Below, one piece after another: positions 1 through 64,000 of a DNA stretch of 64,000 nt. Where the stretch lies: positions 4,285 to 68,284 of the forward strand of contig CADEEA010000007.1 in assembly GCA_902826245.1 (NCBI GenBank), in the 5' to 3' direction. How positions within the stretch are numbered: position 1 is the first letter of the stretch; every line of letters starts with the position of its first letter. The stretch comes from an uncultured Alphaproteobacteria bacterium (GTDB lineage Bacteria; Pseudomonadota; Alphaproteobacteria; Caulobacterales; Aquidulcibacteraceae). A program made the position numbers and the translations under genes. The notes beneath the pieces are model-generated. The model did no database searches, was not told the origin of the DNA, and saw only the letters and a program-made list of their open reading frames with translations.

Positions 1-1283
1 GCCTCGGCTTGCACATCGTTCAGCTTGAAACGCGCGATCAGCTTGGCCTTCGGATCGTCCTCGTTGCGGATGATGCGGATCACTTCATCGAGATTGAGGA
101 AAACGATCAACAGCCCTGCCAGCACGTCGAGACGCTGGGCAATCTTCTCGAGCCGGTGCGCGGTCCGCCGCCCAAGCACGTCGCGGCGATGATCGAGGAA
201 CGCGCGCAGCACCTCCTTCAAACTCATCACCCGCGGCGCGCCGTCGGCGTCAAGCACGTTCATGTTGAGCGATATGCGCACTTCGAGTTGAGTGAGCTTG
301 AACAGGCTCTCCATCAGCATCTCGGGCTCGACCGTGCGTGATTTTGGCTCGATCACCAGGCGGATGTCTTCCGCGCTTTCATCGTTGAAATCGCCCAGCA
401 GCGGCGCTTTCTTCGATTCCAGAATTTCGCCCATGTGCTCGAGCAATTTGGTCTTCTGCACCAGATGCGGGATTTCGGTGACGACGATGCGCCACATGCC
501 GCGGCCCAGATCTTCGGTGTGCCAGCGCGCGCGCACGCGGAAGCCGCCGCGGCCGGTTTCGTAGGCTTCGCGGATATTTTCCGGCGGCTCGACGACAATG
601 CCGCCGGTGGGAAAGTCCGGACCGGGTATAATTTTTAGCAAATCGTCGGTAGTCGCTTTGGAATTATCGATCAGGAACACGCAGGCGTCGATCAACTCGG
701 CCACGTTATGCGGGGGAATGTTGGTGGCCATGCCGACGGCGATGCCTGACGAGCCGTTGGCCAGCAAATTGGGAAACGCCGCCGGCAGCACGACCGGCTC
801 TTCCTTGGTGCCGTCATAGGAGGGACGGAAATCGACCGCGTCCTCGTCGATACCTTCCAGCAGCGCTTCGGCCGCCTTGGTCATGCGGCTCTCGGTGTAA
901 CGCATGGCCGCGGGGTTATCGCCGTCGATATTGCCGAAATTGCCTTGCCCGTCGATCAGCGGATAGCGCGCGTTGAAATCCTGCGCGAGCCGCACCAATG
1001 CGTCGTAGATCGACTGGTCGCCGTGCGGGTGAAAATCGCCCATCACGTCGCCGACCACCTTCGCCGATTTTCGGAACGCGGCGTCGGCACTGAGATTGAG
1101 CCGGCGCATGGCGTACAAGACGCGCCGGTGCACGGGCTTTAGCCCATCGCGCACATCGGGCAATGCGCGGCTAGTGATGGTGGAGAGCGCGTACGCAAGG
1201 TAGCGTTTGGACAGCGCCTCCCCGATCGGCTCATCCACAATGCGCCCGCCGTGATCGGGGGGGTGAGTAATGTCGTCGGCCAT
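1..1283 (-). CDS. parC: DNA topoisomerase IV subunit A, 5' portion (runs off the window start; absent from the ORF track)
   Basis: Manual translation from ATG at 1283: [54 protein letters not shown]...[19 protein letters not shown]...AAMRYTE. The YLAYALSTI and [12 protein letters not shown] motifs are ParC-type. Confidence 0.93.
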
Positions 1284-1306
1284 GTTCTATCGCCCAAAAT
1301 ATCCAT

Positions 1307-1448
1307 CGTCATTCCGGTCGCGCCCCCGGGTCCGGCCAAAGGCCGGCCCGAGGATGAACTCCGCGCGATCCGGAGCCCGGGGATCGTCGAGCGCGGTGCT
1401 TGCGGCCCCTCGGTTCTGGGTTCCGCCTTCAGCGGCCCCGGAATGACG
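1307..1448. repeat. REP/MITE-like palindromic element
   Basis: Terminal inverted repeat CGTCATTCCGG (1307-1317) / CCGGAATGACG (1438-1448), plus internal hairpin GGGTCCGGCC-AAA-GGCCGGCCC. Intergenic between recO and parC. Confidence 0.7.
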
Positions 1449-1463
1449 GGGGTGCTTGTAGCT

Positions 1464-1606
1464 AGAGTCGCCCCGCAATGCCCAAAGGTTCGATCAGTTT
1501 GTACCGACCCCAAATGGACCTTGTAAAATAGTGAACGCCCCCAAGCCGTCCCAAAATTCTTCCGCATCCATCAGAGTCGCCCCGCAAAACCCAAGCGTTC
1601 GATCAG
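1464..1606. repeat. Imperfect direct repeat of the recO 3' end
   Basis: 1464-1497 and 1573-1606 match at 30 of 34 positions. Both copies end in an in-frame stop on the minus strand. Confidence 0.85.
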
Positions 1607-2299
1607 CCTTCGCCGCGCTTCCGGCATGCCTTCGCCCTTATGGTCGAACAGCCGGCGCTCCAGAAAATAGCCGGCCAGCGCGAATGCGTCCGCTACGTCG
1701 CCCGATTTCAGTTCCGCTTCCGCATCAACCAGAAACGGCGGCAACCTGAGGAGCACATCCGCGTGCGGCGCGCCGGCTTCAGCCGTGGCGGCGCGGCCGG
1801 TGCGCGGGGACACCCATGCCAAGCCCTCGTTCTCCCCGGTCACCGCGCAGCGTGACAGGTCGAGCCCGTAGCCCAACGCGGCCAGCAATCCCAGCTCAAA
1901 TCGCGCATAGAGAGCGGGCCAAATATCACGATGTGGCATCGCCTCGATCAGCACCATCAGGGCATCATAGAGTTGGGGATAGGCTTGCCGCTCGGGCGCG
2001 ACACCGCGAATGAGCGACACCGCGGAGGAAAGACCGGCCAGAGCCGCGGGATCGTCCAACAGGCGCGTCGCATGCGGCTCGGCCAATTCCAGCGGGTAAA
2101 AAAACCCCAATTGATCGGACAGCCGCGCCTTCCAGGTCGCATGCACAAGATTGCCCGCCTGCAGCGAAGGTGCGGCCCGCCGGCCGCCATGCACCACCCC
2201 GCCAAAGCGCCCATGCTCGCGCGAGAACACTTCCGCCACCAGCTTGCCCTCGCCAAAATGGCGCGCGCCGAGCACGATGGCGTGGTCAGTCCAGTGCAT
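1571..2299 (-). CDS. recO: DNA repair protein RecO
   Basis: MHWTDHAIVLGARHFGE N-terminus, CAVTG motif, position downstream of era. Confidence 0.95.
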   Translation of the reverse strand: MHWTDHAIVLGARHFGEGKLVAEVFSREHGRFGGVVHGGRRAAPSLQAGNLVHATWKARLSDQLGFFYPLELAEPHATRLLDDPAALAGLSSAVSLIRGVAPERQAYPQLYDALMVLIEAMPHRDIWPALYARFELGLLAALGYGLDLSRCAVTGENEGLAWVSPRTGRAATAEAGAPHADVLLRLPPFLVDAEAELKSGDVADAFALAGYFLERRLFDHKGEGMPEARRRLIERLGFAGRL

Positions 2300-2628
2300 C
2301 AGCGCACTTCAATGACGGCGCGACCGTTCTTTAGCGCCGACTCAACGCGCGACCACGATTTGTCGAGCCAAGCCAACAATTCAGGTGCGGTGGAATTGCC
2401 GATGCGTAGCCAAACGACTTGCGGACCGCTCGCAGCCGCCCCTCGCCGATCGGCGAAATCAGCGTCCTTGGTGATTATTGTGGCGCCTCGATCAAGCGCA
2501 GCACGCCAGATGTCGCCGTCCGGTGCGTCGCGCAACCCTATTTCGCGCACGTGTTCCGCGTCGTAACCGCGGGCCCTCAACCAACTCAGCAAAGCCGGTG
2601 GCAATTGCTGGTCGACTAGGAACTTCAT
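2299..2628 (-). CDS. DUF5615-family PIN-like toxin
   Basis: MKFLVDQQLP...D.DIW...IITKDADF signature; overlaps the upstream DUF433 gene. Confidence 0.85.
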   Translation of the reverse strand: MKFLVDQQLPPALLSWLRARGYDAEHVREIGLRDAPDGDIWRAALDRGATIITKDADFADRRGAAASGPQVVWLRIGNSTAPELLAWLDKSWSRVESALKNGRAVIEVR

Positions 2629-2852
2629 TCCGCTGCAATGATCACTGGGTGATTGAGTTGCACCGCGGCATAGGCGAGCGAGGCCCTGATGTCCTCTTCT
2701 TCGAGATCTGGGTAATCCGCGAGGATCTGCGCTTGAGTCGCCCCGCCTGCCAGCATCTCGAGAACGTCGGTCACGCGTATGCGCATCCTGCGAATGCAGG
2801 GGCGGCCGCCCATCTTGCCGGGCTCAATGGTGATGCGATCCAGGAGGCTCAT
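2625..2852 (-). CDS. DUF433-family antitoxin
   Basis: RITIEPGKMGGRPCIRRMRIRVTDVLEMLAGG...ILADYPDLEEEDIRASLAYAA is the DUF433 pattern. Confidence 0.9.
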   Translation of the reverse strand: MSLLDRITIEPGKMGGRPCIRRMRIRVTDVLEMLAGGATQAQILADYPDLEEEDIRASLAYAAVQLNHPVIIAAE

Positions 2853-2875
2853 GGGGGGGGTACTACACCTTCGGA

Positions 2876-2914
2876 GCGCCGGCTTCCAGCCTTATGCCGG
2901 CTGGGAGCTGGCGC
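2876..2914. repeat. GC-rich hairpin (REP-like or terminator) between era and the TA pair
   Basis: GCGCCGGCTTCCAGCC (2876-2891) pairs with GGCTGGGAGCTGGCGC (2899-2914) with wobble pairs. Confidence 0.55.
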
Positions 2915-2921
2915 GCAGGCG

Positions 2922-3848
2922 TTACGCATCCCAATCCAGCCCCAGACGCGCATACAACGCGCGCTCCTCGGTCCAGTTCTCGCGCAGTTTCACGTGCAGA
3001 AACAGATGCACGCGGCGGCCGAAGGCTCCTTCCATTTCCTTGCGCGCGAGCTCGCCTATGGTTTTGATCGACTGCCCGCCGGCGCCAATGGCGATCTTGC
3101 GTTGGCTTTCCCGGGCGACAAAAATGGTCTGGTCGATTTTCACCGAACCGTCCTTGCGCTCTTCCCAGGCTTCAGTCTCGACGATCAGTTCGTACGGCAA
3201 TTCGTCATGCAGGCGCAGGAAGGCCTTCTCGCGCGTGATTTCGGCGGCCAGCACGCGCGCGGGCGCATCCATGATCTGGTCTTCGGGAAAGAGCCACGGA
3301 CCAGCCGGCGCGCGCTCGGCCAACGTGCGCGCGAGATCGTCAACGCCATCGCCCTTCCTGGCGGAGATCATGAACACGTCAGTGTAGCGGCCCTGCTCCA
3401 CCAGCTTGCTGGTCATCGCCAGCAGCGCTGGCCGCGCAACCGCATCCACCTTGTTGAGCACTAGGATCGAGGCGATCTCGCGTTGGTCGAGCGCTTTGGT
3501 GATGCTCTCAGAATCCTCCACCGAATGCCGCTCCGCTCCGGTCGCCTGGTTTTCGTGCGCCGCCGCATCCACCACGTGCACGATCGCGTCCACGCCCTCG
3601 ATCGCGCTCCAGGCGGCCGCCACCATGGCGCGGTCGAGCCGCCGCTTCGGGGCGAACACGCCAGGCGTGTCGATCAGCACCAACTGCACCTCATCGCGCA
3701 TTGCAATCCCGCGCACGAGATTTCGCGTGGTCTGCACTTTCTGCGTCACCGCCGCCACTTTGGCGCCGACCAACGCGTTGACCAAGGTCGACTTGCCGGC
3801 ATTCGGCGCACCAATCACGGCCACTACGGCGCAACGTTGCTCAGACAT
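2922..3848 (-). CDS. era: GTPase Era
   Basis: GAPNAGKST, DTPG and NKVD motifs; C-terminal KH domain. Confidence 0.97.
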   Translation of the reverse strand: MSEQRCAVVAVIGAPNAGKSTLVNALVGAKVAAVTQKVQTTRNLVRGIAMRDEVQLVLIDTPGVFAPKRRLDRAMVAAAWSAIEGVDAIVHVVDAAAHENQATGAERHSVEDSESITKALDQREIASILVLNKVDAVARPALLAMTSKLVEQGRYTDVFMISARKGDGVDDLARTLAERAPAGPWLFPEDQIMDAPARVLAAEITREKAFLRLHDELPYELIVETEAWEERKDGSVKIDQTIFVARESQRKIAIGAGGQSIKTIGELARKEMEGAFGRRVHLFLHVKLRENWTEERALYARLGLDWDA

Positions 3849-4539
3849 CGACGCCTCGCGCCTTCAGGAACGCAGTCGCCGCCGCGCGCTGGGCCTCACG
3901 CTTGGAGCCGCCCTCGCCGCGCGACGCGGGAAACCCGTCCACCTGCGCTTCGATCACAAACACCGGCGCATGCTCGGGGCCGGTCTGTTCGATCAACGAA
4001 TAGGAGAGCCCCCGGCGCTTTGACGCCGTCCATTCCTGCAGCACCGTCTTGGCGTCGCGCGGACTGGCGTCGGCTTGCGCGAATTCTTCCGCCCAGAAAC
4101 GCGAAACGAACGCGTGCGCAGCGACGTAGCCTCCATCCAGATAGAGCGCTGCGATCACGGCCTCGCAGAGATCGGCGAGGATCGCCTCCTTATTGCGCCC
4201 ACCCTGCGCCACCTCGGACGCGGACAAATAGGCGAATTCGCCGAGACCGGCACGCCGCGCTGCGCGCGCGCAAGCGTGACGATTGACCAGCGCATTGAGA
4301 CGCGGCGCCAGTTCGCCCTCTTCCTCATCGGCGTGCGCTGCGTACAGGTGTTCGGCGATGATTAGGCCAAGCACGCGATCGCCCACGAATTCCAGGCGCT
4401 CGTAGGAGCGCTTCCTCTTGTCGCCATCAGTGGTGCTGCCGTGAGTCAGCGCCTCGCGCAACAAAGCTGGATCCTTGAATCGATGCGCCAGGACGACCTC
4501 CAGCGCCGCGAGGGACTCGTCGCGCTTTGGCCCGCTCAT
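3841..4539 (-). CDS. rnc: Ribonuclease III
   Basis: ERLEFVGDRVLGL signature and C-terminal dsRBD. Confidence 0.97.
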   Translation of the reverse strand: MSGPKRDESLAALEVVLAHRFKDPALLREALTHGSTTDGDKRKRSYERLEFVGDRVLGLIIAEHLYAAHADEEEGELAPRLNALVNRHACARAARRAGLGEFAYLSASEVAQGGRNKEAILADLCEAVIAALYLDGGYVAAHAFVSRFWAEEFAQADASPRDAKTVLQEWTASKRRGLSYSLIEQTGPEHAPVFVIEAQVDGFPASRGEGGSKREAQRAAATAFLKARGVDV

Positions 4540-4549
4540 CGCTGGCGCC

Positions 4550-5320
4550 TCATTCCACGCTCTTCATGAAGCGGTCGCCGCGAAAACCGGTGAATAGGGT
4601 CCAGGGCGCGAAGAGGTTTGTGGTGTTGTCGAAGGACACCGCCACGATTTGCGCCGGACCGACCATGTTTTCCAACGGAACAAAACCGACTTCGCTGGTG
4701 CGGCTGTCGGCGGAATTGTCCCGATCATCGCCCATCATAAAGTAGTGGCCCTCCGGCACCAGAAATTCACGGGTGTTGTCCAACCCGCTTCGGCCTTCGT
4801 CGCATGTGAAGTGCTGCACGCCATTAGGAAGCGTCTCGCGGTACAACGTAGCCTCAACAATTCCTCGCTCGGCGTTTGGGCAGTCGGGGGTGACACGCAC
4901 ACGCTCGCGCTGCACCGCCTGCCCGTTGATGTGCAACACGCCGTCGATCATCTTGATGCGGTCGCCCGGCATGCCGATCACGCGCTTGATGTAATCGGTA
5001 CCGAGATGTGGCGGCGGCCGAAACACGACCACGTCGCCTCGCTCTGGCGGGCTGGCGAACAGGCGCCCATGCGGAAACAGCGCCTCAATCGGACCAAGCG
5101 ACAGCGAATAGCGGCTATAGCCGTGGGACCATTTGGTCACGACGATATAATCGCCTACTTGCAAGGTGGGCTGCATCGAGCCGGACGGAATACGAAACGG
5201 CTGCGCGACAGCAAAGCGCAGCACCATCGCCAACGCCAACGCTTGCAATACAATTCGCACCAATTCCCATATTTCGCCCATTATCGACCTGGGCGTTGAC
5301 GTTGCAGCTGAAGTGGTCAT
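4550..5320 (-). CDS. lepB: Signal peptidase I
   Basis: IPSGSMQPTL, YIKRVIGMPGD and GDDRDNSADSR motifs. Start chosen at MTTSA (5320). Confidence 0.95.
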   Translation of the reverse strand: MTTSAATSTPRSIMGEIWELVRIVLQALALAMVLRFAVAQPFRIPSGSMQPTLQVGDYIVVTKWSHGYSRYSLSLGPIEALFPHGRLFASPPERGDVVVFRPPPHLGTDYIKRVIGMPGDRIKMIDGVLHINGQAVQRERVRVTPDCPNAERGIVEATLYRETLPNGVQHFTCDEGRSGLDNTREFLVPEGHYFMMGDDRDNSADSRTSEVGFVPLENMVGPAQIVAVSFDNTTNLFAPWTLFTGFRGDRFMKSVE

Positions 5321-5382
5321 TCGTTCTCGTTTCGGAGTGCTGGACTTCTTGATGGCGGAATATTTTAGACTGAATACGCCCC

Positions 5383-5799
5383 TCAAGGCGCCTGCATCGG
5401 GCTCAACTCTGCCGAAATAATGACAAAGGCAACAGCCAGGGGGTAGTCGTCGGTCAGGCTCAGATGCACAGACGGCTCGCGGCCTGCCGGGGTCAGCTGC
5501 GCCAATCGCGCCGCCGCGCCCCCGGTGAGGCGAAGCGTGGGCTGCCCGCTTGGCATGTTCGCCACCCCCATGTCACGCCAGAACACCCCTTTTTTCAGCC
5601 CCGTGCCCAGCGCTTTGGAGCAGGCTTCCTTGGCGGCGAAACGTTTTGCGTAGGAGGCGGCCCGCTGGCCTGGGCGGCGCTCCGCACGAGCACGCTCGGT
5701 CTCGGTAAAAATTCGCATGGTGAAGCGGTCGCCGAAGCGCTCAAGCGAACGCTCGATGCGGCGAATGTCGATCGTGTCGGTGCCGACCCCCAGAATCAT
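5383..5799 (-). CDS. acpS: Holo-ACP synthase
   Basis: MILGVGTD...[15 protein letters not shown]; start at 5799. Confidence 0.96.
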
Positions 5800-5812
5800 C
5801 AACGCGCCTCGA

Positions 5813-6562
5813 TCATACGCGAGCCTCGTCCATGAGCCGTCGCATGCGCGCGACGGCAACCTCCAACCCTGTAAAGACAGCCTCACCGATCAGGAAGTGG
5901 CCGATGTTGAGTTCCGCCACCTCCGGGATTGCCGCGATCGGCGCCACTGTCACGAAATCGATCCCATGGCCGGCATGGACTTCGAGACCGAGCCGCCCGG
6001 CCTGCGCTGCGCCGTCGCGCAACGCTTGCAACGCCGCGCGAGCGGCTTCTACACGGCCCTCGCGCACCGCGTCGCAATAGGCGCCGACATGGAACTCCGC
6101 CACTTGCGCGCCCGCATGCACCGACGCTTCGATCTGCGCAGCGTCAGCCGCGATGAACAGAGACACGCGCGATCCAGCGTCGCGCAGTTTCGCGACGAAC
6201 GGCGTGATCCAATTGTGGCCGCCGACAACGTCTAACCCGCCCTCGGTGGTGCGTTCCTCGCGCCGCTCGGGCACCAGGCACACGGCGTGCGGACGATGCT
6301 TCAGTGCGATATCGAGCATCTCGGAAGTGACCGCCATTTCGAGGTTCAACGGCCGCCCGCGCTCCCGCAACATCGATGCAAGCGCCTCAATATCGGCGTC
6401 AGAGATATGGCGGCGGTCTTCGCGCAGATGGGCGGTGATGCCGTCGGCGCCGGCTTCGAGCGCAATGATGGCGGCGCGCGCGGGATCGGGATGAGTCCCG
6501 CCGCGCGCGTTGCGAATGGTGGCGACATGATCGATGTTGACGCCGAGGCGGAGGCGATTCAT
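5813..6562 (-). CDS. pdxJ: Pyridoxine 5'-phosphate synthase
   Basis: [25 protein letters not shown] and ELNIGH motifs. Confidence 0.97.
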
Positions 6563-7140
6563 CCAAGCCCCCGGCTTCCCGGCTTCACCGCCGGCAGCGC
6601 GGCAAGTTCAGGCGGCAACCGGTCCGCTGGATATGCCGGCGCCTCCACCGACGCGAGCGACACGAGTTGCGCGCCGATATCGGCCTTGCCCCCGGAGCGA
6701 TCGATCAGACACGCCGCACCGACCAGCGTCCCCGGATGCCCACGGATCGCATCGAGACATTCGCGCGAAGACAGGCCGGTGGTGACGACATCCTCCACCA
6801 TCAGCACACGCTCGCCGGCCTTGATCTCGAACCCACGGCGCAACTGAAACTTGCCGGCCTCGCGCTCGACAAACATCGCGCGCGCGCCGAGATGGCGGGC
6901 GGTTTCGTAACCGGGAATAATCGCGCCCACTGCCGGCGACACGACGACGTCGATCTCACCGAACGCGGCGCGCGCTTTCTCCGCCAGCGCCTTGCACAAT
7001 CGTTCCGTCCGCGCCGGGTCCATGAACACGGCGTTCTTCTGGAAAAACACCGGCGAGTGCAGGCCGGAGGAAAGCACGAAATGCCCCTCCAGCAGCGCCC
7101 CGGCGGCGCGGAACTCATCGAGGACTTGTGCCTGATTCAT
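6559..7140 (-). CDS. pyrE: Orotate phosphoribosyltransferase
   Basis: [14 protein letters not shown] and the PRPP motif [10 protein letters not shown]. Confidence 0.95.
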
Positions 7141-7185
7141 GGCCGGGTTCTAGCGGCAAAGACACGGTTGGTCTAATGTGGCCCG

Positions 7186-7754
7186 ATGAACGCGCCGGCT
7201 CGCCTCACTATGAGCTTCGACCGCTACATCGAATGGGAGAAAACCCAGGAACACAAGCACGAGCTTGTGGACGGGGCGATCACCCCATGGCGGGCGGGAC
7301 TTGGGCCCATGGATTGATCGGCGCCAACGTCGCAGCCGCCCTAAACCTCCGTCTTCGGGGCAAGCCATGCCGCGCCATCGGCTCGGACTTCAAAGTGCGC
7401 ATCCCCGCCGGCAATGTGCGCTACCCCGACGTAACCGTCGATTGCGGCAAGCCCAAGCCGGGCGATCTCTGGGCCGCAGAACCGCGCGTCATCATCGAAA
7501 TACTCTCGCCCTCCACCGAATGGTTCGACCAGACCCAGAAGCTGGAGGAATGCCAGTCCATCCCGAGCGTCGCGCACGTCGCGTTCCTGTTGCAGAACCG
7601 CGCCTTTGGCCGGGTATGGACCCCTGCTGGCGGTGGGTGGGCGAGGGTTGACGCGAGCGGGATGGAGGGGGCGCTTGCGTTTGCCTCGATCGATGCAGAA
7701 TTGCCGCTGGCCGAAGTTTACGACGGCGTGGAATTTGCGGCGACGGAGGGGTGA
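7186..7754 (+). pseudogene. Uma2-family (DUF820) endonuclease gene with a one-base frameshift
   Basis: The frame from ATG 7186 gives MNAPARLTMSFDRYIEWEKTQEHKHELVDGAIT and stops at 7317. The continuation MAGGTWAH...YPDVTVDC...IIEILSPST starts at 7287 in another frame. Confidence 0.8.
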
Positions 7755-7826
7755 GAACCGCCGCGCCAACGCTCACCGCCCTCGGCATGATATCTGCCTG
7801 TCGGACCTTGCATTTGGCGTCTAACC

Positions 7827-10064
7827 CTACCCCTTAACCCGCTCCACATCCTTCACCGCTTTACTCGTCCGCAACGCAGCTAAGATGTTCGTCAGGTGCC
7901 TCGCATCGGCGACTTCGATGTCGAAGATCATGTCGAAGAAATCCACCGTGCGTTTGGCCAAGCGCAGATTGAGAATATCGCCCTCGTTCTCGGCAATCAT
8001 ACCGCAGAGTTCGGCAAGTACGCCGCGCTTGTTCTCGACCACGACGACGATACGTCCGACCGCGAGCGTCCGGTTCAGCGCCGTCGGCGTCCAGGCGAGA
8101 TCGATCCACTCGCCCTCGCCTTCCAGGGCGCCTAATTGCTCGCAGTCGATAGTATGGATCACCACGCCTTGCCCTGGCGTTTGCACGCCGATAATACGGT
8201 CGCCCGGTATCGGCGTACAACATTCGGCGAAGTGCAGCCCGACTCCCGCGGTGAGATTGCTGCCCTTGACGTAAAGCTTCGCCTTCTCCCGCTCCATGGG
8301 GCGACGGCCTTCATCCTTGCGGACCTTTTCCTCCAACCCAGGAAACGCCGCGACCACCACGGCGCTCGCTTTGAGCGCGCCGTCGCCGACAGCGATGAAT
8401 AATTCCTCTTCCTCCTGCTTGCCCAACCGCGCGGCAGCCGTCTTCAACGCGGTGTCGGCAAGTTCGTGGCCATAACGATGCAGCGCGTGCGCCACCAATT
8501 CGCGGCCGATGCGCGCGAAATCCTCGCGCTGGGCCTGGCGCTGCAGACGCCGCTGCGCTGAGCGCGCGCGCCCGGTCTTGGTCAGCGCTTCGTAGCCAGG
8601 GAGCGGCGCCACCTTGTCGCCGGTGATGATGTCGATCACGTCGCCATTGCGTAGCGCCGTGCGCAATGGGCGCTCGACCCCGTTGATCTTGGCGCCGGTG
8701 CAGCGATCGCCGATATCGGAGTGCACGGCGTAGGCGAAGTCGAGCGGCGTGGCGCCGTGCGGCAGCGGGATCAGCGCGCCCTTGGGCGTAAACGCAAACA
8801 CATGATCCTGATACATTTCGAGCTTGGCGTGCTCCATGAATTCTTCAGGATCGGCGCCGTGTTCGGCGATTTCGAGCAGCGAGCGCGTCACTTCGCGCGC
8901 GTCAAGGCCGGCGGAGGCCGCCAACTCCTCGTCATAGCCATAGGCTTCGTTCTTGTAGCGCCAGTGCGCGGCGACGCCGACTTCTGCGATCTGCTCCATA
9001 GCGTCGGTGCGGATCTGGATTTCCACGCGCACATTACCGGGACCGATCACGGTGGTGTGGATAGACCGATAACCGTTCGGCTTCGGATTGGAGATGTGGT
9101 CCTCCAACTGATCCGGCACGCACCGCCATGTCTGGTGGATGAGCCCAAGTGCGCGATAGCAATCGTCCGGCGTGTTGACGACGACCCGGAAGGCGTACAC
9201 GTCCGCGAGATCGGAAAACTCCACGCTCTTGCGCTGCAATTTGCGCCAGATTGAGTATGGCTGCTTTTCACGCCCATAGACGCGCGCATCGACGCCGGCG
9301 AATTCGAACACCTCCATGATCGTCTGCACGATGATGGCGACGTTGGCGCCCTTCTCGATGCGTAATTGCTCGAGCCGCGCATTGATGGCGGATTCGGCGT
9401 CCGGGAAGGCCTCGTGGAAAGCGAGACTCTCCAGTTCACGCGCCATCCGCTCCATGCCAATGCGGCGCGCCAGCGGCCCGTATATCTCCAGCGTCTCCAA
9501 AGCGATGCGCCGGCGTTTCCCGGGCTCCGGCAGGTGCGAGAGCGTGCGCATATTGTGCAGGCGGTCGGCAAGCTTCACCAGCAGCACACGAACGTCGCGC
9601 GACATGGCGAGAATGAATTTCTGCAGGTTCTGCGCTTGCTTGTTTTCTTCCGACAGCACTTCGAGTTTGGATAATTTGGTGACGCCTTCGACCAAGTCGG
9701 TCACTTCGTCGCCGAACTTTTCGCGGAGCTCCTCAGGCGTGGCGTCGGTGTCCTCGAGGGTGTCGTGCAGTAGGCCCGCGATAATGGTGGTGGTGTCGAG
9801 TTTGTACTCAGTGAGCAGCCCCGCCACCTCGATGGGATGCGCGAAATACGGGTCGCCGGAATGGCGCACCTGGCTGCCATGCTTCAGCGTGGTGAACACG
9901 TAGGCGCGATTGATCAGCTGGTCGTCGATCGAGGGGTCGTAGGCGCGCATGCGATCGACCAGTTCGAACTGGCGTAGATAGGGCGCACGCGTGAGCGCGT
10001 CACCCGCGCCAGCCTGATTTTGACCGGCAGGGCCTTTGCCAAGGACGACGTCGCCGTCGTCCAT
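7827..10064 (-). CDS. spoT: Bifunctional (p)ppGpp synthetase/hydrolase
   Basis: HD domain (LLHDTLED), synthetase (GYRSIHT), TGS and ACT domains. Confidence 0.97.
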   Translation of the reverse strand: MDDGDVVLGKGPAGQNQAGAGDALTRAPYLRQFELVDRMRAYDPSIDDQLINRAYVFTTLKHGSQVRHSGDPYFAHPIEVAGLLTEYKLDTTTIIAGLLHDTLEDTDATPEELREKFGDEVTDLVEGVTKLSKLEVLSEENKQAQNLQKFILAMSRDVRVLLVKLADRLHNMRTLSHLPEPGKRRRIALETLEIYGPLARRIGMERMARELESLAFHEAFPDAESAINARLEQLRIEKGANVAIIVQTIMEVFEFAGVDARVYGREKQPYSIWRKLQRKSVEFSDLADVYAFRVVVNTPDDCYRALGLIHQTWRCVPDQLEDHISNPKPNGYRSIHTTVIGPGNVRVEIQIRTDAMEQIAEVGVAAHWRYKNEAYGYDEELAASAGLDAREVTRSLLEIAEHGADPEEFMEHAKLEMYQDHVFAFTPKGALIPLPHGATPLDFAYAVHSDIGDRCTGAKINGVERPLRTALRNGDVIDIITGDKVAPLPGYEALTKTGRARSAQRRLQRQAQREDFARIGRELVAHALHRYGHELADTALKTAAARLGKQEEEELFIAVGDGALKASAVVVAAFPGLEEKVRKDEGRRPMEREKAKLYVKGSNLTAGVGLHFAECCTPIPGDRIIGVQTPGQGVVIHTIDCEQLGALEGEGEWIDLAWTPTALNRTLAVGRIVVVVENKRGVLAELCGMIAENEGDILNLRLAKRTVDFFDMIFDIEVADARHLTNILAALRTSKAVKDVERVKG

Positions 10065-10068
10065 CGGC

Positions 10069-10419
10069 CTAGTACCGTTCGTCGCGCTGAGCTTCGGCCT
10101 CTTGCTGCAGAGCGCGCAGCACGTCCTCTTCGCTGGTTTCCACCGGCGCTGCGAGCGCCTTGCGGTCCTGCTCGTCCTCGGCCTGGGCCGCTGGCTGCAC
10201 GTCCTGGTAGAGCGTGACGAAGCTGTCCCTCAAATCGGCAGGGGTCACCGCCGCATCGGCGATTTCGCGCAGCGCCACCACCGGATCTTTGTCCCGGTCA
10301 CGATCCACCAATGGCTCGGCGCCTGAAGAAATGTTGCGGGCGCGATGGGCCGCGAGCAGCACCAGCGAGAACCGGTTGGGTATCTTATCGACGCAATCTT
10401 CTACGGTTACGCGAGCCAA
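10069..10419 (-). CDS. rpoZ: RNA polymerase omega subunit (TTG start)
   Basis: [27 protein letters not shown]; TTG at 10419 preceded by an AGAAGGA SD-like sequence. Confidence 0.95.
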
Positions 10420-10526
10420 GGCGTGTCCTTCTCGAGGCTGGTGGGGCGGGACGAACAAACAGCCTAAAGCGGCTCGCGCCATTTCGCAATGCGCGAAGGA
10501 CTGCCGCACCTGCGAAATATGCCGCC

Positions 10527-11033
10527 TCAGCCGAGCTTGGCGACCACCCAAGGTCGGGTTTCCGGGGGCAAAATAGCCAGCATCTCCGCGGGAGTCTGTC
10601 CCAAAACTGGGTGAACCCAATCGGCAGCGACCTCCGCGAGCGGCAGCAGCACAAAGGACCGCTCGTGCATGCGCGGGTGAGGGAGCGTAATGTCGCCAAA
10701 CCCGCCCACCGCCCCCTCCATCGCCAAGAGGTCCAAATCCAGCGTCCGCGGCCCCCAGCGCTCGCCTCGCTCCCGCCCGAACGCGGCCTCTATCGCGAGC
10801 AATTGCTGAAACAGAGTCTCCGGCGCTCGCCCACCGGCGTCCACTGCTACTACCGCATTGAAATAGTTCGGCTGTCGGCTGCCGGACGGCCAAGCCTCGC
10901 TCTCCCAGACAGAAGAGCAGGCTGAGACCGGAAGGCCGCCCTTGGCGAGCGCCGCGACTGCCTGCATCAGAAGCTCCGCTCCGCCATTGCCTTGGAAGGG
11001 CAGATTGGTTCCCAAGGCGATCAGCGCGAGCAT
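10527..11033 (-). CDS. folK: 2-amino-4-hydroxy-6-hydroxymethyldihydropteridine diphosphokinase
   Basis: [24 protein letters not shown] and [13 protein letters not shown] motifs. Confidence 0.96.
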
Positions 11034-11096
11034 ATTTGTTTGACCCCATGGCGTCGGCCGCGATTTGGCTGGCCGACCACATTACGATGAGGAAGC

Positions 11097-11735
11097 GTGA
11101 GCACGCCAGAAGCCCCCAGAAACTGCGCCTTGTGTCCACGACTCGTGGACTACCGGCGCGCTAACGCGCGCGCAGAACCGGATTGGTTCAACGGCCCCGC
11201 GCCCTCTTTCGGCGATCCTCAAGCTCGTCTGGTCATTGTCGGCCTCGCGCCGGGTCGCACCGGGGCCAATCGCACCGGGCGACCTTTCACCGGCGATTAT
11301 GCCGGGGATCTTCTCTACGGCACTCTAAAAAAGCTTGGCCTTGCCGCTGGCGAGTACCGCGCCGACCCCGCGGACGGCTTCACGCTCAAGGACGCCATGA
11401 TTACCAATGCCGTTCGCTGCGCCCCACCGGAGAACAAACCTACGCCCGCAGAAATCACCCAGTGCCGGCCCTACCTTGTCGCGCGCCTGGCGGCGCTGCC
11501 GCGATTGCGCGCGATCCTGGCGCTGGGCTCTATCGCGCACGAGAGCGTGCTGCGGGCCTATGATCTGAAACCATCGCACGCGAAATTCGCGCACGGTGCG
11601 GAAGTGGAACTCACGCCGGGGCGCACCTTGGTCTCAAGCTATCATTGCTCGCGCTACAACACGCAGACACGTCGGCTGACGACTGAAATGTTCGAAACCG
11701 TGATGGCGCGCGCTAAGGAAATCGCAGGTATCTAA
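11097..11735 (+). CDS. udg: Uracil-DNA glycosylase, Fe-S type (family 5-like)
   Basis: CxxC N-terminus, [19 protein letters not shown] and HCSRYN motifs. Confidence 0.88.
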
Positions 11736-12571
11736 GACGCACCCACCCCGTAGCGCCTGAAGGTCCGCGAGATGTTTGGCGCCGCCGCTTCGCCGGCTTC
11801 GAGATTTGCTTTCGCTTCCGCGCTTCTGCCGAGCCCGACTTGCGCCAGCCCGCGCCCGTAGACATAGCGCCCGCTCCCCGGCGCCAACGCGAGCGCCGAC
11901 TCATAATCGGCGAGCGCGTAGGCGAACTCGCCCCGCTTGAGATGCACAAGCGCGCGACTATCGAGCGTATTGGCGTCGTCCGGACGGGCGCGCAGCGATC
12001 GGTCGCAATCCTCGAGCGCCTGGTCCAACTCCTCCCCGGCGACCGCCCGCAGCCAGCAGCGCTCGTTCAGGAAACTGGGATTGTCGGGCGCGACTGCTAG
12101 CCCTTCCTCTACCTGATCAAGTCGGTCATAATAAGCGTCCTCGCGCCAGATCATGGCGCGTTCACGTTCGCGCAGCGCATCGCTCCAATCAGGTGCGAGC
12201 GCCAAGGCAGCGTCAAAATCGGCGATCGCTTCGTCAAAGGCGTCGCGACTGAGGTGAAGGACGCCGCGTGCAAGAAAGGCCTGAGCGTCGGCGCCGCCTA
12301 GCCGCAACGCACGGCCGAAATCGGCGAGAGCGCGCGCGTCCTGCATCTGGTTTCCCCGCAGCACGCCGCGATTGACATAAGCCGCCGCGCGCTCCCCGGC
12401 GAGCCGATCCATATCTGCGATGACCGCGTTGCACGCCTCCTCCTTGGATGCCGCGTCGCCTTCAACCACATCGCACAGGAACCAGTCCCGGTCCGTGTTG
12501 CGCGCGGATTGAGCGGTTGGTCCGCAGGCCGCCGCTATGACGCAAAACACGAAGAAAAAAGCGCGCCTCAT
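11732..12571 (-). CDS. Tetratricopeptide-repeat protein, probable lipoprotein
   Basis: Multiple TPR helices (AYVNRG...[20 protein letters not shown]). The N-terminus [16 protein letters not shown] looks like a lipobox. ATGA overlap with smpB. Confidence 0.8.
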
Positions 12572-13041
12572 CCCTTGTCCCGCATCAGCCGCCCTTGTTG
12601 CCGTTTCCATTCACGGTCTTTGGTCGCCTCGCGTTTATCGGGCGCCTTCTTGCCTTTCGCCAGCGCGATCTGGAGCTTCGCGATCCCGCGGTCGTTGAAA
12701 TAGAGTTTCAGGGGCGCGAGCGTGCGGCCTTCGCGGTTGACCGCGCTCGCCAGCTTCTTCAGCTCGCGCTGGCGCACCAACAGCTTTCGCGGCCGCGTCG
12801 GTTCGTGGTTGAACTGCCCCGCGGGAGGATAGACCGGGATCGTCGCATTGATCAGCCAGAGTTCGCCTTTCTCGGCGCTGGCGTAGCTTTCGGCGATATT
12901 GGCCCGGCCGGCGCGGAGCGATTTCACCTCCGTACCCAGCAATTGAATGCCGGCCTCGAGCGTGTCCTCGACATAATAATCGAAGCGCGCGCGGCGGTTT
13001 TCCGCGATCAGCTTACGGTCGGGTTCAGGTTTCTTGGCCAT
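12568..13041 (-). CDS. smpB: SsrA-binding protein
   Basis: [21 protein letters not shown] and GKKAPDKR motifs. Confidence 0.97.
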
Positions 13042-13042
13042 C

Positions 13043-13912
13043 TCAGAGTAGGCCCGCTTCCGTCATCGCCGCACGCACGACCGCTTTGGCGGCGTCCGTG
13101 CACGAAAGCAGAGGCAACCTCACTTCCTCGCCGCCTTTGCCAAGCAGTGAGCACGCATATTTGGTCGGCGCCGGCGAAGGCTCGACGAACAGCGCTTTGT
13201 GCAACGCCGCCAATTTCGCATCGAGGACGCGCGCCCTTTCGAAATCGCCTTTCAACGTCGCCTCTTGCACCTGTGCGCAAAGTTTCGGCGCCACGTTCGC
13301 GGTGACAGAGATGCATCCGCGCCCGCCATAGGCGTTGAAGCCCAGCGCGCTGGGATCGTCGCCTGAGAGCAAAACGAATTTATCACCGCACAATGCACGG
13401 TGACGCGCGACCCGCGTCAGGTCCCCGGTTGCATCCTTTACACCCACAAGGTTTGGCAGCGCCGCGATACGGCCTAGGGTCTCGACGCTGATATCGACGA
13501 TGGTGCGCCCCGGCACGTTGTAGGCGACGACCGGGATTCCCACCGCGCCGACGGCCCTGAAATGCGCCAGCATGCCCTCCTGGCTCGGCTTGTTGTAATA
13601 GGGCGCAACCACGAGGATCGCGTCGGCGCCGGCTTGTTTGCAGGCTTTGGCGAGTTCGACTGCGTGAGCCGTGCTGTTGGAGCCGGCCCCGGCAATTACC
13701 GGCACACGCCCCGCCGCCGCCTCGACGCAGAGCGTGACAACGCGGACATGTTCTTCAAAGCTTAGCGTCGCGCTCTCACCAGTGGTTCCGCACGGCACGA
13801 GAGCGTGCGAACCCTCGCTTATCTGCCACGCAACAAAATTCTGGAACGCCTTTTCGTCGATTCGGCCGTCCCGGAACGGGGTGATCAAAGCCGGGATAGA
13901 ACCCTGGAACAT
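13043..13912 (-). CDS. dapA: 4-hydroxy-tetrahydrodipicolinate synthase
   Basis: GTTGES, YYNKP, YNVPGRT and GVKDATG motifs. Confidence 0.96.
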
Positions 13913-14026
13913 GGTGGTTTTCGCCTGCTACAGCCTCGGGGGCTGGTGTTGGCGCGATTCCTGCCACAGTGTCGGGGCAGATCAAAGCGCGCCGACCGAT
14001 CGGCTTGCGAAAGGCGGAACTGTCCA

Positions 14027-16075
14027 ATGTTGGGAACCTCGCTGGTCCGGATCGCGACAATGGCGCTGGCGGCGGCTGGGCTGCTGGCGGCGTCCGATGC
14101 CGGCCAAGGTGCGGCGTCAAGCCCGCAAGCGGCGACTGCGATCTCGTATACCCCGCCCCCGACCGTGGCGGCGAGTGAACGGATGCGCCTGCGCGACGGC
14201 TTCGCCGCCGCCGATAACGGCGATTGGGCGGGATTGGCGCAATTGCGCGACGGCGCCAACGACCCATTGGTGCGAGAGGTGCTGCAATGGCGCTGGGCGA
14301 TCGCCAACGACGCACCGCTTTATTTCACCGATCTCGCGCAGGCGCTTAACGAATTGCAGGGCTGGCCGGGGCGTGCGGGCATGCGCGCCCGCGCCGAACA
14401 GGCGATTTTCGACTCCCGCCTCTCGGCCTCCGATCGAGTCGATTTCCTGCGCCGGGACGGCGGGCCCGCGACTGGCGATGGGCGCATCGCACTCGCCATC
14501 GCGCTGAAGGATTTGGGCCGACGTTCCGAGGCTGAGGAGATCGCACGCGCCAGTTGGCGCGAAGATGCGCTCAACACGACGGCTGAGGCGCGCGCACTTG
14601 ATGAATTCTCGTTCTCGCAGGAGGATCACGCCGCGCGCGTGGGCGCGTTGCTGTGGCGCGACCAGCGCAGCGCAGCGCAGCGGCTCTATCCTCGCCTCTC
14701 GCCAGCCGACCGCGCCTTGGCGCAAGCGCGCATCGGCCTGCAGACCCGCCAACGTCGCGGGTTGCAAGCTCTCGTGGATTCAGTCCCAGCCTCGCGCCGC
14801 GACGATCCGGGCCTTGTCTATGACCGCGCCCAGTATCGCCGCCGCAGCGGCAGACCCGAAGAAGCGATGCCGATCGCCGCTGAGATCGACGCACGCCAGG
14901 CGCCGATGATGGCGCGCGACGACATCTTCCGCGAACGGCGCCTGTATGTGCCGCGCGCCATGCGCGCTGGGCAACATCGCCTCGCCTACAATCTGGTTTC
15001 CAACCACGGACTCACATCTGGGGAGTCTTTCGCTGACGCCGAATGGCTCTCTGGTTGGCTGCAATTGCGGTTCCTCGGCAATCCCCAACGCGCCGCCGAA
15101 CATTTCTCGCATCTGAGCGAAAACGTCTCCGCACCCGTAAGCCGCGCACGTGCGCTTTATTGGCGCGCCGAAGCCGCCCGCGCCTTGGACCAGAACGCGG
15201 AGAGCGAGCGGTTACTGAACGAAGCTGCGCGCTACAATTTCACCTATTATGGCCAGCTCGCCGCCACACGCGGCGAGCGCACGGCGATGCTGTCGCTGCC
15301 GGAGACGGCGCAGGTCAGCGACGAGGCGCGCACGCGCTTCGAGAACCGCGAACTGGTGCGGGCGCTGCGGCTGATTTCCGATTTCGGCGATCAGCGCGAT
15401 TTCGAATCCATCGCGTTCTACCTCGACGACACGCTCGACGATCCGATGGAGATCGAATTGCTGTCGCAGATGGCGCGGGAGCAATCCTATCCGCGCACGG
15501 CGTTGCGCAGCGCCAAGGCTGGCTTGTTCCGAAACGTCGTCGCCGCCAACGCCGCCTACCCCTTGCTCGACTTACCGAACGTCGTGCAAGCGCGCGGGCG
15601 TCCTGAGCCGGCCATGGTCCTAGCCATCATCCGCCAGGAAAGCGAGTTTGATGCCGGCGCGGTATCGCACGCCAACGCTCACGGCTTGATGCAGCTCATT
15701 CCCTCCACCGCGCGCGCGCAGGCGCAGCGCGAAGGCATGTCCTACCAGCGCGGCGCCCTGACCAGCGACCCGCAATACAATGTCACGCTTGGCGCCGCCC
15801 ACCTCGGCGATCTGATCGACGATTTTGGCGGCTCCTACGTACTTGCAGCCGCGGCCTATAATGCCGGCTCCCACAATGCGCGGGAATGGATCGCCGATTA
15901 TGGCGACCCACGTTCGGGCGCGACCGATGTCGTAGATTGGGTAGAACTGATCCCGTTCTCGGAGACGCGCAATTACGTCCAGCGCGTGTTGGAGAACGCG
16001 CAGGTCTACCGCCACCGCCTGGCGGGAACACCGACGCCGATTACGCTGGAAGCGGATTTGCGTCGGGGCCGTTAA
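14027..16075 (+). CDS. Soluble lytic murein transglycosylase (Slt70-like)
   Basis: Signal peptide, superhelical N-terminal region, catalytic IRQES..., GLMQL, AAYNAG and ETRNYV motifs. Confidence 0.92.
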   Translation: MLGTSLVRIATMALAAAGLLAASDAGQGAASSPQAATAISYTPPPTVAASERMRLRDGFAAADNGDWAGLAQLRDGANDPLVREVLQWRWAIANDAPLYFTDLAQALNELQGWPGRAGMRARAEQAIFDSRLSASDRVDFLRRDGGPATGDGRIALAIALKDLGRRSEAEEIARASWREDALNTTAEARALDEFSFSQEDHAARVGALLWRDQRSAAQRLYPRLSPADRALAQARIGLQTRQRRGLQALVDSVPASRRDDPGLVYDRAQYRRRSGRPEEAMPIAAEIDARQAPMMARDDIFRERRLYVPRAMRAGQHRLAYNLVSNHGLTSGESFADAEWLSGWLQLRFLGNPQRAAEHFSHLSENVSAPVSRARALYWRAEAARALDQNAESERLLNEAARYNFTYYGQLAATRGERTAMLSLPETAQVSDEARTRFENRELVRALRLISDFGDQRDFESIAFYLDDTLDDPMEIELLSQMAREQSYPRTALRSAKAGLFRNVVAANAAYPLLDLPNVVQARGRPEPAMVLAIIRQESEFDAGAVSHANAHGLMQLIPSTARAQAQREGMSYQRGALTSDPQYNVTLGAAHLGDLIDDFGGSYVLAAAAYNAGSHNAREWIADYGDPRSGATDVVDWVELIPFSETRNYVQRVLENAQVYRHRLAGTPTPITLEADLRRGR

Positions 16076-16177
16076 GCCAATGTGGACCGCCGGCGCCCGC
16101 GCCGGCCTCGTTGCCTCAATCCAATGTGCAGCACGTCAGCGGGCGCCGCCTGCCGGCGAGGGCGCCGCGGTCCATAT

Positions 16178-17125
16178 TCACACACCCAGCGCCCGCGCGA
16201 ACGTCTCGGCATCCACGTTCCCCCCGCTGGCGATCAACGCCACGCTCTTGCCGCGCGCCTCTACCCGTCCGCTCAACAACGCCGCGAGCGTGGCCGCGCC
16301 CGAAGGCTCCAGCACGATCTTCAAATTGAGGAACGCGAACTTCATCGCCCGCAGCACTTCGTCGTCTGAAACGGCGACCGCCTGATCGAACCGCTCCCGC
16401 GCAATGGCGAACGGTATCTCGCCCATCTGCTCGGTCAGCAGCCCGTCGCAAATGGAGCGCACGCCTGGCTCGTTACGCGCGATGGCGCCAGCTGCGAGGC
16501 TGCGGGCGATATCGTCATGCCCCCGCGGTTCAACCGCAACGATGCGTGCGCCCGGCAGCGCCAACGCAATGCCGCTTGCGAGCCCGCCACCGCTTGCGGG
16601 AACAAACACAATGTCAGGCGCGATCTCCACGCCGATTTCGAGGCCGCACGTGCCTTGCCCGGCGATCACGTTTGGATCGTCGAACGGTTTGATCAGCGCG
16701 CCGCCGCGTTCAGTTGATAGTCGCGCGCCGATTTCTTCCCGGCTTTCCCCTTCGCGGTCGTATGTGATCACCTCCGCGCCCATGGCGCGAGTGCGATCGA
16801 GTTTAATCTTGGGTGCATCCGCAGGCATGACGATAGTTGCGCCTATGCCGAAATGCCTCGCCGCGGTCGCTACCGCGATGGCGTGGTTGCCAGATGAGAA
16901 CGCAATTACACCCCGCGCGCGCAGCTCTGGCGCAAGCGCTGCTATGGCGTTGGTCGCGCCGCGCATCTTGAATGCGCCGCCGCGCTGCAGGCACTCAGCT
17001 TTCACGAACACGCGCGCGCCGGTCGCTTCGTCGAGCGTGTCGCTGCACAACAGCGGCGTTCTCACGGCAATGCCGGCAATGCGCGCGGCGGCGAGCTTGA
17101 CGTCTTCGATGGTGGGAATGTGCAT
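16178..17125 (-). CDS. PLP-dependent threonine/serine dehydratase family protein
   Basis: GAFKMRG, SSGNHA, GGGLASG and LEPSGA motifs. Confidence 0.9.
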   Translation of the reverse strand: MHIPTIEDVKLAAARIAGIAVRTPLLCSDTLDEATGARVFVKAECLQRGGAFKMRGATNAIAALAPELRARGVIAFSSGNHAIAVATAARHFGIGATIVMPADAPKIKLDRTRAMGAEVITYDREGESREEIGARLSTERGGALIKPFDDPNVIAGQGTCGLEIGVEIAPDIVFVPASGGGLASGIALALPGARIVAVEPRGHDDIARSLAAGAIARNEPGVRSICDGLLTEQMGEIPFAIARERFDQAVAVSDDEVLRAMKFAFLNLKIVLEPSGAATLAALLSGRVEARGKSVALIASGGNVDAETFARALGV

Positions 17126-19539
17126 TATGAGCCTCGTGGTTTGGCGCGCCGGGTGGGCGGCGCGCTTAGCGGGTCTTCCGGCCAGGGGTGTTTTGGATAG
17201 CGCCCGCGCAAATCCTTGCGCACGGCCGCGTACGATCCACGCCAGAACCCAGGCAAGTCTTTGGTTGTCTGAACCGGCCGTTGCGCCGGCGAAAGCAGAA
17301 ACAACGTAAGCGGCGCCCGCCCGCCCGCGATGCTCGGATGCCGGTCCAGGCCGAACATCTCCTGCAACCGCACAGCCAAAGCGGGGCCGCCTTCGGCTGT
17401 GTAATCGATCTGCAAAGCTGACCCGGCAGGGGTCTCAAATCGTGCGGGCGCCTCCTGATCCAAGCGGCGACGTCGATCATAGGGCAGTGAATCCAACAAG
17501 ACGCCAGCGACGTCGACACTCCGCAGACTCTGCACACTCGTCAAAGCTGGCGCCAGCCACAGGTCAATGCTCCCTAGCAGACTCTCGTCGCTCCAGTCGG
17601 GCCAAGTCTCGCCCTCGATCCCACGCAGCAACGCGATGCGGGCGCACAATTGGCGCGCACCTTCGCTCCAATCCAGAAGCCCCAGCCCATCCGTCCTAAT
17701 CGCGTCTAACAGCACCTGTTGCAGATCAATACCGCGGAGGCTTTCCAATGGCCCTTCAGAAAGCACCACCCGCCCGTATGCGCGTGTGCGTCGGCCGCGC
17801 GGCGCGCCAGTGTCCGGATCGATGGTCACCGAATTTCTCGTCTCGATCTTGTCAGCGAACATCGTCTCGATTTGCTCAACCGTGATCGGCGCAGCCAGCA
17901 GAATTTGCGCACGCCCCGCCGCACCGGCGATATCGGCGATGACAAGGAAGGGTTCGCGCGCCAGCGCCGAGGCTTCATCAATCGCAGCCGCACGACCGTT
18001 CGCCATCGTGTAGAGCGCGCCGCGCGCCTTGGCGACGCGGTCAGGGTAGGCGAGCGCCAACACAGCGCCGGCTCTATTCTCGTCGATGTCGCCGCCTTTC
18101 GCCAAACGCCGCGCCAAATTGCGCGCGGCGTCGGCGCGCTGCCCGCGCTCGCTGGAAAAGCGCCGCAGCCGCTCGCGCAGATCGGGACTGCGCCCGCCCA
18201 ATCCCTGCTCAGTGAGCAACACAGCGATGCGCGCAGCGAGCGGCGCGTCCGCATGGGCCGCCAAGACCATGTGCGCGAGACGGGGTGGTAGCGGCATGGA
18301 AGCGACCGCCGCGCCGTGATTTGTCAGCCGGCTCGAAGCATCCAGCGCACCCAGACGCTGCAACAGCGCGACAGCCTCGTTCCAGGCCGGTCTCGGCGGC
18401 GGGTCGAGCCAAGCTAGCGAACCGGGATCGCTCACGCCCCAAGCGGCGAGATCAAGCGCAAGGCCCGCGAGATCGGAATCGAATATTTCCGGACGGTCGA
18501 ATTCCGGCAGCGCGCGCGTCTCGCCTTCGCCCCACAAGCGCCAACACACGCCCGGCGACAGCCGGCCGGCGCGGCCGGCGCGCTGGGTGACGGAGGCTTT
18601 GCTCGCGCGCACGGTTTCCAGACGCGACAGACCCAGAGCCGGTTCGTACCGCGGCCGTCGCGCCAGGCCGGAATCAACGACTATGCTCACGCCATCAATT
18701 GTCAGGCTGGTTTCTGCGATGGAGGTGGCGAGCACCACTTTGCGCCGTCCCGCAGGAGCGGCGGCGATGGCGGCGTCCTGGTCGGCGGGGCTCATGGCGC
18801 CATAGAGCGGGCGGATGTCTACCGACGGGTCGATCAGCGTCGCACGCAGGGCCTCTGCGGCCCGCTCAATTTCACGCACCCCCGGCAGGAACACCAGCGC
18901 GCTGCCGGGATCGCCCGCAAGCGCGACGCGCACGGCGCTGGCGACCTGCTCCTCCAGCTGCGCTCGCGGATCGCGCTCGCGGTAGACCATGCGTATTGGA
19001 AACAGCCGCCCTTCGCTCACGATCACAGGCGCTTCCCCCAAAAGAGTCGCAACCCGAGCCGCATCGAGCGTCGCCGACATGACCACGATTTTGAGCTCCG
19101 GCCGCAAGCCGCTCTGCGCATCCCGCGCCAACGCCAGGCCGAGATCGCCCTCGAGGCTGCGTTCGTGGAATTCGTCGAACAGCACCGCGCACACGCCAGG
19201 CAGTTCCGGATTGTCGAGGATCATACGCGTAAACACACCCTCAGTGACCACCTCGATGCGGGTGTTGGGCCCAATTCTGGAATCGAGCCGCACGCGATAA
19301 CCGATGGTCTCCCCAACCCGCTCGCCGCGCTCGGCGGCCATCCGGGCCGCGGCGGCGCGCGCAGCGATGCGTCGGGGCGACAGTAGCACGATCTTGCCTG
19401 CCCGGGCCCACGGCTCGCCGAGCAGCGCGGGAGGGACACGCGTGGTCTTGCCCGCACCCGGCGGGGCGACAAGCACCGCCTCCGAGCGCTGCATAAGCGC
19501 TTCGCGCAATTGGGGCAAAACGACCTCGACCGGAAGCAT
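17125..19539 (-). CDS. hrpB: ATP-dependent helicase HrpB
   Basis: APPGAGKTT, DEFHERS, MSAT and QRAGRAGR motifs; C-terminal YPKHPWPEDP. Confidence 0.95.
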   Translation of the reverse strand: MLPVEVVLPQLREALMQRSEAVLVAPPGAGKTTRVPPALLGEPWARAGKIVLLSPRRIAARAAAARMAAERGERVGETIGYRVRLDSRIGPNTRIEVVTEGVFTRMILDNPELPGVCAVLFDEFHERSLEGDLGLALARDAQSGLRPELKIVVMSATLDAARVATLLGEAPVIVSEGRLFPIRMVYRERDPRAQLEEQVASAVRVALAGDPGSALVFLPGVREIERAAEALRATLIDPSVDIRPLYGAMSPADQDAAIAAAPAGRRKVVLATSIAETSLTIDGVSIVVDSGLARRPRYEPALGLSRLETVRASKASVTQRAGRAGRLSPGVCWRLWGEGETRALPEFDRPEIFDSDLAGLALDLAAWGVSDPGSLAWLDPPPRPAWNEAVALLQRLGALDASSRLTNHGAAVASMPLPPRLAHMVLAAHADAPLAARIAVLLTEQGLGGRSPDLRERLRRFSSERGQRADAARNLARRLAKGGDIDENRAGAVLALAYPDRVAKARGALYTMANGRAAAIDEASALAREPFLVIADIAGAAGRAQILLAAPITVEQIETMFADKIETRNSVTIDPDTGAPRGRRTRAYGRVVLSEGPLESLRGIDLQQVLLDAIRTDGLGLLDWSEGARQLCARIALLRGIEGETWPDWSDESLLGSIDLWLAPALTSVQSLRSVDVAGVLLDSLPYDRRRRLDQEAPARFETPAGSALQIDYTAEGGPALAVRLQEMFGLDRHPSIAGGRAPLTLFLLSPAQRPVQTTKDLPGFWRGSYAAVRKDLRGRYPKHPWPEDPLSAPPTRRAKPRGS

Positions 19540-19645
19540 GAGCCACGACCTAGCCGCTCGTCGCGTCGCTGTCTTGCGGCATTGGCCACATTGGCGCGGC
19601 TGGGTCGGAAGGGTATAGCCAGCATTGAACCGTAGGGAGCAGGTC

Positions 19646-20197
19646 ATGCACGCAAAGGGTAAAACCATCGCCGCCATAGGACTGAGCCTCGCCCTGGCGC
19701 TCGGCGCTTGCTCGACTGGGCGCACCGCCGACACTCGCCGGGGCGTAGGCGGCGCAGCCTCAATCCCGTTTCGCGATGTCGGCCTGATCCGCCCAGAAAT
19801 CCCGCTGCTGCTGCGCAATCTGCAATATCCGTACTCCACCGCCACGCTGACCAATTGCGCAGCTGTCGCGCAGGAGATTGCCCAGTTTGACGCGGTGCTG
19901 GGCCCTGAAAGCTACCAGCAGGGGCCCAATCGCAACGCCTGGGACCGCTCCGGCGATTTCGTCGAGGACCAGACCATCGAGGCCGCCGAGAGTACGGCTC
20001 AGGACCTGATCCCGTTCCGCTCCTGGGTGCGGCGGCTCTCGGGCGCCAGCCGCGCTGAGCGCGATGCCCTGCGCGCGGTCGCCAACGGACAACAGCGGCG
20101 GACTTTCCTGCGCGGCTACGGCGCATCGCTCGGATGCCCCAACATGATCCCAGCCCCGCCGGCGCCGCAACCGCCGCCTCAGCAACCCCGCCGTTAG
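19646..20197 (+). CDS. Hypothetical lipoprotein
   Basis: Lipobox LGAC after a hydrophobic signal; two more cysteines; Pro-rich C-terminus. Confidence 0.75.
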
Positions 20198-21294
20198 CGG
20201 CAAAAACGCGCGCGAAATGCGTCGAGTTCTCCGGCGGAAATCGCCGCGCGCAGCCGCGCCATCAGCGCATGGTAATAAGCGAGATTGTGCCACGAAAGCA
20301 GCACCTGGCCCAGAATCTCGCCGGACTTGAACAGATGGTGCAGATAAGCCTTCGAATACGCAGCGCTTGCCGGGCATTCGAGGCTTTCATCCAGCGGAGA
20401 GATGTCCTCCGCGAAGCGGGCGTTCGTGATGTTGAGCGGCCCTTCGTCGGTCCAGGCCTGGCCGTGGCGACCCGATCGCGTCGGCAGCACACAATCGAAC
20501 ATGTCGATCCCACGCGCCACGGCCTCGACGATATCGATTGGCTTGCCAACGCCCATCAAATAACGCGGACGATCAGTCGGCAGCAGCGGCGTAACGACAT
20601 CGAGCGCACCCAGCATCGCCTCATGCCCTTCGCCGACCGCTAGTCCCCCCACGGCATAACCGTCGAAGCCATCGCTCACCAAAGCTTGCGCCGACTGCCG
20701 CCGCAGCTCCGGATCGATGCCGCCTTGCACGATGGCGAACAGATTTTGCCGTTCGCGGGTCCCGAATGCGCGCTTGCTGCGCTCGGCCCAGGTCAGCGAC
20801 AATTCCATCGCCTTCTGCACGGTTTCGCGCGGCGCCGGCAGCGCCGGACACTCGTCCAGCTGCATAACGATGTCGGCGCCGATCATATCGGCTTGCAGCG
20901 CCACGGAGCGCTCCGGCGTCAATCTGTGCTCGCTGCCGTCAATATGGCTTCTGAAAGTCACCCCGTCCGGGTCCAGCTTTCTCAGCTGCGATAGCGACAT
21001 GACTTGATACCCGCCGGAATCGGTCAGGATCGGGCCATCCCAGCGCATGAAATGGTGCAGGCCGCCCAGTTTTTGCAAACGCTCCCCGCCAGGGCGCAGC
21101 ATCAAATGATAGGTGTTGCCCAGGATGATGTGGGCGCCAGCGGCGGCGATCTGCTCCACGGTGAGCGCCTTCACCGTGCCAGCGGTGCCCACCGGCATAA
21201 AGGCGGGTGTGGCGACATCCCCGCGCGGCGTCCGCAGCACGCCCACGCGCGCCGCGCCATCCCTGGCGCTGATTTCGAAAGCGAAGGCGTTCAT
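20194..21294 (-). CDS. tgt: tRNA-guanine transglycosylase
   Basis: [18 protein letters not shown] and [10 protein letters not shown] motifs. Confidence 0.96.
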
Positions 21295-21408
21295 ACCGCC
21301 GATCAAGCGCATCGGGAGCCGGCGCACAACCCGCGAACAGGCGCATATGCTTCACCCGCGGCGGATTCAAAGATATCCAGGGCCCCGGCTCGATTCGAGG
21401 GGACCGCA

Positions 21409-21996
21409 ATGTCGGCAGCGACCCGCAAGCGCGTGGCGGCCCTGGTCTCAGGCCGCGGCAGTAATTTGCAGGCGCTGCTGGCCGCCAAGCAGGACAGTTA
21501 CGAAATTGCGCTCGTCATCTCCAATCGCCCGGATGCGGGCGGTCTTGAGATAGCGCGCGGCGCAGGCGTTGAAGCGCTGATCGTCGACCACAAAGATTAT
21601 GGCAAGGATCGCGAGGCTTTCGAACGCACGATGGACGCAGCGCTGCGCGAGCGAAATATCGAGATCGTCGCGCTAGCCGGTTTCATGCGCGTGCTGACGC
21701 CGTTCTTCGTAAGCGCCTGGGCGGGGCGGCTCCTCAACATCCACCCGTCGCTGCTGCCAAAATATCCGGGCGTCGACACCCACGCTCGCGTATTGGCGGC
21801 AAACGAATCCATGCACGGCTGCACCGTGCATCTGGTTGTGGATAAGGTAGACGCAGGCGAAATCCTCGGCCAAGCGCGGCTGGCGATCCTTCCCGGCGAC
21901 ACACCAGAAACCCTCGCCGCGCGCGTGCTGGAATTGGAGCACGCGCTTTACCCACCATGTTTGGCGCGGCTGGCCTTAGCCCTCAGCCCTCGCTGA
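21409..21996 (+). CDS. purN: Phosphoribosylglycinamide formyltransferase
   Basis: SGRGSNLQAL, LAGFMRVL, NIHPSLLP and HGCTVH motifs. Confidence 0.96.
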   Translation: MSAATRKRVAALVSGRGSNLQALLAAKQDSYEIALVISNRPDAGGLEIARGAGVEALIVDHKDYGKDREAFERTMDAALRERNIEIVALAGFMRVLTPFFVSAWAGRLLNIHPSLLPKYPGVDTHARVLAANESMHGCTVHLVVDKVDAGEILGQARLAILPGDTPETLAARVLELEHALYPPCLARLALALSPR

Positions 21997-22278
21997 CAAC
22001 GCGCCCCAACGCGCAGCGATGGTCGCGACAGCAGTACTGAGCGCGACCAGATCGTCGCCATAACCCAGGCCTGGAATGAAATCGCCCACCACGTCCGTTG
22101 GCAAGATCAGGTAACCCAGGGCTGCCACACAAATGCCCTTCACCCAGACCGGCGTTGCGGGGTCACGAAGCAGCGTGTGCAGCTCACAGGCCGCAATCCA
22201 CACGTCTTTCAATCCAGCAAGCGCGCCAAGTTTTGACTTGAATGCGGCCTCTGAATACGCGCGGGAAAATCCTGGCAT
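21976..22278 (-). CDS. YkvA/DUF1232-family protein
   Basis: ALGYLILPTDVVGDFIPGLGYGDDL motif. Confidence 0.85.
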   Translation of the reverse strand: MPGFSRAYSEAAFKSKLGALAGLKDVWIAACELHTLLRDPATPVWVKGICVAALGYLILPTDVVGDFIPGLGYGDDLVALSTAVATIAARWGALSARAEG

Positions 22279-22375
22279 CGACTCTGCTCCGGTCTTTGGC
22301 GGCAATCTAGTCCCAAAACGGCGAGACGCACCGGTTCGTCGCAGCTATAGGGAGGAATAGAGGAGCCCACTAAAC

Positions 22376-23185
22376 ATGGCGGACCGCGACTACGTGCTTG
22401 GCACTCACGACGACGAAATCTACCGGCTAGGCCTGCAGCACCGGGTCTGGCGGCCACGCGTGCTTGATGCATGGTCGCGCGCGCGCATCGGCGAGGGAGC
22501 GACAGTCATCGATTTTGGCGCTGGGCCAGGGTTCGCCACAATGGACCTGGCTGAGATCGTCGGCCCACAGGGCAAAGTCATCGCACTCGAACGCTCGCGG
22601 CGCTTTCTCGACGTGTTGGCGGCGCAGGCCGCTGCGCGCGGCCTCTCCAATATTCAAGCTAATGAGCTCGATCTCGCTACCGACGCGCTGCCCGCAGCCA
22701 ACGCCGACGCAGCCTGGGTGCGCTGGGTGTTTGCGTTTCTGCCCGATCCCAAACCGGCGTTACGAAAACTGGTCGACGCGCTCAAGCCCGGCGGCGTGCT
22801 CGTGATCTACGAATATTTCCACTACCGTTCGCTCGGCCTGACGCCGGCATCCGAGAGTTTCGATCGCTTCGTCGACGAAGTGGTGGCGAATTGGAAGGGC
22901 TCAGGCGGCGACCCCGATGTCGGACGCTTCATTCCAAACTGGCTCTGCGAGATGGGCCTCACACTTGAAAGCACGCGCCCGCACATCGATCTCCTGTCCC
23001 CGCGCGACCCTATGTGGCGCTGGCCGGAAAGCTTCTTCCATCTCCACATCGACCGCCTGCTCGAACTCGGCCGCATCGATACGGAAGCCGCGGCCGCCAT
23101 GCGCGAGCAATTCGCGCGCGACGCCGCCCAACCCGGTGCGCTGATGGCGACGCCGCTGGTGATGGAGATCGTGGCGCGGAAATAG
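22376..23185 (+). CDS. Class I SAM-dependent methyltransferase
   Basis: VIDFGAGPGF motif I and LKPGG motif. Confidence 0.88.
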   Translation: MADRDYVLGTHDDEIYRLGLQHRVWRPRVLDAWSRARIGEGATVIDFGAGPGFATMDLAEIVGPQGKVIALERSRRFLDVLAAQAAARGLSNIQANELDLATDALPAANADAAWVRWVFAFLPDPKPALRKLVDALKPGGVLVIYEYFHYRSLGLTPASESFDRFVDEVVANWKGSGGDPDVGRFIPNWLCEMGLTLESTRPHIDLLSPRDPMWRWPESFFHLHIDRLLELGRIDTEAAAAMREQFARDAAQPGALMATPLVMEIVARK

Positions 23186-23191
23186 CGGCCG

Positions 23192-23222
23192 GCGTGCATC
23201 CCCGTACGACAGGGATGCACGC
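23192..23222. terminator. Hairpin between convergent genes (probable bidirectional terminator)
   Basis: 11-bp stem GCGTGCATCCC / GGGATGCACGC. Confidence 0.6.
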
Positions 23223-23232
23223 TCACGATGGT

Positions 23233-25245
23233 TCAGAACGATGCCGCCACCGAGAAGCGGATATTGCGGCCCGGGAGCGGCAGGTCGTCTTTCAGGAACG
23301 AGGCGTGCACGCGACCCAATTCATCGGTGAGATTGCGCCCGTCGAGGCGCAACGTGAATGCGCCGTCCTCGCCGTCAGGCCGGAACGCGATCCCGGCATT
23401 GAGGAAAGTGTATCCTTCTGTGCGCGTCTCGAACGCGGCCAGGCGCTCCTGCTCGCCGGTGCGAACCGCCGCGACATGGCCCCGCCAGTGCGCATTCTCC
23501 GCGTCCAGGCCGATCGTCAGAGAGGTCGGCGGAATCCGCGGCGGCCGGCCTCCGGCATCGAAGTCCGCGCGCACCAAATCATAGGCGACGTCACCCGAAA
23601 CCTGGAATCCGCCTATCTCAAACAAGGGCGCCCGCACGGAAATTTCGCCGCCCGTGAACGTCGCGTCCTGCTGCGTGAACACGAACACCGGCAGCACCGC
23701 AGCGCCCGCAGGGATCGAAGGGTCGCTCCCGTCCGGCGCAAAGCCGCTCGTCTCGGTCGCTTCATCGAGCCAGAACACATCGCCACGCTGAACCAGCGCA
23801 ACGTAATCTTCGAAATTGATGCGATAGAGGTTCGCCTCGAGACGGAAGCGTCCGGATTCGTGACGCGCCGAAATTTCGAACGAAGTCGCCGTCTCCTGAT
23901 CGAGCGTCGGGTCGCCGATTTCATAATTGGCGGTGGCCAGGTGAGGCCCATCGGCAAAAAGCTCTATCGCAGTTGGCGCGCGCTGCGTGCGCGCCAAAGT
24001 AGCCCCGACAAACCAATTCTCCGCGGGGCGGAAGAAGACGCCGGCCGACCCACTCGCATTTTCAAACTCACGAGCACCGCCGCCAACGTTGTCGATTTCA
24101 CGCCGTTCGATGCGCGCGCCGCCTTCGAGCCCCCAGGCGCCGAGATCCAGGCGTTCAACGATGAACGCACCCAAATCTTGAGTGTTGGATGGCGTAATGA
24201 ACGCCTCTTCGCCTTCCGCAGCGAAGTCGGCGTTCGTGTACTGCACCCCAAACGCGCCTCGCAGGCGTTCCCCGCGGTGATGCGCCTCCACGCGTCCTTC
24301 CCAACCGGTGACGACAAAACGCGTGCCGGCGGCGCCGTCGCCTTCAAACTCCGTGTGTTCGTAATCTGAATGCTGTGCGCCGAAATCGAGCCGATCGAAC
24401 GGCCCGAAATCCACCCTCGCATCGCCGCGCGCTTCGACGCGGGTTTGTTCGAGTTCGATATGCCCGCCGGGCTCGCTTGGGTCTCCGGGCGGCAGGCCGT
24501 ATTCATTCTCCGTGCGCTTGATCGCGAGCCCAGCGAAGCCGGGTTCGCCTACCAGCGCACCGCCGGCGGAATAGGCGCGGAAGCTGGTCCAGGAATTCAG
24601 CGCCGCCCCAATCGGGGTGTCGTAATCGTCAGTTTCGCGCGCGGCGGCGCTGGCTGTGAACGCAAACGGCCCGGCCCCGCCGGTGACAGAGCCGAAACCC
24701 TGGCGACCTTCGTCAACGTCCGAAAATGCGGCGAATCCCTCGAAGCTCAGCGCGGCCGCCGCTCGCGTCGGTATGCTCTCGTCGATGACATTCACCACCC
24801 CGCCGATAGCGTTGCCGCCATAAGCCAGAGCGGCTGCTCCGCGCAGCACTTCTATGCGATGCGCGTCGAGACCATCGGCGGTGACCGCATGGTCAGGACT
24901 GGCCGATGACGCGTCGATAGCGCCGATGCCGTTTTCCAGCACGCGCACACGGTCTTCGCCGAGCCCGCGGATAATGGGGCGGCTGGCGCCGGCGCCGAAA
25001 AACGTGGTGGTGACGCCTGGCTGTGCGTCAAGCGTGTCGCCCAAGCCGCCGTTCAGGCTCTCAACGATATCGTCGCGGCTAAGCACGGTCGCGCCCTGCA
25101 GGCTCTCGATGCGCGACCCTTCGATCGGGGCAGTGACGACGATCTCGTCTTCCTGGTTAGTTTGAGCGGTTGCAAGCGCCGGCAACATCGAGCCGACGAA
25201 AGCAGCGGCCACGAGCGCCGCGCGGTCTTTTGAATTGGTAGCCAT
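23233..25245 (-). CDS. TonB-dependent receptor (ZnuD-like metal receptor style)
   Basis: Signal peptide, TonB box EIVVTA, plug GASRPIIRG...DHAV...IEVLRG, C-terminal Phe. Confidence 0.9.
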   Translation of the reverse strand: MATNSKDRAALVAAAFVGSMLPALATAQTNQEDEIVVTAPIEGSRIESLQGATVLSRDDIVESLNGGLGDTLDAQPGVTTTFFGAGASRPIIRGLGEDRVRVLENGIGAIDASSASPDHAVTADGLDAHRIEVLRGAAALAYGGNAIGGVVNVIDESIPTRAAAALSFEGFAAFSDVDEGRQGFGSVTGGAGPFAFTASAAARETDDYDTPIGAALNSWTSFRAYSAGGALVGEPGFAGLAIKRTENEYGLPPGDPSEPGGHIELEQTRVEARGDARVDFGPFDRLDFGAQHSDYEHTEFEGDGAAGTRFVVTGWEGRVEAHHRGERLRGAFGVQYTNADFAAEGEEAFITPSNTQDLGAFIVERLDLGAWGLEGGARIERREIDNVGGGAREFENASGSAGVFFRPAENWFVGATLARTQRAPTAIELFADGPHLATANYEIGDPTLDQETATSFEISARHESGRFRLEANLYRINFEDYVALVQRGDVFWLDEATETSGFAPDGSDPSIPAGAAVLPVFVFTQQDATFTGGEISVRAPLFEIGGFQVSGDVAYDLVRADFDAGGRPPRIPPTSLTIGLDAENAHWRGHVAAVRTGEQERLAAFETRTEGYTFLNAGIAFRPDGEDGAFTLRLDGRNLTDELGRVHASFLKDDLPLPGRNIRFSVAASF

Positions 25246-25336
25246 CGAAAATCTTCCTCGTCTATTCGTTCACAGCTGGATCGGCGCACGCACGGGCGGC
25301 CGGCGCCGCTGACGCGGCGCATGATTTCAGTGAGCT

Positions 25337-25717
25337 TCAGACGAGGGAGGGAGGCGCGCGGCTTCGCCAGTGGTGCGACCAGCGCAGACTTGGGGCAGGG
25401 GCGTCGGCCGGCGACGCAATCTGGGTCCCGCTTAATGTTGGCGGCCGAAGCGCAGCACCTGTGGCAAGTCCAAAGCCCCGGGCGGAGGCTGCGACCTGGC
25501 AGATCTGGCATACGCCCTGTTCGAGTGCGTCCGAGCCGTCGGGTTGCGCCGCCGAAGCGAACCCGGCCAAAGCCGAAGGCGCGCCTGATGTCCACACATC
25601 GACGTGGGTCTGAACAAACAAGCCGTTGAGCAGAAGCGCGGCAACGGCCAAAAGCGCCGTCAACCGACGTGCGGTCTCGCGAGACGCCCGCGACAAAGTG
25701 CTGGTGAGCAACTTCAC
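25337..25717 (-). CDS. DUF2946-like leader protein with CxxC and C-terminal RAPP motif
   Basis: Hydrophobic N-terminal segment, CQIC (25499-25510) and RAPP (25349-25360) three residues before the stop. Directly upstream of the TonB receptor on the same strand. Confidence 0.8.
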   Translation of the reverse strand: MKLLTSTLSRASRETARRLTALLAVAALLLNGLFVQTHVDVWTSGAPSALAGFASAAQPDGSDALEQGVCQICQVAASARGFGLATGAALRPPTLSGTQIASPADAPAPSLRWSHHWRSRAPPSLV

Positions 25718-25740
25718 CCGCCGCTTCTACAACGGGCGGG

Positions 25741-25755
25741 TGTTATTGTATAGCG
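25741..25755. promoter_or_regulatory. Possible Zur-like box
   Basis: TGTTATTGTATAGCG compared with the palindrome TGTTATNNNATAACA (2 mismatches), just upstream of the DUF2946-receptor unit. Confidence 0.35.
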
Positions 25756-25811
25756 TTGTAGCGACGAACCGTCTGAAATCGCAGGCGGAACACCTGCCCT
25801 GGGGCTCCCGC

Positions 25812-26234
25812 TTAGCCCACAATCTCTTGATCGGCGAAAAAGAACTCGATTTCGCGCGCGGCGTTCTCAAGCGAGTCCGAACCGTGCACGGAATTGGCCT
25901 CGATCGATTCCGCGAATTGCTTGCGGATGGTGCCCTCAGCAGCATTGGCGGGATTGGTCGCCCCCATCACGTCGCGATATTTCGTCACCGCGCCTTCGGC
26001 CTCCAACACCTGCACCACGACTGGGCCGGAGATCATGAAAGTCACCAGGTCGCGGAAGAAGGGCCGCTCCTTGTGCACCGCATAGAAACCTTCAGCCTGC
26101 CCCTCTGAAAGCCATATGCGCTTCTGAGCGACGATCCGCAGACCCGCGCTTTCTATGACCGCGTTGATGGCGCCGGTCAGATTGCGCGCCGTCGCGTCCG
26201 GCTTGATGATTGAGAGTGTGCGTTCGGCGGGCAT
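25812..26234 (-). CDS. ndk: Nucleoside diphosphate kinase
   Basis: [11 protein letters not shown] and NSVHGSDS motifs. Confidence 0.97.
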
Positions 26235-26303
26235 GGGGGCTCCAGCGGGTCGGGGCAGATGGAGTGGGGTCTATAGCGGTCGAGCACGCGACCGCCAAGT
26301 GCG

Positions 26304-26612
26304 TCAGAAGCACCCGATTGCCGCGATGCGGCCGCTACTGTCCAACACGACATTGAGCCGTTGCGGCTCGAACTCGAGGGTCAACGCCCTGACATGAGTT
26401 TGCACCTGCGCATCCTGGAAATGACTTGCCTGGCGCACTGTCGCAAATTCTTCGCCAACGAGGTGCTGCAACCCGCTTGCGCCACAGGCGTCGCCGCCAA
26501 GGACAATCTTGGGGTTGGCGGACATACTGCCGCCCGGCGCCATGGCGTTCGTGCATCCGACCAACGCCAGAAGCCCGATCGTCGCTATTCTAAGACCAAT
26601 TCCTGTCACCAT
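26304..26612 (-). CDS. Peptidase inhibitor I78-family lipoprotein (copy 3)
   Basis: Lipobox LVGC; DACGASGLQHLVG...TLEFEPQRLNV...IGCF. Confidence 0.8.
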   Translation of the reverse strand: MVTGIGLRIATIGLLALVGCTNAMAPGGSMSANPKIVLGGDACGASGLQHLVGEEFATVRQASHFQDAQVQTHVRALTLEFEPQRLNVVLDSSGRIAAIGCF

Positions 26613-26649
26613 GAGACGCCGCTCGTTGCATGGGGTTCAGAGAATGACT

Positions 26650-26985
26650 CTAAAAACACTGAAGCGACCCAATCATGCCGTCGCTGCCTACTATGACGTT
26701 GAGCCGATTGGGGGAGAAATCCTGAGTCACCATCATGTCGGGGGTGATGACGCGCGCGCCCGCAGGCAGCCGCGCACGCTCGATCTCCGCCGCCGGTCGC
26801 CCGACCAGCGTGCGAAATGCGCTCGCGCCGCACGTGTCGCGCCGTGTCGCCTCCGCCGCGCTCTGTGGCGCGGTCGCGACCTCCCGCTGATAATCGCGTC
26901 CGATCCGGTCGAGATCGCGATAGGTCTGAGGCGTCTGCGTACATGCGACGGCCATGAACAACGCGGCGATGGGAAGTGCTTTCAT
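26650..26985 (-). CDS. Peptidase inhibitor I78-family lipoprotein (copy 2)
   Basis: Lipobox AVAC; DTCGASAFRTLVG...VTQDFSPNRLNV...LQCF. Confidence 0.85.
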   Translation of the reverse strand: MKALPIAALFMAVACTQTPQTYRDLDRIGRDYQREVATAPQSAAEATRRDTCGASAFRTLVGRPAAEIERARLPAGARVITPDMMVTQDFSPNRLNVIVGSDGMIGSLQCF

Positions 26986-27257
26986 CAGTAACACCCAAAT
27001 CCAGTGATATTCCCATTGGCGTCAACCAGGACGTTGAGCCGATCAGGGCGGAAATCCTCGGTCACTATGACGCCGGGCCCGATCACACGCGTGCCGGCTG
27101 GGAAAGTAGCCGCCGCAATACTGACGCCGACCATCCCGCCCATCGCGTGCGCGCCGCAAGCGTCCGCGGCATCCGCCTCCGCGCGCGTGCCCGGCGATGC
27201 CGCAGGCTGCGGCGCGCATGCCGAGGCCAACAAAGCAAGCGCCGCCAACAGCCTCAT
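26985..27257 (-). CDS. Peptidase inhibitor I78-family lipoprotein (copy 1)
   Basis: Lipobox ASAC; DACGA...VTEDFRPDRLNVLVD...FGCY. ATGA overlap with holC. Confidence 0.85.
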   Translation of the reverse strand: MRLLAALALLASACAPQPAASPGTRAEADAADACGAHAMGGMVGVSIAAATFPAGTRVIGPGVIVTEDFRPDRLNVLVDANGNITGFGCY

Positions 27258-27715
27258 GCTTGCTTCTCCCACTTTCCCGAGGCGCCTTCGCGCCAGTAGA
27301 CCGTGAGTAACTCCGCTTCCTTGGCGGCTTTCCAGCGAGAACGCGCCAAATCCAAGGCAGCCTCGTCGCGTCCATCGAACACCACGCAAGCGCGCTCGAA
27401 AGCGGCAATGTCGCCCGGTTCGGCGCCGTCGATCAGAAACAGAACCTGCGCCGCGTTGGGATTACCCGGCGCTGCTGTTAGCCATACGGGCTGTCGCGCG
27501 GGATCGCCCTCTTGCGAATGCGGCAAGAAACTGTCCTCGCGAAATGTCCACAACGCCATATCAAGCGCATCCAGGCGCTCGGCGTTGCCGCCACGCACCA
27601 GCGCCCGCCATCCGCGTTGCAGACATTTTTCCAAAAGCGGCGGCAGGGCGCGCTCGAGCTCGCTGCGTTCAAGGTGGTAGAACCAGAGTTCGGGCATTGC
27701 CGCCTTCGCCGTCAT
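27254..27715 (-). CDS. holC: DNA polymerase III chi subunit
   Basis: ELWFYHL, LWTFREDSFLPH and ARSRWK motifs; follows pepA. Confidence 0.93.
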   Translation of the reverse strand: MTAKAAMPELWFYHLERSELERALPPLLEKCLQRGWRALVRGGNAERLDALDMALWTFREDSFLPHSQEGDPARQPVWLTAAPGNPNAAQVLFLIDGAEPGDIAAFERACVVFDGRDEAALDLARSRWKAAKEAELLTVYWREGASGKWEKQA

Positions 27716-29205
27716 TCCTCGAACTTGTTCGCCACCAAACGGTTCAACAGCCGCACGCCGTAGCCGGTGGCCCAGGATGGCGAGAGCGGGTCTTCGTAGG
27801 GGCCTGGTTTCCAGGCGGTGCCGGCGATGTCGATGTGGGCCCAGTGGACGCCGTCCTTGATGAAGCGCTTGATAAACTGGGCGCCAACGATCGAGCCTGC
27901 CGCTGGTTTGCCGGAGATGTTCTTCATGTCGGCGGTGGGACTGTCGATCATCTTGTCGTAGCCGGCGCCGAGCGGCATCCGCCACACCGCCTCGCCTTCA
28001 GCGTTTGCAGCAATCGTGATCGCGTGGGCGAGGTCATCGTCGTTGCAATAAAGCCCCGCGTGCTCGTGCCCCAGCGCGACAATCACGGCGCCTGTCAGCG
28101 TGGCTAAATCGATAACAGCGGTTGGGTTGAACTTGTCCTGCGCGTACCAAACTGCGTCGGCCAGAATGAGCCGCCCCTCCGCGTCGGTGTTCAACACTTC
28201 GATGGTCTGGCCGGACATGGTGGTGACAATGTCGCCCGGGCGCTGCGCATTAGCGCCCGGCATGTTCTCCACCAGCGCCACGACGCCCACGACATTCGCC
28301 TTCGCCTTGCGCAGCGCGATCGCTTTCATGGCGCCGGCGACAGCGGCTGCCCCGCCCATGTCGCCCTTCATCTCCTCCATGCCCGCCGCTGGCTTGATCG
28401 AGATCCCGCCGGTGTCGAAGGTGACGCCCTTGCCCACGAGCGCCAGTGGGCGCGTCCCCTTGGTGCGCGCGCCGTTCCACGACATGGCCACCAGCCGCGC
28501 CGGATTGGCGCTGCCTTGGGCGACGCCAAGCAGGGCGCCCATGCCGAGTTTTTCCATCGTCGCCGGCTCGATAATGTCGACCTCAACGCCCAGTGTTTCG
28601 AGATCGCGCAGGCGCTCGGCAAAGCTCGCGGGGTAAAGGACGTTCGAGGGCTCGTTGACCAGATCGCGGGCAAAGAACACGCCTTCAGCGAGCGCTGCGT
28701 CCTTGTCGGCGCGCGCCCGCGCCGGCGCCGGCGCCTCCATGACAATTTCCACCGACTTGAGCGAGGGCGTCTGGTCGGGCTTCAATTTGGTGCGGTAGGC
28801 GTCGAAGCGATACGAGGCCAACCGCGCCCCCAAAGCGGCATGAGCGCCGGCTTCCGCCTTGGATACGCCAGGAAGTGCGTCCGGCTGAAGCACCAGTTTC
28901 TCCGCTCCCGATGTGAGGACACGGCGTATGGCGTGGCCAGCCCATCGCTCCACCGCCATCCCGTCAGCGGTTTCAGCCTTGCCGACGCCGATTACGAGCA
29001 CGCGCGCATAATCCACACCCTCAGGCGCCAATAGGTCCAGCACCGAGCCAGCGCCGCCGGTGAAGCGGGCAGCGCCCATGGCCTTGCTCAACCGCCCGCC
29101 GCCGGCGGCGTCCACAGACTGGGCTGAGGCCGACAATTGCCCCCCTTCGCTCGCCATCACCGCCAATACGTCGCCGCCGCCTGCGGTTACAAAACGAATG
29201 TCCAT
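27712..29205 (-). CDS. pepA: Leucyl aminopeptidase
   Basis: GKGVTFDTGG, MKGDMGGAA and NTDAEGRL motifs. Confidence 0.96.
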   Translation of the reverse strand: MDIRFVTAGGGDVLAVMASEGGQLSASAQSVDAAGGGRLSKAMGAARFTGGAGSVLDLLAPEGVDYARVLVIGVGKAETADGMAVERWAGHAIRRVLTSGAEKLVLQPDALPGVSKAEAGAHAALGARLASYRFDAYRTKLKPDQTPSLKSVEIVMEAPAPARARADKDAALAEGVFFARDLVNEPSNVLYPASFAERLRDLETLGVEVDIIEPATMEKLGMGALLGVAQGSANPARLVAMSWNGARTKGTRPLALVGKGVTFDTGGISIKPAAGMEEMKGDMGGAAAVAGAMKAIALRKAKANVVGVVALVENMPGANAQRPGDIVTTMSGQTIEVLNTDAEGRLILADAVWYAQDKFNPTAVIDLATLTGAVIVALGHEHAGLYCNDDDLAHAITIAANAEGEAVWRMPLGAGYDKMIDSPTADMKNISGKPAAGSIVGAQFIKRFIKDGVHWAHIDIAGTAWKPGPYEDPLSPSWATGYGVRLLNRLVANKFEE

Positions 29206-29370
29206 GCCATCCTCAAATTGTAGGGCCTGAGCCGCCGGCCTAACGATGCAGACCCCGGTTGAAAAGCCATCGAACGGCCCTGCGCTAACCCAGTTTCCTC
29301 CCAAAGGGAAACCAGTCTAGTAAACCGCGTTACGCCTCTCGGTCCCGCCGGCGAGCGTCAAGGGAGCGCA

Positions 29371-30513
29371 ATGGACACCATCTCGGCCTACGTTTTCCGA
29401 CAGGCGCTGGGTCCGCTCTTGGCGATCCTGGGCGCACTCGCAGCTATTGCGATCCTCACCCAAGGCCTCAATCAGCTCGATTTGATCATCACCAACCGCA
29501 ACGCTGGCCTGGCCTTCGCCTGGGTGACCCTACTGGCCTTGCCGCAACTGATCTCGCTCATTTTGCCGATGGCCGTGTTCATCGCCGTCATCTACGCGCT
29601 GAACCGGATGCAGGGCGACAGTGAGATCGCGGTGCTCTACGGCGCCGGCGTTTCACGACGCGCCATCGGCCGGCCTGTGATCCAATTGGCCACCCTGGCC
29701 GCGCTTGCTCACCTTGCGATCAATCTTGTGATCCAACCAGCCGCGCTCGAGCAACGCAGAACTGTGCTCTACGGGCTACGTAACGATGTCGCCTCAAGCA
29801 TGGTGGAGGAAGGCGCATTCACCTTTCCGACCGACGATCTCACGCTCTATGCCAGCGGCCGCGGCGGCGGCGGCGAGCTGCAGAACCTGCTCATCAACGA
29901 TGCACGCCCGCGCCTGCCGATCACCTACACGGCGCGCGCTGGCGCGATCGCTTCGATTGAAGTTGACGGCGCCCGGCGCCCGGCGATCATCATGCGCGAC
30001 GGCCAGATTCAGCGTCAAACCGACGAAGGCGCGGTCGAGGTGCTCGATTTCGACCGCTACGTGTTGCAGCTCGGCGACGGATTCGACGAACCGAGCCTAT
30101 TTTTCCTGAAGGCTTCAGACCGTACTTTGTTTGAACTGTTCTTCCCCGACCGCACTGCCCATTTCGACCAACGCAACATCGAGAAATTCCTTGCCGAAGC
30201 GCATGCAAGGCTGTCTTCGCCGCTTCTAAATCTAGCCTTGGCGGCGATTGCGCTGGCAGGCGTGCTGGTTGGCGAATTCAGCCGGCGCGGCTATGGGCGG
30301 CGCATCGCCTGGGCTGCGGTGGCGGCCCTTCTCGTCCGGCTTTTCGCGCTCGCGATCACTGCCGCCGCCGCCGACGAACCTGAGCTTAACGCGATTCAGT
30401 ATGCGCTGCCGGTTGTGGTCATCCTGGTGTGCTCGGCCCTGCTAGGCGGCAAGCGCCCACGGCGGCGACGCGCGCATGACGGCCCCTCCGCAATCGCGGG
30501 AGCGGCCCCATGA
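29371..30513 (+). CDS. lptF: LPS export ABC permease LptF
   Basis: YjgP/YjgQ topology with SEIAVLYGAGVS; first of the permease pair. Confidence 0.9.
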   Translation: MDTISAYVFRQALGPLLAILGALAAIAILTQGLNQLDLIITNRNAGLAFAWVTLLALPQLISLILPMAVFIAVIYALNRMQGDSEIAVLYGAGVSRRAIGRPVIQLATLAALAHLAINLVIQPAALEQRRTVLYGLRNDVASSMVEEGAFTFPTDDLTLYASGRGGGGELQNLLINDARPRLPITYTARAGAIASIEVDGARRPAIIMRDGQIQRQTDEGAVEVLDFDRYVLQLGDGFDEPSLFFLKASDRTLFELFFPDRTAHFDQRNIEKFLAEAHARLSSPLLNLALAAIALAGVLVGEFSRRGYGRRIAWAAVAALLVRLFALAITAAAADEPELNAIQYALPVVVILVCSALLGGKRPRRRRAHDGPSAIAGAAP

Positions 30514-31613
30514 GCTTTCTTGGGTCGCGTCTTGGTGTTTACATCATTGGGCGGATTCTCGGCGGCGTTACGATCGCGTTGGCGGGGGTGCTCGCCTCAA
30601 TCCTGTTGATCGATCTCGTCGAACAGATGCGCACCGTTGGAACGCGCGCCGACCTAACTTTGCTGGAAGCGGCGCGGCTGACCTTACTCAAGGCGCCGAT
30701 GCTGGTGGAGCAGACGCTGCCGTTTGTCGTGCTAGCCGGGACGATGATGGCTGTGATCGGGCTAAACCGTTCCTCCGAGCTTGTGGCCATGCGCGCGGCA
30801 GGCGTTTCGGCCTGGCGTTTTCTTGCTCCAGCGGCGTTGACGGGCGCCGTACTTGGGGCGCTGGCGGTAGTCGCGCTCAACCCATTGGGCGCACATCTCT
30901 ATGCGCAATTCGAGGCCGGGAAGGCGGATGCAATTTCAGGTCCGCGGGGCCAGAACGCAGGCGCCAACGGCATCTGGATTCGCGAGGGCAATCGCGATGA
31001 ACAGATTGTCATCCAAGCCGCCGGCGTCGATGCCTCCGGCGCCACCCTGCAACAGGCGACCTTCATGTTCTTCGAGCAGCGCCAGGGCGCACTCCGTTTC
31101 ACGCACCGCCTTCGCGCCAGGGTGGCCCAGCTCCTGCCCGGCCATTGGCAACTCACGGATGTGGTGGAGGCCGCCCCTGGTTCGCCACCGACAGCGCAGC
31201 CTTACCTGGCGATAGAATCGTCGCTGGATTCATCAGAACTCATCAATCGTTTCGTTAACCCAGCGACACTCTCTTTTTGGGCGCTGCCGGCTTTTGTGCA
31301 CGAAGCCAGGGCGGCCGGGTTCGCACCAACGCGTTACGAACTAAAACTCCAGACCCTGTTGGCCTATCCCCTGCTTTTGGCGGCTATGGCGAGCCTTGGC
31401 GCGGCCTTTTCGCTGCAATTGCAGCGCCTTGGCAACTTGGCCAGGTGGGGGGCGACCGGGGTGGGAATTGGGCTATTTCTGTTTTTCTACAGCCAATTGG
31501 CGGGCGCTTTCGCGATTACTCAGACAGTGCCCACCGCGGTGGCGGCCTGGAGCGCCCCCTTTGCAGGCATGTTCATTGCGCTCGCCATGATCGCCTTTAT
31601 GGAGGATGGCTGA
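30510..31613 (+). CDS. lptG: LPS export ABC permease LptG
   Basis: SELVAMRAAGVSAWRF motif; second permease. Confidence 0.9.
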   Translation: MSFLGSRLGVYIIGRILGGVTIALAGVLASILLIDLVEQMRTVGTRADLTLLEAARLTLLKAPMLVEQTLPFVVLAGTMMAVIGLNRSSELVAMRAAGVSAWRFLAPAALTGAVLGALAVVALNPLGAHLYAQFEAGKADAISGPRGQNAGANGIWIREGNRDEQIVIQAAGVDASGATLQQATFMFFEQRQGALRFTHRLRARVAQLLPGHWQLTDVVEAAPGSPPTAQPYLAIESSLDSSELINRFVNPATLSFWALPAFVHEARAAGFAPTRYELKLQTLLAYPLLLAAMASLGAAFSLQLQRLGNLARWGATGVGIGLFLFFYSQLAGAFAITQTVPTAVAAWSAPFAGMFIALAMIAFMEDG

Positions 31614-31723
31614 GCAGCGCCCGGTTCGCCCAGCGGCGGCGAGCGCTGGACGGCCCCGGTCCGAGGGGATTAGGTATTCAGGGGAGTCGCATTAGGGATG
31701 TGCGAATGAGCCGCGTGGGGGAA

Positions 31724-33934
31724 ATGGCCAACAGGCCGGCTGAGCGGACGCCGTTCGGCTGGGCCGCGGTCGCGGCGGCGCTTGCCGTTTGCGCCAGCCC
31801 CAACGCTATTGCACAAACCCCCGCGAGCGCATCCACAGCAGACCGCACCCCTGTTCTGCTCGAGGCCGACCAGATCATCGACGATCAGGCCGCCCGCACG
31901 GTGACCGCCGAAGGCGATGTACAAGTTCGCTACGATGGGAGAACCCTTCGGTCCGACAGCCTGGTCTATGATCTCAACACCGGCGCTATCCGCGCCATCG
32001 GCAATGTCCAGGTGGTGCTGCCCGACGGTTCGACAACCTACGCCGAAGAAATCGAAGCCGACGAAGCGCTCAATGTTGGCGCAGCGCGCGAGTTGCGCGC
32101 GCGGCTGGGCGAGACCGGCACATTGGCGGCGCGCGCCGCGCTCCGCCACGGCGAAGGCGAGAACGAACTTCGCAATGTCATCTACACTTCCTGCCCAGTT
32201 TGCGAGACGGGCGAGCGCCCTCCGACCTGGGCGCTGCGTGCGCGGCGCGCCATCCAAGATCACGACACCCGGACTGTCTCCTATCAAAACGCCGTCGTCG
32301 AAGTGGCTGGCGTGCCGGTCTTGTACTTCCCATATTTCGCCCACCCCGATCCGACCGTTGAACGCGCCTCGGGCCTGCTGCCCCCAGGCATCGGCCGCAA
32401 CCGTCCGCTCGGAACATTCTATGAGCAGCCCTATTATTGGGCCATCTCCCCGTCCCAGGACCTGACAACGTCGCTGCGTGTGCACGGCAACGTCAACCCA
32501 ATGGTGTCGCTGGATTATCGCAAGCGATTTTGGTCAGGCGAGTTGTCTGCCCAGACCACCTTCACCCAGGAGCGCTTGTTCAACAATGACGGCGAACTTC
32601 TAGGCGAAGAGCGATTCCGGTTCAGCGCCTTCGCACAAGGCCAGTTCAAAATCAGCGATTACTGGGATTGGGGCTTCGGCGTCGAGCACATCTACGATGA
32701 CGATTACCTGCGCCGCTACGGCGTCCGCGGGGCGGGCGAGCGCCACGGGCCATACATTGGGCAATACACGCGGCTGATTTCGCAATTGTTCGCGATCGGC
32801 CAGAACGCCGATTCCTACACCTCGGTTTCGTTTGTCGATTTCCAAGGTTTACGCGAAACCGATAGCTCCGACCTGCTGCCGGTTATTTTGCCGTTCGCTG
32901 AGACCGAGCGCGTGCTGCCGCTACTGGGCGGCCAGATGCGTTTGCAAGCGAACGCCGCCGTCCTTTCGCGCAGCGACAATCCCGCTACCCTTCCATTTGA
33001 GGGCGACGACGCGCGTTTGTCGCTGTCAGCGACTTGGCGTCGCGACACGGTGTTTGGACCGGGTATGGTGCTGTCTCCGTTCGCCCAGGCGCGAGGCGAC
33101 CTCTACGGGGTGGAAACCAGCCAGAGCGATGTCGAGAGTTTCACGCGCGGGTTGGGGCTTGCGGGCGTCGAGGTCAGCTGGCCGTTCATGCGCCCGGGCG
33201 AAAGGTTCGACCTGATCGTAGAACCGGTGGCGATGGCCGCCTATGCGAGCAACGCCACGCCCGATCCGCGCATCGTCAACGAAGATAGCCTCGCCTTCGA
33301 ACTAGACGATTCAAACCTGTTCCGCCCCAATGGCGCTCCCAATTACGATCTCTGGGAGCCAGGCTCGCGCGTCAGCCTGGGCGTTCGCGCCACCGCCCGC
33401 GCCCATAGCGGAGAAAGCGCGACTCTGTTGTTTGGTAGACGTTGGCGCGAGCAGCAGGCGCCAGGTTTCACCCAGCAGAACAATATGGACGGGCGGGCGA
33501 GCGATTGGGTCGGCGCGTTCCAAGCCGACCTTGGGCCTAAATTGGGGGCCGAAGCCCGCATCCGCCTGGATGACGAGACCCTCGAACTCAACCGCATCGA
33601 TCTCGGCGTGCGCGCCTCGGCGGGACGTTTTTCGGCTCAAGCGCGATATTTTAGCGTCGCAGACACTCTGTCGCCAGGCGACCCTGGCGAAGAAATCACC
33701 GCCCAGGCCGGAATCAATCTGGCGGGAGGGTGGCGAATGCAGCTCGGACTGACACGCGACCTCGATTCAGACATAAATCTGCGCCAGGACATCCGCGCCA
33801 TCTACGAGGATGATTGCACGTTTCTAGAGATCGCCTACACCCGCTCGGAGACTCAGCGCGGCACCATCGGTCCCGACGAGGGCCTGCAGATCAAGATCGG
33901 TCTGCGTTCGCTTGGGGTGTTCGGCGGAAGCTGA
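31724..33934 (+). CDS. lptD: LPS assembly protein LptD
   Basis: OstA-like N-terminus, YTSCPVC, beta-barrel and YEDDCT motif. Start uncertain (31706 or 31724). Confidence 0.92.
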   Translation: MANRPAERTPFGWAAVAAALAVCASPNAIAQTPASASTADRTPVLLEADQIIDDQAARTVTAEGDVQVRYDGRTLRSDSLVYDLNTGAIRAIGNVQVVLPDGSTTYAEEIEADEALNVGAARELRARLGETGTLAARAALRHGEGENELRNVIYTSCPVCETGERPPTWALRARRAIQDHDTRTVSYQNAVVEVAGVPVLYFPYFAHPDPTVERASGLLPPGIGRNRPLGTFYEQPYYWAISPSQDLTTSLRVHGNVNPMVSLDYRKRFWSGELSAQTTFTQERLFNNDGELLGEERFRFSAFAQGQFKISDYWDWGFGVEHIYDDDYLRRYGVRGAGERHGPYIGQYTRLISQLFAIGQNADSYTSVSFVDFQGLRETDSSDLLPVILPFAETERVLPLLGGQMRLQANAAVLSRSDNPATLPFEGDDARLSLSATWRRDTVFGPGMVLSPFAQARGDLYGVETSQSDVESFTRGLGLAGVEVSWPFMRPGERFDLIVEPVAMAAYASNATPDPRIVNEDSLAFELDDSNLFRPNGAPNYDLWEPGSRVSLGVRATARAHSGESATLLFGRRWREQQAPGFTQQNNMDGRASDWVGAFQADLGPKLGAEARIRLDDETLELNRIDLGVRASAGRFSAQARYFSVADTLSPGDPGEEITAQAGINLAGGWRMQLGLTRDLDSDINLRQDIRAIYEDDCTFLEIAYTRSETQRGTIGPDEGLQIKIGLRSLGVFGGS

Positions 33935-33951
33935 GGTCGGAGCCAAGACTT

Positions 33952-35187
33952 ATGAGACAAATGAAACAAGTCGCCGCGGCGGCATTGTTCGCAGGGATTG
34001 TCGGCTTGTCCGCGCCAGCTTCGGCGCAATTGGCGGAGGGTGTGGCGGCGATCGTCAACGACACCGTTATTTCGACATTCGACGTGCGCCAGCGAGCGAA
34101 CTTGCTGCTGGTGTCGGCAGGCATCCAGTCGACACCGGAGATGGAGCAACGCGCCCGCGCGCAGGCACTGCGCGATCTGGTGGACGAACACCTACAGCTG
34201 GCGGAGGCCAAACACTTCGAGATTGAAGTCTCTGACGAACAGGTCGAACGACGCATCGCCGACATCGCCCGCCAAAACCAGACGGATCTGGCGGGGCTTG
34301 CCCAGCAGCTCGCAAGCCAGGGCATTTCGATTTCAACGTTGCGCACGCAACTCCGCGCCGACATTGCCTGGCAAAGGCTGATGTCGGGAATGTATGGCAG
34401 CCGAGTCCGCGTTTCAGAGGTGGAGGTCCGCGAGACGCAAGAGCGCATCGCCGCCAGCGCCACGCAGACCCAGTACCAATTGTCGGAAATCTTCCTCCCC
34501 GCCGAGACTGAAGCCGAGTTCGCCGAGATGGAACAAGGCGCCATGCGGCTGCTGCAGGAGATGCAGCGCGGCGCTCCCTTTCCCCTGGTTGCGCGCCAGT
34601 TCTCGCGGTCCGCGTCGGCGGCCGCAGGCGGCGACATCGGCTGGATTTCGGCGCCGGAATTGGCGCCGGAACTACAGCCCGTGGCCGACCAATTGCAGCA
34701 AGGCCAGGTTTCATTGCCAATCCGCACGCCGAATGGCGTCTACCTCCTCGCGATGCGCGAACGGCGCGCTGGCGCGCCCGCGGGCGCGACCTCGCTGGTG
34801 CGTTTGCGCCAGATCACCGCGCCTGCTGGACGTGAAAACGCGCTAGCACGGGTGCAGCGACGGATTGCCGGCTGCGACGACCTTGAGGATGCAGTGTCGA
34901 GTGTGCCCGACGCGAGCGTCATCGACCTCGGACAAGCAGCGGAAGCTGACCTCTCGCCGGTTGTCGTTGAGCGTATTGCCGGCGTCGCTGTGGGCTCGGC
35001 GTCGCGTGTTCAGGTCGACGGCGACCTCGCCTCCAGCTTTGTCGTCTGCTCGCGCGAAGCCGGCGGTTCGGCGGTGCCTGATCGCCAGGAGATCGAAGGT
35101 CGCCTGCGTGAGCAGGAACTGACCATGCTGTCGGAGCGCTATCTGCGCAATCTGCGGCGCGAGGCCACGATCATCACGCGTCAATGA
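33952..35187 (+). CDS. surA: Peptidylprolyl isomerase/chaperone SurA
   Basis: AAIVNDTVIS N-terminus and parvulin domain (FSRSASAAAGGDIGW); lptD-surA-pdxA-rsmA synteny. Confidence 0.9.
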   Translation: MRQMKQVAAAALFAGIVGLSAPASAQLAEGVAAIVNDTVISTFDVRQRANLLLVSAGIQSTPEMEQRARAQALRDLVDEHLQLAEAKHFEIEVSDEQVERRIADIARQNQTDLAGLAQQLASQGISISTLRTQLRADIAWQRLMSGMYGSRVRVSEVEVRETQERIAASATQTQYQLSEIFLPAETEAEFAEMEQGAMRLLQEMQRGAPFPLVARQFSRSASAAAGGDIGWISAPELAPELQPVADQLQQGQVSLPIRTPNGVYLLAMRERRAGAPAGATSLVRLRQITAPAGRENALARVQRRIAGCDDLEDAVSSVPDASVIDLGQAAEADLSPVVVERIAGVAVGSASRVQVDGDLASSFVVCSREAGGSAVPDRQEIEGRLREQELTMLSERYLRNLRREATIITRQ

Positions 35188-35188
35188 G

Positions 35189-36196
35189 ATGAAGCCGCTC
35201 GCGGTTTCGATGGGCGATCCCAGCGGGATCGGACTCGAACTGGCGGCGCGCTTGTGGGCGGAACGCAAGGCGCCGCGGTTTTTTCTGGTAGGCGACCCTG
35301 GCGCATTCGAGCGCGCGAGCGCGCGGCTTGGCCTGCCGCGGCCCCAAATCCATGTCGCTTCCGACCCTACCTCGCTTTGCGAAGCCAAGCCTGACGCGCT
35401 GCCGTTTCTGGACGTGCCGCTCGCCCACGAAGAGACGCCTGGCGTTCCCAATCCTGCCAACGCGCCTGCCATTGTTTGCGCCATCGAGCGTGGGGTCGCC
35501 GCCGTGCGCTTAGGCGCCGCGTCGGCACTGGTGACCCTTCCCATCGCGAAGAGTGTGCTGCAGGAGGCCGGTTTTGTCTTTCCAGGCCACACCGAATATG
35601 TCGCCCACCTCACCGCGGGCGACACCTATGACGGCGCACGCGGGCCAGTGATGATGCTGGCAGGACCCCAGCTGAGAGTGGCCCTCGCAACCATCCACAC
35701 ACCGCTGGCCGAGGTTTCACCTCAAATCACGAGCGCCCGCATCACCCAGATCGGGCGCGTTGTGGGCGAAGCACTGCGGCGTGATTTCGGCGTCGCAAAG
35801 CCGCGCATCGCCCTATGCGGACTGAACCCGCACGCGGGAGAAAACGGCCGCATCGGCCACGAGGAACGGGAAATAATCAACCCAGCAGCCGCGATTCTGC
35901 GCAACGAAGGTTGGGACATCACCGACGCGCGCTCCGCCGACTCGCTCTTCCATGAGGGCGCGCGCGCTGGCTACGACGCAGCAATTGCGCTATACCATGA
36001 CCAGGGCCTGATCCCGATCAAGACGCTGCACTTCTGGGACGCGGTCAACGTCACGCTCGGACTGCCCATCGTGCGCACTTCGCCAGATCACGGCGTCGGC
36101 TTCGACATCGCCGGCAAGGGCGTGGCGCGCGCCGATAGTCTCCGTGCGGCGCTCAATTTGGCTACATCGATGGCGAAGCGCCGCGCCTCAGCATGA
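35189..36196 (+). CDS. pdxA: 4-hydroxythreonine-4-phosphate dehydrogenase
   Basis: GDPSGIG, GLNPHAGE, YHDQGLIP and RTSPDHG motifs. Confidence 0.97.
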   Translation: MKPLAVSMGDPSGIGLELAARLWAERKAPRFFLVGDPGAFERASARLGLPRPQIHVASDPTSLCEAKPDALPFLDVPLAHEETPGVPNPANAPAIVCAIERGVAAVRLGAASALVTLPIAKSVLQEAGFVFPGHTEYVAHLTAGDTYDGARGPVMMLAGPQLRVALATIHTPLAEVSPQITSARITQIGRVVGEALRRDFGVAKPRIALCGLNPHAGENGRIGHEEREIINPAAAILRNEGWDITDARSADSLFHEGARAGYDAAIALYHDQGLIPIKTLHFWDAVNVTLGLPIVRTSPDHGVGFDIAGKGVARADSLRAALNLATSMAKRRASA

Positions 36197-37056
36197 ATTC
36201 CGACGATCTGCCGTCACTCCGCAGTGCGCTCGAAGCGCACGGCCTGTGGGCCAACAAGGCGCTCGGCCAACATTTCCTGCTCGACATGAACATCACGCGC
36301 CGCATCGCACGCGCCGCCGGCAACATCGCTGGCAGACCAGTGATCGAGGTCGGCCCCGGTCCTGGCGGGTTGACGCGCGCACTACTCGAAGCCGGCGCCG
36401 CCCCCTTGATCGCTATCGAGAAGGACGCGCGCTTTCTGCCTCTGCTAGAGCCGCTGGCGGAGTGGAGCGGGGGACGCCTGCACATTGTGCACGGCGACGC
36501 GTTGAATTACGCGCCGCCCTACGCCGCGAGCGCCGCCGACGAAACGCCGGTCCAGATCGTCTCGAACCTCCCGTACAACATCGGCACGCCGCTGCTGGTG
36601 CAATGGCTCAAGGCTGGACCTTGGCGTGGTGATATGACGCTCATGTTCCAGAAGGAGGTAGCGCAGCGCATCGTCGCCAAGCCGGGAACGAAGGCGTACG
36701 GACGCCTCGCGGTGCTAGCCCAGGCGCGCTGCGAGTGTCGCCTCGAGTTCACGATCCCCGCGCGCGCATTCACGCCGCCGCCGAAAATCGCGTCGGCAGT
36801 CGTGCGCCTTACCAATCTCGCCGGGCCCTACCCCCACCTCGATGCACTCGAACGCGTTACTGCGGCAGCCTTCGGGCAGCGCCGCAAGATGCTCCGCAGC
36901 GCGCTGCGCGCACTGACGCCGGGGGCCGAGGATTTGCTCCGCACAGCGGGCTTATCGGCTACCGCGCGCGCGGAAAAGATCGATGGAGCAGGGTTTTGCG
37001 CGCTCGCTGACGCGTGGCGCGCGATTTGCCCAACAGAATCGACGACCAAGCCATAA
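36193..37056 (+). CDS. rsmA: 16S rRNA dimethyladenosine transferase
   Basis: LGQHFL, IEVGPGPGGLT, SNLPYNI and MFQKEVA motifs. Confidence 0.97.
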   Translation: MNSDDLPSLRSALEAHGLWANKALGQHFLLDMNITRRIARAAGNIAGRPVIEVGPGPGGLTRALLEAGAAPLIAIEKDARFLPLLEPLAEWSGGRLHIVHGDALNYAPPYAASAADETPVQIVSNLPYNIGTPLLVQWLKAGPWRGDMTLMFQKEVAQRIVAKPGTKAYGRLAVLAQARCECRLEFTIPARAFTPPPKIASAVVRLTNLAGPYPHLDALERVTAAAFGQRRKMLRSALRALTPGAEDLLRTAGLSATARAEKIDGAGFCALADAWRAICPTESTTKP

Positions 37057-37220
37057 CGCATGCGTCCGTTGATTTCGCGCGTTGACGGCGGATCGTGTTT
37101 TTCCGCTTGACTGCGAGTAGCCGCGACTGTGCGCTTCTTTGTCTCTGTCCGTGGCGATCACGCACTTGCCTGGGGCCGATCGATACAGGCGCGAATATCT
37201 CAGCACAGTGCGGTCGCGTC

Positions 37221-38030
37221 TCACGGGGCGCGGTTCGCGGCGTCTTCTATTTGCACGCGGTAGCCTGAGCGCACGTGCGGGAAATAATCCCAAATCGCCA
37301 GATGCTGAGTGCAGCGATTGTCCCAGAACGCCACCGAATGCGGCTCCCAGCGGAAGCGCATGGCGAAATACGGATCTTCGCAATGCTGGTAGAGGAACTC
37401 CAGCAAGTGCCGGCTCTCTCTCGGAGAGACTTCATTGATGTGGCTGGTAAAGCCTCGATTGACAAAAATCACCTTGCGGCCAGTCACCGGGTGAACGCGG
37501 ATAACCGGATGCACAGATTTGGGATACTTGCCTTCCGGATCGAAACGGCCAAACGCAAGGATGCCGTCATGGGTGGCCGTCAAACCCTCGAGATAAGTCT
37601 TCATCCGGTCAGAGAGCGCATCATAGGCCGCGTACATGCTGGCGAAAATCGTGTCGCCGCCTTGTGGCGGCAGCGTGTGCAGATAGAGGATGCTGCCCAT
37701 TGGCGGCACTGCGGCGCACGACATATCCGTGTGCCATTCCTCGCCGGAGACATGCTTTGAGTTTTCGTCGGCGTGCAATTTGCGCACGTCGGGATAGTCC
37801 GGCATGCCTTTCAAAGCATGGCGCTGCAGCTTGCCGAAATATTGCCCCACCCGAGACAATGAACCGGGGTCGAGCCTCTGATCCCGGAAGAAGATCACTT
37901 GGTGATCGGCCAACGCTTGGTGCAGATCGTCGACAGCTGCATTGCTCAAAGGCTGGGTCAGATCGACACCGGAAATGACCGCCCCGATCCGCGGTGTGAT
38001 GGGGGAGGCCTTGATTGTGGCGTAGCTCAT
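37221..38030 (-). CDS. TauD/TfdA-family Fe(II)/2-oxoglutarate dioxygenase
   Basis: WHTD facial-triad motif, GGDTIFA and WDNRCTQH. Confidence 0.92.
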   Translation of the reverse strand: MSYATIKASPITPRIGAVISGVDLTQPLSNAAVDDLHQALADHQVIFFRDQRLDPGSLSRVGQYFGKLQRHALKGMPDYPDVRKLHADENSKHVSGEEWHTDMSCAAVPPMGSILYLHTLPPQGGDTIFASMYAAYDALSDRMKTYLEGLTATHDGILAFGRFDPEGKYPKSVHPVIRVHPVTGRKVIFVNRGFTSHINEVSPRESRHLLEFLYQHCEDPYFAMRFRWEPHSVAFWDNRCTQHLAIWDYFPHVRSGYRVQIEDAANRAP

Positions 38031-38083
38031 GGGCGCCTCTGCATGCGTGGAATTTTGACGGCTCGATGACTATAAGTTGCCGC

Positions 38084-38100
38084 AGATTGTCTGGCAATCT
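38084..38100. promoter_or_regulatory. Operator copy 1 of the TTGTCWGACAA motif
   Basis: AGATTGTCTGGCAATCT palindrome between the divergent TauD and quinone oxidoreductase genes. Confidence 0.65.
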
Positions 38101-38127
38101 AGCGAAGCTGGGCACGTGGAGCAGGAA

Positions 38128-39135
38128 ATGGCCGAATCGATGAGGGCAATACGCTTGGACGAAACCGGGCCGCCGGCGAATTTGCGCTGCATCGAGACCG
38201 ATCGCCCGGTCTTGGCGCCAGATGGTGTGCTGATCCGCGTCGCTTATGCCGGTATCATTTATGCCGACGCCGAGGCGCGGCGCGGCACTTATTACCGGAA
38301 AACCACCCTGCCCTGGTTTCCAGGTCGCGAAGCAGCCGGGATTGTTGCTGCTATTGGATCGGCCGTGACCGGGTTCAAGCCGGGCGATCGGGTGGCGGCC
38401 CTGGTCATGGGCGGAGGCTGCTACGCCGAATACGTGCAGGCGCGCACCGCCCCGCACCAGCTTCCCAGCGGCAGCGAAGGCGCGCCCTCTGACATCATTG
38501 CGTTGCCTGATGGGGTGAGCTTCACGCGGGCCTTGGTCTATCTCGTGAACTTCCGACTGGCGCACATTTTGTTTCATGCCTGGGCACGCACGCCGCCTCA
38601 TGCGCGCATCATGGTGCATGGAGCGGCGGGCGGCATGGGCGCCATGCTCCTGCAACTGGCGGCGCAACAGGGCTGCGAAACCATCGCGATGGTGCGCAAC
38701 GAGATGGAAGCGGACTTCTGCCGCCGCCTCGGCGCCGCACACGCGATTGACGCAAGCCAACACGATTATGTCGCGGCGATCGAGGCATTGGGCGGAGGCG
38801 TGCACTTCAGCTTCAACGGCGTCGGCGGCGACACCATTAATCGCGATCCGCTTCTGCTCGCGCCTTTCGGTGAGCTGATCTGCTACGGTTATGTCGCTGG
38901 CAAACAGCCGATCGACTTCTTCGCCCTCGACCGCACGCTGAGCATAAAGTCGTTCAACGCCGACAATTTCCTGAAGACGCCCCATTTCGCTGCCGCTACT
39001 GCTGCCATGCGTGAACAATTTCACCGTGCCGCGCTTCTCGACGCGGGCCGGATATTTCCGCTGCCGCAAGCTGCGGAGGCTCACGAGGCCTTAGAATCTG
39101 GTGACTTTCTTGGGAAGATCGTGCTTCAACCGTGA
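38128..39135 (+). CDS. NADPH:quinone oxidoreductase-like MDR protein (no Zn ligands)
   Basis: PGREAAG and VHGAAGGMG motifs; GKIVL C-terminus. Confidence 0.88.
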   Translation: MAESMRAIRLDETGPPANLRCIETDRPVLAPDGVLIRVAYAGIIYADAEARRGTYYRKTTLPWFPGREAAGIVAAIGSAVTGFKPGDRVAALVMGGGCYAEYVQARTAPHQLPSGSEGAPSDIIALPDGVSFTRALVYLVNFRLAHILFHAWARTPPHARIMVHGAAGGMGAMLLQLAAQQGCETIAMVRNEMEADFCRRLGAAHAIDASQHDYVAAIEALGGGVHFSFNGVGGDTINRDPLLLAPFGELICYGYVAGKQPIDFFALDRTLSIKSFNADNFLKTPHFAAATAAMREQFHRAALLDAGRIFPLPQAAEAHEALESGDFLGKIVLQP

Positions 39136-39175
39136 CCGCCGCGGACTTGACGCCGCCGGCCGCGAGCGCGATGAT

Positions 39176-39186
39176 TTGTCTGACAA
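39176..39186. promoter_or_regulatory. Operator copy 2 (perfect TTGTCTGACAA)
   Basis: Lies 13 bp upstream of the small HTH-like gene at 39200. Confidence 0.7.
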
Positions 39187-39199
39187 TCTTAGGTGCCAC

Positions 39200-39478
39200 A
39201 TGTCCGATCTTCATGCCCGCTTGGCGCGGCAATCTCTGCGCCGACCACTCACACCCGACGAAGCGGGACTCGCTTTGGCGCTTGAGCAGATCTTTGCTGG
39301 CGGCCAGCACGACTTTGCAGGTGTCGCCAAAGCACTCGCTGACAGGGACGTGAAGCGCCCGTCCGGTGAAACAAGCGCTTGGACGCCGGAATCACTTGAA
39401 CAAGAGCTAAGACGCATCAACGCCGACTTGGATAAGGCCTACGAGACGCTCGACCTGATGCTAGCAGCAGGAGCGTGA
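39200..39478 (+). CDS. Recombinase-like helix-turn-helix domain small protein
   Basis: R.LT..E..LA.ALE.IF..G.HD...V...L...RPSG...WT pattern, recognised from Rieske-oxygenase-associated clusters; GTGA overlap with the SDR gene. Confidence 0.7.
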   Translation: MSDLHARLARQSLRRPLTPDEAGLALALEQIFAGGQHDFAGVAKALADRDVKRPSGETSAWTPESLEQELRRINADLDKAYETLDLMLAAGA

Positions 39479-40221
39479 TGCTCAAGGGGCGCACAATAGT
39501 TATCACCGGCGCCGCGCGCGGCGTAGGTTTGGCCGCCGCCAAAGCGTGCGCTCGCCATGGTGCGCGACTCGTCCTGGCTGACCTACTCATCGACCTCGGC
39601 AAGGCCGAAACCCAAAGCCTAGTCGAAGGCGGCGCCGAGGCCCGGTTCGTATCCATCGATTTAGACGCCCCCTCTTCGATTGAAGCGTTTGCGGCTGATA
39701 TCAAAGCGCACGAAGGTGGCGTCGACGGCTTAGTGAACAACGCCGCCATCGCTACCAATGTCGGCGGCGCGGGCTTTGAGGACATCGACCCAGCGCTCTG
39801 GGACAAGGTTATGCGCGTCAATGTACGCGGCACGTGGCTTGTCACACGCGCCCTTTCTCCGCTGTTCGGCAAGGACGCCCGCATCGTCAACATGGCGTCC
39901 GACACCGCGCTATGGGGACCGCAACGGCTCCTGGCCTATGTAGCGAGCAAAGGGGCGGTGATTTCCATGACCCGTTCACTGGCGCGCGAATTGGGGCCGC
40001 GCGGCATTGGCATTGTGGCGCTCGCGCCCGGGCTGATGCGCAACGAAGCCACCGAATACGTACCCGCCGAGCGCCACGCCCAAAACGAAAAGGGCCGCGC
40101 TGTACCCGGGCCGCAATTTCCCGAGGACATCGTCGACATAATCGCCTTTCTGCTGACGCCCGCAGCGCTGCCGCTAACCGGGCAAGTCATTCCCGTCGAC
40201 GCTGGCTTTGTGTTTGTTTAG
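39475..40221 (+). CDS. Short-chain dehydrogenase/reductase
   Basis: TGAARGVG, NNAA and YVASKG motifs. Confidence 0.93.
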   Translation: MMLKGRTIVITGAARGVGLAAAKACARHGARLVLADLLIDLGKAETQSLVEGGAEARFVSIDLDAPSSIEAFAADIKAHEGGVDGLVNNAAIATNVGGAGFEDIDPALWDKVMRVNVRGTWLVTRALSPLFGKDARIVNMASDTALWGPQRLLAYVASKGAVISMTRSLARELGPRGIGIVALAPGLMRNEATEYVPAERHAQNEKGRAVPGPQFPEDIVDIIAFLLTPAALPLTGQVIPVDAGFVFV

Positions 40222-40232
40222 CGAGGCGCTGC

Positions 40233-41420
40233 ATGAGCTTACGCTGCCCCATCCCATTTTCGGACCTAGCCCCCATCAATGGGGCCCCCGCACCAACGCG
40301 CTTCTTGCCGCCTGCTGCGTACAATTCGGAGGAATTTCACGCCTTTGAACTCGCTTCGGTGTGGCGCAAGGAATGGATAGCGGTGGGCCGCTGTGAGGAA
40401 ATCGCCGCGCCTGGAGATTATTTCACTGTCAGCATCGGCGAGGACCCGCTCATCGTCATCCGCGGCGACGACCAGGCGATCCACGCCATGTCAGCGGTTT
40501 GCCGCCACCGCGGCATGCTGGTCGCTGACGGCGCAGGCCATTGCAAGGGCCGGTTCGTATGCCCCTATCACAATTGGACCTATGACCGCCGCGGTAACCT
40601 CGTCGGCGCGCCTGGCATGCATGATGCACCAGGCTTTAGGCGTGAAGAAAATGGACTCCCGGCGGTTCGAACCGAGATCTGGGAAGGCGTCATCTTCGTC
40701 AACTTCGATGCGGCCGCGCCGCCCTTGGCGCCGCGGCTGGCGTCACTAGCGCCGATTGTGCGCGATTGGCGGCTGGCGGAGTTGCAAAACGAAAGCGTGG
40801 TCGATCCAACTGCGAAAATGCACTTCGATTACGATTGGAATTGGAAGATCTACGCCGAAGGGCAGAGTGAGTGCTACCATTGCGATAAGCTGCACGGCGA
40901 TACGCCCAGCATGCATGGCATCGATTTCGCCAGCATGAACATGCTAGTGAACGAACCTGACAACGGCGCCTTCGCATTCAGCCTGCGCACTAAGGCGATC
41001 GATCACACGCTAAACCACCTCGGCAAAGCGGTGCTTCCGCCGGTGCCGACTCTTTCGGAAGAACAGCGCTGGCTTTCCTATTCCATCGTCATCGCACCCA
41101 ACATCTTCATGCAATTGATGTCGGACTGCGTGATCCTGCTTTGTTGGTTCCCCAAGCGCGCGCAATCCATGCGGATGAAGCGGTTCCGCATGTACCCACA
41201 ATCAACACTGCACCTACCAGATTTTCTAGCACAGCGCGCGCCCGAAAGAGTGGCGGCACGTTATTTCGTGTCGCAGGACGATGTCGCTTTCGAGAGCGTG
41301 CAACAGGGCTTGCGCTCACATTTCGCGCCGCGCGGCCCTATCGCCTCGGGAGAGCCGATCTTGAGCGGATTCAATCGTTGGCTAATTGATCGTTACCGCG
41401 CCATGGAGCGGCAAGCCTAA
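40233..41420 (+). CDS. Rieske oxygenase alpha subunit (choline-monooxygenase-like group)
   Basis: CRHRG...CPYHNW Rieske motif; ECYHCDKLH and QDDVAFE mononuclear Fe ligands. Confidence 0.9.
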   Translation: MSLRCPIPFSDLAPINGAPAPTRFLPPAAYNSEEFHAFELASVWRKEWIAVGRCEEIAAPGDYFTVSIGEDPLIVIRGDDQAIHAMSAVCRHRGMLVADGAGHCKGRFVCPYHNWTYDRRGNLVGAPGMHDAPGFRREENGLPAVRTEIWEGVIFVNFDAAAPPLAPRLASLAPIVRDWRLAELQNESVVDPTAKMHFDYDWNWKIYAEGQSECYHCDKLHGDTPSMHGIDFASMNMLVNEPDNGAFAFSLRTKAIDHTLNHLGKAVLPPVPTLSEEQRWLSYSIVIAPNIFMQLMSDCVILLCWFPKRAQSMRMKRFRMYPQSTLHLPDFLAQRAPERVAARYFVSQDDVAFESVQQGLRSHFAPRGPIASGEPILSGFNRWLIDRYRAMERQA

Positions 41421-41421
41421 A

Positions 41422-43014
41422 TCAATTGGCCCGCGGCGCCCAAATCCAATCGTAGCGGTCGTTGAAGCGGCGGCGCGGCGGCGCCGAACGCCAATTGGCG
41501 GCGTCGTTGACATCGCCCGAGCCGTCATAGCGCGCTACATTAGGATAGGCGTAAAGCGGACGCGTGCGCACGACCGCACCGTTCTCGCTTTGCGTGGCGA
41601 TGATTCCATCCGGCTCAGCGCCCCCTTCGACCCATCGCACCAAGTGCGGCAAGAAGTCGAACGTATTGGGGGCGTTGCCACCTCGACAATGATACATGCC
41701 CGGCACCATGAACACCCGGAACCAGTTGCGCACGCTATCGAGACCGCCCTGACTTTCGGTGATATTCGCATAATAGTCGAGCGTGGCGAGCGGGGATACG
41801 CCGGGATCGGCCCAGCCATGATAGATAATGAGCTTGCCGCCTCGGCGCTCAAACCCGCTTAGGTCCGGCGTGCCCCGCGGGGGCACCGGATCAAACATCG
41901 CCGCCGACGCTTCGGTCGCCGCGACATCGGTATCGAAATTGAAATCGCGATAATTGTAATCGGGACGAGGTTCGCTGAACGCCAGGAAGCGCAGCCAAGC
42001 TTCGGCAATCGAGCGTCGCCCTGCTCCATCCCACTGCAGTTCCGCTCCAAAGGGTGAGCCACCAATCGAAAGCGCTTGGCCGCGGCTATTGCGCGCGCCG
42101 GCATAAAGACGCCGTGCGGCCTCAACTTGCGCCGGTGACAAACAGGAATCGCGGGCCTGCCCGCGGGGGCAGGCGATCGTGCGCGGGTCGAAACGGCAAT
42201 AGCGCGGATCATCGACAATGCCGTCGCGGACTCCATCCAGTTGATCGCATGCGCGCATTACTGCGGTGGCGATCGTTCGCAACGCCGCTGGCGAAAACAC
42301 GGGTTGATTGTCTGCCGTCAACAGACTTTGCGCGTCCCAATTGTTAGCCAGCGGGCCCTGGCGTCCGGGAAATGCGGGGTCCCCGGCAATAATGCCGTCA
42401 AAATCCTCAGGGAAGAACTGTGCTTCACTCAGCCCCTCGCGCCCGCCCGTGGAGCAGCCGCGGAAATAGGAATAGGCCGCCTGCGCGCCGTAATAGCGCT
42501 CAATGATCGCTTTTGCCGCTAGCGCGACGACGTGCGTAGAGCGCCGGCCGAAATCGCGGCGAAGGGCCGGCTCGCTCGCCCACAGCGCATCTCGCCAGAA
42601 ATGGCCGACATGTCCCATATTGTGCGCCGCCACCGCAAAGCCGCGCGCCTGCGCGTCAGCACAGCCTTCTATGGGAACGTTGCCGCACAGTCCCCCGCAT
42701 CCGGTCTGGAAATAGCGGCCGTTCCATCGCGTCGGCAGACGCAACTCGAACTGAATCTGCGGCTGCACGACGCCGATTACGGCGCAATAGCCGTCTGCGG
42801 CGCCGCGCGCTGGCGTTGTCCGAGCCGAGATGATCGCTGTCGGCGCATCGGCAAGCCCGGAAAAGCTCTGCTGCTCAAGCGCCGCGCACTCAATTGCGCC
42901 GGCAAGGTTCGCGTCTGTTGCGGCCCGCGTTTGCGCCATTGCAGGTGCAAGTGGCCAGCCAAAAGCCGCACTGAAAGCAGCACAGATCAAAGCTCTGCCG
43001 AGCGCCCGCAGCAT
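41422..43014 (-). CDS. Secreted tannase/feruloyl esterase-family hydrolase
   Basis: Signal peptide, GCSTGGREG, HGWAD and PGMYHC (CS-D-HC motif). Confidence 0.92.
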   Translation of the reverse strand: MLRALGRALICAAFSAAFGWPLAPAMAQTRAATDANLAGAIECAALEQQSFSGLADAPTAIISARTTPARGAADGYCAVIGVVQPQIQFELRLPTRWNGRYFQTGCGGLCGNVPIEGCADAQARGFAVAAHNMGHVGHFWRDALWASEPALRRDFGRRSTHVVALAAKAIIERYYGAQAAYSYFRGCSTGGREGLSEAQFFPEDFDGIIAGDPAFPGRQGPLANNWDAQSLLTADNQPVFSPAALRTIATAVMRACDQLDGVRDGIVDDPRYCRFDPRTIACPRGQARDSCLSPAQVEAARRLYAGARNSRGQALSIGGSPFGAELQWDGAGRRSIAEAWLRFLAFSEPRPDYNYRDFNFDTDVAATEASAAMFDPVPPRGTPDLSGFERRGGKLIIYHGWADPGVSPLATLDYYANITESQGGLDSVRNWFRVFMVPGMYHCRGGNAPNTFDFLPHLVRWVEGGAEPDGIIATQSENGAVVRTRPLYAYPNVARYDGSGDVNDAANWRSAPPRRRFNDRYDWIWAPRAN

Positions 43015-43027
43015 ACCTAACTCCTCG

Positions 43028-43059
43028 AAAAAATCCGGCGACCCAGCAGGGCCGCCGGA
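43028..43059 (-). terminator. Intrinsic terminator between the TonB receptor and esterase genes
   Basis: On the minus strand: TCCGGCGGCCC-TGCT-GGGTCGCCGGA followed by TTTTTT. Confidence 0.75.
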
Positions 43060-43067
43060 GCCTATTC

Positions 43068-45392
43068 CTAGAACTCGCTGGATAAGCGCACGCCTATGGT
43101 TCGTGGCCGTGGGGAGTAGACTCTCTGCCCATCTGGCGAGACATCAATCGCGTACTGGGCCTCTTCGTTTGTGACATTATTCACAAACAGACGCACGTCC
43201 CAATTCCCCTGCCGAAGGCCGCCAGCAATATCAACCACAACATAGGAATCCAATTCCACAAAATTGGGATCCGCTGAATTAAACGTCGTGTTCGATGAGC
43301 CACGATAGGACGCCGTCTCCTGCAAATAACCCTCAAGTGAACCGCTCAGATCAAACTCGTATTCCACGCGCTGCGATGCCGCCCATTCCGAGACGCGCGG
43401 AACGCGGTCGCCTTTGAGACCGGGCACGCCAGCCGACACCGGCAAATCCTCACTTAGGCTGGAGTCCGTGTATACCAAGCCGCCACTCAGCGTTAACCCT
43501 TCGACGGGATGCGTAGTGATCTGGAGTTCTGCGCCGTTCACATTGGTTTTGCCGGCGTTGATCGTGAAATCGAAGGCGCCGGACGCGTCAGTGGCGTTAA
43601 GCTGCTGGTCGGCCCAATCGATCCGATAGATCGAGACATCGATGAACGTGTTGCGGTTGAACAGATAAGATTTAGCCCCCAGTTCGTAAGACCACAAGCT
43701 GTCGGGGTCGTAGCTCGCCGGGATGGTGACCCCTGCGGAACCCGCCAGCAGTGTGGAATTATTCACTCCGCCCACGCGGAAACCCGAGGCGGCCCGTGCA
43801 TATAAGCTTAGATCGTCGCTCGGCTCCCAAAGCAGCGACCAATTATAGCTCACCTGCGATTCAGATCCGGTCGTCGTTCCTCGCGAATAAGGAACGGTGA
43901 CATCACCGAATGCGTAGCCGCATAAATTCGGCGGCCCGAAACCGCGATAGACATAGAAGGTTGAGCAGATCGGATCCTGAGCGAAGACGTCCTGCTGGGT
44001 AATGCCGGAATCTGTAATATCGGCGCTGTAGTAGCGCACGCCGATCGTGCCCGTGACCTGCTCGGTAAATTCGTAGTCTCCTTGCGCATAGAGCGCGTAT
44101 TGGTCGATATTGCGGAAATCCACCGTTGAAAACTCGACATTGGGTATCAAACCCGGCGTTGCGTGGCACGCAGCATAGGAAGTGCACGCCAACCTACCCG
44201 TCACGTCATCGGCAACCAGCGCATTGGTTTCCACACGAGTCTCGCTGTTCTCCTTGTAGTATCCTGCGACCAACTGGAAGGGTCCGTCGAAATCGGACGC
44301 GTAGCGAATTTCCGCCGTGCTGTTTTCGAAATCCTGGAAATTGCTCAGTGAGGTCAGGAAGGGCACGCCGAAGCTATTCGCGGTCGGCGTGGTGTCTTCG
44401 GGGCGATAATTACTCTGGGTGGTGTCAGAAATTGCTATCGTGAGTGTACCCGAGCCGAAGTCCGTCACACTTGTAAGTGAAAGGAGATCGTATTCGTCAG
44501 CGTAGGGCTCCACGGTTGGCGAAAGGCTGTTGTACGGGCCTGCTGCAAGGTGCCAATTTTGAGAACCGTCAACTGTGATTTCCTGATGGAGTGCGGCTGC
44601 CGTGAGGGTCCATGACTCCGTCGGGCGGAACGCCAACATAGCGCGAACGCCCTGTACACTCGCGTCGTTTACGTCATCGTACCGTGTAGTACCTGCTAGA
44701 CCCGCGTGTTGGTCAATGAAGCCACCGCCCTCCTCGACCCAGCCCACCGCACGAAAGGCAAGGCGATCACCAAGCGCGGCATTGATCATGCCATCGGCCA
44801 TGTAGAGTTCGTTGCCGCTGTCGATGGTGGCCCCGGACACGTTGATTCTGCCTTCGAAACCCTCGAAGTTCGGTTGTGCCGTGATGACGCGCAGGGTGCC
44901 GCTCATGGAGCCCGAACCGAAGAGAGTGCCCTGCGGCCCACGCAGTACTTCGACCCGCGCGAGATCGTGCAGCCGTATGCCAGGCTTGCCGTCGCCGCCG
45001 CCCTCGGTGCCCGATCCACCGGTCAAAGGTACTTCGTCGATGTACATCCCTACGGTAGAGCCAATGTCGGATTGAACGCCGCGGATAATGAATTGATTGA
45101 AGGCCGCACCGTAATTTTGAGCCGCGAACGTGGAGTCGATCTTGGTGATGTCCTGAAGCGAGGTGACAGCCAAATTTTCAAGTTGCTCGCCAGAAAATGA
45201 AGAAACCGCAAGCGGAATATCTACCAACGCCTGCTCACGCCGGGTCGCCGTAACGACAATTTCGTCGTCAGCGCCCGCCCCCGTTTGCGCCTGCGCCACG
45301 CCGACGCCACCAGAAAGCGCCAACATTCCTGCAGCTGCGCTGCCCGTAAGCACGCTTAGCCGCAACTGCTTCGACCATTTAGATTTCGTCAT
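43068..45392 (-). CDS. TonB-dependent receptor
   Basis: Signal peptide, DEIVVTATRR TonB box, RVEVLRGPQGTLFG plug motif, C-terminal Phe. Confidence 0.94.
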   Translation of the reverse strand: MTKSKWSKQLRLSVLTGSAAAGMLALSGGVGVAQAQTGAGADDEIVVTATRREQALVDIPLAVSSFSGEQLENLAVTSLQDITKIDSTFAAQNYGAAFNQFIIRGVQSDIGSTVGMYIDEVPLTGGSGTEGGGDGKPGIRLHDLARVEVLRGPQGTLFGSGSMSGTLRVITAQPNFEGFEGRINVSGATIDSGNELYMADGMINAALGDRLAFRAVGWVEEGGGFIDQHAGLAGTTRYDDVNDASVQGVRAMLAFRPTESWTLTAAALHQEITVDGSQNWHLAAGPYNSLSPTVEPYADEYDLLSLTSVTDFGSGTLTIAISDTTQSNYRPEDTTPTANSFGVPFLTSLSNFQDFENSTAEIRYASDFDGPFQLVAGYYKENSETRVETNALVADDVTGRLACTSYAACHATPGLIPNVEFSTVDFRNIDQYALYAQGDYEFTEQVTGTIGVRYYSADITDSGITQQDVFAQDPICSTFYVYRGFGPPNLCGYAFGDVTVPYSRGTTTGSESQVSYNWSLLWEPSDDLSLYARAASGFRVGGVNNSTLLAGSAGVTIPASYDPDSLWSYELGAKSYLFNRNTFIDVSIYRIDWADQQLNATDASGAFDFTINAGKTNVNGAELQITTHPVEGLTLSGGLVYTDSSLSEDLPVSAGVPGLKGDRVPRVSEWAASQRVEYEFDLSGSLEGYLQETASYRGSSNTTFNSADPNFVELDSYVVVDIAGGLRQGNWDVRLFVNNVTNEEAQYAIDVSPDGQRVYSPRPRTIGVRLSSEF

Positions 45393-45499
45393 TTGCGCTA
45401 ACTCCCCCGCAACTGAATTGCTTGGCTCTTTTTGCTTTGCGCGCCGACGCCGACGCCCAAACAAAGGATGCATAATGTACGGTGATGCAGTCAAGAAAA

Positions 45500-45510
45500 C
45501 TGTCTGACGA
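45500..45510. promoter_or_regulatory. Operator copy 3 (CTGTCTGACGA)
   Basis: Degenerate motif copy in the TonB receptor upstream region. Confidence 0.5.
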
Positions 45511-45695
45511 TCCTCTGACCGACCGGCCTCGCGCCTTACTCAACCGGGGCAGGCGGCACATGATATTTACAGCGGATTTAGATACACCCAAGCAAATTTT
45601 ATGCTGTCATTAAGTCACAATAAGGTGTTTTACACCCCACATTGGCCATTTTTCCCATAATCACACCTCAGTGCGAGTCTTTGGGTTTTCCAATA

Positions 45696-45706
45696 TCGTC
45701 TGACAA
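45696..45706. promoter_or_regulatory. Operator copy 4 (TCGTCTGACAA)
   Basis: One mismatch to the consensus; in the AT-rich region upstream of the TonB receptor. Confidence 0.55.
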
Positions 45707-45761
45707 AAATGCAACATGTACCTGAGATTTGTGCAGCCGCCGCTGCGGCGGCGTCAAAAGC

Positions 45762-46988
45762 TCAACCGGTAGGGCGTTTCGGTGCAAACCGCGTAGCTAT
45801 GGCAGCAATCAAACAAAGGATCGCGGCGGCTATAATCGGACCACGAAATCCCAAACTGTCAGCGCAGCCGCCAACGATGAGCGCACCGGCCGCAGGTCCG
45901 GCGCGCACCGTTATCGACCAGAGGCTCGCAACTCGCGCTTGGTAGGCAGGGTGGGCCTCTGTTTGGACCAAGATAAGTGCACCGTTGGCGGTTGAGGAAA
46001 TGAAATAGCCGAGGATCGCCGCCAGGCCGATCGCAAGCTCAGTCCAAGGCGCGAGAACGAGGGCCATAAGACTGAGCGCGCTCCCAAAGACGCCGCGCAA
46101 AACGACCGGCTGAGCCAACACGCCTTGGCGCGTCAAACCCACAGCGCCAACCAAGGCGCCGGCGCCAATAGCAGAGACCATTGCCGACAAAAGCACCGGC
46201 CCGCCATTCCATAAGCGATCCACCAATCCCGGCATCAACTCGTAAGCCGGGCGCACAAACAGACACGTGAACGCGAATAGAAGCAGCACACCGCCGATAC
46301 TGCGATGTGAGAAAGCGTAAGCGGCGCCGTCGATCAATCCCTGCACCCATGTGACCTGCGTTGTGGCTTGGGCGGTCATCGGCTCCTGGAGCTGCAACAG
46401 CCAAATGAACGGCAGCCCCATGAGTGCGGCGGCGATTAGACCGGCGCCGGGGCCCAAGGCTAGAAGCGCTGCGCCGCCAAGCGCCGGCCCGACAAAGCGC
46501 GCGATATTGAAGCAAATCGCTGAGATTGCGATCGAAGCCGCAAAGACATCAGGCTGCGCAATACGCCGTATGATTCCCAAACGCGCCGCATCCGAGAGCG
46601 TGGCGGCCGCACCCGCTATCAGCGCGAAGAAAAGCAATAGCCAAGCTTGGCCTGCACCCACTGCGACCGCGATCCCAGCGGCTACGCCACTCAAAACGAA
46701 CGCCGCTTGGCACATGGTGATAAGCCGCGCCTGATCAACGCGATCACCCAGAACTCCACCAATAGGCCCCAGTAGTAGCGCTGGCGCAAAATCGCACGAC
46801 GCCAGAAGGCCGACCCAGAGAGCCGAGTGTGTCGCATCCCAGATCAGCCAGCCAAGAATTAGCCTCTGCATCCAGGCGCCGACAAAGGCCAGAAGATTGG
46901 TCGCGGCGAAGTCCCGATAGCCGCTATCCGCCAGCGCCTTACGGAGTGGATCGAACGATGCAGCGAAGTTTCTAAGCGCTCCGAGCAC
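45762..46988 (-). CDS. MFS transporter (DHA3/MFS_3-like)
   Basis: About 12 hydrophobic segments; GGVLGDRVDQ motif A and FNIARFVGPALGG. Confidence 0.88.
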   Translation of the reverse strand: MLGALRNFAASFDPLRKALADSGYRDFAATNLLAFVGAWMQRLILGWLIWDATHSALWVGLLASCDFAPALLLGPIGGVLGDRVDQARLITMCQAAFVLSGVAAGIAVAVGAGQAWLLLFFALIAGAAATLSDAARLGIIRRIAQPDVFAASIAISAICFNIARFVGPALGGAALLALGPGAGLIAAALMGLPFIWLLQLQEPMTAQATTQVTWVQGLIDGAAYAFSHRSIGGVLLLFAFTCLFVRPAYELMPGLVDRLWNGGPVLLSAMVSAIGAGALVGAVGLTRQGVLAQPVVLRGVFGSALSLMALVLAPWTELAIGLAAILGYFISSTANGALILVQTEAHPAYQARVASLWSITVRAGPAAGALIVGGCADSLGFRGPIIAAAILCLIAAIATRFAPKRPTG

Positions 46989-46991
46989 GCG

Positions 46992-48260
46992 TCATGCACG
47001 CTTGGGACGCGGGGCCGCGTTATGCGGATAAGGACGCAATGTAAGCACAAGTGCGAGCGCGGCAAGGCAGATGGGCGCGCCCAACGCCAAGATCGCATGA
47101 TAGGAGCCGGTGGCGTCATACACGGCGCCGAACGTAACTGGGCCAAGCGCCATCCCCACCATAACGACGCCGAACATAACGCCGAAGATGCTGGCGAAAC
47201 GCCGCACTCCAAAATAGCGGCTAATCAAAAAGGCAAGCAGATCGACCTCAGCGCCGAGTGTGCCACCCAGCAATACAGCTGACGCGTAGAACGCCCACAA
47301 CGGCAAATCCGCTGCCAGCAAGGCAACGCCTGCCGCCGACAATAGAATGAAGATCGCCGCAATCCGGCGCGCGTCAAAACGATCGACAAGGGTCCCGATT
47401 AAAACGCGCCCTCCGAACGAAGCGAGGCCAAACAGAGATGCGATCGCCGCCGCAGCGCCGACCTCCACGCCCCGGCCCGTTAACATCGGTACAAGGTGCG
47501 GGATGAGCCCGTTCAGAACAAAGGACAGCGAAACAAAGATGGCGAGGATCACCCAGAACGCTGCGATCTTGGCCGCGGCGCCGACATCGACGCCCTCTTC
47601 CTGCTGCGCCGCCTCTCCTTGCCTCTTGCCGCCATCAACGGCCAAGCCAAGCTCGGCCGGCTTGTCGCGCAACACCAACGCGATCAGTGGCAGCGTCCCC
47701 AAGAGCATGATGCCGCCAAGGCCGAAATAGCCCGCTTCCCACCCATACTTCGCAACCAAGTGTTGGGTGAGTACTGGCACATAGGCAAATCCTAGTCCGG
47801 TTCCACTGCCGGCAATGCCGATGGCGAGGCCGCGCGATTTGTCGAACCACGACGCCAGCAGGCGCACATAGGCGATGCTGTTGGAGCCGATGGCGATCGT
47901 GCCCATGCCAACATAAAGCGCTATGAACACCCATAATTGCTTAGCGATCAGTGGCACGCCGATCAGGCACAAGCCAAAGATCGCAACAGAGGGCATGAGC
48001 ACAGCCTTTGGCCCGAAGCGATCGACCAGTCGGCCGGCGATGGTCATACACACCGCCGTGCACAACATCATCGCCGTGACGGCGCTGCTGATGGCGGTGA
48101 CGCTCCACCCGAATTCCTCATGCAACGGCCCGATGAAGATACCAATCGAGGCGAGACCGAACGCAGCGGGGCCCGTCGAAATACCGAAAAGGCACACCGC
48201 AACCATAGCCCAACCTGGATAGATCCCCAGGCGCGGCGCAGTTTCAACACTCTGTGTCAT
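46992..48260 (-). CDS. MFS transporter (OFA/monocarboxylate-like)
   Basis: GRLVDRFGPK and GTLVDRFDAR motif A; WFDKSRGLAIG. Confidence 0.9.
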   Translation of the reverse strand: MTQSVETAPRLGIYPGWAMVAVCLFGISTGPAAFGLASIGIFIGPLHEEFGWSVTAISSAVTAMMLCTAVCMTIAGRLVDRFGPKAVLMPSVAIFGLCLIGVPLIAKQLWVFIALYVGMGTIAIGSNSIAYVRLLASWFDKSRGLAIGIAGSGTGLGFAYVPVLTQHLVAKYGWEAGYFGLGGIMLLGTLPLIALVLRDKPAELGLAVDGGKRQGEAAQQEEGVDVGAAAKIAAFWVILAIFVSLSFVLNGLIPHLVPMLTGRGVEVGAAAAIASLFGLASFGGRVLIGTLVDRFDARRIAAIFILLSAAGVALLAADLPLWAFYASAVLLGGTLGAEVDLLAFLISRYFGVRRFASIFGVMFGVVMVGMALGPVTFGAVYDATGSYHAILALGAPICLAALALVLTLRPYPHNAAPRPKRA

Positions 48261-48381
48261 GCTTATCCGCCCCGCTCTGGACTCTCTTGGCTACCACAGC
48301 GCATTCTTCCGGTTTAAGCGAGCGCAGCACCAAGCGCGCCGGAGCCAAGGCGACTTGACCACTTCCCTAAGATAGTTTTGA

Positions 48382-48392
48382 TTGTCAGACAA
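48382..48392. promoter_or_regulatory. Operator copy 5 (perfect TTGTCAGACAA)
   Basis: Between the divergent MFS and Rieske genes; flanks extend the symmetry (TTGAT...ATCAA). Confidence 0.72.
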
Positions 48393-48431
48393 TATCAACA
48401 TCGCGGCTTTGGCCGTGCGGCCGGCAGAACC

Positions 48432-49478
48432 ATGGCGCAGGATCAAAAGGACCGCATCGACGAGCACTTGAGCAGGGGCCTTAAGGGTCTTTGGTATGTC
48501 GTTGCTAAATCTTCTGACTTGAAGACTAGCAAAGTGCTGGCGGTGCGGGCGCTCGGCCGCGAACTCGCGCTGTGGCGTGACAGCAGGGGCAAGATCGGTT
48601 GCGTAGAAGACTTCTGCCCGCACCGCGGCGCGAGATTGTCAGCTGGACGCGTAACGGACGGTCACATCGCCTGCAACTATCACGGCGTTCAGCTCGATGC
48701 GAATGGCGTGGTCGCCAAGGTGCCTGCCCTGCCGAATTGCATTCTGGAAGGCCGAAAAGCGATCGATGCCTTCAGCGTATTTGAGGCGCATGACGCGATC
48801 TTCGCCTACTTCCCGAGTGCGGATCGCCCGAGGGCTGATCCTCCAACCCTGCCATTCGAACTAACCGGCGGAGACTACTCATCCTTCCTCACAACATCGG
48901 TTTGGCGTTGCAATTATCGCTACGCACTCGAAAACGTCGCCGACCCGATGCACGGCCCCTATCTGCATGGCGATACGTTCACGCTCTCAGGCGGCGCGAA
49001 GCAGGACGAAGTGGAGCTGACAACCGTCGATGATGGGTTCACAGTCGCGCGGGTCGCCCAGCAAGGCGAGAATTTCGACTGGGCCCACGTCGTTACCGAG
49101 GCGGGCCTGTTCTACATGCGGGTCAACATCCCCTATCCACCTGCAGGCGGACCAGGGGGAATTATGCGCGTGGTCACGTGCGTTACCCCGATCGATGAAA
49201 ACTCGTGCCGAATCTTCTTCTGGCGAACCCGCAAAGTGAGCGGGCTCGCGCGCGAAGTATGGCGCTTCATGTTCCGAGCCGCGTTCGAGGAGCGCCATTG
49301 GTACGTCTTGGAGCAAGACCGGAATATGTTGGAGAGCTTGGCGCCCAACGCTCGCGACCGTGAAATGCTTTATCAGCACGATATAGGCGTAACTCGCCTG
49401 CGCCAAATGATGCGGCGTATGGCCAAAACGCAAATCGAAGCGGAGAGCCGCGACGCTCCGCGAACCGCCGCAGAATAG
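48432..49478 (+). CDS. Rieske oxygenase alpha subunit (VanA/TsaM-like, alpha-only type)
   Basis: CPHRG...CNYHG Rieske motif; ENVADPMHGPYLH and EQD ligands. Confidence 0.92.
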   Translation: MAQDQKDRIDEHLSRGLKGLWYVVAKSSDLKTSKVLAVRALGRELALWRDSRGKIGCVEDFCPHRGARLSAGRVTDGHIACNYHGVQLDANGVVAKVPALPNCILEGRKAIDAFSVFEAHDAIFAYFPSADRPRADPPTLPFELTGGDYSSFLTTSVWRCNYRYALENVADPMHGPYLHGDTFTLSGGAKQDEVELTTVDDGFTVARVAQQGENFDWAHVVTEAGLFYMRVNIPYPPAGGPGGIMRVVTCVTPIDENSCRIFFWRTRKVSGLAREVWRFMFRAAFEERHWYVLEQDRNMLESLAPNARDREMLYQHDIGVTRLRQMMRRMAKTQIEAESRDAPRTAAE

Positions 49479-49513
49479 CTCACGTCAGCTCATCGCAGAA
49501 CAGGACCTCGCAG

Positions 49514-50740
49514 ATGACCAACGCAGCCTTACCCGCGACGAAGGAGGCCGCGAATTGGCCGCTGGTGCTTTGCGCTATGTTGGGCGTGGCTGTCTGCTGT
49601 ACGCCAATCGCGATCTTGAGCCTCAGCGTGTTTTTTATCCCCCTGGGGGACGCGCTGGGATGGGGTCGCGGCGAGATCGCCGCAGCGCTTTCCATTCTGG
49701 CGCTTTCCATGGGGGTGGCGACCCCATTCGCGGGACGACTCATTGACAGGCTTGGCGTCAAGCCTGTCCTGGTTACATCCTTGTTGCTCTATGCGGGGTT
49801 CATGGCGGCTACGCCATATTTGATATCTCGCTTCGGGCTCTTGGGGTTCTACGGCGCCTATGTCGTCATCGGCATTGTCGGCGCCGGATCGAACACGGTC
49901 GCCTACACGCATGTACTCTCCGGCTGGTTCGACAAGGCGCGCGGCCTCGCGCTGGGCTTTGCGGTGAGCGGCATCGCCGTCGGCGCGGTGGTGGCGCCGG
50001 CGCTCGCGGCCTACTTGATTGAGGCCTATTCCTGGCAAGTCGGGTTTTACGGGCTGGCGGCGCTGCCGGTCCTTGTCGGCGCGCCAATTGCGTTGTTCGC
50101 CATCAGCGAGGCGCCGACGATCACCGCCGCGCATGAGAAGAAGGCTGAGGCGCCAGGCATGGATGCGGCCACCGCTTACAAAACCCGCGAATTCTTAGTG
50201 TTGTTCACGGTGTTCCTGATCGTGGCCACCTGCTTGCACGGCGTGCAAATTCACTTGCCCTCCTTGCTGGAGGATCGCGGCCTCACCACGCAAGCTGCGG
50301 TTGGCGCCTTCAGCCTACTGTTTGCGGTGACGGCGGTGACGCGCATAGCGGCGGGATTCTTGTTCGACCGCATGTTCGCGCCCATCATTGGCGGCGTCTT
50401 ATTTGTTCTTGGCGGCATCGGCATCGCCATGATGATGCCGACCTGGGCAGCGCTCTATTATTTGATCGCGGCGGCGCTGATCGGCATCGCAACTGGGGCT
50501 GAAACCGACCTTCTGGCCTATCTCACCGGGCGCTATTTTGGCTTGAAGGCGTTTGGCCAAGTTTATGGCGGCCTGTTCCTCGCCTTCATGATTGGCAGCG
50601 CCGTCGGCCCTTATGCGCTGGGCTTCGGCTTCGACGCCACCGGCAATTACGACCTCACGCTCACAGCGTGCGCAGTGGGCATGCTTATCGCGTGTGGTCT
50701 GCTTGTGACGCTGCCGCGTTATCCTAAGTTGGAGGCCTAG
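49514..50740 (+). CDS. MFS transporter (OFA/monocarboxylate-like), paralog of 46992-48260
   Basis: GRLIDRLGVK, WFDKARGLALG and AETDLLAYLTGRYFG. Confidence 0.9.
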   Translation: MTNAALPATKEAANWPLVLCAMLGVAVCCTPIAILSLSVFFIPLGDALGWGRGEIAAALSILALSMGVATPFAGRLIDRLGVKPVLVTSLLLYAGFMAATPYLISRFGLLGFYGAYVVIGIVGAGSNTVAYTHVLSGWFDKARGLALGFAVSGIAVGAVVAPALAAYLIEAYSWQVGFYGLAALPVLVGAPIALFAISEAPTITAAHEKKAEAPGMDAATAYKTREFLVLFTVFLIVATCLHGVQIHLPSLLEDRGLTTQAAVGAFSLLFAVTAVTRIAAGFLFDRMFAPIIGGVLFVLGGIGIAMMMPTWAALYYLIAAALIGIATGAETDLLAYLTGRYFGLKAFGQVYGGLFLAFMIGSAVGPYALGFGFDATGNYDLTLTACAVGMLIACGLLVTLPRYPKLEA

Positions 50741-51600
50741 CCGCCGCGGAACCAATCGGTGATTTCACTGCCGGTGGCGAACCAAACGTCCTTGTGCGCG
50801 GCGATATGAGCCAGCGCTTTATCGAGGTGTAAGGCTCGGAATGGGTGCCCGATGAGAAACGGGTGCAGGGCGATCGACATCAAGCGAGGCGTCCTCTCAC
50901 CTTCCGCGTATAATTGGTCAAACTGATCCACAATAATGTCATGGAAAGCCTTGCCCGTCCGCCCTTGGTGCAAGAACACCGGGATGTCGCCGACTTCAAG
51001 CGTGTAGGGCAAGGACAAGATCGAGCCCGCGCGCGTGCTCATCTCGTAAGGCAATTCGTCATTGGCCCAGTCCATTACATAGTCGACGCCTGCCTCTTTC
51101 AGGAGGTCCAGCGTGTTGTTGGTTTCGGTAAGCGCCGGCCCCAGCCAACCGCGCGGGCGCTTGCCACTCGCCTGCGCAATTCGATCAAGAACGCCAGCAA
51201 TAATTGGTTGTTCGGCCTCCGGCGGCATACCGGTGAACAGCATGGAATTGGTCGGCCCATGCGCAACCCATTCCCAGCCGAGCTTGTTGCCCTCTTCAAC
51301 TATGCGCGGGTACTCGTCGCAAACCTCGGAGTTAAGCGCGGCCGTGGCCTTCAGCCCGTGCTTGGCCAAAATCTCCATCACCCGCCACACACCCACCCGC
51401 GCGCCATAATCGCGCCAGGCATGGTTCAGGACGTCTGGGCTTAAGCCCGCCGTCATCGGCGTCATCGACATCGCTGGCTTGCCCCACTGGAAATGCTCGA
51501 TGTTAGGCGTGATCCACACGCCGACACGGGCGTCATTCGGCAATTTGCGAGTCGGCCGATCGACAATCGGCGAATAGTTGAATCGATTATGCCCGGTCAT
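50737..51600 (-). CDS. Polysaccharide deacetylase-family amidohydrolase (PuuE-like)
   Basis: WRDYGARVG, PRGWLGPAL, DWANDELPY and IALHPFLIG motifs. Start could also be 51615. Confidence 0.88.
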   Translation of the reverse strand: MTGHNRFNYSPIVDRPTRKLPNDARVGVWITPNIEHFQWGKPAMSMTPMTAGLSPDVLNHAWRDYGARVGVWRVMEILAKHGLKATAALNSEVCDEYPRIVEEGNKLGWEWVAHGPTNSMLFTGMPPEAEQPIIAGVLDRIAQASGKRPRGWLGPALTETNNTLDLLKEAGVDYVMDWANDELPYEMSTRAGSILSLPYTLEVGDIPVFLHQGRTGKAFHDIIVDQFDQLYAEGERTPRLMSIALHPFLIGHPFRALHLDKALAHIAAHKDVWFATGSEITDWFRGG

Positions 51601-51618
51601 GTGTGCGCTCTCCAAACC

Positions 51619-51855
51619 TTAAGCACTGGATTTTTTGATCGGCGGGAACACCTGCCCGCCTTCCCCATCAAACAGATTGATCACCCGATAGGGGCAGCTC
51701 CGCGCCGCGCGCAGCAACACATCATCCGAGGAGGCGCCGCTGTCGCCGAGCACAACCTTGCCATCCTCGCCAAGCGAGAACGTCTGCGGCGCCAGTTGCA
51801 CACACTTGCCGTGCGCCTGACACTTTTCGCGGTTGACCCGTACTTCGAACCCCAT
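51619..51855 (-). CDS. Ferredoxin, CxxHxxC...CP ([3Fe-4S]-type)
   Basis: CQAHGKC...SCPYRVI. Confidence 0.88.
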   Translation of the reverse strand: MGFEVRVNREKCQAHGKCVQLAPQTFSLGEDGKVVLGDSGASSDDVLLRAARSCPYRVINLFDGEGGQVFPPIKKSSA

Positions 51856-51864
51856 TGTGGCCTT

Positions 51865-52332
51865 TCAGATGATGAATTGCAGCAGCGGCAACTCGCGCTC
51901 GCTGTTGATCAAGAATACTGTCTTGCGGGCGATGCGAAAATCCTCGCCGGCGCGGCGCAACGCGTGCACGCTGCGGCCGATCCATAGCTGCTGCTCTGCG
52001 GTCCGCGCCACGCCAAGGATAAAGTTCGAGCCCACTTCGCACTTGTCCTCGCGATGGCTCAGAATCTCGATGTTTGACACCACGCGTCGCATGGCCCCGC
52101 GCGCGCCCTCGACAGCAAGCACCGAGCCGGATTTCAGGCGCGCGACCCTCTGTTCGATGCGCGGGTAGTCGTCATTGACGATAGATACTTTTCCTGGCTC
52201 CCCGCCGGCGCCGATCGGAACCTGGTAGACTCCGTCCTTGTCCCAAAGCGCGAGCCAGCCGGAATAATCCATCTCGTCCATCAACCGCGCCTCGCGGAAG
52301 AGGAACGCCTCGACTGCGGCCTGCTCGCTCAC
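51865..52332 (-). CDS. Aromatic ring-hydroxylating dioxygenase beta subunit
   Basis: FLFREARLMD...WLALW, RRVVSNIEI and FRIARKTVFLIN. Confidence 0.92.
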   Translation of the reverse strand: MSEQAAVEAFLFREARLMDEMDYSGWLALWDKDGVYQVPIGAGGEPGKVSIVNDDYPRIEQRVARLKSGSVLAVEGARGAMRRVVSNIEILSHREDKCEVGSNFILGVARTAEQQLWIGRSVHALRRAGEDFRIARKTVFLINSERELPLLQFII

Positions 52333-53576
52333 TCCCCGTCCTCCATGAGCGAAACATAATGCCGCCAGAAGCCACGCAAGTGCGTCTCATCGCGTGTCAT
52401 GCCGGAACGGCCTCCATCCGGCATTGAACGCTCGCGGTGCATGCCGCGGCCAATATAGAGCCGATCATCACCGCGCGCCTGCATGCCGACTTGGTTGCGC
52501 TCCATGATCTCGACATCGTCTGGCGACACAAAGCCAGCCGAGCCGAACATGAATTCGTGATCCGAGAGGCGCGCTTCGTTAATCTCGGCGGGCGCGCCCT
52601 TGAGCATGACCGGGAAATAATAGGAATGCGTTCGATCCACGCTCACCGGCTGCACAACGCGCAAATGTGTGATCACGTACATCAGGTTCGGGAATACATA
52701 GAGCAGCGGCGCCATTGTGCTCAACATGGCCGCCGCCTTGGCCTCGCCATGGCGCGCTTTCAGCTTGGCGATGTATTCGAGACGCGCCGCACTAGGTTGG
52801 CGTTTGGGCGGGTCCATGGGCGCGCCGCGATAATCTTCCACCATGTGCCCACCCGGCAGAGAACGGATCACATCAGGCACTTCGTCCGTCGCAAGCGCGG
52901 TAACGTCAAAACCGGTGCGCTTGGCGTAAAGGTCGAAAGCGACCCCGTGTATGAAGGGGCCATGATAGTCGCCCTCCATCGAGTTCTCCGGCATGTATTT
53001 CCAATTGCCGCGATAGACGACCTTCTGCTCGCCGGCGTCGACCGCAATTTCGCCCTCAGGCGAGAGATCCATGAACAGGTCGAGAAATTCTGTGACGCCG
53101 CCCAAATGCTCGGCCAAGCTCTGCCCTTCTGCAGCGACGCTGGCGAACACTAAGCCGCGATAGCTGTCCTGGCGCGGCAACGGTGTGAGGCCGAAGCGCT
53201 CCTTCTCGAGATCGTAATCATAGCCATCGTCAAAAGTCGGCGCGACAAGCTCACCGGTATTGGCATAGGTCCAGCCGTGGTAGGGACAGACAATGCTCTT
53301 CGCCACACCGCGCTCGGCGAAACACACCAAATTGGCGCGATGACGACAGCGATTGTAGAACACGCGTACCTTGTCATCGTTGCCGCGCACCATAATCACT
53401 GGCTGCAAGCCGATTTGTCTCCGCACGAAGTCGCCCGGCTTTGGCACTTCGCTTTCGTGGCCAACATATACCCACACCCTGTACCAGATGCGCTCCAGCT
53501 CGCGCTGAAACAGCCCCGGGTCGCGGTAGACGCTGCCGCGGACAACGGCGTCCTGGGCTAATGGAGCATCAGTCAT
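52329..53576 (-). CDS. Aromatic ring-hydroxylating dioxygenase alpha subunit
   Basis: NRCRHRA...CPYHGW, EGDYHGPFIH and DDVE motifs. Confidence 0.93.
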   Translation of the reverse strand: MTDAPLAQDAVVRGSVYRDPGLFQRELERIWYRVWVYVGHESEVPKPGDFVRRQIGLQPVIMVRGNDDKVRVFYNRCRHRANLVCFAERGVAKSIVCPYHGWTYANTGELVAPTFDDGYDYDLEKERFGLTPLPRQDSYRGLVFASVAAEGQSLAEHLGGVTEFLDLFMDLSPEGEIAVDAGEQKVVYRGNWKYMPENSMEGDYHGPFIHGVAFDLYAKRTGFDVTALATDEVPDVIRSLPGGHMVEDYRGAPMDPPKRQPSAARLEYIAKLKARHGEAKAAAMLSTMAPLLYVFPNLMYVITHLRVVQPVSVDRTHSYYFPVMLKGAPAEINEARLSDHEFMFGSAGFVSPDDVEIMERNQVGMQARGDDRLYIGRGMHRERSMPDGGRSGMTRDETHLRGFWRHYVSLMEDGE

Positions 53577-53579
53577 CGG

Positions 53580-54668
53580 TCAGTACGGCTCATAATCGCG
53601 AAGGTTGGGTATGACGTGTTCGCCGAAGAGGCGGATTGAACGCATCAACGCCTCCTCGGGCATGTCGCCGAAATTGAACTCGCCAAAAAACGTATTGAAA
53701 CTTCCCTCCTTGGCCCAAGCCCGCAACTTGTTCGCGACGGTGTCAGGCGCGCCGATCAACACGAGGTCCTTTTCGATCAGGTAATCAGGGTCGAGCATAT
53801 TGAGGATGATCTCGCCCGCGCCTGGATCGTTGCGGCTTTCGAAATATGCGGCGGTTTCCTTTTGCTTCTTGCGGATTTCCTCCCAGTCGTCGCCGGTCGA
53901 AAAGAACCCTTTATAAGCGTTGCCGGCGTCGGCCTTTGCGCGCGAGAGCGCGATCTCATCGGTCTCATCAACGTAGACTACCGTTGAGTAGGCGATGTTC
54001 GGAACACCAGCGTGGCCGTGCTGCTTCCAACCAGAAAGATAAGGCCCGTAGCGAGCATGAGCTTCTTTGCGCGGAAACAGCAGAAAATAGCCCGAGTGCA
54101 TGCCAAGCTCGGCACACAATTCTAGCGTCGGTGGATCACGGGTTTCCATCCACACGGGTGGACATGGTTTCTGGACTGGCCAAACGGATAGCTCTAGGTC
54201 CTTGACCTTGATCAGCGCGCCCTCCCAACTAGCCGGCGAACCTTGTTGGAACGCCGACTTCATGAAACGGGCGAACTCCTGAGTAATTTCGCGGCGTTCG
54301 GCAAAATTCGCGCCGAAATGTTTGAAATAGCTGTCCTGGATGCCTGGTACCAAGCCTACTTCTATGCGCCCGTTGGTGAGCTGATCGGTGAGCGCTATCT
54401 CCTCCAGCAAGCGGATCGGGTTATGCAAGGGCACAACATGGCCCATGGCCCCCACACGAATCCGCTTCGTCCGCGCCGCTGCCGCTACCGCGAACAGATT
54501 CGGCGACGACATCCAACTCTCGCCCGGCGTGAAATGGTGCTCGACGCTGAACGCATAGTCGAAGCCAACCTCATCGCAGAGCGCGATCTCACGCCACAAT
54601 TGCTCGTAGCGTTGGTGGGGCGTCATGCCGGCCTTGCCCCAGACATGGGCAAAATGGGCAAACCTCAT
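53580..54668 (-). CDS. Luciferase-like (LLM) flavin-dependent monooxygenase
   Basis: VEHHF, RIRVGAM, PIRLLEEIALTDQLTNGRIEVG; GGAGG SD before ATG 54668. Confidence 0.92.
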   Translation of the reverse strand: MRFAHFAHVWGKAGMTPHQRYEQLWREIALCDEVGFDYAFSVEHHFTPGESWMSSPNLFAVAAAARTKRIRVGAMGHVVPLHNPIRLLEEIALTDQLTNGRIEVGLVPGIQDSYFKHFGANFAERREITQEFARFMKSAFQQGSPASWEGALIKVKDLELSVWPVQKPCPPVWMETRDPPTLELCAELGMHSGYFLLFPRKEAHARYGPYLSGWKQHGHAGVPNIAYSTVVYVDETDEIALSRAKADAGNAYKGFFSTGDDWEEIRKKQKETAAYFESRNDPGAGEIILNMLDPDYLIEKDLVLIGAPDTVANKLRAWAKEGSFNTFFGEFNFGDMPEEALMRSIRLFGEHVIPNLRDYEPY

Positions 54669-54729
54669 CGCCTCCTCCAGACATGGCTGATGCGCCAAAC
54701 ACTAATCGCTCGAACACGAAACACAAGGA

Positions 54730-54740
54730 TTGTCTGACAT
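54730..54740. promoter_or_regulatory. Operator copy 6 (TTGTCTGACAT)
   Basis: In the 84-bp gap upstream of the LLM-alpha-beta-ferredoxin-deacetylase genes. Confidence 0.65.
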
Positions 54741-54752
54741 TTGCGGGTGAGA

Positions 54753-55604
54753 TCAAGCCCGCAAGAACGCTGCCGCCATTTCGTTGAAACGCTCGGCATG
54801 TTCGATGTGCGAGCAATGGCCCGAGCGCGCAAAAACCTCGAACCTGCCGTCGCTTAGCATGAGCCGCCCATTGTCTATCGCGCCATCTGGCTCAGCCAGT
54901 AATTTGTCGTTCTGGCCAGTGATAAGCAGCAGCGGCGTTACACAAGCGCTGTAATCAGGTTGCGGTGGCGCGCTACCCGGCCGCCCTGGCATCCGGAACC
55001 GCGCGGCTTCCACTGCTTCCCAATGGCCCGGCATCAAGGCGCTCGCCTGACGACGCGCGACATAGGCCTCATCATTGGGCCAGGAATCGCTGTGGAAGCT
55101 GGCGGCCACGATGGCGCGCATGGCCTCAAGCGTTCCGTCATAAGCATTGTGGAAGGCGCGCCCTGGCCCGGGCGTGCCGATCGAGGATGGGCTTACCAGC
55201 ACCATTTTGCGGATTGGCAAGGCGCGCCGATAATCGACGCCGCGCTCGGAAGTCCACTGCAACAGGAACGAGGCCGCACACGAATTGCCTATGAAATCGG
55301 CCTCCGCGACGGCCAGAGTCTCAAGGAAACGCTGCAATTGCCGCAATCGCGGCGCCAGCGGGCTGCGACCAAAATCGTATATCTTGTCGCTGCCGCCATA
55401 GCCCAGCCAATCGGGGGCGAGGATGTGGAAATGCTGGCTCAGCGCCCGGATATTGTATTCCCAGCTAATCTCGGCGCAGGCGCCAAACTCGCAAGAGTGC
55501 AGCAGAACGAGCTTTGGGCTCTGGCTGTCGCCGGCCTCGAGGTAGTGCGTGGTGACTCCATCAATGACGATGGCCTTGCTTGCCGCACCAGACGGGGTGT
55601 TCAT
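54753..55604 (-). CDS. Alpha/beta hydrolase (MhpC/BphD-like fold)
   Basis: APDWLGYG, nucleophile elbow GNSCA and SGHCSHIE catalytic His. Confidence 0.85.
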   Translation of the reverse strand: MNTPSGAASKAIVIDGVTTHYLEAGDSQSPKLVLLHSCEFGACAEISWEYNIRALSQHFHILAPDWLGYGGSDKIYDFGRSPLAPRLRQLQRFLETLAVAEADFIGNSCAASFLLQWTSERGVDYRRALPIRKMVLVSPSSIGTPGPGRAFHNAYDGTLEAMRAIVAASFHSDSWPNDEAYVARRQASALMPGHWEAVEAARFRMPGRPGSAPPQPDYSACVTPLLLITGQNDKLLAEPDGAIDNGRLMLSDGRFEVFARSGHCSHIEHAERFNEMAAAFLRA

Positions 55605-55616
55605 AGGCAGGTTCCC

Positions 55617-56981
55617 TCAAGGCGCCGCATTTTGGCGATCCATCAGCCAGCGCCCGATTGCCAGCATCTCGGCGTCGCGATGCTCAAATCCCATAAATTG
55701 CACGCCAAGCGGTAGGCCATCCACCGCCAACAAGGGCAGATTCATGCTCGGCGCGCCGATGGCGGAGGATGCATCATTGTACCAGGGCGTACCCAATTGC
55801 GGCTGGCCGACTTGCCCCGGGCCAACATGCGCCAGCGTGATAAAACCATCAACGGCGCCAGCCAACCCGCGATGCTGCGCGCGCAGATCTTCACGGCGCT
55901 CCATGGCTTGCTTATACCGCTCAGACGAAATCGCAATCGCGCGATCGATATGGCCATGCATGATGGCGCTGAATTTATCAGGGTGGGCGTCGCGAAGACC
56001 GCGCAGCGGCCAGACCATTTCCCGGAATAGATCAAAGAACCAGTCGAGCACAGCTGCGGTCGCGGCCTCATAAGCCGCGAATTCCGGCACAGCGTTTGGT
56101 TCGACAATCTCCACGCCCGCTGCGGAAAGTTCACTCACCCAGTCTTCGAAACAGGCTTGCGAAGCGGCGTCCGTCTTCTCCCAGCCGATCGTGTATTGCC
56201 GCGCCAGCCGCAGCGGCTTTCTCGCGGCCGGCAGCGGGCCTTCGCCGGCAAATGGCTCGCAGCCAGGGTCGCCGCCAACGCTGGCGGCTATGTGGCAGGC
56301 CGCGTCCCAGATATCTTCCAGCGTCGCGCCAATCAGCACGAGGTGATTGAGGCTTGGCGTTGGATCGACGCCGCCATGACGGTTGAGCGCCCCGAACGTC
56401 GGCTTCAATGCGGGCACGCCACAAATCGAAGCGGGACGAATGCCAGAGCCACGCACTTGGCTCCCCGTCGCCAGCGGCAGCATGCCGGCAGCCACCGCAG
56501 CCGCCGAACCCGAAGACGATCCCCCCGGCGTTCGCGTCAAATCCCACGGATTCCACGTCGGCGCCGGCAGCGCCATCGTCCATTCCGTAGTCGTGGTTTT
56601 GCCGACCACAACGCCGCCGCCCTGACGTAATGCGTCAACATGGGCTGCATCGATCTGCGCGGGCGGCGCATCATCGAAGACTGGGCTGTTCAACCGCGTC
56701 GGCCAGCCCGCAACATCGAAGCAATCCTTGACCGCGAACGGCATGCCATCGATGCGCGACAGCGGGCGTTGCTCGCGCCAGCGCTGGCCTGCCTCATCGG
56801 CGCCGCGCCGCGCGGCCTCCAAATCAGACACCACAAACGCCTTGACCGCTGGCTCCAGCGCCTCAAGCCGCTCCAAACATCCTTCTAGAAACTGCCGCGG
56901 ACTATTGTTACCCGATACAAACGTTTCGCGCGCGGCGGCGAAACTCGCGAACCGGGCCGTACGAGGGTCATAAACGCTCAT
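55617..56981 (-). CDS. Amidase-signature family enzyme
   Basis: AVKD Lys, PGGSSSGSAAAVA and GSQVRGS; ATGA overlap with the GntR gene. Confidence 0.9.
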   Translation of the reverse strand: MSVYDPRTARFASFAAARETFVSGNNSPRQFLEGCLERLEALEPAVKAFVVSDLEAARRGADEAGQRWREQRPLSRIDGMPFAVKDCFDVAGWPTRLNSPVFDDAPPAQIDAAHVDALRQGGGVVVGKTTTTEWTMALPAPTWNPWDLTRTPGGSSSGSAAAVAAGMLPLATGSQVRGSGIRPASICGVPALKPTFGALNRHGGVDPTPSLNHLVLIGATLEDIWDAACHIAASVGGDPGCEPFAGEGPLPAARKPLRLARQYTIGWEKTDAASQACFEDWVSELSAAGVEIVEPNAVPEFAAYEAATAAVLDWFFDLFREMVWPLRGLRDAHPDKFSAIMHGHIDRAIAISSERYKQAMERREDLRAQHRGLAGAVDGFITLAHVGPGQVGQPQLGTPWYNDASSAIGAPSMNLPLLAVDGLPLGVQFMGFEHRDAEMLAIGRWLMDRQNAAP

Positions 56982-57694
56982 ACGCGAGCACCCGCATGAA
57001 AACAGAGCGCCGGATGCAGCATTTGCGTTACCGCAATCGCGCGGCCCGCAGCGCAATCGGTCCACCACAGCGACAAGAGCGGCGCCCCTGGCGGCGCTTT
57101 CAGCAGCATCGCAAAACGCGGTTCCGCAGATATCGCCTCAACCCAACCATCCCTCATCGCCACGGGGGTCGCCGTCCAATCTGAAAGCGAGGAGGCAAAG
57201 CGCCGCCCGCTGGCAAGGGCATCAAGCGCCCCTGTAAATTGCGGATGCAGGTAGCGCTTCACCCCCCAACGCGGCGCATCGTTGGACACCTTGATGAAGA
57301 ATGGAATCGGGGCGTGGCTGCGCACTCCAAGCAATTCCGAAACCTGAGGCGGAGCTGGGGCGCAACCGGTGCGGACCAGACGCTGCGCTCGATCGGCGAG
57401 CGCAGAAGCCTCCCCCCAGGAACGCACTTTGCGAGCCGCCGGACGGCCCGCCCGTGCATCGCCGCGCACAAATGTTCCGCGCCCAACCTGGCGATCAATG
57501 AGGCCGTCCCTCTCCAAGGACTCCAGCGCCTGACGCACAGTGGCGCGACTTACTCCGTAGCGCAGGCGTAGTGTTTCCTCAGTCGGCACTTGATCCCCTG
57601 CCCTCAGCTCGCCATCGGCGATCTGCTCGCGCAAGATGGCCTCCATCTGTCGATAGAGACGCAAATCGCCCTGGCGGAGGGCCGCGCGCGGCAT
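56978..57694 (-). CDS. GntR-family regulator (HutC/UTRA-like C-terminus)
   Basis: PTEETLRLRYGVSRATVRQAL...GRGTFV wHTH; divergent C-terminal domain. Confidence 0.88.
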   Translation of the reverse strand: MPRAALRQGDLRLYRQMEAILREQIADGELRAGDQVPTEETLRLRYGVSRATVRQALESLERDGLIDRQVGRGTFVRGDARAGRPAARKVRSWGEASALADRAQRLVRTGCAPAPPQVSELLGVRSHAPIPFFIKVSNDAPRWGVKRYLHPQFTGALDALASGRRFASSLSDWTATPVAMRDGWVEAISAEPRFAMLLKAPPGAPLLSLWWTDCAAGRAIAVTQMLHPALCFHAGARV

Positions 57695-57703
57695 AGCTGC
57701 TCC

Positions 57704-57732
57704 TTTACATTATGTACGGTTGACCGTACAAT
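57704..57732 (+). promoter_or_regulatory. Sigma70-like promoter with an embedded 18-bp palindromic operator
   Basis: TTTACA (57704-09), a 17-nt spacer, then TACAAT (57727-32). TGTACGGT-TG-ACCGTACA at 57713-57730. Confidence 0.75.
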
Positions 57733-57761
57733 TAAACCCTCCAATCCGCAAGAGGCAGACG

Positions 57762-59471
57762 ATGTCAGGCGCCGATCCCGCCAGTACGATTTATGGCAGC
57801 GATGTCGCCGCCGACCTGCTGCGCGCCTTCGGCGTCCGCTACCTCGCCATCAACCCCGGCGCCAGTTTCCGCGGCCTGCATGACAGCATTGTCAATCGGC
57901 TCGGCAACGCTGAGCCCAAGCTGGTGCTCACTTTGCATGAAGCCCAAGCCGTGGCGATCGCGCACGGATACGCGAAGGTCACCGGCGAGCCGATGGGTGT
58001 GGTGTTGCATGCCAATGTAGGCCTAATGAACGCGGTGATGGCGATTTACAACGCGTTCACTGATCGCGTGCCGATGCTGATTCTCGGCGCCACCGGCGCG
58101 GTGGATGCGGCACGCCGCCGCCCATGGATCGAATGGATTCACACAAGCCGCGATCAGGCGGCGCTGATCCGCCCATTCGTCAAATGGGATGACCAACCCG
58201 CCTCCGTCCCTGCCATGGTGGAATCCTTGTTGCGGGCCTGGAGCTTAACGCGCGCGTCGCCGCAAGCGCCGACCTATGTGTGCCTCGATGTCCCGCTGCA
58301 GGAAGATCCCTGCGCACACCCAGGAACGCCGAACGTCGCGAGGTTTGCGCCTCAAAGCGCCGCGGCAATCGCCGAAGCCGATCTCGTGCAAGCAGCGACG
58401 CTGCTGAAAGCGGCGCGCCGTCCGCTTCTGCTCGTTGGTCGTCACCAGCGAACGCAGGCGGCCTGGGATGCGCGCGTGCGTTTGGCCGAAGCACTCGGTG
58501 CGGCAGTCATATGCGACCAGAAAGTCGGCGTTGGATTTCCGAGCGATCATCCCTTGTTTGTCGCGGCGCCAGCGCAATATCCGGACAAACGCGCAGCTGG
58601 CGTCGTGAACGAGGCTGACCTTGTGTTGAGCCTCGATTGGCCGGACCTGAAAGGATTGCTTGCACTCCGGGCGGACAAAGGCGCCGGCCTGCCGACTGTC
58701 ATCGCTTCACCTGACGAGCGGCTGCACAATGGCTGGTCGCTCGATCATTTTCCCTTTCCGGAAGCGGATTTGCGCCTGCCTGTGGCCGCTGACGCTTTTG
58801 TGACGGCGATCTTGCTGCATCTGGGAACCGCGCGCGCAAGTGAATGGTCGATCCCGCCGAAGCCCGTTCACACGCTCCCAAGTAGCGGCCCAATCACGAT
58901 CCCAGCGCTCGTGGCCGCCTTCGATAAAGCCCGCGGCACGCGCAAGGTATGCATCACACGCCTCACCTTCGGCGCGCCCGATTCAATGGTCCGCTTCACC
59001 GGCCCACTTGATTGCATTGGCATGGACGGTGGCGGCGGCATTGGCTCAACGCCGGGAATTACGGTGGGCGCGGCCTTAGCGCTGAAGGGCTCAGGCCGTT
59101 TGCCGGTCGCCATTCTCGGCGACGGCGACCTGCTGATGGGCAGTCAGGCATTATGGACCGCGGCGGCGAAGAAATTGCCCTGCCTGTTTGTCGTCAACAA
59201 CAATTCCTCGTTCTATAATGACGTCGAACACCAGGAGACTGTCGCCAAACGGCGCGGCACGCCCGTTGAGAACAAGACAGTCGGCATGGCGATCACCGAC
59301 CCGCCGGTGAACATCACAGAACTTGCACACGCCCACGGCTGCGACGTTTTCGGCCCCGTTGCTCGCGTCGAGGATCTCGACGCTGTGTTGGAGCAAGCAT
59401 TCCGCGCGGCCGAATCTGGAGCAGCCGTACTGGTGGACGTCGTGACCTTGCCACCGGCGGCGCGTACCTGA
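57762..59471 (+). CDS. Thiamine-diphosphate-binding enzyme (benzoylformate decarboxylase/ALS superfamily)
   Basis: NPGASFRGLHDS, LHEAQAV and GDGDLLMG...NN ThDP motif. Confidence 0.9.
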   Translation: MSGADPASTIYGSDVAADLLRAFGVRYLAINPGASFRGLHDSIVNRLGNAEPKLVLTLHEAQAVAIAHGYAKVTGEPMGVVLHANVGLMNAVMAIYNAFTDRVPMLILGATGAVDAARRRPWIEWIHTSRDQAALIRPFVKWDDQPASVPAMVESLLRAWSLTRASPQAPTYVCLDVPLQEDPCAHPGTPNVARFAPQSAAAIAEADLVQAATLLKAARRPLLLVGRHQRTQAAWDARVRLAEALGAAVICDQKVGVGFPSDHPLFVAAPAQYPDKRAAGVVNEADLVLSLDWPDLKGLLALRADKGAGLPTVIASPDERLHNGWSLDHFPFPEADLRLPVAADAFVTAILLHLGTARASEWSIPPKPVHTLPSSGPITIPALVAAFDKARGTRKVCITRLTFGAPDSMVRFTGPLDCIGMDGGGGIGSTPGITVGAALALKGSGRLPVAILGDGDLLMGSQALWTAAAKKLPCLFVVNNNSSFYNDVEHQETVAKRRGTPVENKTVGMAITDPPVNITELAHAHGCDVFGPVARVEDLDAVLEQAFRAAESGAAVLVDVVTLPPAART

Positions 59472-59473
59472 CG

Positions 59474-60829
59474 CTACCGCTCAGCGCGCAACGCGCCTTC
59501 CAATGCTTGAGCAATAGCGAGGAGTTCGCGATCATGCCCCCCTAACGCCGCCACCATCAGCCCCACCGGCGCCTCTCCACCCCTATGGACCGGCAACGAG
59601 ATGGAACACCCATCGATCATATTGATGACACTCGGATTGCGCAGCGCCAAGAGATTGATGCGCCCATAATCGTCATCGCCGGCAACATCTGTGAGGCGAG
59701 GTGGGGTAATGGGCGTGGTTGGCGCCAGCATCGCGTCATAACCGGCCAAAGCGTCCGTGACATCAGCGATAAGTTGCCGACGCTGAGATAGCAATTCAAT
59801 ATAGTCAACGGCGCTTTGGCTCGCCCCTCGTTTGATCCGCACGGCAACACGTGGATCGTAATCAGGCTCGTGCTCGGCCAACATATGGCGATGCCAGGCA
59901 TAACTCTCCGCTGAAGCGAAGCCGCCTTTGCTGTTGATGGCGGCGAGGCGCTCAATCGGCGCGAGCACAATGCTCTCCACTTTAGCGCCAGCCGCCTCAA
60001 GCAAGCCCACCGCACGCTCGTGAGCATCGGCAACCTCAGGCACAACGCCATCGTGAAACACGTTGAGCACTGACGCGAGGCGCAGACCACGCAGATCCTT
60101 GCGCGCGATGTCTGGATCGGCCTCGCCAGCAAGGATAGCATCTAAGGTTGCGACGCAGTCTACGCTGCGAGCGATCGGACCAACAGAATCAAGCGTAGTT
60201 GAAAGTGGCACGGCCCCCTCGCGCGGGACGCGCTTGGAGGTCGGCTTGAAGCCTACCAGACCGCACCACGCCGCCGGAATCCGGCATGAACCGCCCGTAT
60301 CGGTGCCGAGGGAGCCATGCGCCATCTCGTCAGCGACAGCCGCCGCGCCGCCCGATGTCGAACCGCCGGCCAAATGTCGTTCATCCCGGCGCCAAGGGCT
60401 GAGCGGCGTGCCGTAATGAGGATTCAAGCCCAACCCGGAGAACGCGAACTCGGTCATGTTGCTGCGGCCGATCAGGACAAACCCGGCCTTGCGCAAACGT
60501 GCAACCGCCGGCGCGTCGTGCAGAACCGGGCCGTTGTCGAGCACGCGTGAGCCAGCGCGCGTGACTTGGCCAGCAATATCGAACAGGTCCTTGATCGCAA
60601 TGGGGATGCCGGCAAACGGTGACGGCGCCCGATTTTCGGCACGCAATGCATCGGTCGCGTCAGCTGCGGCGCGCGCACCATCCTTGTCCACCGAGACAAA
60701 GGCGACACCGCCCTGCCCGCCGGGATCATCGATCTTCCCAAGGCACGCTTCCAGCAAGGCGCGCGCGCTGGTCTTGCCTGATGCAAGGTCGGCCGCCAGA
60801 GCAGCTAAAGTTGGGGTCTTCGAAGTCAC
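59474..60829 (-). CDS. Amidase-signature family enzyme
   Basis: IAIKDLFD, GGSTSGGA and GTDTGGSCRIPA; GTG start overlapping the cupin stop. Confidence 0.93.
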   Translation of the reverse strand: MTSKTPTLAALAADLASGKTSARALLEACLGKIDDPGGQGGVAFVSVDKDGARAAADATDALRAENRAPSPFAGIPIAIKDLFDIAGQVTRAGSRVLDNGPVLHDAPAVARLRKAGFVLIGRSNMTEFAFSGLGLNPHYGTPLSPWRRDERHLAGGSTSGGAAAVADEMAHGSLGTDTGGSCRIPAAWCGLVGFKPTSKRVPREGAVPLSTTLDSVGPIARSVDCVATLDAILAGEADPDIARKDLRGLRLASVLNVFHDGVVPEVADAHERAVGLLEAAGAKVESIVLAPIERLAAINSKGGFASAESYAWHRHMLAEHEPDYDPRVAVRIKRGASQSAVDYIELLSQRRQLIADVTDALAGYDAMLAPTTPITPPRLTDVAGDDDYGRINLLALRNPSVINMIDGCSISLPVHRGGEAPVGLMVAALGGHDRELLAIAQALEGALRAER

Positions 60830-61245
60830 GCCGGGTCGTAGTAATGAATTTCAAGCAACAGCGCGCCGCCAACGGACTTGAACGGCCCATGATAAACACC
60901 GGGCGGACGCACTGCATAAGTTGCGCCCTTGAAGTTCTCGCCGCCTTCGCCGTTGGCGTCATTGCCGACAGTGAGGTCGCCTGAGATCAAGAACACCTCT
61001 TCCCAATATTCATGCACGAACGGTTTCGTCGTCATGAATCCAGGCTCCATGCGCAGGAGGCGCGTGCGGCTGCCGCGCCTGTTCACCTCATCGAGGCTGC
61101 CTGACAAAACTTTCTCCGCCGCGAGCGCATCCGGCGCGTAACCGTCGGGCAGCCGCCAGCCGGATGGAAAGCCATTGCGCACGGTCCACCCTGGCGCTCC
61201 CAGATCAATGGAGCGAAACTCGTCGTGGATTTTGTTCACGGCCAT
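60826..61245 (-). CDS. Cupin-domain protein
   Basis: HEYWEEVFLISGDL and RPPGVYHGPF motifs. Confidence 0.85.
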   Translation of the reverse strand: MAVNKIHDEFRSIDLGAPGWTVRNGFPSGWRLPDGYAPDALAAEKVLSGSLDEVNRRGSRTRLLRMEPGFMTTKPFVHEYWEEVFLISGDLTVGNDANGEGGENFKGATYAVRPPGVYHGPFKSVGGALLLEIHYYDPA

Positions 61246-61256
61246 GGCGGCCTCCT

Positions 61257-62186
61257 TCAGGTCCAAAGATCGCGGTACCGTTCGGCGACGATGTCGCCGT
61301 AGCCGGGGTCGCCGGCGAGTATGCCAACGTCCCGCGAAAACGCCTTCATGCCTTCGACAAAGTCGATACCAATACGCAAATCATAGTATGGCACATCGCG
61401 GCGAATAAGTTCGCTGATCAATCCCGCTTCGCGCGGAGGGAAACGCTTATTTCCCACTTGCTTGGCTAAGGACGGATCATTTCGCAGGGCCACGTGCGCG
61501 CGGCGAATGGCGCGCACCGCGGCAGCAGCGGTCTCCGGTTCGCGCGCAATCAACTCATCGGTCGCGGCGATGGCGGCCATTGTGTAATTGAACGCAGCAC
61601 TCGGCCCGTCGCCGCGACGTACATCGAGCACCACAGCGCCGGCCCCTTCGCTAACAGCCACTTCCGCGCCCATGCCGTTCGCCCAGAAGCCGTCAATTTT
61701 GCCCTCGGCCAACGCGCGAGCTGCGGTCACGCCGAAATTGACGACTTGCCCGGGCTCTGGCTTGGCGCCGGGCACGGGTGCGATCTGCACGCCGTCGCGC
61801 TCGACATCGATGCCGCTCTCCAACAACAGGCGCCGCAACCCCATCTCCACCCACGGCGCCGCGCCTATGCGTTTGCCTTTGACGATCGAAAGATCGCCGC
61901 GCTTGGGCCCGAGATCGGCGCGCATCACCAAGAACCAGTACATGCCCTGGCCCTGCGCGCAGAGCAGCTTTACCCCGCGCCACTCGGGAAATGCCGACAC
62001 CGCCGAATGAGCAGAGCCAGCCACGAAATCGACCGCGCCGTCGCGCATGGCGCGATAGGCGGCATCGACCGGGAAAATCAGTTCAAGCGAAACATCAAGC
62101 CCTTCCTCGGCAAAACAACCGAGATCGACGGCAGCGACGGCCGGAAAATATGAATTCGAGATCAGGTCTGGAACCGCGATCTTCAC
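61257..62186 (-). CDS. NMT1/THI5-like binding-protein-fold protein lacking a signal peptide
   Basis: G.F.EEGLDV.L, DLSIVKGKRIG and type II PBP pattern. GTG start 8 nt after the DUF2848 stop. Confidence 0.8.
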   Translation of the reverse strand: MKIAVPDLISNSYFPAVAAVDLGCFAEEGLDVSLELIFPVDAAYRAMRDGAVDFVAGSAHSAVSAFPEWRGVKLLCAQGQGMYWFLVMRADLGPKRGDLSIVKGKRIGAAPWVEMGLRRLLLESGIDVERDGVQIAPVPGAKPEPGQVVNFGVTAARALAEGKIDGFWANGMGAEVAVSEGAGAVVLDVRRGDGPSAAFNYTMAAIAATDELIAREPETAAAAVRAIRRAHVALRNDPSLAKQVGNKRFPPREAGLISELIRRDVPYYDLRIGIDFVEGMKAFSRDVGILAGDPGYGDIVAERYRDLWT

Positions 62187-62194
62187 AAACTCAC

Positions 62195-62872
62195 CTATCC
62201 GAGAATTGGCAGCTCAACCACGTCATAGCCATGCTTAATGGCGCGGCCGAGCACCGGGTCGGCAAGTTCGAAGGAAAAGCGTGGCGAGGGGCGAATGCCG
62301 CCGATCGCCGCCAGCGTACCGCAGAACATCAGCGTTCCGTCCTGCAGCCCCCCCGTCCGGAAGCGCTCCATCAGATCTTCTGGCGCGCGCATCGCCGTTA
62401 CCGGCCCGTCCTGATAAAGCGCGTCGCCGGCGGCCCAAGAGCGCAAACGAAGCTGGTCCCAGTGCGCGCTCACTTCTTCCCAAGGCCACAACTCACCCGC
62501 GACCGGCTTTTCGCACATCTGTTTCGAGACGGTGACATTGTAGGTCTCAACTTTGCGGTCTGTGTGGTCGGAGCCGACGCCGACAAATAGGCGCCCTTGA
62601 TGGCGCACAAGCACGAACTCCACTTCGCCGCTGGATTCACCGCCTGCGGCTTCGATGGCGCCTGCCGTGGTGAGCCTGCTTGCGGCGACGCGATAGAAGA
62701 TCGGAGTCGATTTCGGCCGCGCCACGCCGAGTTCTTCCAACTCGCGAATGTGCTTTTCCAAAGCCGCCTGGTCGCGCCCCGTCCAACCGGCGATGACCGC
62801 GTCGTTAATCGCGATAGTTTCCGGCCGTGGACCGCTGCGCTCCTGGATTGTGAAGCTCAAACTCACGCTCAT
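62195..62872 (-). CDS. DUF2848-family protein (FAH-like)
   Basis: IAGWTGRD...HIRELEELGV, SSGEVE and GSDHTDR motifs. Confidence 0.9.
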   Translation of the reverse strand: MSVSLSFTIQERSGPRPETIAINDAVIAGWTGRDQAALEKHIRELEELGVARPKSTPIFYRVAASRLTTAGAIEAAGGESSGEVEFVLVRHQGRLFVGVGSDHTDRKVETYNVTVSKQMCEKPVAGELWPWEEVSAHWDQLRLRSWAAGDALYQDGPVTAMRAPEDLMERFRTGGLQDGTLMFCGTLAAIGGIRPSPRFSFELADPVLGRAIKHGYDVVELPILG

Positions 62873-62882
62873 CGCGACCCTC

Positions 62883-63701
62883 TCATGCGGCGGCGTCGAG
62901 GCGCATGACGCCCATGCCAGTCGCCCAACCGTGCACTGCCTCGTAGGCAAGCACTTCGCCCTTGAAGTTACCCAACGCTCCAGCCAGCGCGATCCAAGTA
63001 AGCAACTCTATCGTGCCTGCCCCGGCCTTGCCGAGCTGAGCAACAGAATATGATTTTAGAACCGCGCCGTCGCCGCGGACCATTTGATCCAGAAAACGGC
63101 GATCGAACTCGCTATCGATGTGGCCATGACCGCGCTCGCCTGGATCGTGCGACATGCCGCCGGTGGCGATAAGGCCTATGCGCTTGCCAGAGGCGCGCGC
63201 GACATCGCCAATGATCTGGCCAAACGCGTGGCAACGCGCTGGCGAGGGCTGCGGCGGCGCCAACGTGTTGAAAAACACCGGCACAACAGGAATTCGAAAA
63301 TCCGGCGTCAAGAATGAAAGCGGCACCATGGTGCCGTGATCAAGCAGCAACTCATGAGAAAATGACGGCTCAATGCCGGCGCCGTAGGCGGTGTCGATGA
63401 TTGTTTGCGCCAGAGCGGGATCACCCGGGATCGCCGTCTTCTCCATCTTCATCCACGGTTCGATTGGCCCGTGCGCGGCCTCCCCGCGCCCAACACAAAA
63501 CGCGCTCACATGGTCAAAGAAGAAATTGGCCCAATGCTCGCAAGTCAGCAGCACCAGCACGTCCGGACGCGCAGTTTCGAGCGCCCCCTTTAGCTGATTG
63601 ACGCCAACAGCCAGCGCGTCACGCTGACCAGGCGTGGCCCGCTCACTCCACGCGACCCAGCCCGGCGCGTGCCCAAGGGCTGCTGCGAACGCGATACTCA
63701 T
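62883..63701 (-). CDS. Class III extradiol ring-cleavage dioxygenase, catalytic (LigB/CarBb-like) subunit
   Basis: GHAP, RPDVLVLLTCEH, LDHG, GGMSH and E..W residues at the LigB metal and catalytic positions. Confidence 0.9.
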   Translation of the reverse strand: MSIAFAAALGHAPGWVAWSERATPGQRDALAVGVNQLKGALETARPDVLVLLTCEHWANFFFDHVSAFCVGRGEAAHGPIEPWMKMEKTAIPGDPALAQTIIDTAYGAGIEPSFSHELLLDHGTMVPLSFLTPDFRIPVVPVFFNTLAPPQPSPARCHAFGQIIGDVARASGKRIGLIATGGMSHDPGERGHGHIDSEFDRRFLDQMVRGDGAVLKSYSVAQLGKAGAGTIELLTWIALAGALGNFKGEVLAYEAVHGWATGMGVMRLDAAA

Positions 63702-63955
63702 GGCCCCTCCTGACGGATCGCGGTGAGATAATCCGGCTCGGCAACACCGTGGATGATCGAGAACGGCCGCAGCAACAAGCCATGTACGCCCATGCGGTAA
63801 AGGGCCCCGTAGTCGCGCGCGGCGAGCGCCTTGCCCTCGGTGTCCTCCAGCTTCCACTCAGCGCACAGCGCATCGGGCGTCGCCACGAAGCGCTCGCGTA
63901 CGGCGGCGTTACGATTGATCTCCCGGATCAACTTTTGCAGCTGGTAGACGCTCAT
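63698..63955 (-). CDS. Class III extradiol dioxygenase small (LigA/CarBa-like) subunit
   Basis: 85 aa, Y...KLI..., E..AL...D..ALY..GVH.LL pattern; ATGA overlap with the large subunit. Confidence 0.85.
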   Translation of the reverse strand: MSVYQLQKLIREINRNAAVRERFVATPDALCAEWKLEDTEGKALAARDYGALYRMGVHGLLLRPFSIIHGVAEPDYLTAIRQEGP

Positions 63956-64000
63956 GGCGCCTCCGCGAACACATCGTCGACCCAATGCAAAGCGGCCACC
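63952..64000 (-). CDS. 3' end of an upstream gene (VAALHWVDDVFAEAP*), function unknown
   Basis: Open frame to the window edge; its TGA overlaps the ATG of the small dioxygenase subunit. Confidence 0.5.
   Translation of the reverse strand, partial: VAALHWVDDVFAEAP

Follow-up and report, generated by a model that had tools for sequence, protein, structure and literature searches.

Analysis of a 64,000-nt stretch of alphaproteobacterial DNA (the window) uncovered a small protein with a recombinase-like helix-turn-helix (HTH_62, PF20552) that is inherited together with a short-chain dehydrogenase (SDR1) and a Rieske oxygenase of the VanA_C type (RO-VanA). Strict co-inheritance of HTH_62 with the oxygenase and the dehydrogenase argues that the small protein is probably an unrecognised partner of RO-VanA-clade enzymes rather than a recombinase. 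On balance, we favour a joint explanation in which the three genes would form one catabolic module and HTH_62 would act by binding the oxygenase.

The 92-aa protein matches PF20552, described as a "recombinase-like helix-turn-helix", with an E-value of 2e-11 and 44.2 bits (gathering threshold 27), and its homologues bear the same Pfam label. The stop codon of its gene (TGA, 39476-39478) shares one base with the ATG of SDR1 in a TGATG overlap. At only 92 aa, the protein has neither the N-terminal resolvase domain nor the nucleophilic serine of a serine recombinase. Its full length aligns to stand-alone homologues of 44–124 aa; a phmmer search of 1.8 billion representative proteins returned 86 cluster representatives, all stand-alone and within this size range, and no Rosetta-stone fusion joining HTH_62 to a Rieske or SDR domain. 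Over 119 members, the median net charge is −4.3 and the median pI 5.0, which makes this an acidic family; it contains no cofactor motif, and cysteine is absent from the window protein and from 101 of 129 family members. Across 47 enterobacterial loci, dN/dS is 0.10 for HTH_62, compared with 0.04 for the oxygenase and 0.04 for the ferredoxin, so the gene is under purifying selection. The AF2 model (pLDDT 81.6) retrieved no Foldseek match below E = 2.6 in the PDB, and a family profile retrieved none below E = 0.19 among PDB sequences. Literature searches found no mention of PF20552 or its NCBI product name, and no relevant paper on Rieske accessory proteins or a kynurenate cluster. Two HTH_62 alignments contained no stretch conserved enough for a pattern-based locus search, for which an enterobacterial sub-alignment served instead.

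Catalytic motifs are intact in both RO-VanA and SDR1. RO-VanA contains a Rieske motif of the form CxH-x15-19-CxxH (CPHRGARLSAGRVTDGHIACNYH, residue 62; Pfam Rieske, 84 bits) and a mononuclear iron site of the form D/E-x-x-H-x(3-5)-H (DPMHGPYLH, residue 171; VanA_C, 67 bits). No Ring_hydroxyl_B (beta-subunit) gene lies beside it, the next gene encoding an MFS transporter. The earlier note had described a 92-aa HTH-like ORF coupled to an SDR and an alpha-only Rieske gene at 48432, and the Pfam match, the TGATG overlap and the missing beta-subunit gene bear this out. At 90% identity, the RO-VanA clade falls into >1,500 protein clusters, and a homologue search returned generic names only. The top PDB sequence matches (SxtT, phthalate dioxygenase, DdmC and CarAa) score 74 bits or less, and the best named NCBIfam match, SdmA, scores 66 bits, far below its cut-off of 600. 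No specific NCBIfam name is assigned to any member of the trio or to its conserved neighbours. Two such neighbours in other clusters, a TPP enzyme (PRK07064) and a second dehydrogenase, SDR2 (PRK07062), match entries without assigned function.

SDR1 (Pfam adh_short_C2, E 1.7e-52, 179 bits) contains both the TGxxxGxG dinucleotide-binding motif and the YxxxK catalytic motif of classical SDRs, although no NCBIfam equivalog reaches its cut-off. A role as electron donor was rejected because flavin and iron-sulphur motifs are absent from the protein and enteric clusters have dedicated ferredoxin and reductase genes. With a complete NAD site, YxxxK and these ferredoxin and reductase genes within the enterobacterial clusters themselves, the earlier proposal that the SDR is an accessory subunit is not supported, and SDR1 is better read as the next dehydrogenase of the pathway, probably acting on the oxygenase product. 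On other contigs, the source genome encodes a ferredoxin reductase adjoining a [2Fe-2S] ferredoxin (C18) and a Rieske-ferredoxin-sized ORF (C47), which are possible electron donors.

Table 1. Genes, putative promoter and palindromic sites of the window discussed in the text (loci L048, L049, L109 and L110 are relatives used for comparison).
Feature	Position	Strand	Remarks
Operator variant TTGTCTGGCAA	38087..38097		Between TauD gene (−) and MDR oxidoreductase gene (+)
Sigma-70-like promoter match TTGACG-17-GATGAT	39147..39175	+	Directly 5′ of operator; 9/12 matches, 0.3 expected in shuffles
Operator copy TTGTCTGACAA	39176..39186		Perfect core; 13 nt before HTH_62 start codon; same place in L048, L049
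HTH_62 (PF20552) protein gene	39200..39478	+	92 aa, acidic (pI 5.0), Cys-free, four predicted helices
SDR1, classical short-chain dehydrogenase	39478..40221	+	TGAARGVG at residue 10, YVASK at 154; start overlaps HTH_62 stop
RO-A, alpha-only Rieske + Ring_hydroxyl_A oxygenase	40233..41420	+	N-terminal part GbcA-like; lineage-specific addition outside conserved trio
Four-gene block separating the trio	41422..48260	−	7 kb; not present in marine relative L109
Tannase/feruloyl esterase	41422-43014	−	Four-gene block
TonB-dependent receptor	43068-45494	−	Four-gene block
Operator variant TCGTCTGACAA	45696..45706		Upstream of TonB-receptor gene
MFS_3	45762-46988	−	Four-gene block
MFS_1	46992-48260	−	Four-gene block; divergent from RO-VanA
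Operator copy TTGTCAGACAA	48382..48392		Perfect; divergent promoter region MFS_1/RO-VanA; kept upstream of orthologue in L109, L110
RO-VanA, alpha-only Rieske/VanA_C oxygenase	48432..49478	+	CPH...CNYH at residue 62, DPMHGPYLH at 171; conserved partner of HTH_62 and SDR1
MFS_1 transporter	49514..50740	+	Co-oriented with RO-VanA; same neighbour in L109 and L110
Operator variant TTGTCTGACAT	54730..54740		Upstream of luciferase-like monooxygenase / alpha-beta Rieske dioxygenase genes
GntR/UTRA (HutC-type) regulator	56978..57694	−	Candidate operator binder; kept together with operator in L109

Among 401 genomes of the phylum, HTH_62 (44 bits or more) and the orthologues of RO-VanA (E 1e-97 or better) and SDR1 (E 1e-60 or better) occur in an identical set of 14 genomes, and the RO-VanA search returned no matches between 1e-97 and 1e-40. 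The chance that two sets of 14 genomes coincide is about 4e-26. Of the 391 genomes of the class that make up a second sample, 14 carry HTH_62, and these are also the 14 that carry the oxygenase; copy numbers of the two genes match in both samples (the SDR1 profile covers the first sample only). Overall, the two genes are co-inherited gene for gene in 26 of 26 proteobacterial genomes, and the co-occurrence of the HTH/SDR/Rieske trio in Proteobacteria, which the earlier note had put forward, has no exception among the genomes sampled. Two genomes of the second sample encode two copies each of HTH_62 and the oxygenase, and three of these four pairs are adjacent: both HTH_62 copies in G649, and one of two in G743, adjoin an oxygenase copy. 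One counter-case is the metagenomic contig L110, which encodes a 62%-identical oxygenase with HTH_62 and SDR1 absent within 18 kb.

Gene order follows the same association. Of 13 fetched loci, 11 have HTH_62 in front of the oxygenase at a distance of <100 nt, while in the remaining two it sits just upstream of an ABC importer that is followed by the oxygenase; HTH_62-oxygenase-SDR is the commonest order. The HTH_62 gene lies between the gene for the Rieske ferredoxin and that for the oxygenase in Klebsiella pneumoniae ATCC 13883, Enterobacter hormaechei, Raoultella, Leclercia and Cedecea, and in one locus of this type (L041) its start overlaps the end of the ferredoxin gene by 4 nt. Across approximately 25 loci, the conserved neighbours identified by Pfam, record annotation or tblastn are SDR2, the TPP enzyme, a hydrolase, VOC/cupin proteins and IclR, and every full cluster carries an IclR or GntR regulator. 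The trio is all that the window has in common with the other clusters examined: orthologues of the ABC transporter, hydrolase, VOC, SDR2 and TPP genes of loci L002 and L005 are absent from it, and the rest of the source genome contains no close counterparts of them (best matches 26–38% identity). A transport role, suggested by an overlap of HTH_62 with an ABC ATPase gene in Rhodobacterales, was dropped because no ABC genes separate HTH_62 from the oxygenase in enterobacterial loci or in most of the others from outside the Alphaproteobacteria.

The window itself departs from the commonest order. The oxygenase directly behind SDR1, RO-A, has no adjoining beta-subunit gene, no significant BLASTP alignment to RO-VanA (best E 0.056) and, among the 13 whole-genome clusters compared, no counterpart that scores 60 bits or more; it is, as previously suspected, an unrelated second Rieske alpha subunit. 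The relevant partner is the VanA_C-type oxygenase at 48432, 9 kb away, and not the one at 40233. The 9-kb gap between HTH_62/SDR1 and RO-VanA is the 7-kb uptake/esterase block.

An 11-nt palindrome, TTGTCWGACAA, occurs five times in the window, twice perfectly and three times with one mismatch, compared with 0.46 matches expected; five were reached in none of 100 shuffles. The two perfect copies, in opposite orientation, have 13 nt in common (GATTGTCAGACAA). All five sites are in intergenic or promoter regions, and three of them (38087, 39176 and 48382) directly adjoin matches to sigma-70-like promoters or overlap with them. Each half of the split module thus does have a perfect operator copy, as the earlier note had observed, but the operator does not link to HTH_62: it is absent at 19 other HTH_62 loci and seen only in the lineage of the window. 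Because the site is lineage-specific and accompanied by a GntR/UTRA regulator, whose gene is also present in L109, the sole relative locus reaching that far, it is not an HTH_62 feature, and HTH_62 was rejected as its binder. GntR-family operators reportedly follow a palindromic GT-Nx-AC rule, and the GntR/UTRA regulator is the likely binder of the palindrome.

A small DNA- or RNA-binding regulator of the oxygenase operon, such as an autoregulator or co-regulator whose gene comes first in it, is an unlikely but not negligible identity for HTH_62. It keeps some weight because weak PF20552 matches (20–35 bits) correspond to the C-terminal HTH of serine recombinase/resolvase-like ORFs of approximately 230 aa; this HTH in small serine recombinases has the LN-x-x-G-...-G-x-W-...-V/L motif in common with HTH_62, the domain descends from a DNA-binding motif, and HTH_62 opens the operon in alphaproteobacterial and several other loci. 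Against such a role, the family is negatively charged, with very few basic residues in the motif of beta/gamma-type members, a regulator is already present in every full cluster, and the sole repeated operator seen is missing from 19 other HTH_62 loci. Moreover, the copy number of HTH_62 tracks the oxygenase, and in enteric bacteria the gene is wedged between, and in L041 overlaps with, enzyme component genes.

Rather improbable is a reading in which HTH_62 works for the SDR or has some other function in the pathway (for instance as a dehydrogenase partner or a binder of a reactive intermediate), and its link to the oxygenase reflects shared pathway membership. The phylogenetic profile of the SDR is equally perfect, and in three relatives of the window (L048-L050), as in the window, HTH_62 is in an operon with the SDR and the oxygenase is encoded elsewhere. 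However, in three genomes the SDR is 8–10 kb away from an adjacent HTH_62-oxygenase pair, and both duplicated HTH_62 genes of G649, but one of the two of G743, adjoin oxygenase copies. Adjacency alone cannot tell the binding partner, because the window couples HTH_62 to the SDR while these three genomes separate the SDR from the pair.

Very improbable is the earlier analogy to PicB, the 6-hydroxypicolinate 3-monooxygenase of Alcaligenes faecalis JQ135, in which HTH_62 and the SDR would be subunits of a PicB-like multi-component 6-hydroxypicolinate monooxygenase. PicB is likewise a Rieske oxygenase of a proteobacterial catabolic cluster that requires several genes (four), its least conserved component, PicB2, parallels HTH_62 as the least conserved in its cluster, and ring-cleavage enzymes occur in the conserved HTH_62 neighbourhood, but PicB1-4 (AFA_15110-15125) are described as 35–45% identical to classical ferredoxin, reductase, and large and small oxygenase components, are compared with AndAaAbAcAd and BphA1-4, and have no HTH_62 or SDR component mentioned in that description (bioRxiv 10.1101/530550). 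In addition, an SDR is incapable of single-electron delivery to a Rieske centre, a dedicated ferredoxin and reductase are already encoded in enteric clusters, and the neighbours of PicB, namely PicA (Mo-hydroxylase), PicC decarboxylase and PicD-G, are absent from the window island and from the approximately 25 HTH_62 loci with genes read.

In the explanation we favour, where HTH_62 partners the oxygenase, the ancestral module would have had the order HTH_62-oxygenase-SDR. RO-VanA would be an alpha3-type, alpha-only Rieske non-haem-iron enzyme that hydroxylates a probably aromatic substrate with electrons from a Rieske ferredoxin and a ferredoxin reductase, and SDR1 would oxidise the alcohol or cis-diol formed. 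HTH_62 may derive from the C-terminal HTH of serine recombinases, having lost the recombinase role, and most likely binds the oxygenase as a structural subunit, an assembly factor, or an effector or docking protein. Of the earlier claim that the HTH protein is an enzyme partner and not a recombinase, the second part stands, given its 92 aa and lack of a catalytic domain, and the first is probable. In the lineage of the window, a second oxygenase would have been added and the uptake/esterase block would have split the module, with one GntR/HutC-type repressor putatively still controlling both halves and three further units through the palindrome GATTGTCWGACAATC.

More broadly and tentatively, PF20552 proteins may be the obligate third component of a large alpha3 Rieske clade, that is, cofactor-less acidic subunits or effectors drawn from a serine-recombinase DNA-binding domain and used for assembly, ferredoxin docking or coupling. 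If so, this would explain an uncharacterised catabolic operon kept from marine alphaproteobacteria to Klebsiella and Enterobacter, and Rieske oxygenases would have a counterpart to the small effectors known from diiron monooxygenases. Rieske oxygenases are central in aromatic and alkaloid breakdown and in biocatalysis, and many, once transferred to another host, fail in expression or turnover; a small partner with strict co-inheritance would be a missing piece to supply whenever enzymes of the RO-VanA clade are reconstituted. The module flags a conserved catabolic operon in Klebsiella pneumoniae, Enterobacter, Raoultella, Paracoccus and roseobacters, and HTH_62 would be a clear example of how a DNA-binding domain from recombinases can be turned into a protein associated with an enzyme.

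RO-VanA resembles known alpha3-type Rieske oxygenases (VanA, DdmC, SxtT/GxtA, phthalate dioxygenase, CarAa, KshA and NdmA/B) in its CxH...CxxH centre, D-x-x-H-x4-H iron site, VanA_C domain and lack of a beta subunit, and the three-component arrangement of enteric clusters, where a GR-type reductase and a Rieske ferredoxin supply the oxygenase, is that of CarAa. Unlike these enzymes, to which RO-VanA is only distantly related, it comes with a PF20552 partner, of which we know none for any of them. The serine recombinases that share the motif, in the C-terminal HTH of small members and the Recombinase domain of large ones, differ from HTH_62, which stands alone without a catalytic domain, is acidic and goes with an oxygenase gene. 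In TsaM/TsaC, SdmA/SdmB and BphA/BphB, the product of a Rieske oxygenase is oxidised by an NAD-dependent dehydrogenase that comes after it; RO-VanA is similarly paired, with no orthology, and to our knowledge those pairs have no small third partner. The Rieske complex of the NdmCDE caffeine N7-demethylase reportedly requires a non-redox, cofactor-less accessory protein, the GST-like NdmE; HTH_62 is no homologue of NdmE, whose fold is that of a glutathione-S-transferase, and unlike NdmC, which is without its own Rieske domain, RO-VanA is complete. A functional parallel, by analogy only, may be MmoB and DmpM, small cofactor-less effectors that are encoded in soluble diiron monooxygenase operons and act only by binding the oxygenase. 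We know of no effector of this type for Rieske oxygenases; HTH_62 is also small, cofactor-less and encoded in an oxygenase operon, although the enzyme superfamily and the fold differ.

Pfam and NCBIfam scans of the window produced the gene map tabulated below, which together with the operator positions confirms the genes and operators described in the earlier note. The start of SDR1 overlaps the stop of HTH_62 (TGATG). Rieske and iron-site motifs are intact in both RO-VanA and RO-A, two oxygenases that are unrelated apart from the Rieske fold. The third Rieske system (51865-57694) is a single minus-strand run with the GntR/UTRA gene at its head, in which alpha and beta genes are accompanied by luciferase-like monooxygenase, alpha/beta hydrolase, and amidase genes, with an operator variant at 54730; the luciferase-like and hydrolase genes are missing from a marine relative (L109). 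One 2-kb bin (46001-48000), coinciding with two minus-strand MFS genes, has an AT skew of +0.335, and all other bins are at or below 0.12 in absolute value.

Gene map of the window around the HTH_62, SDR1, and RO-VanA genes
Feature	Position	Strand	Score
TauD-family dioxygenase	37221-38030	-	
MDR quinone-oxidoreductase-like protein	38077-39135	+	
HTH_62 protein (PF20552), 92 aa	39200-39478	+	44.2 bits (cut-off 27)
SDR1, classical SDR	39478-40221	+	
RO-A, alpha-only Rieske/Ring_hydroxyl_A oxygenase	40233-41420	+	
Tannase/feruloyl esterase, signal-peptide-like N-terminus	41422-43014	-	
TonB-dependent receptor	43068-45494	-	
MFS transporter	45762-46988	-	
MFS transporter	46992-48260	-	
RO-VanA, alpha-only Rieske/VanA_C oxygenase	48432-49478	+	
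MFS transporter	49514-50740	+	
Polysaccharide-deacetylase-like protein	50737-51615	-	
Alpha/beta Rieske dioxygenase (beta 51865-52332, alpha 52329-53576)	51865-53576	-	
Luciferase-like monooxygenase	53580-54698	-	
Alpha/beta hydrolase	54753-55604	-	
Amidase	55617-57068	-	
GntR/UTRA regulator	56978-57694	-	
TPP enzyme	57720-59471	+	
Second amidase	59474-60829	-	

Strong HTH_62 matches (44-112 bits with the Pfam model) occur in 14 of the 401 genomes of a phylum sample. RO-VanA orthologues (E <=1e-97, with an empty gap from 1e-97 to 1e-40) were recovered from exactly these 14 genomes, as were SDR1 orthologues (E <=1e-60), despite SDRs being ubiquitous; the probability that two independent 14-genome sets coincide is ~4e-26. 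RO-VanA orthologues and strong HTH_62 matches likewise share an identical set of 14 in a second sample, drawn at class level (391 genomes); both genomes that have two copies of the oxygenase encode two HTH_62 proteins as well, with three of the four pairs adjacent. Together the samples contain 26 distinct genomes with both HTH_62 and the oxygenase and none with one alone. The proposed co-occurrence of HTH, SDR, and Rieske genes is real, and co-inheritance points to RO-VanA, the oxygenase 9 kb away, as the probable partner of HTH_62, as had been proposed. The only counter-example to tight linkage is the contig L110 (Logan SRR21700174), which encodes RO-VanA (62% identical), an MFS transporter, RO-A, and a different SDR; HTH_62 and SDR1 were not found within 18 kb, making it the one case in which the oxygenase may work without HTH_62. 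The oxygenase orthologues of two genomes (G100:C29:82236-83252 and G401:C88:45145-46161) contain one in-frame stop each (TGA, TAG) and may be pseudogenes or sequencing errors.

Gene order is similarly constrained. Among 20-kb regions around 13 matches, 11 have <100 nt between HTH_62 and the oxygenase downstream of it; in the remaining two, HTH_62 lies immediately upstream of ABC genes that precede the oxygenase. SDR1 directly follows the oxygenase in 10 and is <=10 kb away in the other three. Contexts are strikingly uniform among Xanthobacteraceae and other metagenomic contigs and on three annotated plasmids (Paracoccus, Pseudosulfitobacter, and Nitratireductor). The plasmid operon encodes HTH_62, an ABC importer, a Rieske/VanA_C oxygenase, an SDR, an alpha/beta hydrolase, a VOC dioxygenase, a second SDR, a TPP enzyme (PRK07064), and an aspartate-dehydrogenase-like protein, with an IclR regulator nearby. 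Of all these genes, the window has orthologues of HTH_62 (50-63% identity), SDR1 (56-73%), and RO-VanA (54-56%) only; the remaining operon genes have no close counterparts in the rest of its genome, where the best matches reach 26-38% identity.

A pattern scan of species genomes recovered 57 HTH_62 loci, nearly all from Enterobacteriaceae (L052-L108), including Klebsiella pneumoniae ATCC 13883 (L092), K. oxytoca, the Enterobacter cloacae complex, E. hormaechei (L055), Raoultella, Kluyvera, Leclercia, and Cedecea; an E. coli control genome gave no PF20552 match. The full order, checked in 6 of the 57 loci, is Rieske ferredoxin, HTH_62, oxygenase, SDR1, IclR, VOC, ferredoxin reductase, MFS, cupin, hydrolase, SDR2, and aspartate-dehydrogenase-like protein, and this 12-gene cluster appears widely conserved in the family. 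In L041, a locus of the enterobacterial type, the last 4 nt of the ferredoxin gene also belong to the HTH_62 ORF. A non-enzyme gene placed between electron carrier and oxygenase is as expected for an enzyme component. An enterobacterial-type HTH_62 gene (84% identical) on a 637-bp contig labelled Brevibacterium metallidurans (L093) is probably contamination of that assembly.

Perfect copies of the operator palindrome TTGTCWGACAA lie at 39176 and 48382, and copies with one mismatch at 38087, 45696, and 54730, giving five matches in the window vs. 0.46 expected; the extended consensus is approximately GATTGTCWGACAATC. All five sites fall in intergenic or promoter regions, and three of them (38087, 39176, and 48382) adjoin or overlap sigma-70-like promoter matches. 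The suggested link between operator and HTH_62 did not hold, as the palindrome was absent from 19 other HTH_62-carrying loci. Within the window's own lineage, L048, L049, L109, and L110 have it (L050 has one-mismatch variants only), and in L109 it is conserved alongside a GntR/UTRA gene. Based on this distribution, we assign the GntR-type regulator, not HTH_62, as the candidate operator binder. L110 contains six perfect or one-mismatch copies and a GntR/FCD regulator. The esterase, TonB receptor, and two MFS genes (41422-48260) bear their own operator variant at 45696, which points to recruitment of this block into the same regulon.

Every HTH_62 homologue is a small protein that stands alone: 44 came from a word-indexed search, and phmmer over 1.8 billion representatives returned 86 clusters of 44-124 aa, so fusions are absent. 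The family is acidic (medians for 119 members: pI 5.0, net charge -4.3), and the window protein and most members lack Cys. An AlphaFold2 model contains four helices (pLDDT 81.6), with a less confident N-terminal segment that includes Gln11; Q11, E21, and W61 are invariant across the family, and neither Foldseek nor a sequence profile found a solved relative. Over 47 intact copies from enterobacteria, HTH_62 has a dN/dS of 0.10, compared with 0.04 for both oxygenase and ferredoxin, indicating a real protein under purifying selection that is looser than on its neighbours. Elsewhere in genomes, weak PF20552 matches (20-35 bits) map to the C-terminal HTH of serine recombinases of ~230 aa and to one 565-aa recombinase. 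The "recombinase-like" label thus reflects true motif similarity; the catalytic domain is missing, however, and HTH_62 is not a recombinase, in agreement with the earlier note. We argue for a protein-binding rather than DNA-binding role, putatively in a physical complex, from the acidity of the family, the lack of an operator travelling with the gene, the separate regulator in every cluster, and a copy number tied to that of the oxygenase.

The distance between HTH_62 and RO-VanA in the window can be traced in its relatives. L048 and L049 (82% identity) share the order TauD, MDR, HTH_62, SDR1, RO-A, and esterase. The marine metagenome scaffold L109, whose oxygenase is 75% identical to RO-VanA, reads SDR1, RO-A, operator, RO-VanA, MFS, deacetylase, alpha/beta dioxygenase, amidase, GntR, TPP, and amidase. 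The esterase/TonB-receptor/MFS block is absent from L109, and the 9-kb gap therefore corresponds to this 7-kb block, which was either inserted in the window or lost from L109. Between SDR1 and RO-VanA, this lineage has added RO-A.

The earlier note had likened the trio to PicB, correctly described as a four-component system. A PicB-like system is very improbable here, although HTH_62 is the least conserved protein of its own cluster, as PicB2 is among the Pic proteins. The picB1-4 products share 35-45% identity with their counterparts in classical Rieske ring-hydroxylating oxygenases, are compared with BphA1-4, HcaA1A2CD, AndAaAbAcAd, and others, and are labelled in figure 5 of that study as ferredoxin, reductase, and large and small oxygenase components, with no HTH_62 or SDR mapped onto them (bioRxiv 10.1101/530550). 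PicA-, PicC-, and PicD-type genes were not conserved neighbours in the HTH_62 clusters examined. Database names are all generic, a literature search found no mention of PF20552 or its product name, and the module appears undescribed so far.

The window's island contains no reductase gene; elsewhere in the genome are a ferredoxin reductase with an adjoining [2Fe-2S] ferredoxin (contig C18), a 364-aa ORF with a [2Fe-2S] (Fer2) domain (C33), and a Rieske-ferredoxin-sized ORF (C47). SDR1 was rejected as electron donor, having nothing to pass single electrons to a Rieske centre. With TGxxxGxG and YxxxK motifs, it has the complete equipment of an autonomous NAD(P)-dependent dehydrogenase; the nearest NCBIfam models, pyridoxal 4-dehydrogenase and generic SDR models, score far below their cut-offs. 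This completeness, and the dedicated ferredoxin and reductase of the enteric clusters, speak against the accessory-subunit role once suggested for it. From its motifs, we read SDR1 as the probable oxidiser of the oxygenase product. In most genomes, genes for hydrolases and for extradiol-type enzymes (VOC or cupin) come after, which fits a putative route of hydroxylation, dehydrogenation, ring cleavage, and hydrolysis. Oxygenase/dehydrogenase pairs of this kind include TsaM/TsaC, BphA/BphB, and SdmA/SdmB, and SDR1 as a product-oxidising enzyme would form the same kind of pairing with RO-VanA.

Follow-up and report, generated by a model that had tools for sequence, protein, structure and literature searches.

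What might a luciferase-like monooxygenase (LLM) do in one unit with a two-subunit Rieske oxygenase and a hydrolase that resembles a deacetylase? The question is raised by five genes on the minus strand of the window, the whole stretch of 64,000 nucleotides that was analysed. A sequence-only reading had proposed that the LLM opens an N-heterocycle, that the deacetylase then removes a formyl group and that the Rieske enzyme attacks a benzenoid ring. Here we consider what the genes themselves, their relatives in other genomes and the surrounding catabolic island say about the compound that is degraded.

The five-gene operon and its operator

The features of the unit are as follows.

54730..54740, no strand assigned: predicted operator half-palindrome ATGTCAGACAA (TTGTCWGACAA with one mismatch)
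53580..54668, minus strand: LuxA-like luciferase-like monooxygenase (LLM), 362 aa (Pfam PF00296 at 1e-49)
52329..53576, minus strand: Rieske oxygenase alpha subunit, 415 aa (PF00355 and PF00848)
51865..52332, minus strand: Rieske oxygenase beta subunit, 155 aa (PF00866 at 5e-23)
51619..51855, minus strand: small [3Fe-4S]-type ferredoxin, 78 aa (C12-x2-H-x2-C18 ... C54-P; Pfam Fer4_15 and Fer4_13)
50737..51600 (or 51615), minus strand: PuuE/imidase-like hydrolase, 287 aa from ATG, cytoplasmic (PF01522)

The unit is confirmed as a genuine operon. On the minus strand the genes run from the LLM through Rieske alpha, beta and the 78-aa ferredoxin to the PuuE-like hydrolase (span 54668-50737), and they are separated by 3 to 18 nt or overlap by 4 nt: 3 nt lie between LLM and alpha, alpha and beta overlap by 4 nt, and 9 nt lie between beta and ferredoxin. 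The gene order and tight spacing described by the sequence-only reading are thereby borne out, and the tight spacing behind a shared predicted operator, ATGTCAGACAA, agrees with its view of one operator-controlled unit. The operator is found 62 nt upstream of the LLM start, shortly past the stop of an alpha/beta-hydrolase gene. The true start of the LLM is the ATG behind GGAGGAGG (54668), which was preferred to a TTG at 54698. For the ferredoxin, a 106-aa ORF at 51722-52042 was rejected as it overlaps beta and lacks a family match; the 78-aa frame with the CxxHxxC...CP pattern was chosen.

The operator is not unique to this promoter. Allowing at most one mismatch, TTGTCWGACAA has five sites in the window against 0.46 expected (0 of 100 shuffles), two further sites lie just outside it, and the motif is also present in related islands of other genomes, including other taxa. 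Just outside the window, the divergent promoter of a gene for an FCD-type GntR regulator contains the operator as well. The HutC-type GntR regulator near the operon is probably not the protein that binds it: its own intergenic region has a different, 18-bp palindrome. In our best explanation the five genes form one transcription unit that serves as accessory module in a catabolic regulon of several operons, joined by the TTGTCWGACAA operator. For this explanation as a whole, with the mechanism and the nitrogen-containing aromatic or heteroaromatic acid substrate proposed below, we estimate a probability of about 0.5.

The monooxygenase, the Rieske system and the hydrolase

The LLM had been likened to the enzymes that open N-heterocycles, but this analogy holds at the superfamily level only. 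A profile of the LLM family aligns over its full length with LuxA (1-358 to 1-353) at 93 bits, against 44 bits for SsuD and 29 bits for RutA (PDB), and finds no LadA-type chain at E <=0.01. Using blastp, the LLM matches E. coli RutA with 22.7% identity (37 bits), SsuD over 107 residues only (38 bits) and LadA at E 0.008, whereas RutA is closer to SsuD (69 bits) and LadA (56 bits). By these scores the LLM is more distant from RutA, SsuD and LadA than those three are from one another. The RutA model is absent among the 21 NCBIfam matches (E <=0.001). The LLM also falls outside the SsuD family (TIGR03565: 36 bits against a cut-off of 518) and the NtaA/DmoA family (TIGR03860: 26 bits, C-terminal part only, against 280). 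Large LLMs of the NtaA/DmoA/LadA type, among which we take PyrA and TpdA to belong, have about 440 aa with insertions (against 362 aa here). A grouping with alkane or sulfonate monooxygenases, named in the sequence-only reading as an outcome that would speak against it, was thus not found: the LLM stands apart from both SsuD and LadA.

The LLM is LuxA-like, yet not a luciferase. Its EHHF motif (His44/His45) aligns with that of V. harveyi LuxA at identical numbering, so that the catalytic histidines are kept, but it reaches only 92 bits on the LuxA model (cut-off 600). A LuxB partner is missing, since the 3.2-Mb genome has no second PF00296 gene. Its closest known counterparts are LuxA (V. harveyi, PDB 1brl/1luc) and LuxA-like LLMs such as RslO1 (7bip); compared with these, however, the enzyme shows about 25-30% identity, lacks LuxB and resides inside a catabolic operon. 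It presumably depends on FMNH2; elsewhere the genome encodes two FMN_red proteins. When plasmids were searched with the LLM, no match exceeded 30% identity; an ESM Atlas search returned generic LLM clusters only, and the nearest LLM clusters outside its family carry no informative names. With the RutA, PyrA and TpdA systems it has in common the fold, the cofactor logic and the presence of amide hydrolases in the operon. Moreover, RutD of the Rut pathway is an alpha/beta hydrolase, and such an enzyme is likewise encoded beside this operon.

The two-subunit Rieske dioxygenase was correctly assigned to its family, considering its Pfam domains and both metal-binding motifs: CxH-X17-CxxH at residues 77-100 of alpha, and YHGPFIH as the H-X4-H iron site. 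The best solved relatives of alpha are HcaE (7e-54), followed by IadD and BphA; no NCBIfam model scores above cut-off. Like HcaEF, IadDE, BphA and NDO (E 1e-54 to 1e-42 to solved structures), the enzyme consists of alpha and beta subunits and carries a Rieske centre and the His-His iron site. Unlike these systems, it has no linked reductase, and its ferredoxin is of the [3Fe-4S] type, not of the Rieske or plant type. Rieske oxygenases are paired with [3Fe-4S]-type ferredoxins also in Nocardioides (CarAc) and Sphingobium (PdmAB). The cofactor motifs of alpha and ferredoxin are intact, and a candidate ferredoxin reductase (PF14759) lies on another contig (C18), unlinked to the operon. Motifs, beta subunit and adjacent ferredoxin together mark it as a three-component Rieske ring-hydroxylating oxygenase with an unlinked reductase. 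Among 401 sampled genomes of the class, alpha at E 1e-100 or better occurs in the window's own genome only.

For the "PuuE-like deacetylase" the outcome is mixed: the PuuE fold, the Glu and both His are there, whereas the metal triad of a deacetylase and the Trp of PuuE are not. The hydrolase scores 132 bits on the PuuE model TIGR03212 against a cut-off of 425 (424.6), and matches the PDB entries 3s6o (7e-27), 1z7a and 3cl6 at about 1e-26 with 28-34% identity. The invariant residues E35, H114 and H246 align with the catalytic Glu, His and His of PuuE, but the Trp of its Glu-His-Trp triad is replaced by an invariant N118/S119. The Asp-His-His metal triad of CE4 enzymes is absent and Glu35-His114-Asn118 (Asn/Ser) is found in its place; the EGGEN loop carries a 6-residue deletion. 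As the third triad position is unlike both PuuE and CE4, the chemistry of the hydrolase may differ as well. Its N-terminus, as read from the sequence, has no signal-like hydrophobic stretch, and an OHCU decarboxylase gene was not found in the genome (93.6% complete). The protein is neither a true PuuE allantoinase nor a secreted CE4 deacetylase of polysaccharide or peptidoglycan, the second outcome that the sequence-only reading had set against itself.

The closest solved relative suggests a different activity. Entry 3s6o is 91% identical to the cyclic imidase BpIH (PMC11424739), and in the established pair HxnM and HxnN a PuuE-like imidase works with an amidase-signature amidase (PMC9304392). 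The hydrolase shares a homologous fold and the catalytic Glu and two His with BpIH, CIH (P. putida YZ-26), HxnM (Aspergillus nidulans), 3s6o and PuuE and, like HxnM with HxnN, has an amidase-signature amidase as partner; it differs from these enzymes in being encoded behind a Rieske oxygenase and a ferredoxin. Compared with a cyclic imidase (EC 3.5.2.16), the amidase partner is conserved and the residues partly so, while the match to 3s6o is only about 30% identical. Given the residue pattern, the imidase-like best solved relative and the amidase and LigB partners described below, the hydrolase looks like an enzyme for a cyclic amide or imide rather than a deformylase, and nothing specific speaks for the proposed deformylation step.

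Linkage in other genomes and the surrounding island

Related loci show that the association of the LLM with the alpha-beta-ferredoxin-hydrolase module is beyond chance. For LLM orthologues with at least 68% identity the module lies within 3 kb in six of the seven informative loci from other genomes; at the seventh it is 28 kb off, in the same island. At identities of 67% or less the module is found within 10 kb in none of 72 LLM loci. The module-linked LLMs form one clade (99 SH-aLRT support), which spans Pseudomonadota and Eremiobacterota MAGs, and the module has moved between these two groups. The two parts are nevertheless separable: one MAG (G401) has kept the whole island in rearranged form with the LLM in a different operon, and several metagenome loci have the module without the LLM, which is missing within 10 kb in L113, L115 and L116.

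Within the module, every related locus has the ferredoxin gene immediately upstream of the hydrolase gene. An amidase (59-67% identity) is adjacent and convergent to the hydrolase in L005-L007, L111 and L113. In L113 and L116 the genes for LigB, ferredoxin and hydrolase follow one another directly, and at five further loci hydrolase paralogues have LigB-like genes beside them. In the Eremiobacterota and Rhizobiaceae loci the cluster also encodes SsuA-family binding proteins and a TauBC-like ABC system (with a TauB-like ATPase). In the window, the following genes neighbour the operon or mark the edge of the island.

56978..57694, minus strand: HutC-type GntR regulator, divergent from the ThDP enzyme gene, with its own 18-bp palindrome
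55617..56981, minus strand: amidase-signature amidase (GGSSSG); likely start Met30 at 56981, abutting the GntR stop
54753..55604, minus strand: alpha/beta hydrolase of the meta-cleavage-product (MCP) hydrolase type (GNSCA elbow), upstream of the operator in the GntR-amidase unit
49514..50740, plus strand: MFS transporter of the lactate/oxalate-formate family, convergent on the hydrolase
37221..38030, minus strand: TauD-like 2-oxoglutarate dioxygenase (Pfam TauD 8e-66; NF007104 256 bits against a cut-off of 313), at the island edge behind another operator copy

An MFS transporter with 45% identity is convergent to the hydrolase in locus L117 as well, and the TauD-like gene is linked to the module in L001, L002, L005-7 and L115. 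The island further contains a VanA-like Rieske enzyme with an SDR and a Zn-ADH, two amidases, a single-chain ThDP enzyme, a LigB-type dioxygenase, a cupin, a DUF2848 protein, a DHDPS-type aldolase and aldehyde dehydrogenases. The operon thus belongs to an island for aromatic catabolism with release of nitrogen, which also holds amidases, the MCP-type hydrolase, the LigB-type dioxygenase and the ThDP enzyme. The substrate may plausibly be a bicyclic or tricyclic N-heteroaromatic acid. The interpretation given by the sequence-only reading is supported in part: the gene content is compatible with a fused carbocycle and N-heterocycle, but opening of the N-heterocycle by the LLM is unsupported.

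Proposed pathway and competing explanations

Because no named or characterised relative was found for any of the three subfamilies (LLM, Rieske oxygenase and hydrolase), we infer every reaction from its superfamily. The regulon would feed on a nitrogen-containing aromatic or heteroaromatic acid. Rieske alpha-beta, whose components are all encoded, would dihydroxylate a ring of the substrate with electrons from the co-encoded [3Fe-4S]-type ferredoxin, itself reduced by the unlinked ferredoxin reductase. Judging by co-occurrence, an SDR and the LigB-type dioxygenase of the neighbouring operon may re-aromatise and then cleave the dihydroxylated ring. The PuuE-like enzyme, acting without metal via Glu35, His114 and His246, would cleave the ring of a cyclic amide or imide, or possibly of a lactone, in the intermediate, and its conserved partner, the amidase-signature amidase, could then free ammonia from the resulting half-amide, as in known imidase/half-amidase pairs. 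With FMNH2 from an unlinked FMN reductase, the LLM might oxygenate a carbonyl or a heteroatom-adjacent carbon through a flavin peroxide. It would be a separable step of the regulon that most likely makes or removes a group before hydrolysis, and less likely opens a ring. The LLM step is the weakest part of the scheme, given its place in another operon in G401 and its absence near the module in L113, L115 and L116. The scheme does not account for the TauD-like enzyme, nor for the SsuA-like binding protein with its TauBC-like ABC system.

The three enzymes represent large, well conserved subfamilies, chiefly from soil and peat metagenomes, that have no characterised member. For the hydrolase family alone, relatives number over 4,000 and are often labelled "allantoinase" or "chitin deacetylase" in databases. 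Identifying the substrate would correct thousands of annotations, establish a new specificity of the metal-independent PuuE/imidase fold and assign a function to a clade of LuxA-like LLMs. Through the shared operator and the FCD-type regulator beside the island, the inducing compound can be approached directly by experiment.

The alternative that survives best, though we consider it improbable, is the original scheme: the LLM opens an N-heterocycle like RutA, PyrA or TpdA, the PuuE-like enzyme strips an N-formyl or N-acyl group, and the Rieske oxygenase acts on the benzenoid ring of a bicycle such as quinoline, quinolone, kynurenate or indole. Chemically, the opening of a lactam ring is conceivable, as LLMs of both the LuxA and the RutA type attack a carbonyl with a nucleophilic flavin peroxide. 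De-N-acylases do occur among CE4-fold enzymes, and the MCP-type hydrolase, SDR, LigB-type dioxygenase and amidases that the benzenoid half would need are nearby. Against this, the LLM lies outside the RutA, SsuD and NtaA/DmoA families, the hydrolase resembles imidase and PuuE and lacks the metal triad of a deacylase, and several loci have the module without the LLM. Also, in none of the other genomes examined did the LLM or the module have the alpha/beta hydrolase (>=35% identity) as a neighbour. A literature search found no published description that combines an LLM, a Rieske oxygenase, an amidase and a deacetylase, and nothing relevant on genes for kynurenate degradation.

By enzyme categories, the closest analogue appears to be the lumichrome pathway described in 2025 for Nocardioides simplex (RcaE and the lum operon, lumA-Y). 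It has been reconstituted and comprises an FMN-dependent monooxygenase, methyl oxidation with dehydrogenases, three ring hydrolases, a ThDP heterocycle decarboxylase, a Rieske alpha-beta enzyme with ferredoxin, an extradiol dioxygenase, a cupin, an FAH and an aldolase (PMC12746152). The categories of the island match these one for one, and the match extends to the unusual ThDP enzyme, the multiple amide hydrolases and a Rieske oxygenase for a fused N-heterocycle, although the likeness is by category alone. The island could accordingly be read as a proteobacterial counterpart for flavin, lumichrome or quinoxaline-type catabolism. The LLM or TauD-like enzyme would process the side chain, the VanA-like Rieske enzyme and dehydrogenases oxidise the methyl groups, the PuuE-like enzyme and amidases attack the pyrimidinedione ring, and the ThDP enzyme decarboxylate the heterocyclic acid; alpha-beta and ferredoxin would then open the diazine ring, leaving the rest to LigB, the cupin, an FAH-like enzyme and the aldolase.

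We regard this as quite unlikely. Different families fill several of the categories: the island has no P450 and no xanthine oxidase, its ThDP enzyme is single-chain rather than split, its hydrolases differ, and several steps would need non-homologous enzymes. RcaE is a polypeptide of about 55 kDa, whereas the LLM is 40 kDa and LuxA-like. Neither a ribokinase nor a riboflavin kinase turned up in the island, and each category is individually common in aromatic catabolism. Just as doubtful is the full form of this idea, in which the island would be an entire Gram-negative pathway for a vitamin or signal compound of the fused N-heteroaromatic kind (riboflavin, lumichrome, quinoxaline or a related tricyclic), with a new PuuE-like family replacing LumH/I/M-type enzymes on the pyrimidinedione ring. 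If it were true, the island would colocalise a flavin-dependent monooxygenase with ring-degrading genes, an arrangement seen in no strain according to the 2025 paper (PMC12746152).

Least probable of all is organosulfonate use, with the TauD-like enzyme, LLM, SsuA-like protein and TauBC-like ABC system desulfonating a possibly aromatic compound and the Rieske enzyme as arylsulfonate oxygenase: the LLM belongs to the SsuD superfamily, the TauD-like protein reaches 256-262 bits on the taurine dioxygenase model (NF007104, cut-off 313) and the SsuA- and TauB-like genes are clustered in the loci named above, but every tau- or ssu-like component, including the LLM on the SsuD model, scores below its family cut-off, sulfite-handling genes were not seen between 37 and 77 kb, and the island is rich in carbon and nitrogen catabolism (three amide hydrolases, LigB, aldolase and aldehyde dehydrogenases) under substrate-responsive regulators of the GntR type.

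Gene layout and control of the operon

The operon under study occupies the minus strand and follows the order LLM (luciferase-like monooxygenase), Rieske alpha, beta, ferredoxin and PuuE-like hydrolase. The features below were taken from the ORF list and family scans.

57694-56978, minus strand: HutC-type GntR regulator
57068-55617, minus strand: amidase-signature amidase, longest ORF
55604-54753, minus strand: alpha/beta hydrolase, meta-cleavage-product (MCP) hydrolase type
from 54668 (start ATG), minus strand: LLM
53576-52329, minus strand: Rieske oxygenase alpha subunit
52332-51865, minus strand: Rieske oxygenase beta subunit
51855-51619, minus strand: ferredoxin of 78 aa; cysteine pattern C-x2-H-x2-C...C-P as in [3Fe-4S] ferredoxins, matches to Pfam Fer4_15/Fer4_13
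51600 (probable start ATG) to 50737, minus strand: PuuE-like member of the polysaccharide-deacetylase fold
L187:3274-4464 (contig C7 of the same genome, about 70.3-71.5 kb), plus strand: FCD-type GntR regulator, beyond the window and divergent from a nine-gene operon

The close packing noted in the sequence-only reading is confirmed at every junction: LLM and alpha are separated by 3 nt, alpha and beta overlap by 4 nt, beta and ferredoxin lie 9 nt apart, and the gap between ferredoxin and hydrolase is 18 nt or 3 nt. The LLM start codon is preceded by GGAGGAGG. A 106-aa ORF overlapping beta was considered as the ferredoxin and rejected; the cysteine pattern and Pfam matches are carried by the 78-aa frame. 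Upstream, Met30 (56981), adjacent to the GntR stop codon, is most likely the first residue of the amidase, because its orthologues begin at the equivalent position; the 90-nt overlap between both genes (56978-57068) probably arises only from listing the longest ORF. The GGSSSG signature of the amidase is intact.

The unit was also said to be controlled by an operator, and such a site is present: ATGTCAGACAA occupies 54740-54730, in the gap that separates the alpha/beta hydrolase stop codon from the LLM start. Allowing at most one mismatch, the palindrome TTGTCWGACAA has five sites in the window where 0.46 would be expected (0 of 100 shuffles), each time ahead of a transcription unit of the larger catabolic gene region around the operon (the island). 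Two further sites are found just outside the window on the same contig (L187:3581-3591 and 5983-5993). One of them, TTGTCAGACAT, lies in the divergent promoter shared by the neighbouring nine-gene LigB/DUF2848 operon and the FCD-type GntR gene. The exact motif is also present in related islands of other genomes, and the HutC-type GntR promoter carries a different 18-bp palindrome. Given the operator in the FCD-type promoter and the different palindrome at the HutC-type gene, TTGTCWGACAA is probably bound by the FCD-type regulator, and we infer separate control for the LLM-to-hydrolase unit and the gntR-amidase-hydrolase unit upstream of it.

Two side observations concern neighbouring genes. 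The listed TTG start of a VanA-like Rieske ORF (48378-48392) falls within an exact operator copy (48382-48392), so the true start of this gene lies further downstream. MCP hydrolases have GNSxGG at the nucleophile elbow; the alpha/beta hydrolase at 54753-55604 shows GNSCA there, not the usual G-x-S-x-G, and a near-C-terminal SGHCSHIEH with the likely catalytic His.

Affinities of the enzymes

The LLM is the sole PF00296 gene in the 3.2-Mb genome (93.6% complete). None of the curated NCBIfam models reaches its cut-off: the best partial scores are those of LuxA (92 bits), TIGR04027 and the Atu2307 and MupA families, followed at a distance by SsuD (36 bits) and NtaA/DmoA (26 bits), RutA not being among the listed models. 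The likeness to LuxA is full-length, as the LLM family profile aligns to Vibrio harveyi LuxA end to end (93 bits) and the invariant E43-H44-H45-F46 matches the LuxA catalytic histidines with identical numbering. With the same profile, RslO1-type 7bip scores 109 bits, SsuD 44 and RutA 29; no LadA- or NtaA-type chain is found at E 0.01 or better. Kinship with the heterocycle-opening RutA, one of the enzymes cited in the sequence-only reading, is therefore not borne out by this profile score or by blastp (37 bits to E. coli RutA). Neither does the LLM fall among alkane or sulfonate monooxygenases (38 bits to E. coli SsuD, 25 to Geobacillus LadA): RutA, SsuD and LadA score 56-80 bits among themselves and are mutually closer than any of them is to the LLM. 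The LLM family is compact, comprising about seven 50%-identity clusters before identity falls to 35% or less, and neither its members nor the nearest outside clusters bear informative names. The genome encodes no PF01613 flavin reductase; two FMN_red proteins are encoded elsewhere in it. Less closely related members of this 362-aa family (53-60% identity) are duplicated or triplicated in tandem in four loci from alphaproteobacterial MAGs (L029, L035, L039, L070), in varied neighbourhoods without the Rieske module.

The Rieske alpha subunit has the motifs C77-x-H79...C97-x2-H100 and the iron site YHGPFIH. Among solved structures it comes closest to HcaE (7e-54), then to the auxin oxygenase IadD (7yls, 9o71), BphA and NDO, and it scores far under the equivalog cut-offs of NCBIfam. 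Alpha has more than 100 metagenomic relatives at 60% identity or above, none with a specific name. Of 401 genomes sampled from the class to which the window's organism belongs, only its own matched alpha at E 1e-100 or better. Just one ferredoxin reductase with a Reductase_C domain is encoded, on a contig (C18) other than that of the operon.

The hydrolase, the only gene of its kind in the genome, scores 132 bits with the PuuE model (cut-off 425). No OHCU decarboxylase gene was found in this 93.6% complete genome, so that ureide metabolism is an unlikely role for the hydrolase. In the PDB it matches 3s6o best, a structure sharing 91% identity with the cyclic imidase BpIH (PMC11424739). PuuE and BpIH have Glu-His-Trp in place of the CE4 Asp-His-His metal triad and are metal independent (PMC11424739). 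When the hydrolase and six family members were aligned with six true PuuEs from the sampled genomes, Glu35 (N-I-E vs N-Y-E), His114 and His246 (PuuE His259) proved conserved, whereas the Trp is replaced by an invariant Asn118/Ser119 and six residues are missing from the EGGEN loop. Judged from this alignment, the kept Glu/His/His, the replaced Trp and the shortened loop mark a third variant of the PuuE/CE4-type fold. A signal peptide is lacking. The deformylation assigned earlier to this "deacetylase" finds no specific support, given the retained PuuE residues and the imidase-like structural match; we read the enzyme as a putative hydrolase acting on a cyclic amide, imide or ureide. A precedent for its pairing with an amidase-signature amidase is the nicotinate pathway of Aspergillus nidulans, in which the PuuE-related imidase HxnM opens piperidinedione and the amidase-signature HxnN deamidates the product (PMC9304392).

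Recurrence of the module in other genomes

In a forward survey of 80 genome loci fetched with the LLM profile, LLMs of at least 68% identity were found in six MAGs, one from Rhizobiaceae and five from Eremiobacterota/Vulcanimicrobiota. Each of the six has the LLM divergent from alpha-beta-ferredoxin-hydrolase, the latter headed by an SsuA-like binding protein; the amidase is convergent, and a TauD-like gene is nearby. The closest relative, in the alphaproteobacterial MAG G401 (79% identity), stands last in another operon (SDR, Zn-ADH, VanA-like Rieske, MFS, alpha-only Rieske, LLM), with the alpha-beta-ferredoxin-hydrolase block 28 kb away; the whole island is present in rearranged order. At 67% identity or less, 0 of 72 loci have the module within 10 kb of the LLM. 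A quick maximum-likelihood tree places all eight linked LLMs together in one 12-sequence clade (99 SH-aLRT). The other four members are one on a 3-kb contig, two second copies in Lustribacter MAGs, and one whose locus was fetched to just 190 bp past the LLM, with no module in the 10 kb upstream. Close homologues also occur in cultivable strains, for instance of Sphingorhabdus and in Bradyrhizobium sp. RDM4.

The reverse survey covered 80 metagenome loci fetched with the hydrolase profile. Alpha-beta-ferredoxin-hydrolase recurs in seven (L104, L107, L110, L114, L115, L117, L118), L114 being counted with beta but no ferredoxin match and a 2.4-kb gap. LigB-ferredoxin-hydrolase without alpha-beta is seen in two (L113, L116), an amidase adjoins the hydrolase in two, and LigB-like genes stand beside hydrolase paralogues (45-55% identity) in five (L127, L128, L134, L146, L149). 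These recurrent LigB-type extradiol dioxygenase neighbours suggest that the hydrolase may act on a ring-cleavage product. None of four long loci (L112, L113, L115, L116) has an LLM within 10 kb of the hydrolase. Overall, the stable core is the ferredoxin-hydrolase pair with its link to a LigB-type dioxygenase and amidase, whereas alpha-beta and the LLM are separable accessories. The operon is real, conserved, horizontally mobile and built of three uncharacterised subfamilies.

Some companions differ between loci. An SsuA-family binding protein accompanies the module in three Eremiobacterota MAGs (L005-L007) and the Rhizobiaceae MAG (L002). L005-L007 additionally have a TauB-like ABC ATPase, a permease-sized ORF and a TauD-like dioxygenase, and L007, the one scanned of these three, an MmgE/PrpD-family protein. 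The SsuA-, TauB-, TauD-like and MmgE/PrpD companions all score under family cut-offs. In G401, a 362-aa protein without Pfam family (L103:1935-3023, minus strand) and an MFS transporter fill the slot between Rieske alpha and amidase, which in the window holds the LLM and the alpha/beta hydrolase.

Proposed role

In our reading the operon is an accessory part of a regulon that deals with an N-containing aromatic or heteroaromatic acid. Components, motifs and linkage are observed; all reactions are predicted. Alpha-beta with ferredoxin would hydroxylate a ring, LigB-type ring cleavage would come next, the PuuE-like enzyme would open the remaining ring amide or imide, and the amidase would set ammonia free. 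The LuxA-like LLM would catalyse a flavin-peroxide oxygenation at a separate step. The bicyclic substrate proposed earlier is compatible with this gene content, but its mechanistic core (ring opening by the LLM, deformylation) is without support.

The enzymes of riboflavin/lumichrome catabolism, reconstituted in 2025, comprise an FMN-dependent monooxygenase, enzymes for methyl oxidation, three hydrolases that act on rings, a ThDP heterocycle decarboxylase, a Rieske alpha-beta with ferredoxin for a quinoxalinedione, an extradiol dioxygenase, cupin, FAH and aldolase (PMC12746152). The island closely parallels this pathway when enzymes are matched by category, not sequence; several steps would however require non-homologous enzymes, and we regard a pathway of this type as improbable here. 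Sulfonate utilisation, suggested by the TauD-, SsuA- and TauB-like genes accompanying the module, is weakened because all these proteins and the LLM score below family cut-offs, and carbon- and nitrogen-catabolic genes dominate.

The regulator-operator pair offers a clear experimental way to the substrate. The island starts at 37.2 kb, right behind the housekeeping block lptFG-lptD-surA-pdxA-ksgA, and extends at least as far as 77 kb of the contig. Its part beyond the window also encodes several SDRs, two aldehyde dehydrogenases, a DHDPS-type aldolase and OCD/mu-crystallin. The conserved housekeeping block ahead of it (window 27254-37056) comprises holC, pepA, lptF, lptG, lptD, surA, pdxA and ksgA.

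Follow-up and report, generated by a model that had tools for sequence, protein, structure and literature searches.

The oxygenase operon and its island

The window, i.e. the whole stretch of 64,000 nucleotides that was analysed, covers positions 4285–68284 of the 77,706-bp contig C7, in a genome that is 93.6% complete and consists of 104 contigs. Five genes on the minus strand form a tightly packed operon. It begins with a luciferase-like monooxygenase (53580–54698; Bac_luciferase, 1.1e-49), followed by the alpha subunit (52329–53576, 415 aa; Rieske, 1.9e-16; Ring_hydroxyl_A, 3.7e-12) and beta subunit (51865–52332, 155 aa; Ring_hydroxyl_B, 5e-23) of a Rieske oxygenase, a single-cluster ferredoxin with a [3Fe-4S]-type ligand set (51619–51855, 78 aa; Fer4_15, 6.9e-09; Fer4_13, 5.3e-08) and, as the last gene, a PuuE-like hydrolase of the polysaccharide-deacetylase family (50737–51615; Polysacc_deac_1). 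Hence, the Rieske dioxygenase of the initial annotation, with a CxxHxxC ferredoxin directly after beta, was recovered as open reading frames. The stop of the luciferase-like gene lies 3 nt from the alpha start, the beta start overlaps the alpha stop, and a gap of 9 nt separates beta from the ferredoxin, whose ATG is preceded by GAAAGG. From the ferredoxin stop to the hydrolase gene the distance is 3 nt (TTG at 51615) or 18 nt (ATG at 51600), the latter being the likely true start. The hydrolase matched the allantoinase PuuE model with a score under the model cut-off. Predicted promoters and terminators in the operon region scored no better than those in shuffled sequence.

Type V Rieske oxygenase systems combine an alpha–beta oxygenase with a small ferredoxin containing three cysteines in a CX5CXnC pattern and a glutathione reductase (GR)-type FAD reductase (Kweon et al. 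2008, PMC2358900). As in type V, the alpha–beta pair is a terminal oxygenase of the hetero-oligomeric type, according to the Pfam models Rieske, Ring_hydroxyl_A and Ring_hydroxyl_B, and its alpha subunit carries the Rieske motif C77-x-H79...C98-x-x-H101. The ferredoxin has exactly three cysteines (12, 18 and 54), within the motif C12-Q-A-H15-G-K-C18...C54-P. [quoted passage not shown] All tested ferredoxins with the latter motif contained a [3Fe-4S] cluster, and a single ferredoxin reductase worked with all of them (Child 2018, PMC6237146). We infer from the ligand set that the cluster is of the [3Fe-4S] type here as well; His15 could in principle be the ligand of a fourth iron.

The AF2 model of the ferredoxin (pLDDT 84.9) matches the folds of the single-cluster [3Fe-4S]/[4Fe-4S] ferredoxins 1vjw, 1fxr, 4ov1/4id8 and 8amp. 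A protein-library search returned 3640 relatives. Among 17 members of its clade (alignment A1), C12, C18, C54-P-Y-R and P71 are invariant and the C-terminal tail is conserved, ending in (F/W)P, while site 15 is variable, with H in five members, Y in nine and F in three. In a library of 1.84 billion proteins, only some 12 clusters at 50% identity carry the CPYR motif. Within the whole genome, the island ferredoxin is the sole match to Fer4_15.

The operon sits within a horizontally acquired breakdown island. Since amidases, hydrolases and ring-cleavage genes surround the oxygenase, its substrate is probably a nitrogen-containing aromatic compound. Two further Rieske oxygenases of the island, both on the plus strand, consist of an alpha subunit only. 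The first (39834–41420; Rieske, Ring_hydroxyl_A) probably starts inside its open reading frame, and neither a beta subunit nor a carrier gene lies beside it. The second (48378–49478; Rieske, VanA_C) is VanA-like. No VanB-type reductase for it was found in the genome at its 93.6% completeness; the sole PF00175 match is a reductase with FAD_binding_6, NAD_binding_1 and Fer2 domains in the paa cluster on contig C33. For the two alpha-only oxygenases, the PDR/VanB-type reductase of VanA/VanB-type (class IA) systems was hence not found.

No counterpart of the alpha subunit above 44% identity was detected in 40 relatives (24 genomes of the same genus and 16 of the same order), and the oxygenase is accessory in the host lineage. 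Alpha genes with 44% identity in two of these relatives and with 40% identity on Variovorax and Rhodococcus plasmids were rejected as counterparts, as they lie in different neighbourhoods and lack a three-cysteine ferredoxin.

The ferredoxin and its probable partner in related loci

We compared the operon with 22 related loci, with 21 island-bearing genomes in the comparison set. The loci come from Proteobacteria, Eremiobacterota, Binatia and Chloroflexia and span at least five phylum-level groups, with alpha subunits 56–77% identical to the one studied here. Beta follows alpha in all 22 loci, and in 17 of them the ferredoxin comes directly after beta, a recurrence which implies that the arrangement is not due to chance. 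At L025 the ferredoxin copy is frameshifted, and in the genome of L006 it has been relocated, apparently on the same contig and ~15 kb from alpha, into the order LigB–ferredoxin–deacetylase. The flanking genes recur as well. Homologues of the luciferase-like gene (66–72% identity) adjoin alpha in 10 related loci, and a homologue of the PuuE-like hydrolase follows the ferredoxin, or beta itself, in 14.

In the initial annotation, one ferredoxin was thought to be possibly shared by three oxygenases, i.e. by the alpha–beta enzyme, the alpha-only enzyme at 39834–41420 and the VanA-like enzyme. Neither alpha-only oxygenase has an adjoining carrier or reductase gene, the only PF00175 match is the one in the paa cluster, and in other bacteria the genes for electron transfer are often not linked to those of the oxygenases, are outnumbered by them and serve several of them (PMC2358900). 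The related loci point the other way. The ferredoxin goes with alpha–beta whether alpha-only oxygenases are near or not: most ferredoxin-bearing loci have no VanA-like gene and no alpha-only homologue at 55% identity within 10 kb, whereas L006 and L017, in which beta is not followed by a ferredoxin, do have VanA-like genes. Furthermore, beta and the following gene closely flank the ferredoxin gene. Other carriers are encoded elsewhere in the genome: contig C18 has a [2Fe-2S] ferredoxin, C47 a Rieske ferredoxin and C6 a Rieske–FMN_red fusion. The ferredoxin thus tracks the alpha–beta oxygenase rather than the alpha-only oxygenases, and its sharing by all three enzymes is improbable.

Even less probable is a role outside the dioxygenase altogether, in which the ferredoxin would serve a ring-cleavage step or the PuuE-like hydrolase nearby, or be the leftover of a P450 system. 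Its position between LigB and deacetylase homologues in the L006 genome, apart from alpha–beta, would fit such a role, and its characterised relatives mostly serve P450s (PMC6237146). However, neither hydrolases nor extradiol dioxygenases depend on an external electron carrier, while a Rieske oxygenase requires an electron donor. Moreover, four loci (L008, L020, L023 and L024) kept alpha–beta–ferredoxin without the deacetylase, and contig C7 contains no P450; the two P450 genes of the genome are located on contigs C21 and C3.

An actinobacterial origin, raised earlier as a possibility, was not supported. The closest alpha and ferredoxin relatives occur in metagenome-assembled genomes (MAGs) of Proteobacteria, Eremiobacterota, Binatia and Chloroflexia, and among solved ferredoxins the proteobacterial 6mcw and 4id8 come closest, with a small margin over the Mycobacterium tuberculosis ferredoxin. 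Of 84 records of plasmid-borne relatives, 67 are rhizobial; these share 37–43% identity, the same as actinobacterial ones. Look-alikes in the Atlas are spread across Binatota, Actinomycetota, Myxococcota and Planctomycetota.

Search for a reductase

The initial annotation reported that no reductase accompanies the oxygenases in the window. This was borne out, and it holds for the rest of the 77.7-kb contig: genome-wide scans with the models PF07992, PF00175, PF00111, PF01613, PF03358 and PF14759 found none of these families on contig C7, and Pfam scans of the open reading frames between 29 and 64 kb and in the 9.4 kb past the window revealed no reductase. Extended to the whole genome the statement fails, since contig C18 encodes a canonical ferredoxin reductase (37426–38739; Pyr_redox_2, 6.5e-68; Reductase_C, 1.9e-31). 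It is the only Reductase_C protein of the genome and, among solved structures, is most similar to 3lxd, putidaredoxin reductase, 3fg2, TodA and BphA4. Downstream lies the gene of a 106-aa Fer2 ferredoxin, which is putidaredoxin-like and of the [2Fe-2S] type. With this canonical reductase and [2Fe-2S] ferredoxin on C18, the chain can therefore be completed in trans.

The C18 reductase belongs to the core genome of the host. The reductase–ferredoxin pair is present in 40 of 41 genomes (our genome and its 40 relatives), the reductase is 67–91% identical over full-length matches in 23 of the 24 genomes of the same genus, and the synteny APH–FdR–Fdx–PEMT around it is kept in the relatives. The two P450s may be its native clients.

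Three other candidates were rejected. A Pyr_redox_2 protein at the start of C18 (166–1401) has a size fitting for a reductase but lacks Reductase_C and is closest to FSP1/AIFM2 NADH:quinone oxidoreductases. The Rieske–FMN_red fusion on C6 has orthologues in only three of the 21 island-bearing genomes, and these are unlinked to the island. The unassigned conserved open reading frames of the Eremiobacterota locus L009 turned out to be a Zn-ADH, NMT1-like proteins, a beta-lactamase-fold protein, PrpD and others, and no hidden reductase.

Of the 22 related loci, 21 yielded no reductase within 10 kb. Likewise, tblastn searches of the loci with 14 reductase-type proteins from our genome gave only a match at the edge of L007 and one weak match at L019, and the PF00175 matches in five island-bearing genomes all lie either far from the cluster or on a different contig. 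The L007 genome does encode a Reductase_C reductase in the island itself, ~10 kb downstream of alpha, and the L018 genome has one ~18 kb from alpha, probably on the same contig. In contrast, nine of the 21 genomes with the island, among them all six Eremiobacterota, gave no Reductase_C match, which implies that this type of reductase is not the universal donor. One of these Eremiobacterota is a record deposited as a chromosome, and its best reductase-like protein is 28% identical and lacks Reductase_C. Candidate donors in this record (Candidatus Lustribacter, locus L009) are a Pyr_redox_2 protein of 410 aa and proteins matching PF00175.

These distributions could also mean that the ferredoxin is a portable adaptor without a fixed reductase, reduced by whichever NAD(P)H:ferredoxin oxidoreductase a host has: Reductase_C-type enzymes in many Proteobacteria, and other Pyr_redox_2 or FNR-type enzymes in Eremiobacterota. 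The C18 enzyme would then perhaps not be the donor in our genome, where further flavoenzymes are encoded, i.e. Pyr_redox_2 proteins of thioredoxin reductase (TrxR) size on C51 and C9 and the FSP1-like enzyme on C18. The near-absence of linked reductases, the nine genomes lacking a Reductase_C match and the spread of the island over distant phyla all agree with such an adaptor. However, our own genome does encode one canonical reductase, the recruitment of such reductases into the island at L007 and L018 points to a preferred class of partner, and a match that is not found in MAGs is weak evidence. We therefore regard the adaptor explanation as unlikely for the present host. The broader proposal, that the CPYR-clade ferredoxin travels with one alpha–beta oxygenase across at least five phyla and taps unrelated host reductases, including a different putative donor in Eremiobacterota, is tentative and somewhat doubtful.

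Proposed electron chain and comparison with known systems

Our preferred reading, to which we assign a probability of roughly 60%, is a three-component Rieske oxygenase in which the island encodes alpha–beta and a dedicated ferredoxin, and the C18 reductase acts in trans. Under this reading, the reductase missing from contig C7 is most likely a ferredoxin reductase with a housekeeping role, encoded on a different contig. Electrons would pass from NADH to the FAD of the C18 reductase, which resembles ArR and putidaredoxin reductase, from there to the three-cysteine ferredoxin of the island, on to the Rieske [2Fe-2S] cluster of alpha and finally to the mononuclear iron. The coupling of reductase to ferredoxin, and that of ferredoxin to alpha, are predicted steps. 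In this division of labour a core gene of the host would supply the reductase, and the island only the carrier that fits its oxygenase. The C18 reductase also has its own adjacent [2Fe-2S] ferredoxin, an observation that speaks against its coupling to the island ferredoxin. Alternatively, a dedicated reductase could be hidden in an assembly gap, given the 93.6% completeness and the 104 contigs.

An island that moves an oxygenase together with its fitting carrier, and leaves the oxidation of NADH to a host enzyme, could stay functional in very different hosts. For expression of this uncharacterised oxygenase family, the analysis names the carrier to co-express and offers the C18 enzyme as candidate reductase. 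Furthermore, it flags the Eremiobacterota as hosts of a three-cysteine ferredoxin without a Reductase_C match.

[quoted passage not shown] Members of this type are PhdABCD of Nocardioides KP7, PhtAaAbAcAd of Mycobacterium vanbaalenii, Terrabacter and Arthrobacter, and NidAB (PMC2358900). The system studied here shares with them the alpha–beta oxygenase and the three-cysteine ferredoxin, and would share a reductase unlinked to the oxygenase genes. Candidates for the GR-type reductase (Pyr_redox_2 plus Reductase_C) are the single gene on C18 and, in the L007 and L018 genomes, the homologues at a distance of 10–18 kb. The host differs, being a diderm with an Lpt system instead of an actinobacterium, and the candidate reductase is encoded by a core gene on a separate contig. 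The best solved relatives of alpha are HcaE-like and BphA1-like alpha subunits. By score, alpha is closer to HcaE/BphA1-type chains (186–160 bits, the highest for an HcaE-named chain) than to phthalate 3,4-dioxygenase (144 bits), which does not favour the type V assignment.

Precedents exist in proteobacteria as well. CxxHxxC ferredoxins have been solved from proteobacteria, and the diterpenoid dioxygenase DitA1A2A3 of Pseudomonas abietaniphila BKME-9 was already listed with a [3Fe-4S] ferredoxin and a reductase given as unknown (PMC2358900). By this description, both are proteobacterial alpha–beta Rieske oxygenases with a [3Fe-4S]-type ferredoxin; they differ in gene neighbourhood and substrate. 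Hence, the proposed electron chain is of a familiar kind, found here in an oxygenase family that is new and uncharacterised, and the known picture of electron transfer to Rieske oxygenases is unchanged.

Similarity to P450 systems was found for both the reductase and the ferredoxin. The C18 pair resembles the class I P450 pairs ArR/Arx, PdR/Pdx and PuR/Pux (E values of 8e-101 to 2e-94 for the reductase and 1.6e-41 to 4.3e-23 for the ferredoxin); it differs from these in being flanked by phosphotransferase and methyltransferase genes, with no adjoining oxygenase. The island ferredoxin was compared with P450 ferredoxins, i.e. HaPuxC of Rhodopseudomonas palustris HaA2 (4id8/4ov1), the M. tuberculosis ferredoxin 8amp, M. 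marinum Fdx1–11 and the CYP51–ferredoxin fusion 6mcw. It has in common with them the fold, the motif, whose variable site is occupied by His, Tyr or Phe, an oxygenase-adjacent gene and a reductase encoded elsewhere (PMC6237146). Unlike these ferredoxins, which adjoin P450 genes, it neighbours Rieske alpha and beta genes, has a Rieske oxygenase as its predicted partner and is marked by its own invariant C-P-Y-R and (F/W)P tail.

The alpha-beta-ferredoxin cluster and its relatives

The coordinates, Pfam domains and cysteine motif of the minus-strand cluster confirm the initial annotation's observation that a CxxHxxC...CP ferredoxin directly follows the beta subunit of a Rieske oxygenase. The alpha subunit (53576-52329, minus strand, 415 aa) contains the Pfam domains Rieske and Ring_hydroxyl_A and the motif C77-x-H79...C98-x-x-H101. 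The beta subunit (52332-51865, minus strand, 155 aa) matches Ring_hydroxyl_B, and the ferredoxin (51855-51619, minus strand, 78 aa) matches Fer4_15 and Fer4_13 and has exactly three cysteines (C12-Q-A-H15-G-K-C18...C54-P). Alpha starts 3 nt from the stop of a luciferase-like monooxygenase gene and its own stop overlaps the beta start; the 9-nt gap between beta and ferredoxin contains GAAAGG, and a PuuE-like deacetylase-family gene begins 3-18 nt after the ferredoxin. The probable start of the latter gene is the ATG at 51600, with GGAGAG upstream, rather than the TTG at 51615 given by the ORF finder.

An alignment of 17 ferredoxins showed that C12, C18, C54-P55-Y56-R57 and P71 are invariant, with His (5), Tyr (9) or Phe (3) at position 15. 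The spread of residues at this position equals that in the P450-linked ferredoxins of Child et al., where residues vary and all proteins were isolated as [3Fe-4S] (PMC6237146). The AlphaFold model (pLDDT 84.9) matches single-cluster ferredoxins, among them HaPuxC of R. palustris (4id8/4ov1) and M. tuberculosis Fdx. The solved ferredoxins nearest to the island protein are a Methylococcus CYP51-ferredoxin fusion and the R. palustris protein, with M. tuberculosis Fdx just behind. When 1.84 billion representatives were searched with a profile, 3640 relatives of the ferredoxin were returned. The C-P-Y-R signature is limited to about a dozen top clusters, beyond which the family grades into the wider CXX?XXC group. 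The island ferredoxin shares motif and fold with the CXX?XXC(X)nCP family, but is linked to a Rieske oxygenase instead of a P450.

An actinobacterial origin, proposed for testing by phylogeny, found no support in these sequence comparisons. The nearest relatives of both alpha and ferredoxin are not actinobacterial, and plasmid-borne relatives, which are mainly rhizobial, are as close (37-43% identity) as the actinobacterial ones. [quoted passage not shown] The electron chain had been called unusual, but proteobacterial DitA1 was already listed with a [3Fe-4S] ferredoxin and an unknown reductase (PMC2358900), and the mechanism is ordinary in kind. These members of the kind are new as well as uncharacterised, and are carried on a widely transferred island.

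Linkage of the ferredoxin in related loci

A scan covering one genome per species yielded 22 loci with alpha at 56-77% identity, all from metagenome-assembled genomes of Alphaproteobacteria, Steroidobacteraceae, Eremiobacterota (Candidatus Lustribacter), Binatia and Chloroflexia. One genome (G005, locus L023) is flagged as unpublished, and no conclusion depends on this locus alone. In every one of the 22, beta comes after alpha, and many also contain the deacetylase, the luciferase-like monooxygenase, an amidase, a TauD-family enzyme and further genes of the island. An intact ferredoxin follows beta in 17 of the 22. In L025 it is broken by a frameshift, and in the L006 genome it has been relocated to a LigB-ferredoxin-deacetylase arrangement some 15 kb away from alpha, on what appears to be the same contig. 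No ferredoxin lies between beta and deacetylase in L010 and L017, and none was found on the short contig L011.

The two-frame ferredoxin of L025 (L025:11731-11958; G060:C52:195139-195361) is either a pseudogene or an assembly indel error. The closest alpha (77%) is that of a Steroidobacteraceae genome in which the ferredoxin and PuuE-like hydrolase have together left alpha-beta and now lie behind a LigB homologue (L055; G047:C93:7341-10562). A Zn-dependent alcohol dehydrogenase (L009:6741-7847, minus strand, in a Candidatus Lustribacter chromosome record) adjoins the luciferase-like monooxygenase, with counterparts in 11 related loci but none at the equivalent site in the window. Its identity between Eremiobacterota and Alphaproteobacteria (74-98%) exceeds that of the oxygenase itself.

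Nothing supports the suggestion that one ferredoxin serves all three Rieske oxygenases of the island, i.e., alpha-beta and the alpha-only enzymes at 39834..41420 (plus strand) and 48378..49478 (plus strand, VanA-like). The ferredoxin tracks alpha-beta across related loci, and neither alpha-only oxygenase is near most ferredoxin-bearing loci, while L006 and L017 have VanA-like genes without a ferredoxin after beta. Moreover, the genome encodes other carriers: a [2Fe-2S] ferredoxin on contig C18, a Rieske ferredoxin that adjoins a further alpha-beta pair on C47, and, on C6, a fusion of Rieske and FMN_red domains.

Candidate electron donors

The claim that the window holds no reductase was correct for the window and for the rest of its contig, C7, of which the window occupies positions 4285-68284; the genome does encode a candidate elsewhere. 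The assembly comprises 3.23 Mb in 104 contigs and is 93.6% complete. In whole-genome scans C7 had no match to Pyr_redox_2, NAD_binding_1, Fer2, Flavin_Reduct, FMN_red or Reductase_C. Extending the search beyond the window's end, as had been proposed, Pfam scans found no reductase in the ORFs of 29-64 kb or in the following 9.4 kb, which encode only catabolic enzymes, transporters and regulators. The genome's only NAD_binding_1 protein lies within the paa cluster, and exactly one protein carries Reductase_C (C18:37426-38739, 437 aa; Pyr_redox_2 6.5e-68, Reductase_C 1.9e-31). Its closest solved structures are 3lxd, putidaredoxin reductase, 3fg2, TodA and BphA4. A 106-aa Fer2 ferredoxin, nearest to 3hui, Rhodobacter FdVI, terpredoxin and putidaredoxin, directly follows it, and the pair is flanked by phosphotransferase and methyltransferase genes, with no adjoining oxygenase.

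This pair belongs to the core genes of the lineage. The reductase was found in 40 of 41 genomes (own plus 40 relatives), including 23 of 24 from the same genus (67-91% identity over full-length matches), and the four-gene synteny was retained in all three relatives checked. Alpha, by comparison, shared no more than 44% identity with any match in the 24 same-genus and 16 same-order genomes, and G+C falls across the island from about 0.63-0.68 to 0.56-0.61. Hence, the island is accessory and the reductase housekeeping. Eight Rieske oxygenase genes and two P450 genes share the genome with this single reductase, equivalent to the "numerical imbalance" of Kweon et al. (PMC2358900).

Among the 22 related loci, no reductase lay within 10 kb, except for an edge match in L007; this is a complete Reductase_C reductase, sited in that island some 10 kb downstream of alpha. 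The L018 genome has one at a distance of about 18 kb, on what is probably the same contig. A Reductase_C-type reductase is a likely partner of the ferredoxin wherever present. However, only 12 of the 21 island-bearing genomes gave a Reductase_C match. None came from the six Eremiobacterota, one of them deposited as a chromosome, in which the best reductase-like protein is 28% identical and lacks Reductase_C. Therefore, such a reductase cannot be the universal partner.

The Pyr_redox_2 protein opening C18 (C18:166-1401) was rejected as a partner: it resembles FSP1/AIFM2 NADH oxidoreductases (E 4.5e-32 to an ancestral FSP1 structure) and is not a ferredoxin reductase. At this contig end its neighbours are genes for a fumarylacetoacetate-hydrolase-family protein and a glyoxalase-fold dioxygenase. 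At the start of C47 (1020-3218), a second alpha-beta Rieske oxygenase has its own Rieske-type ferredoxin, with no reductase visible. Outside the window, C6:40621-41838 (L046:3619-4839, minus strand) encodes a fusion of about 370-406 aa with an N-terminal Rieske domain, nearest to oxygenase-coupled Rieske ferredoxins (NDO, CarAc, TodB, BphF), and a C-terminal NADPH-dependent FMN reductase. The fusion was found in none of the 40 relatives; orthologues (66-72% identity) occur in three of 21 island-bearing genomes, and in two of these three no match to Reductase_C was obtained. The fusion may serve Rieske oxygenases as reductase and carrier in one protein.
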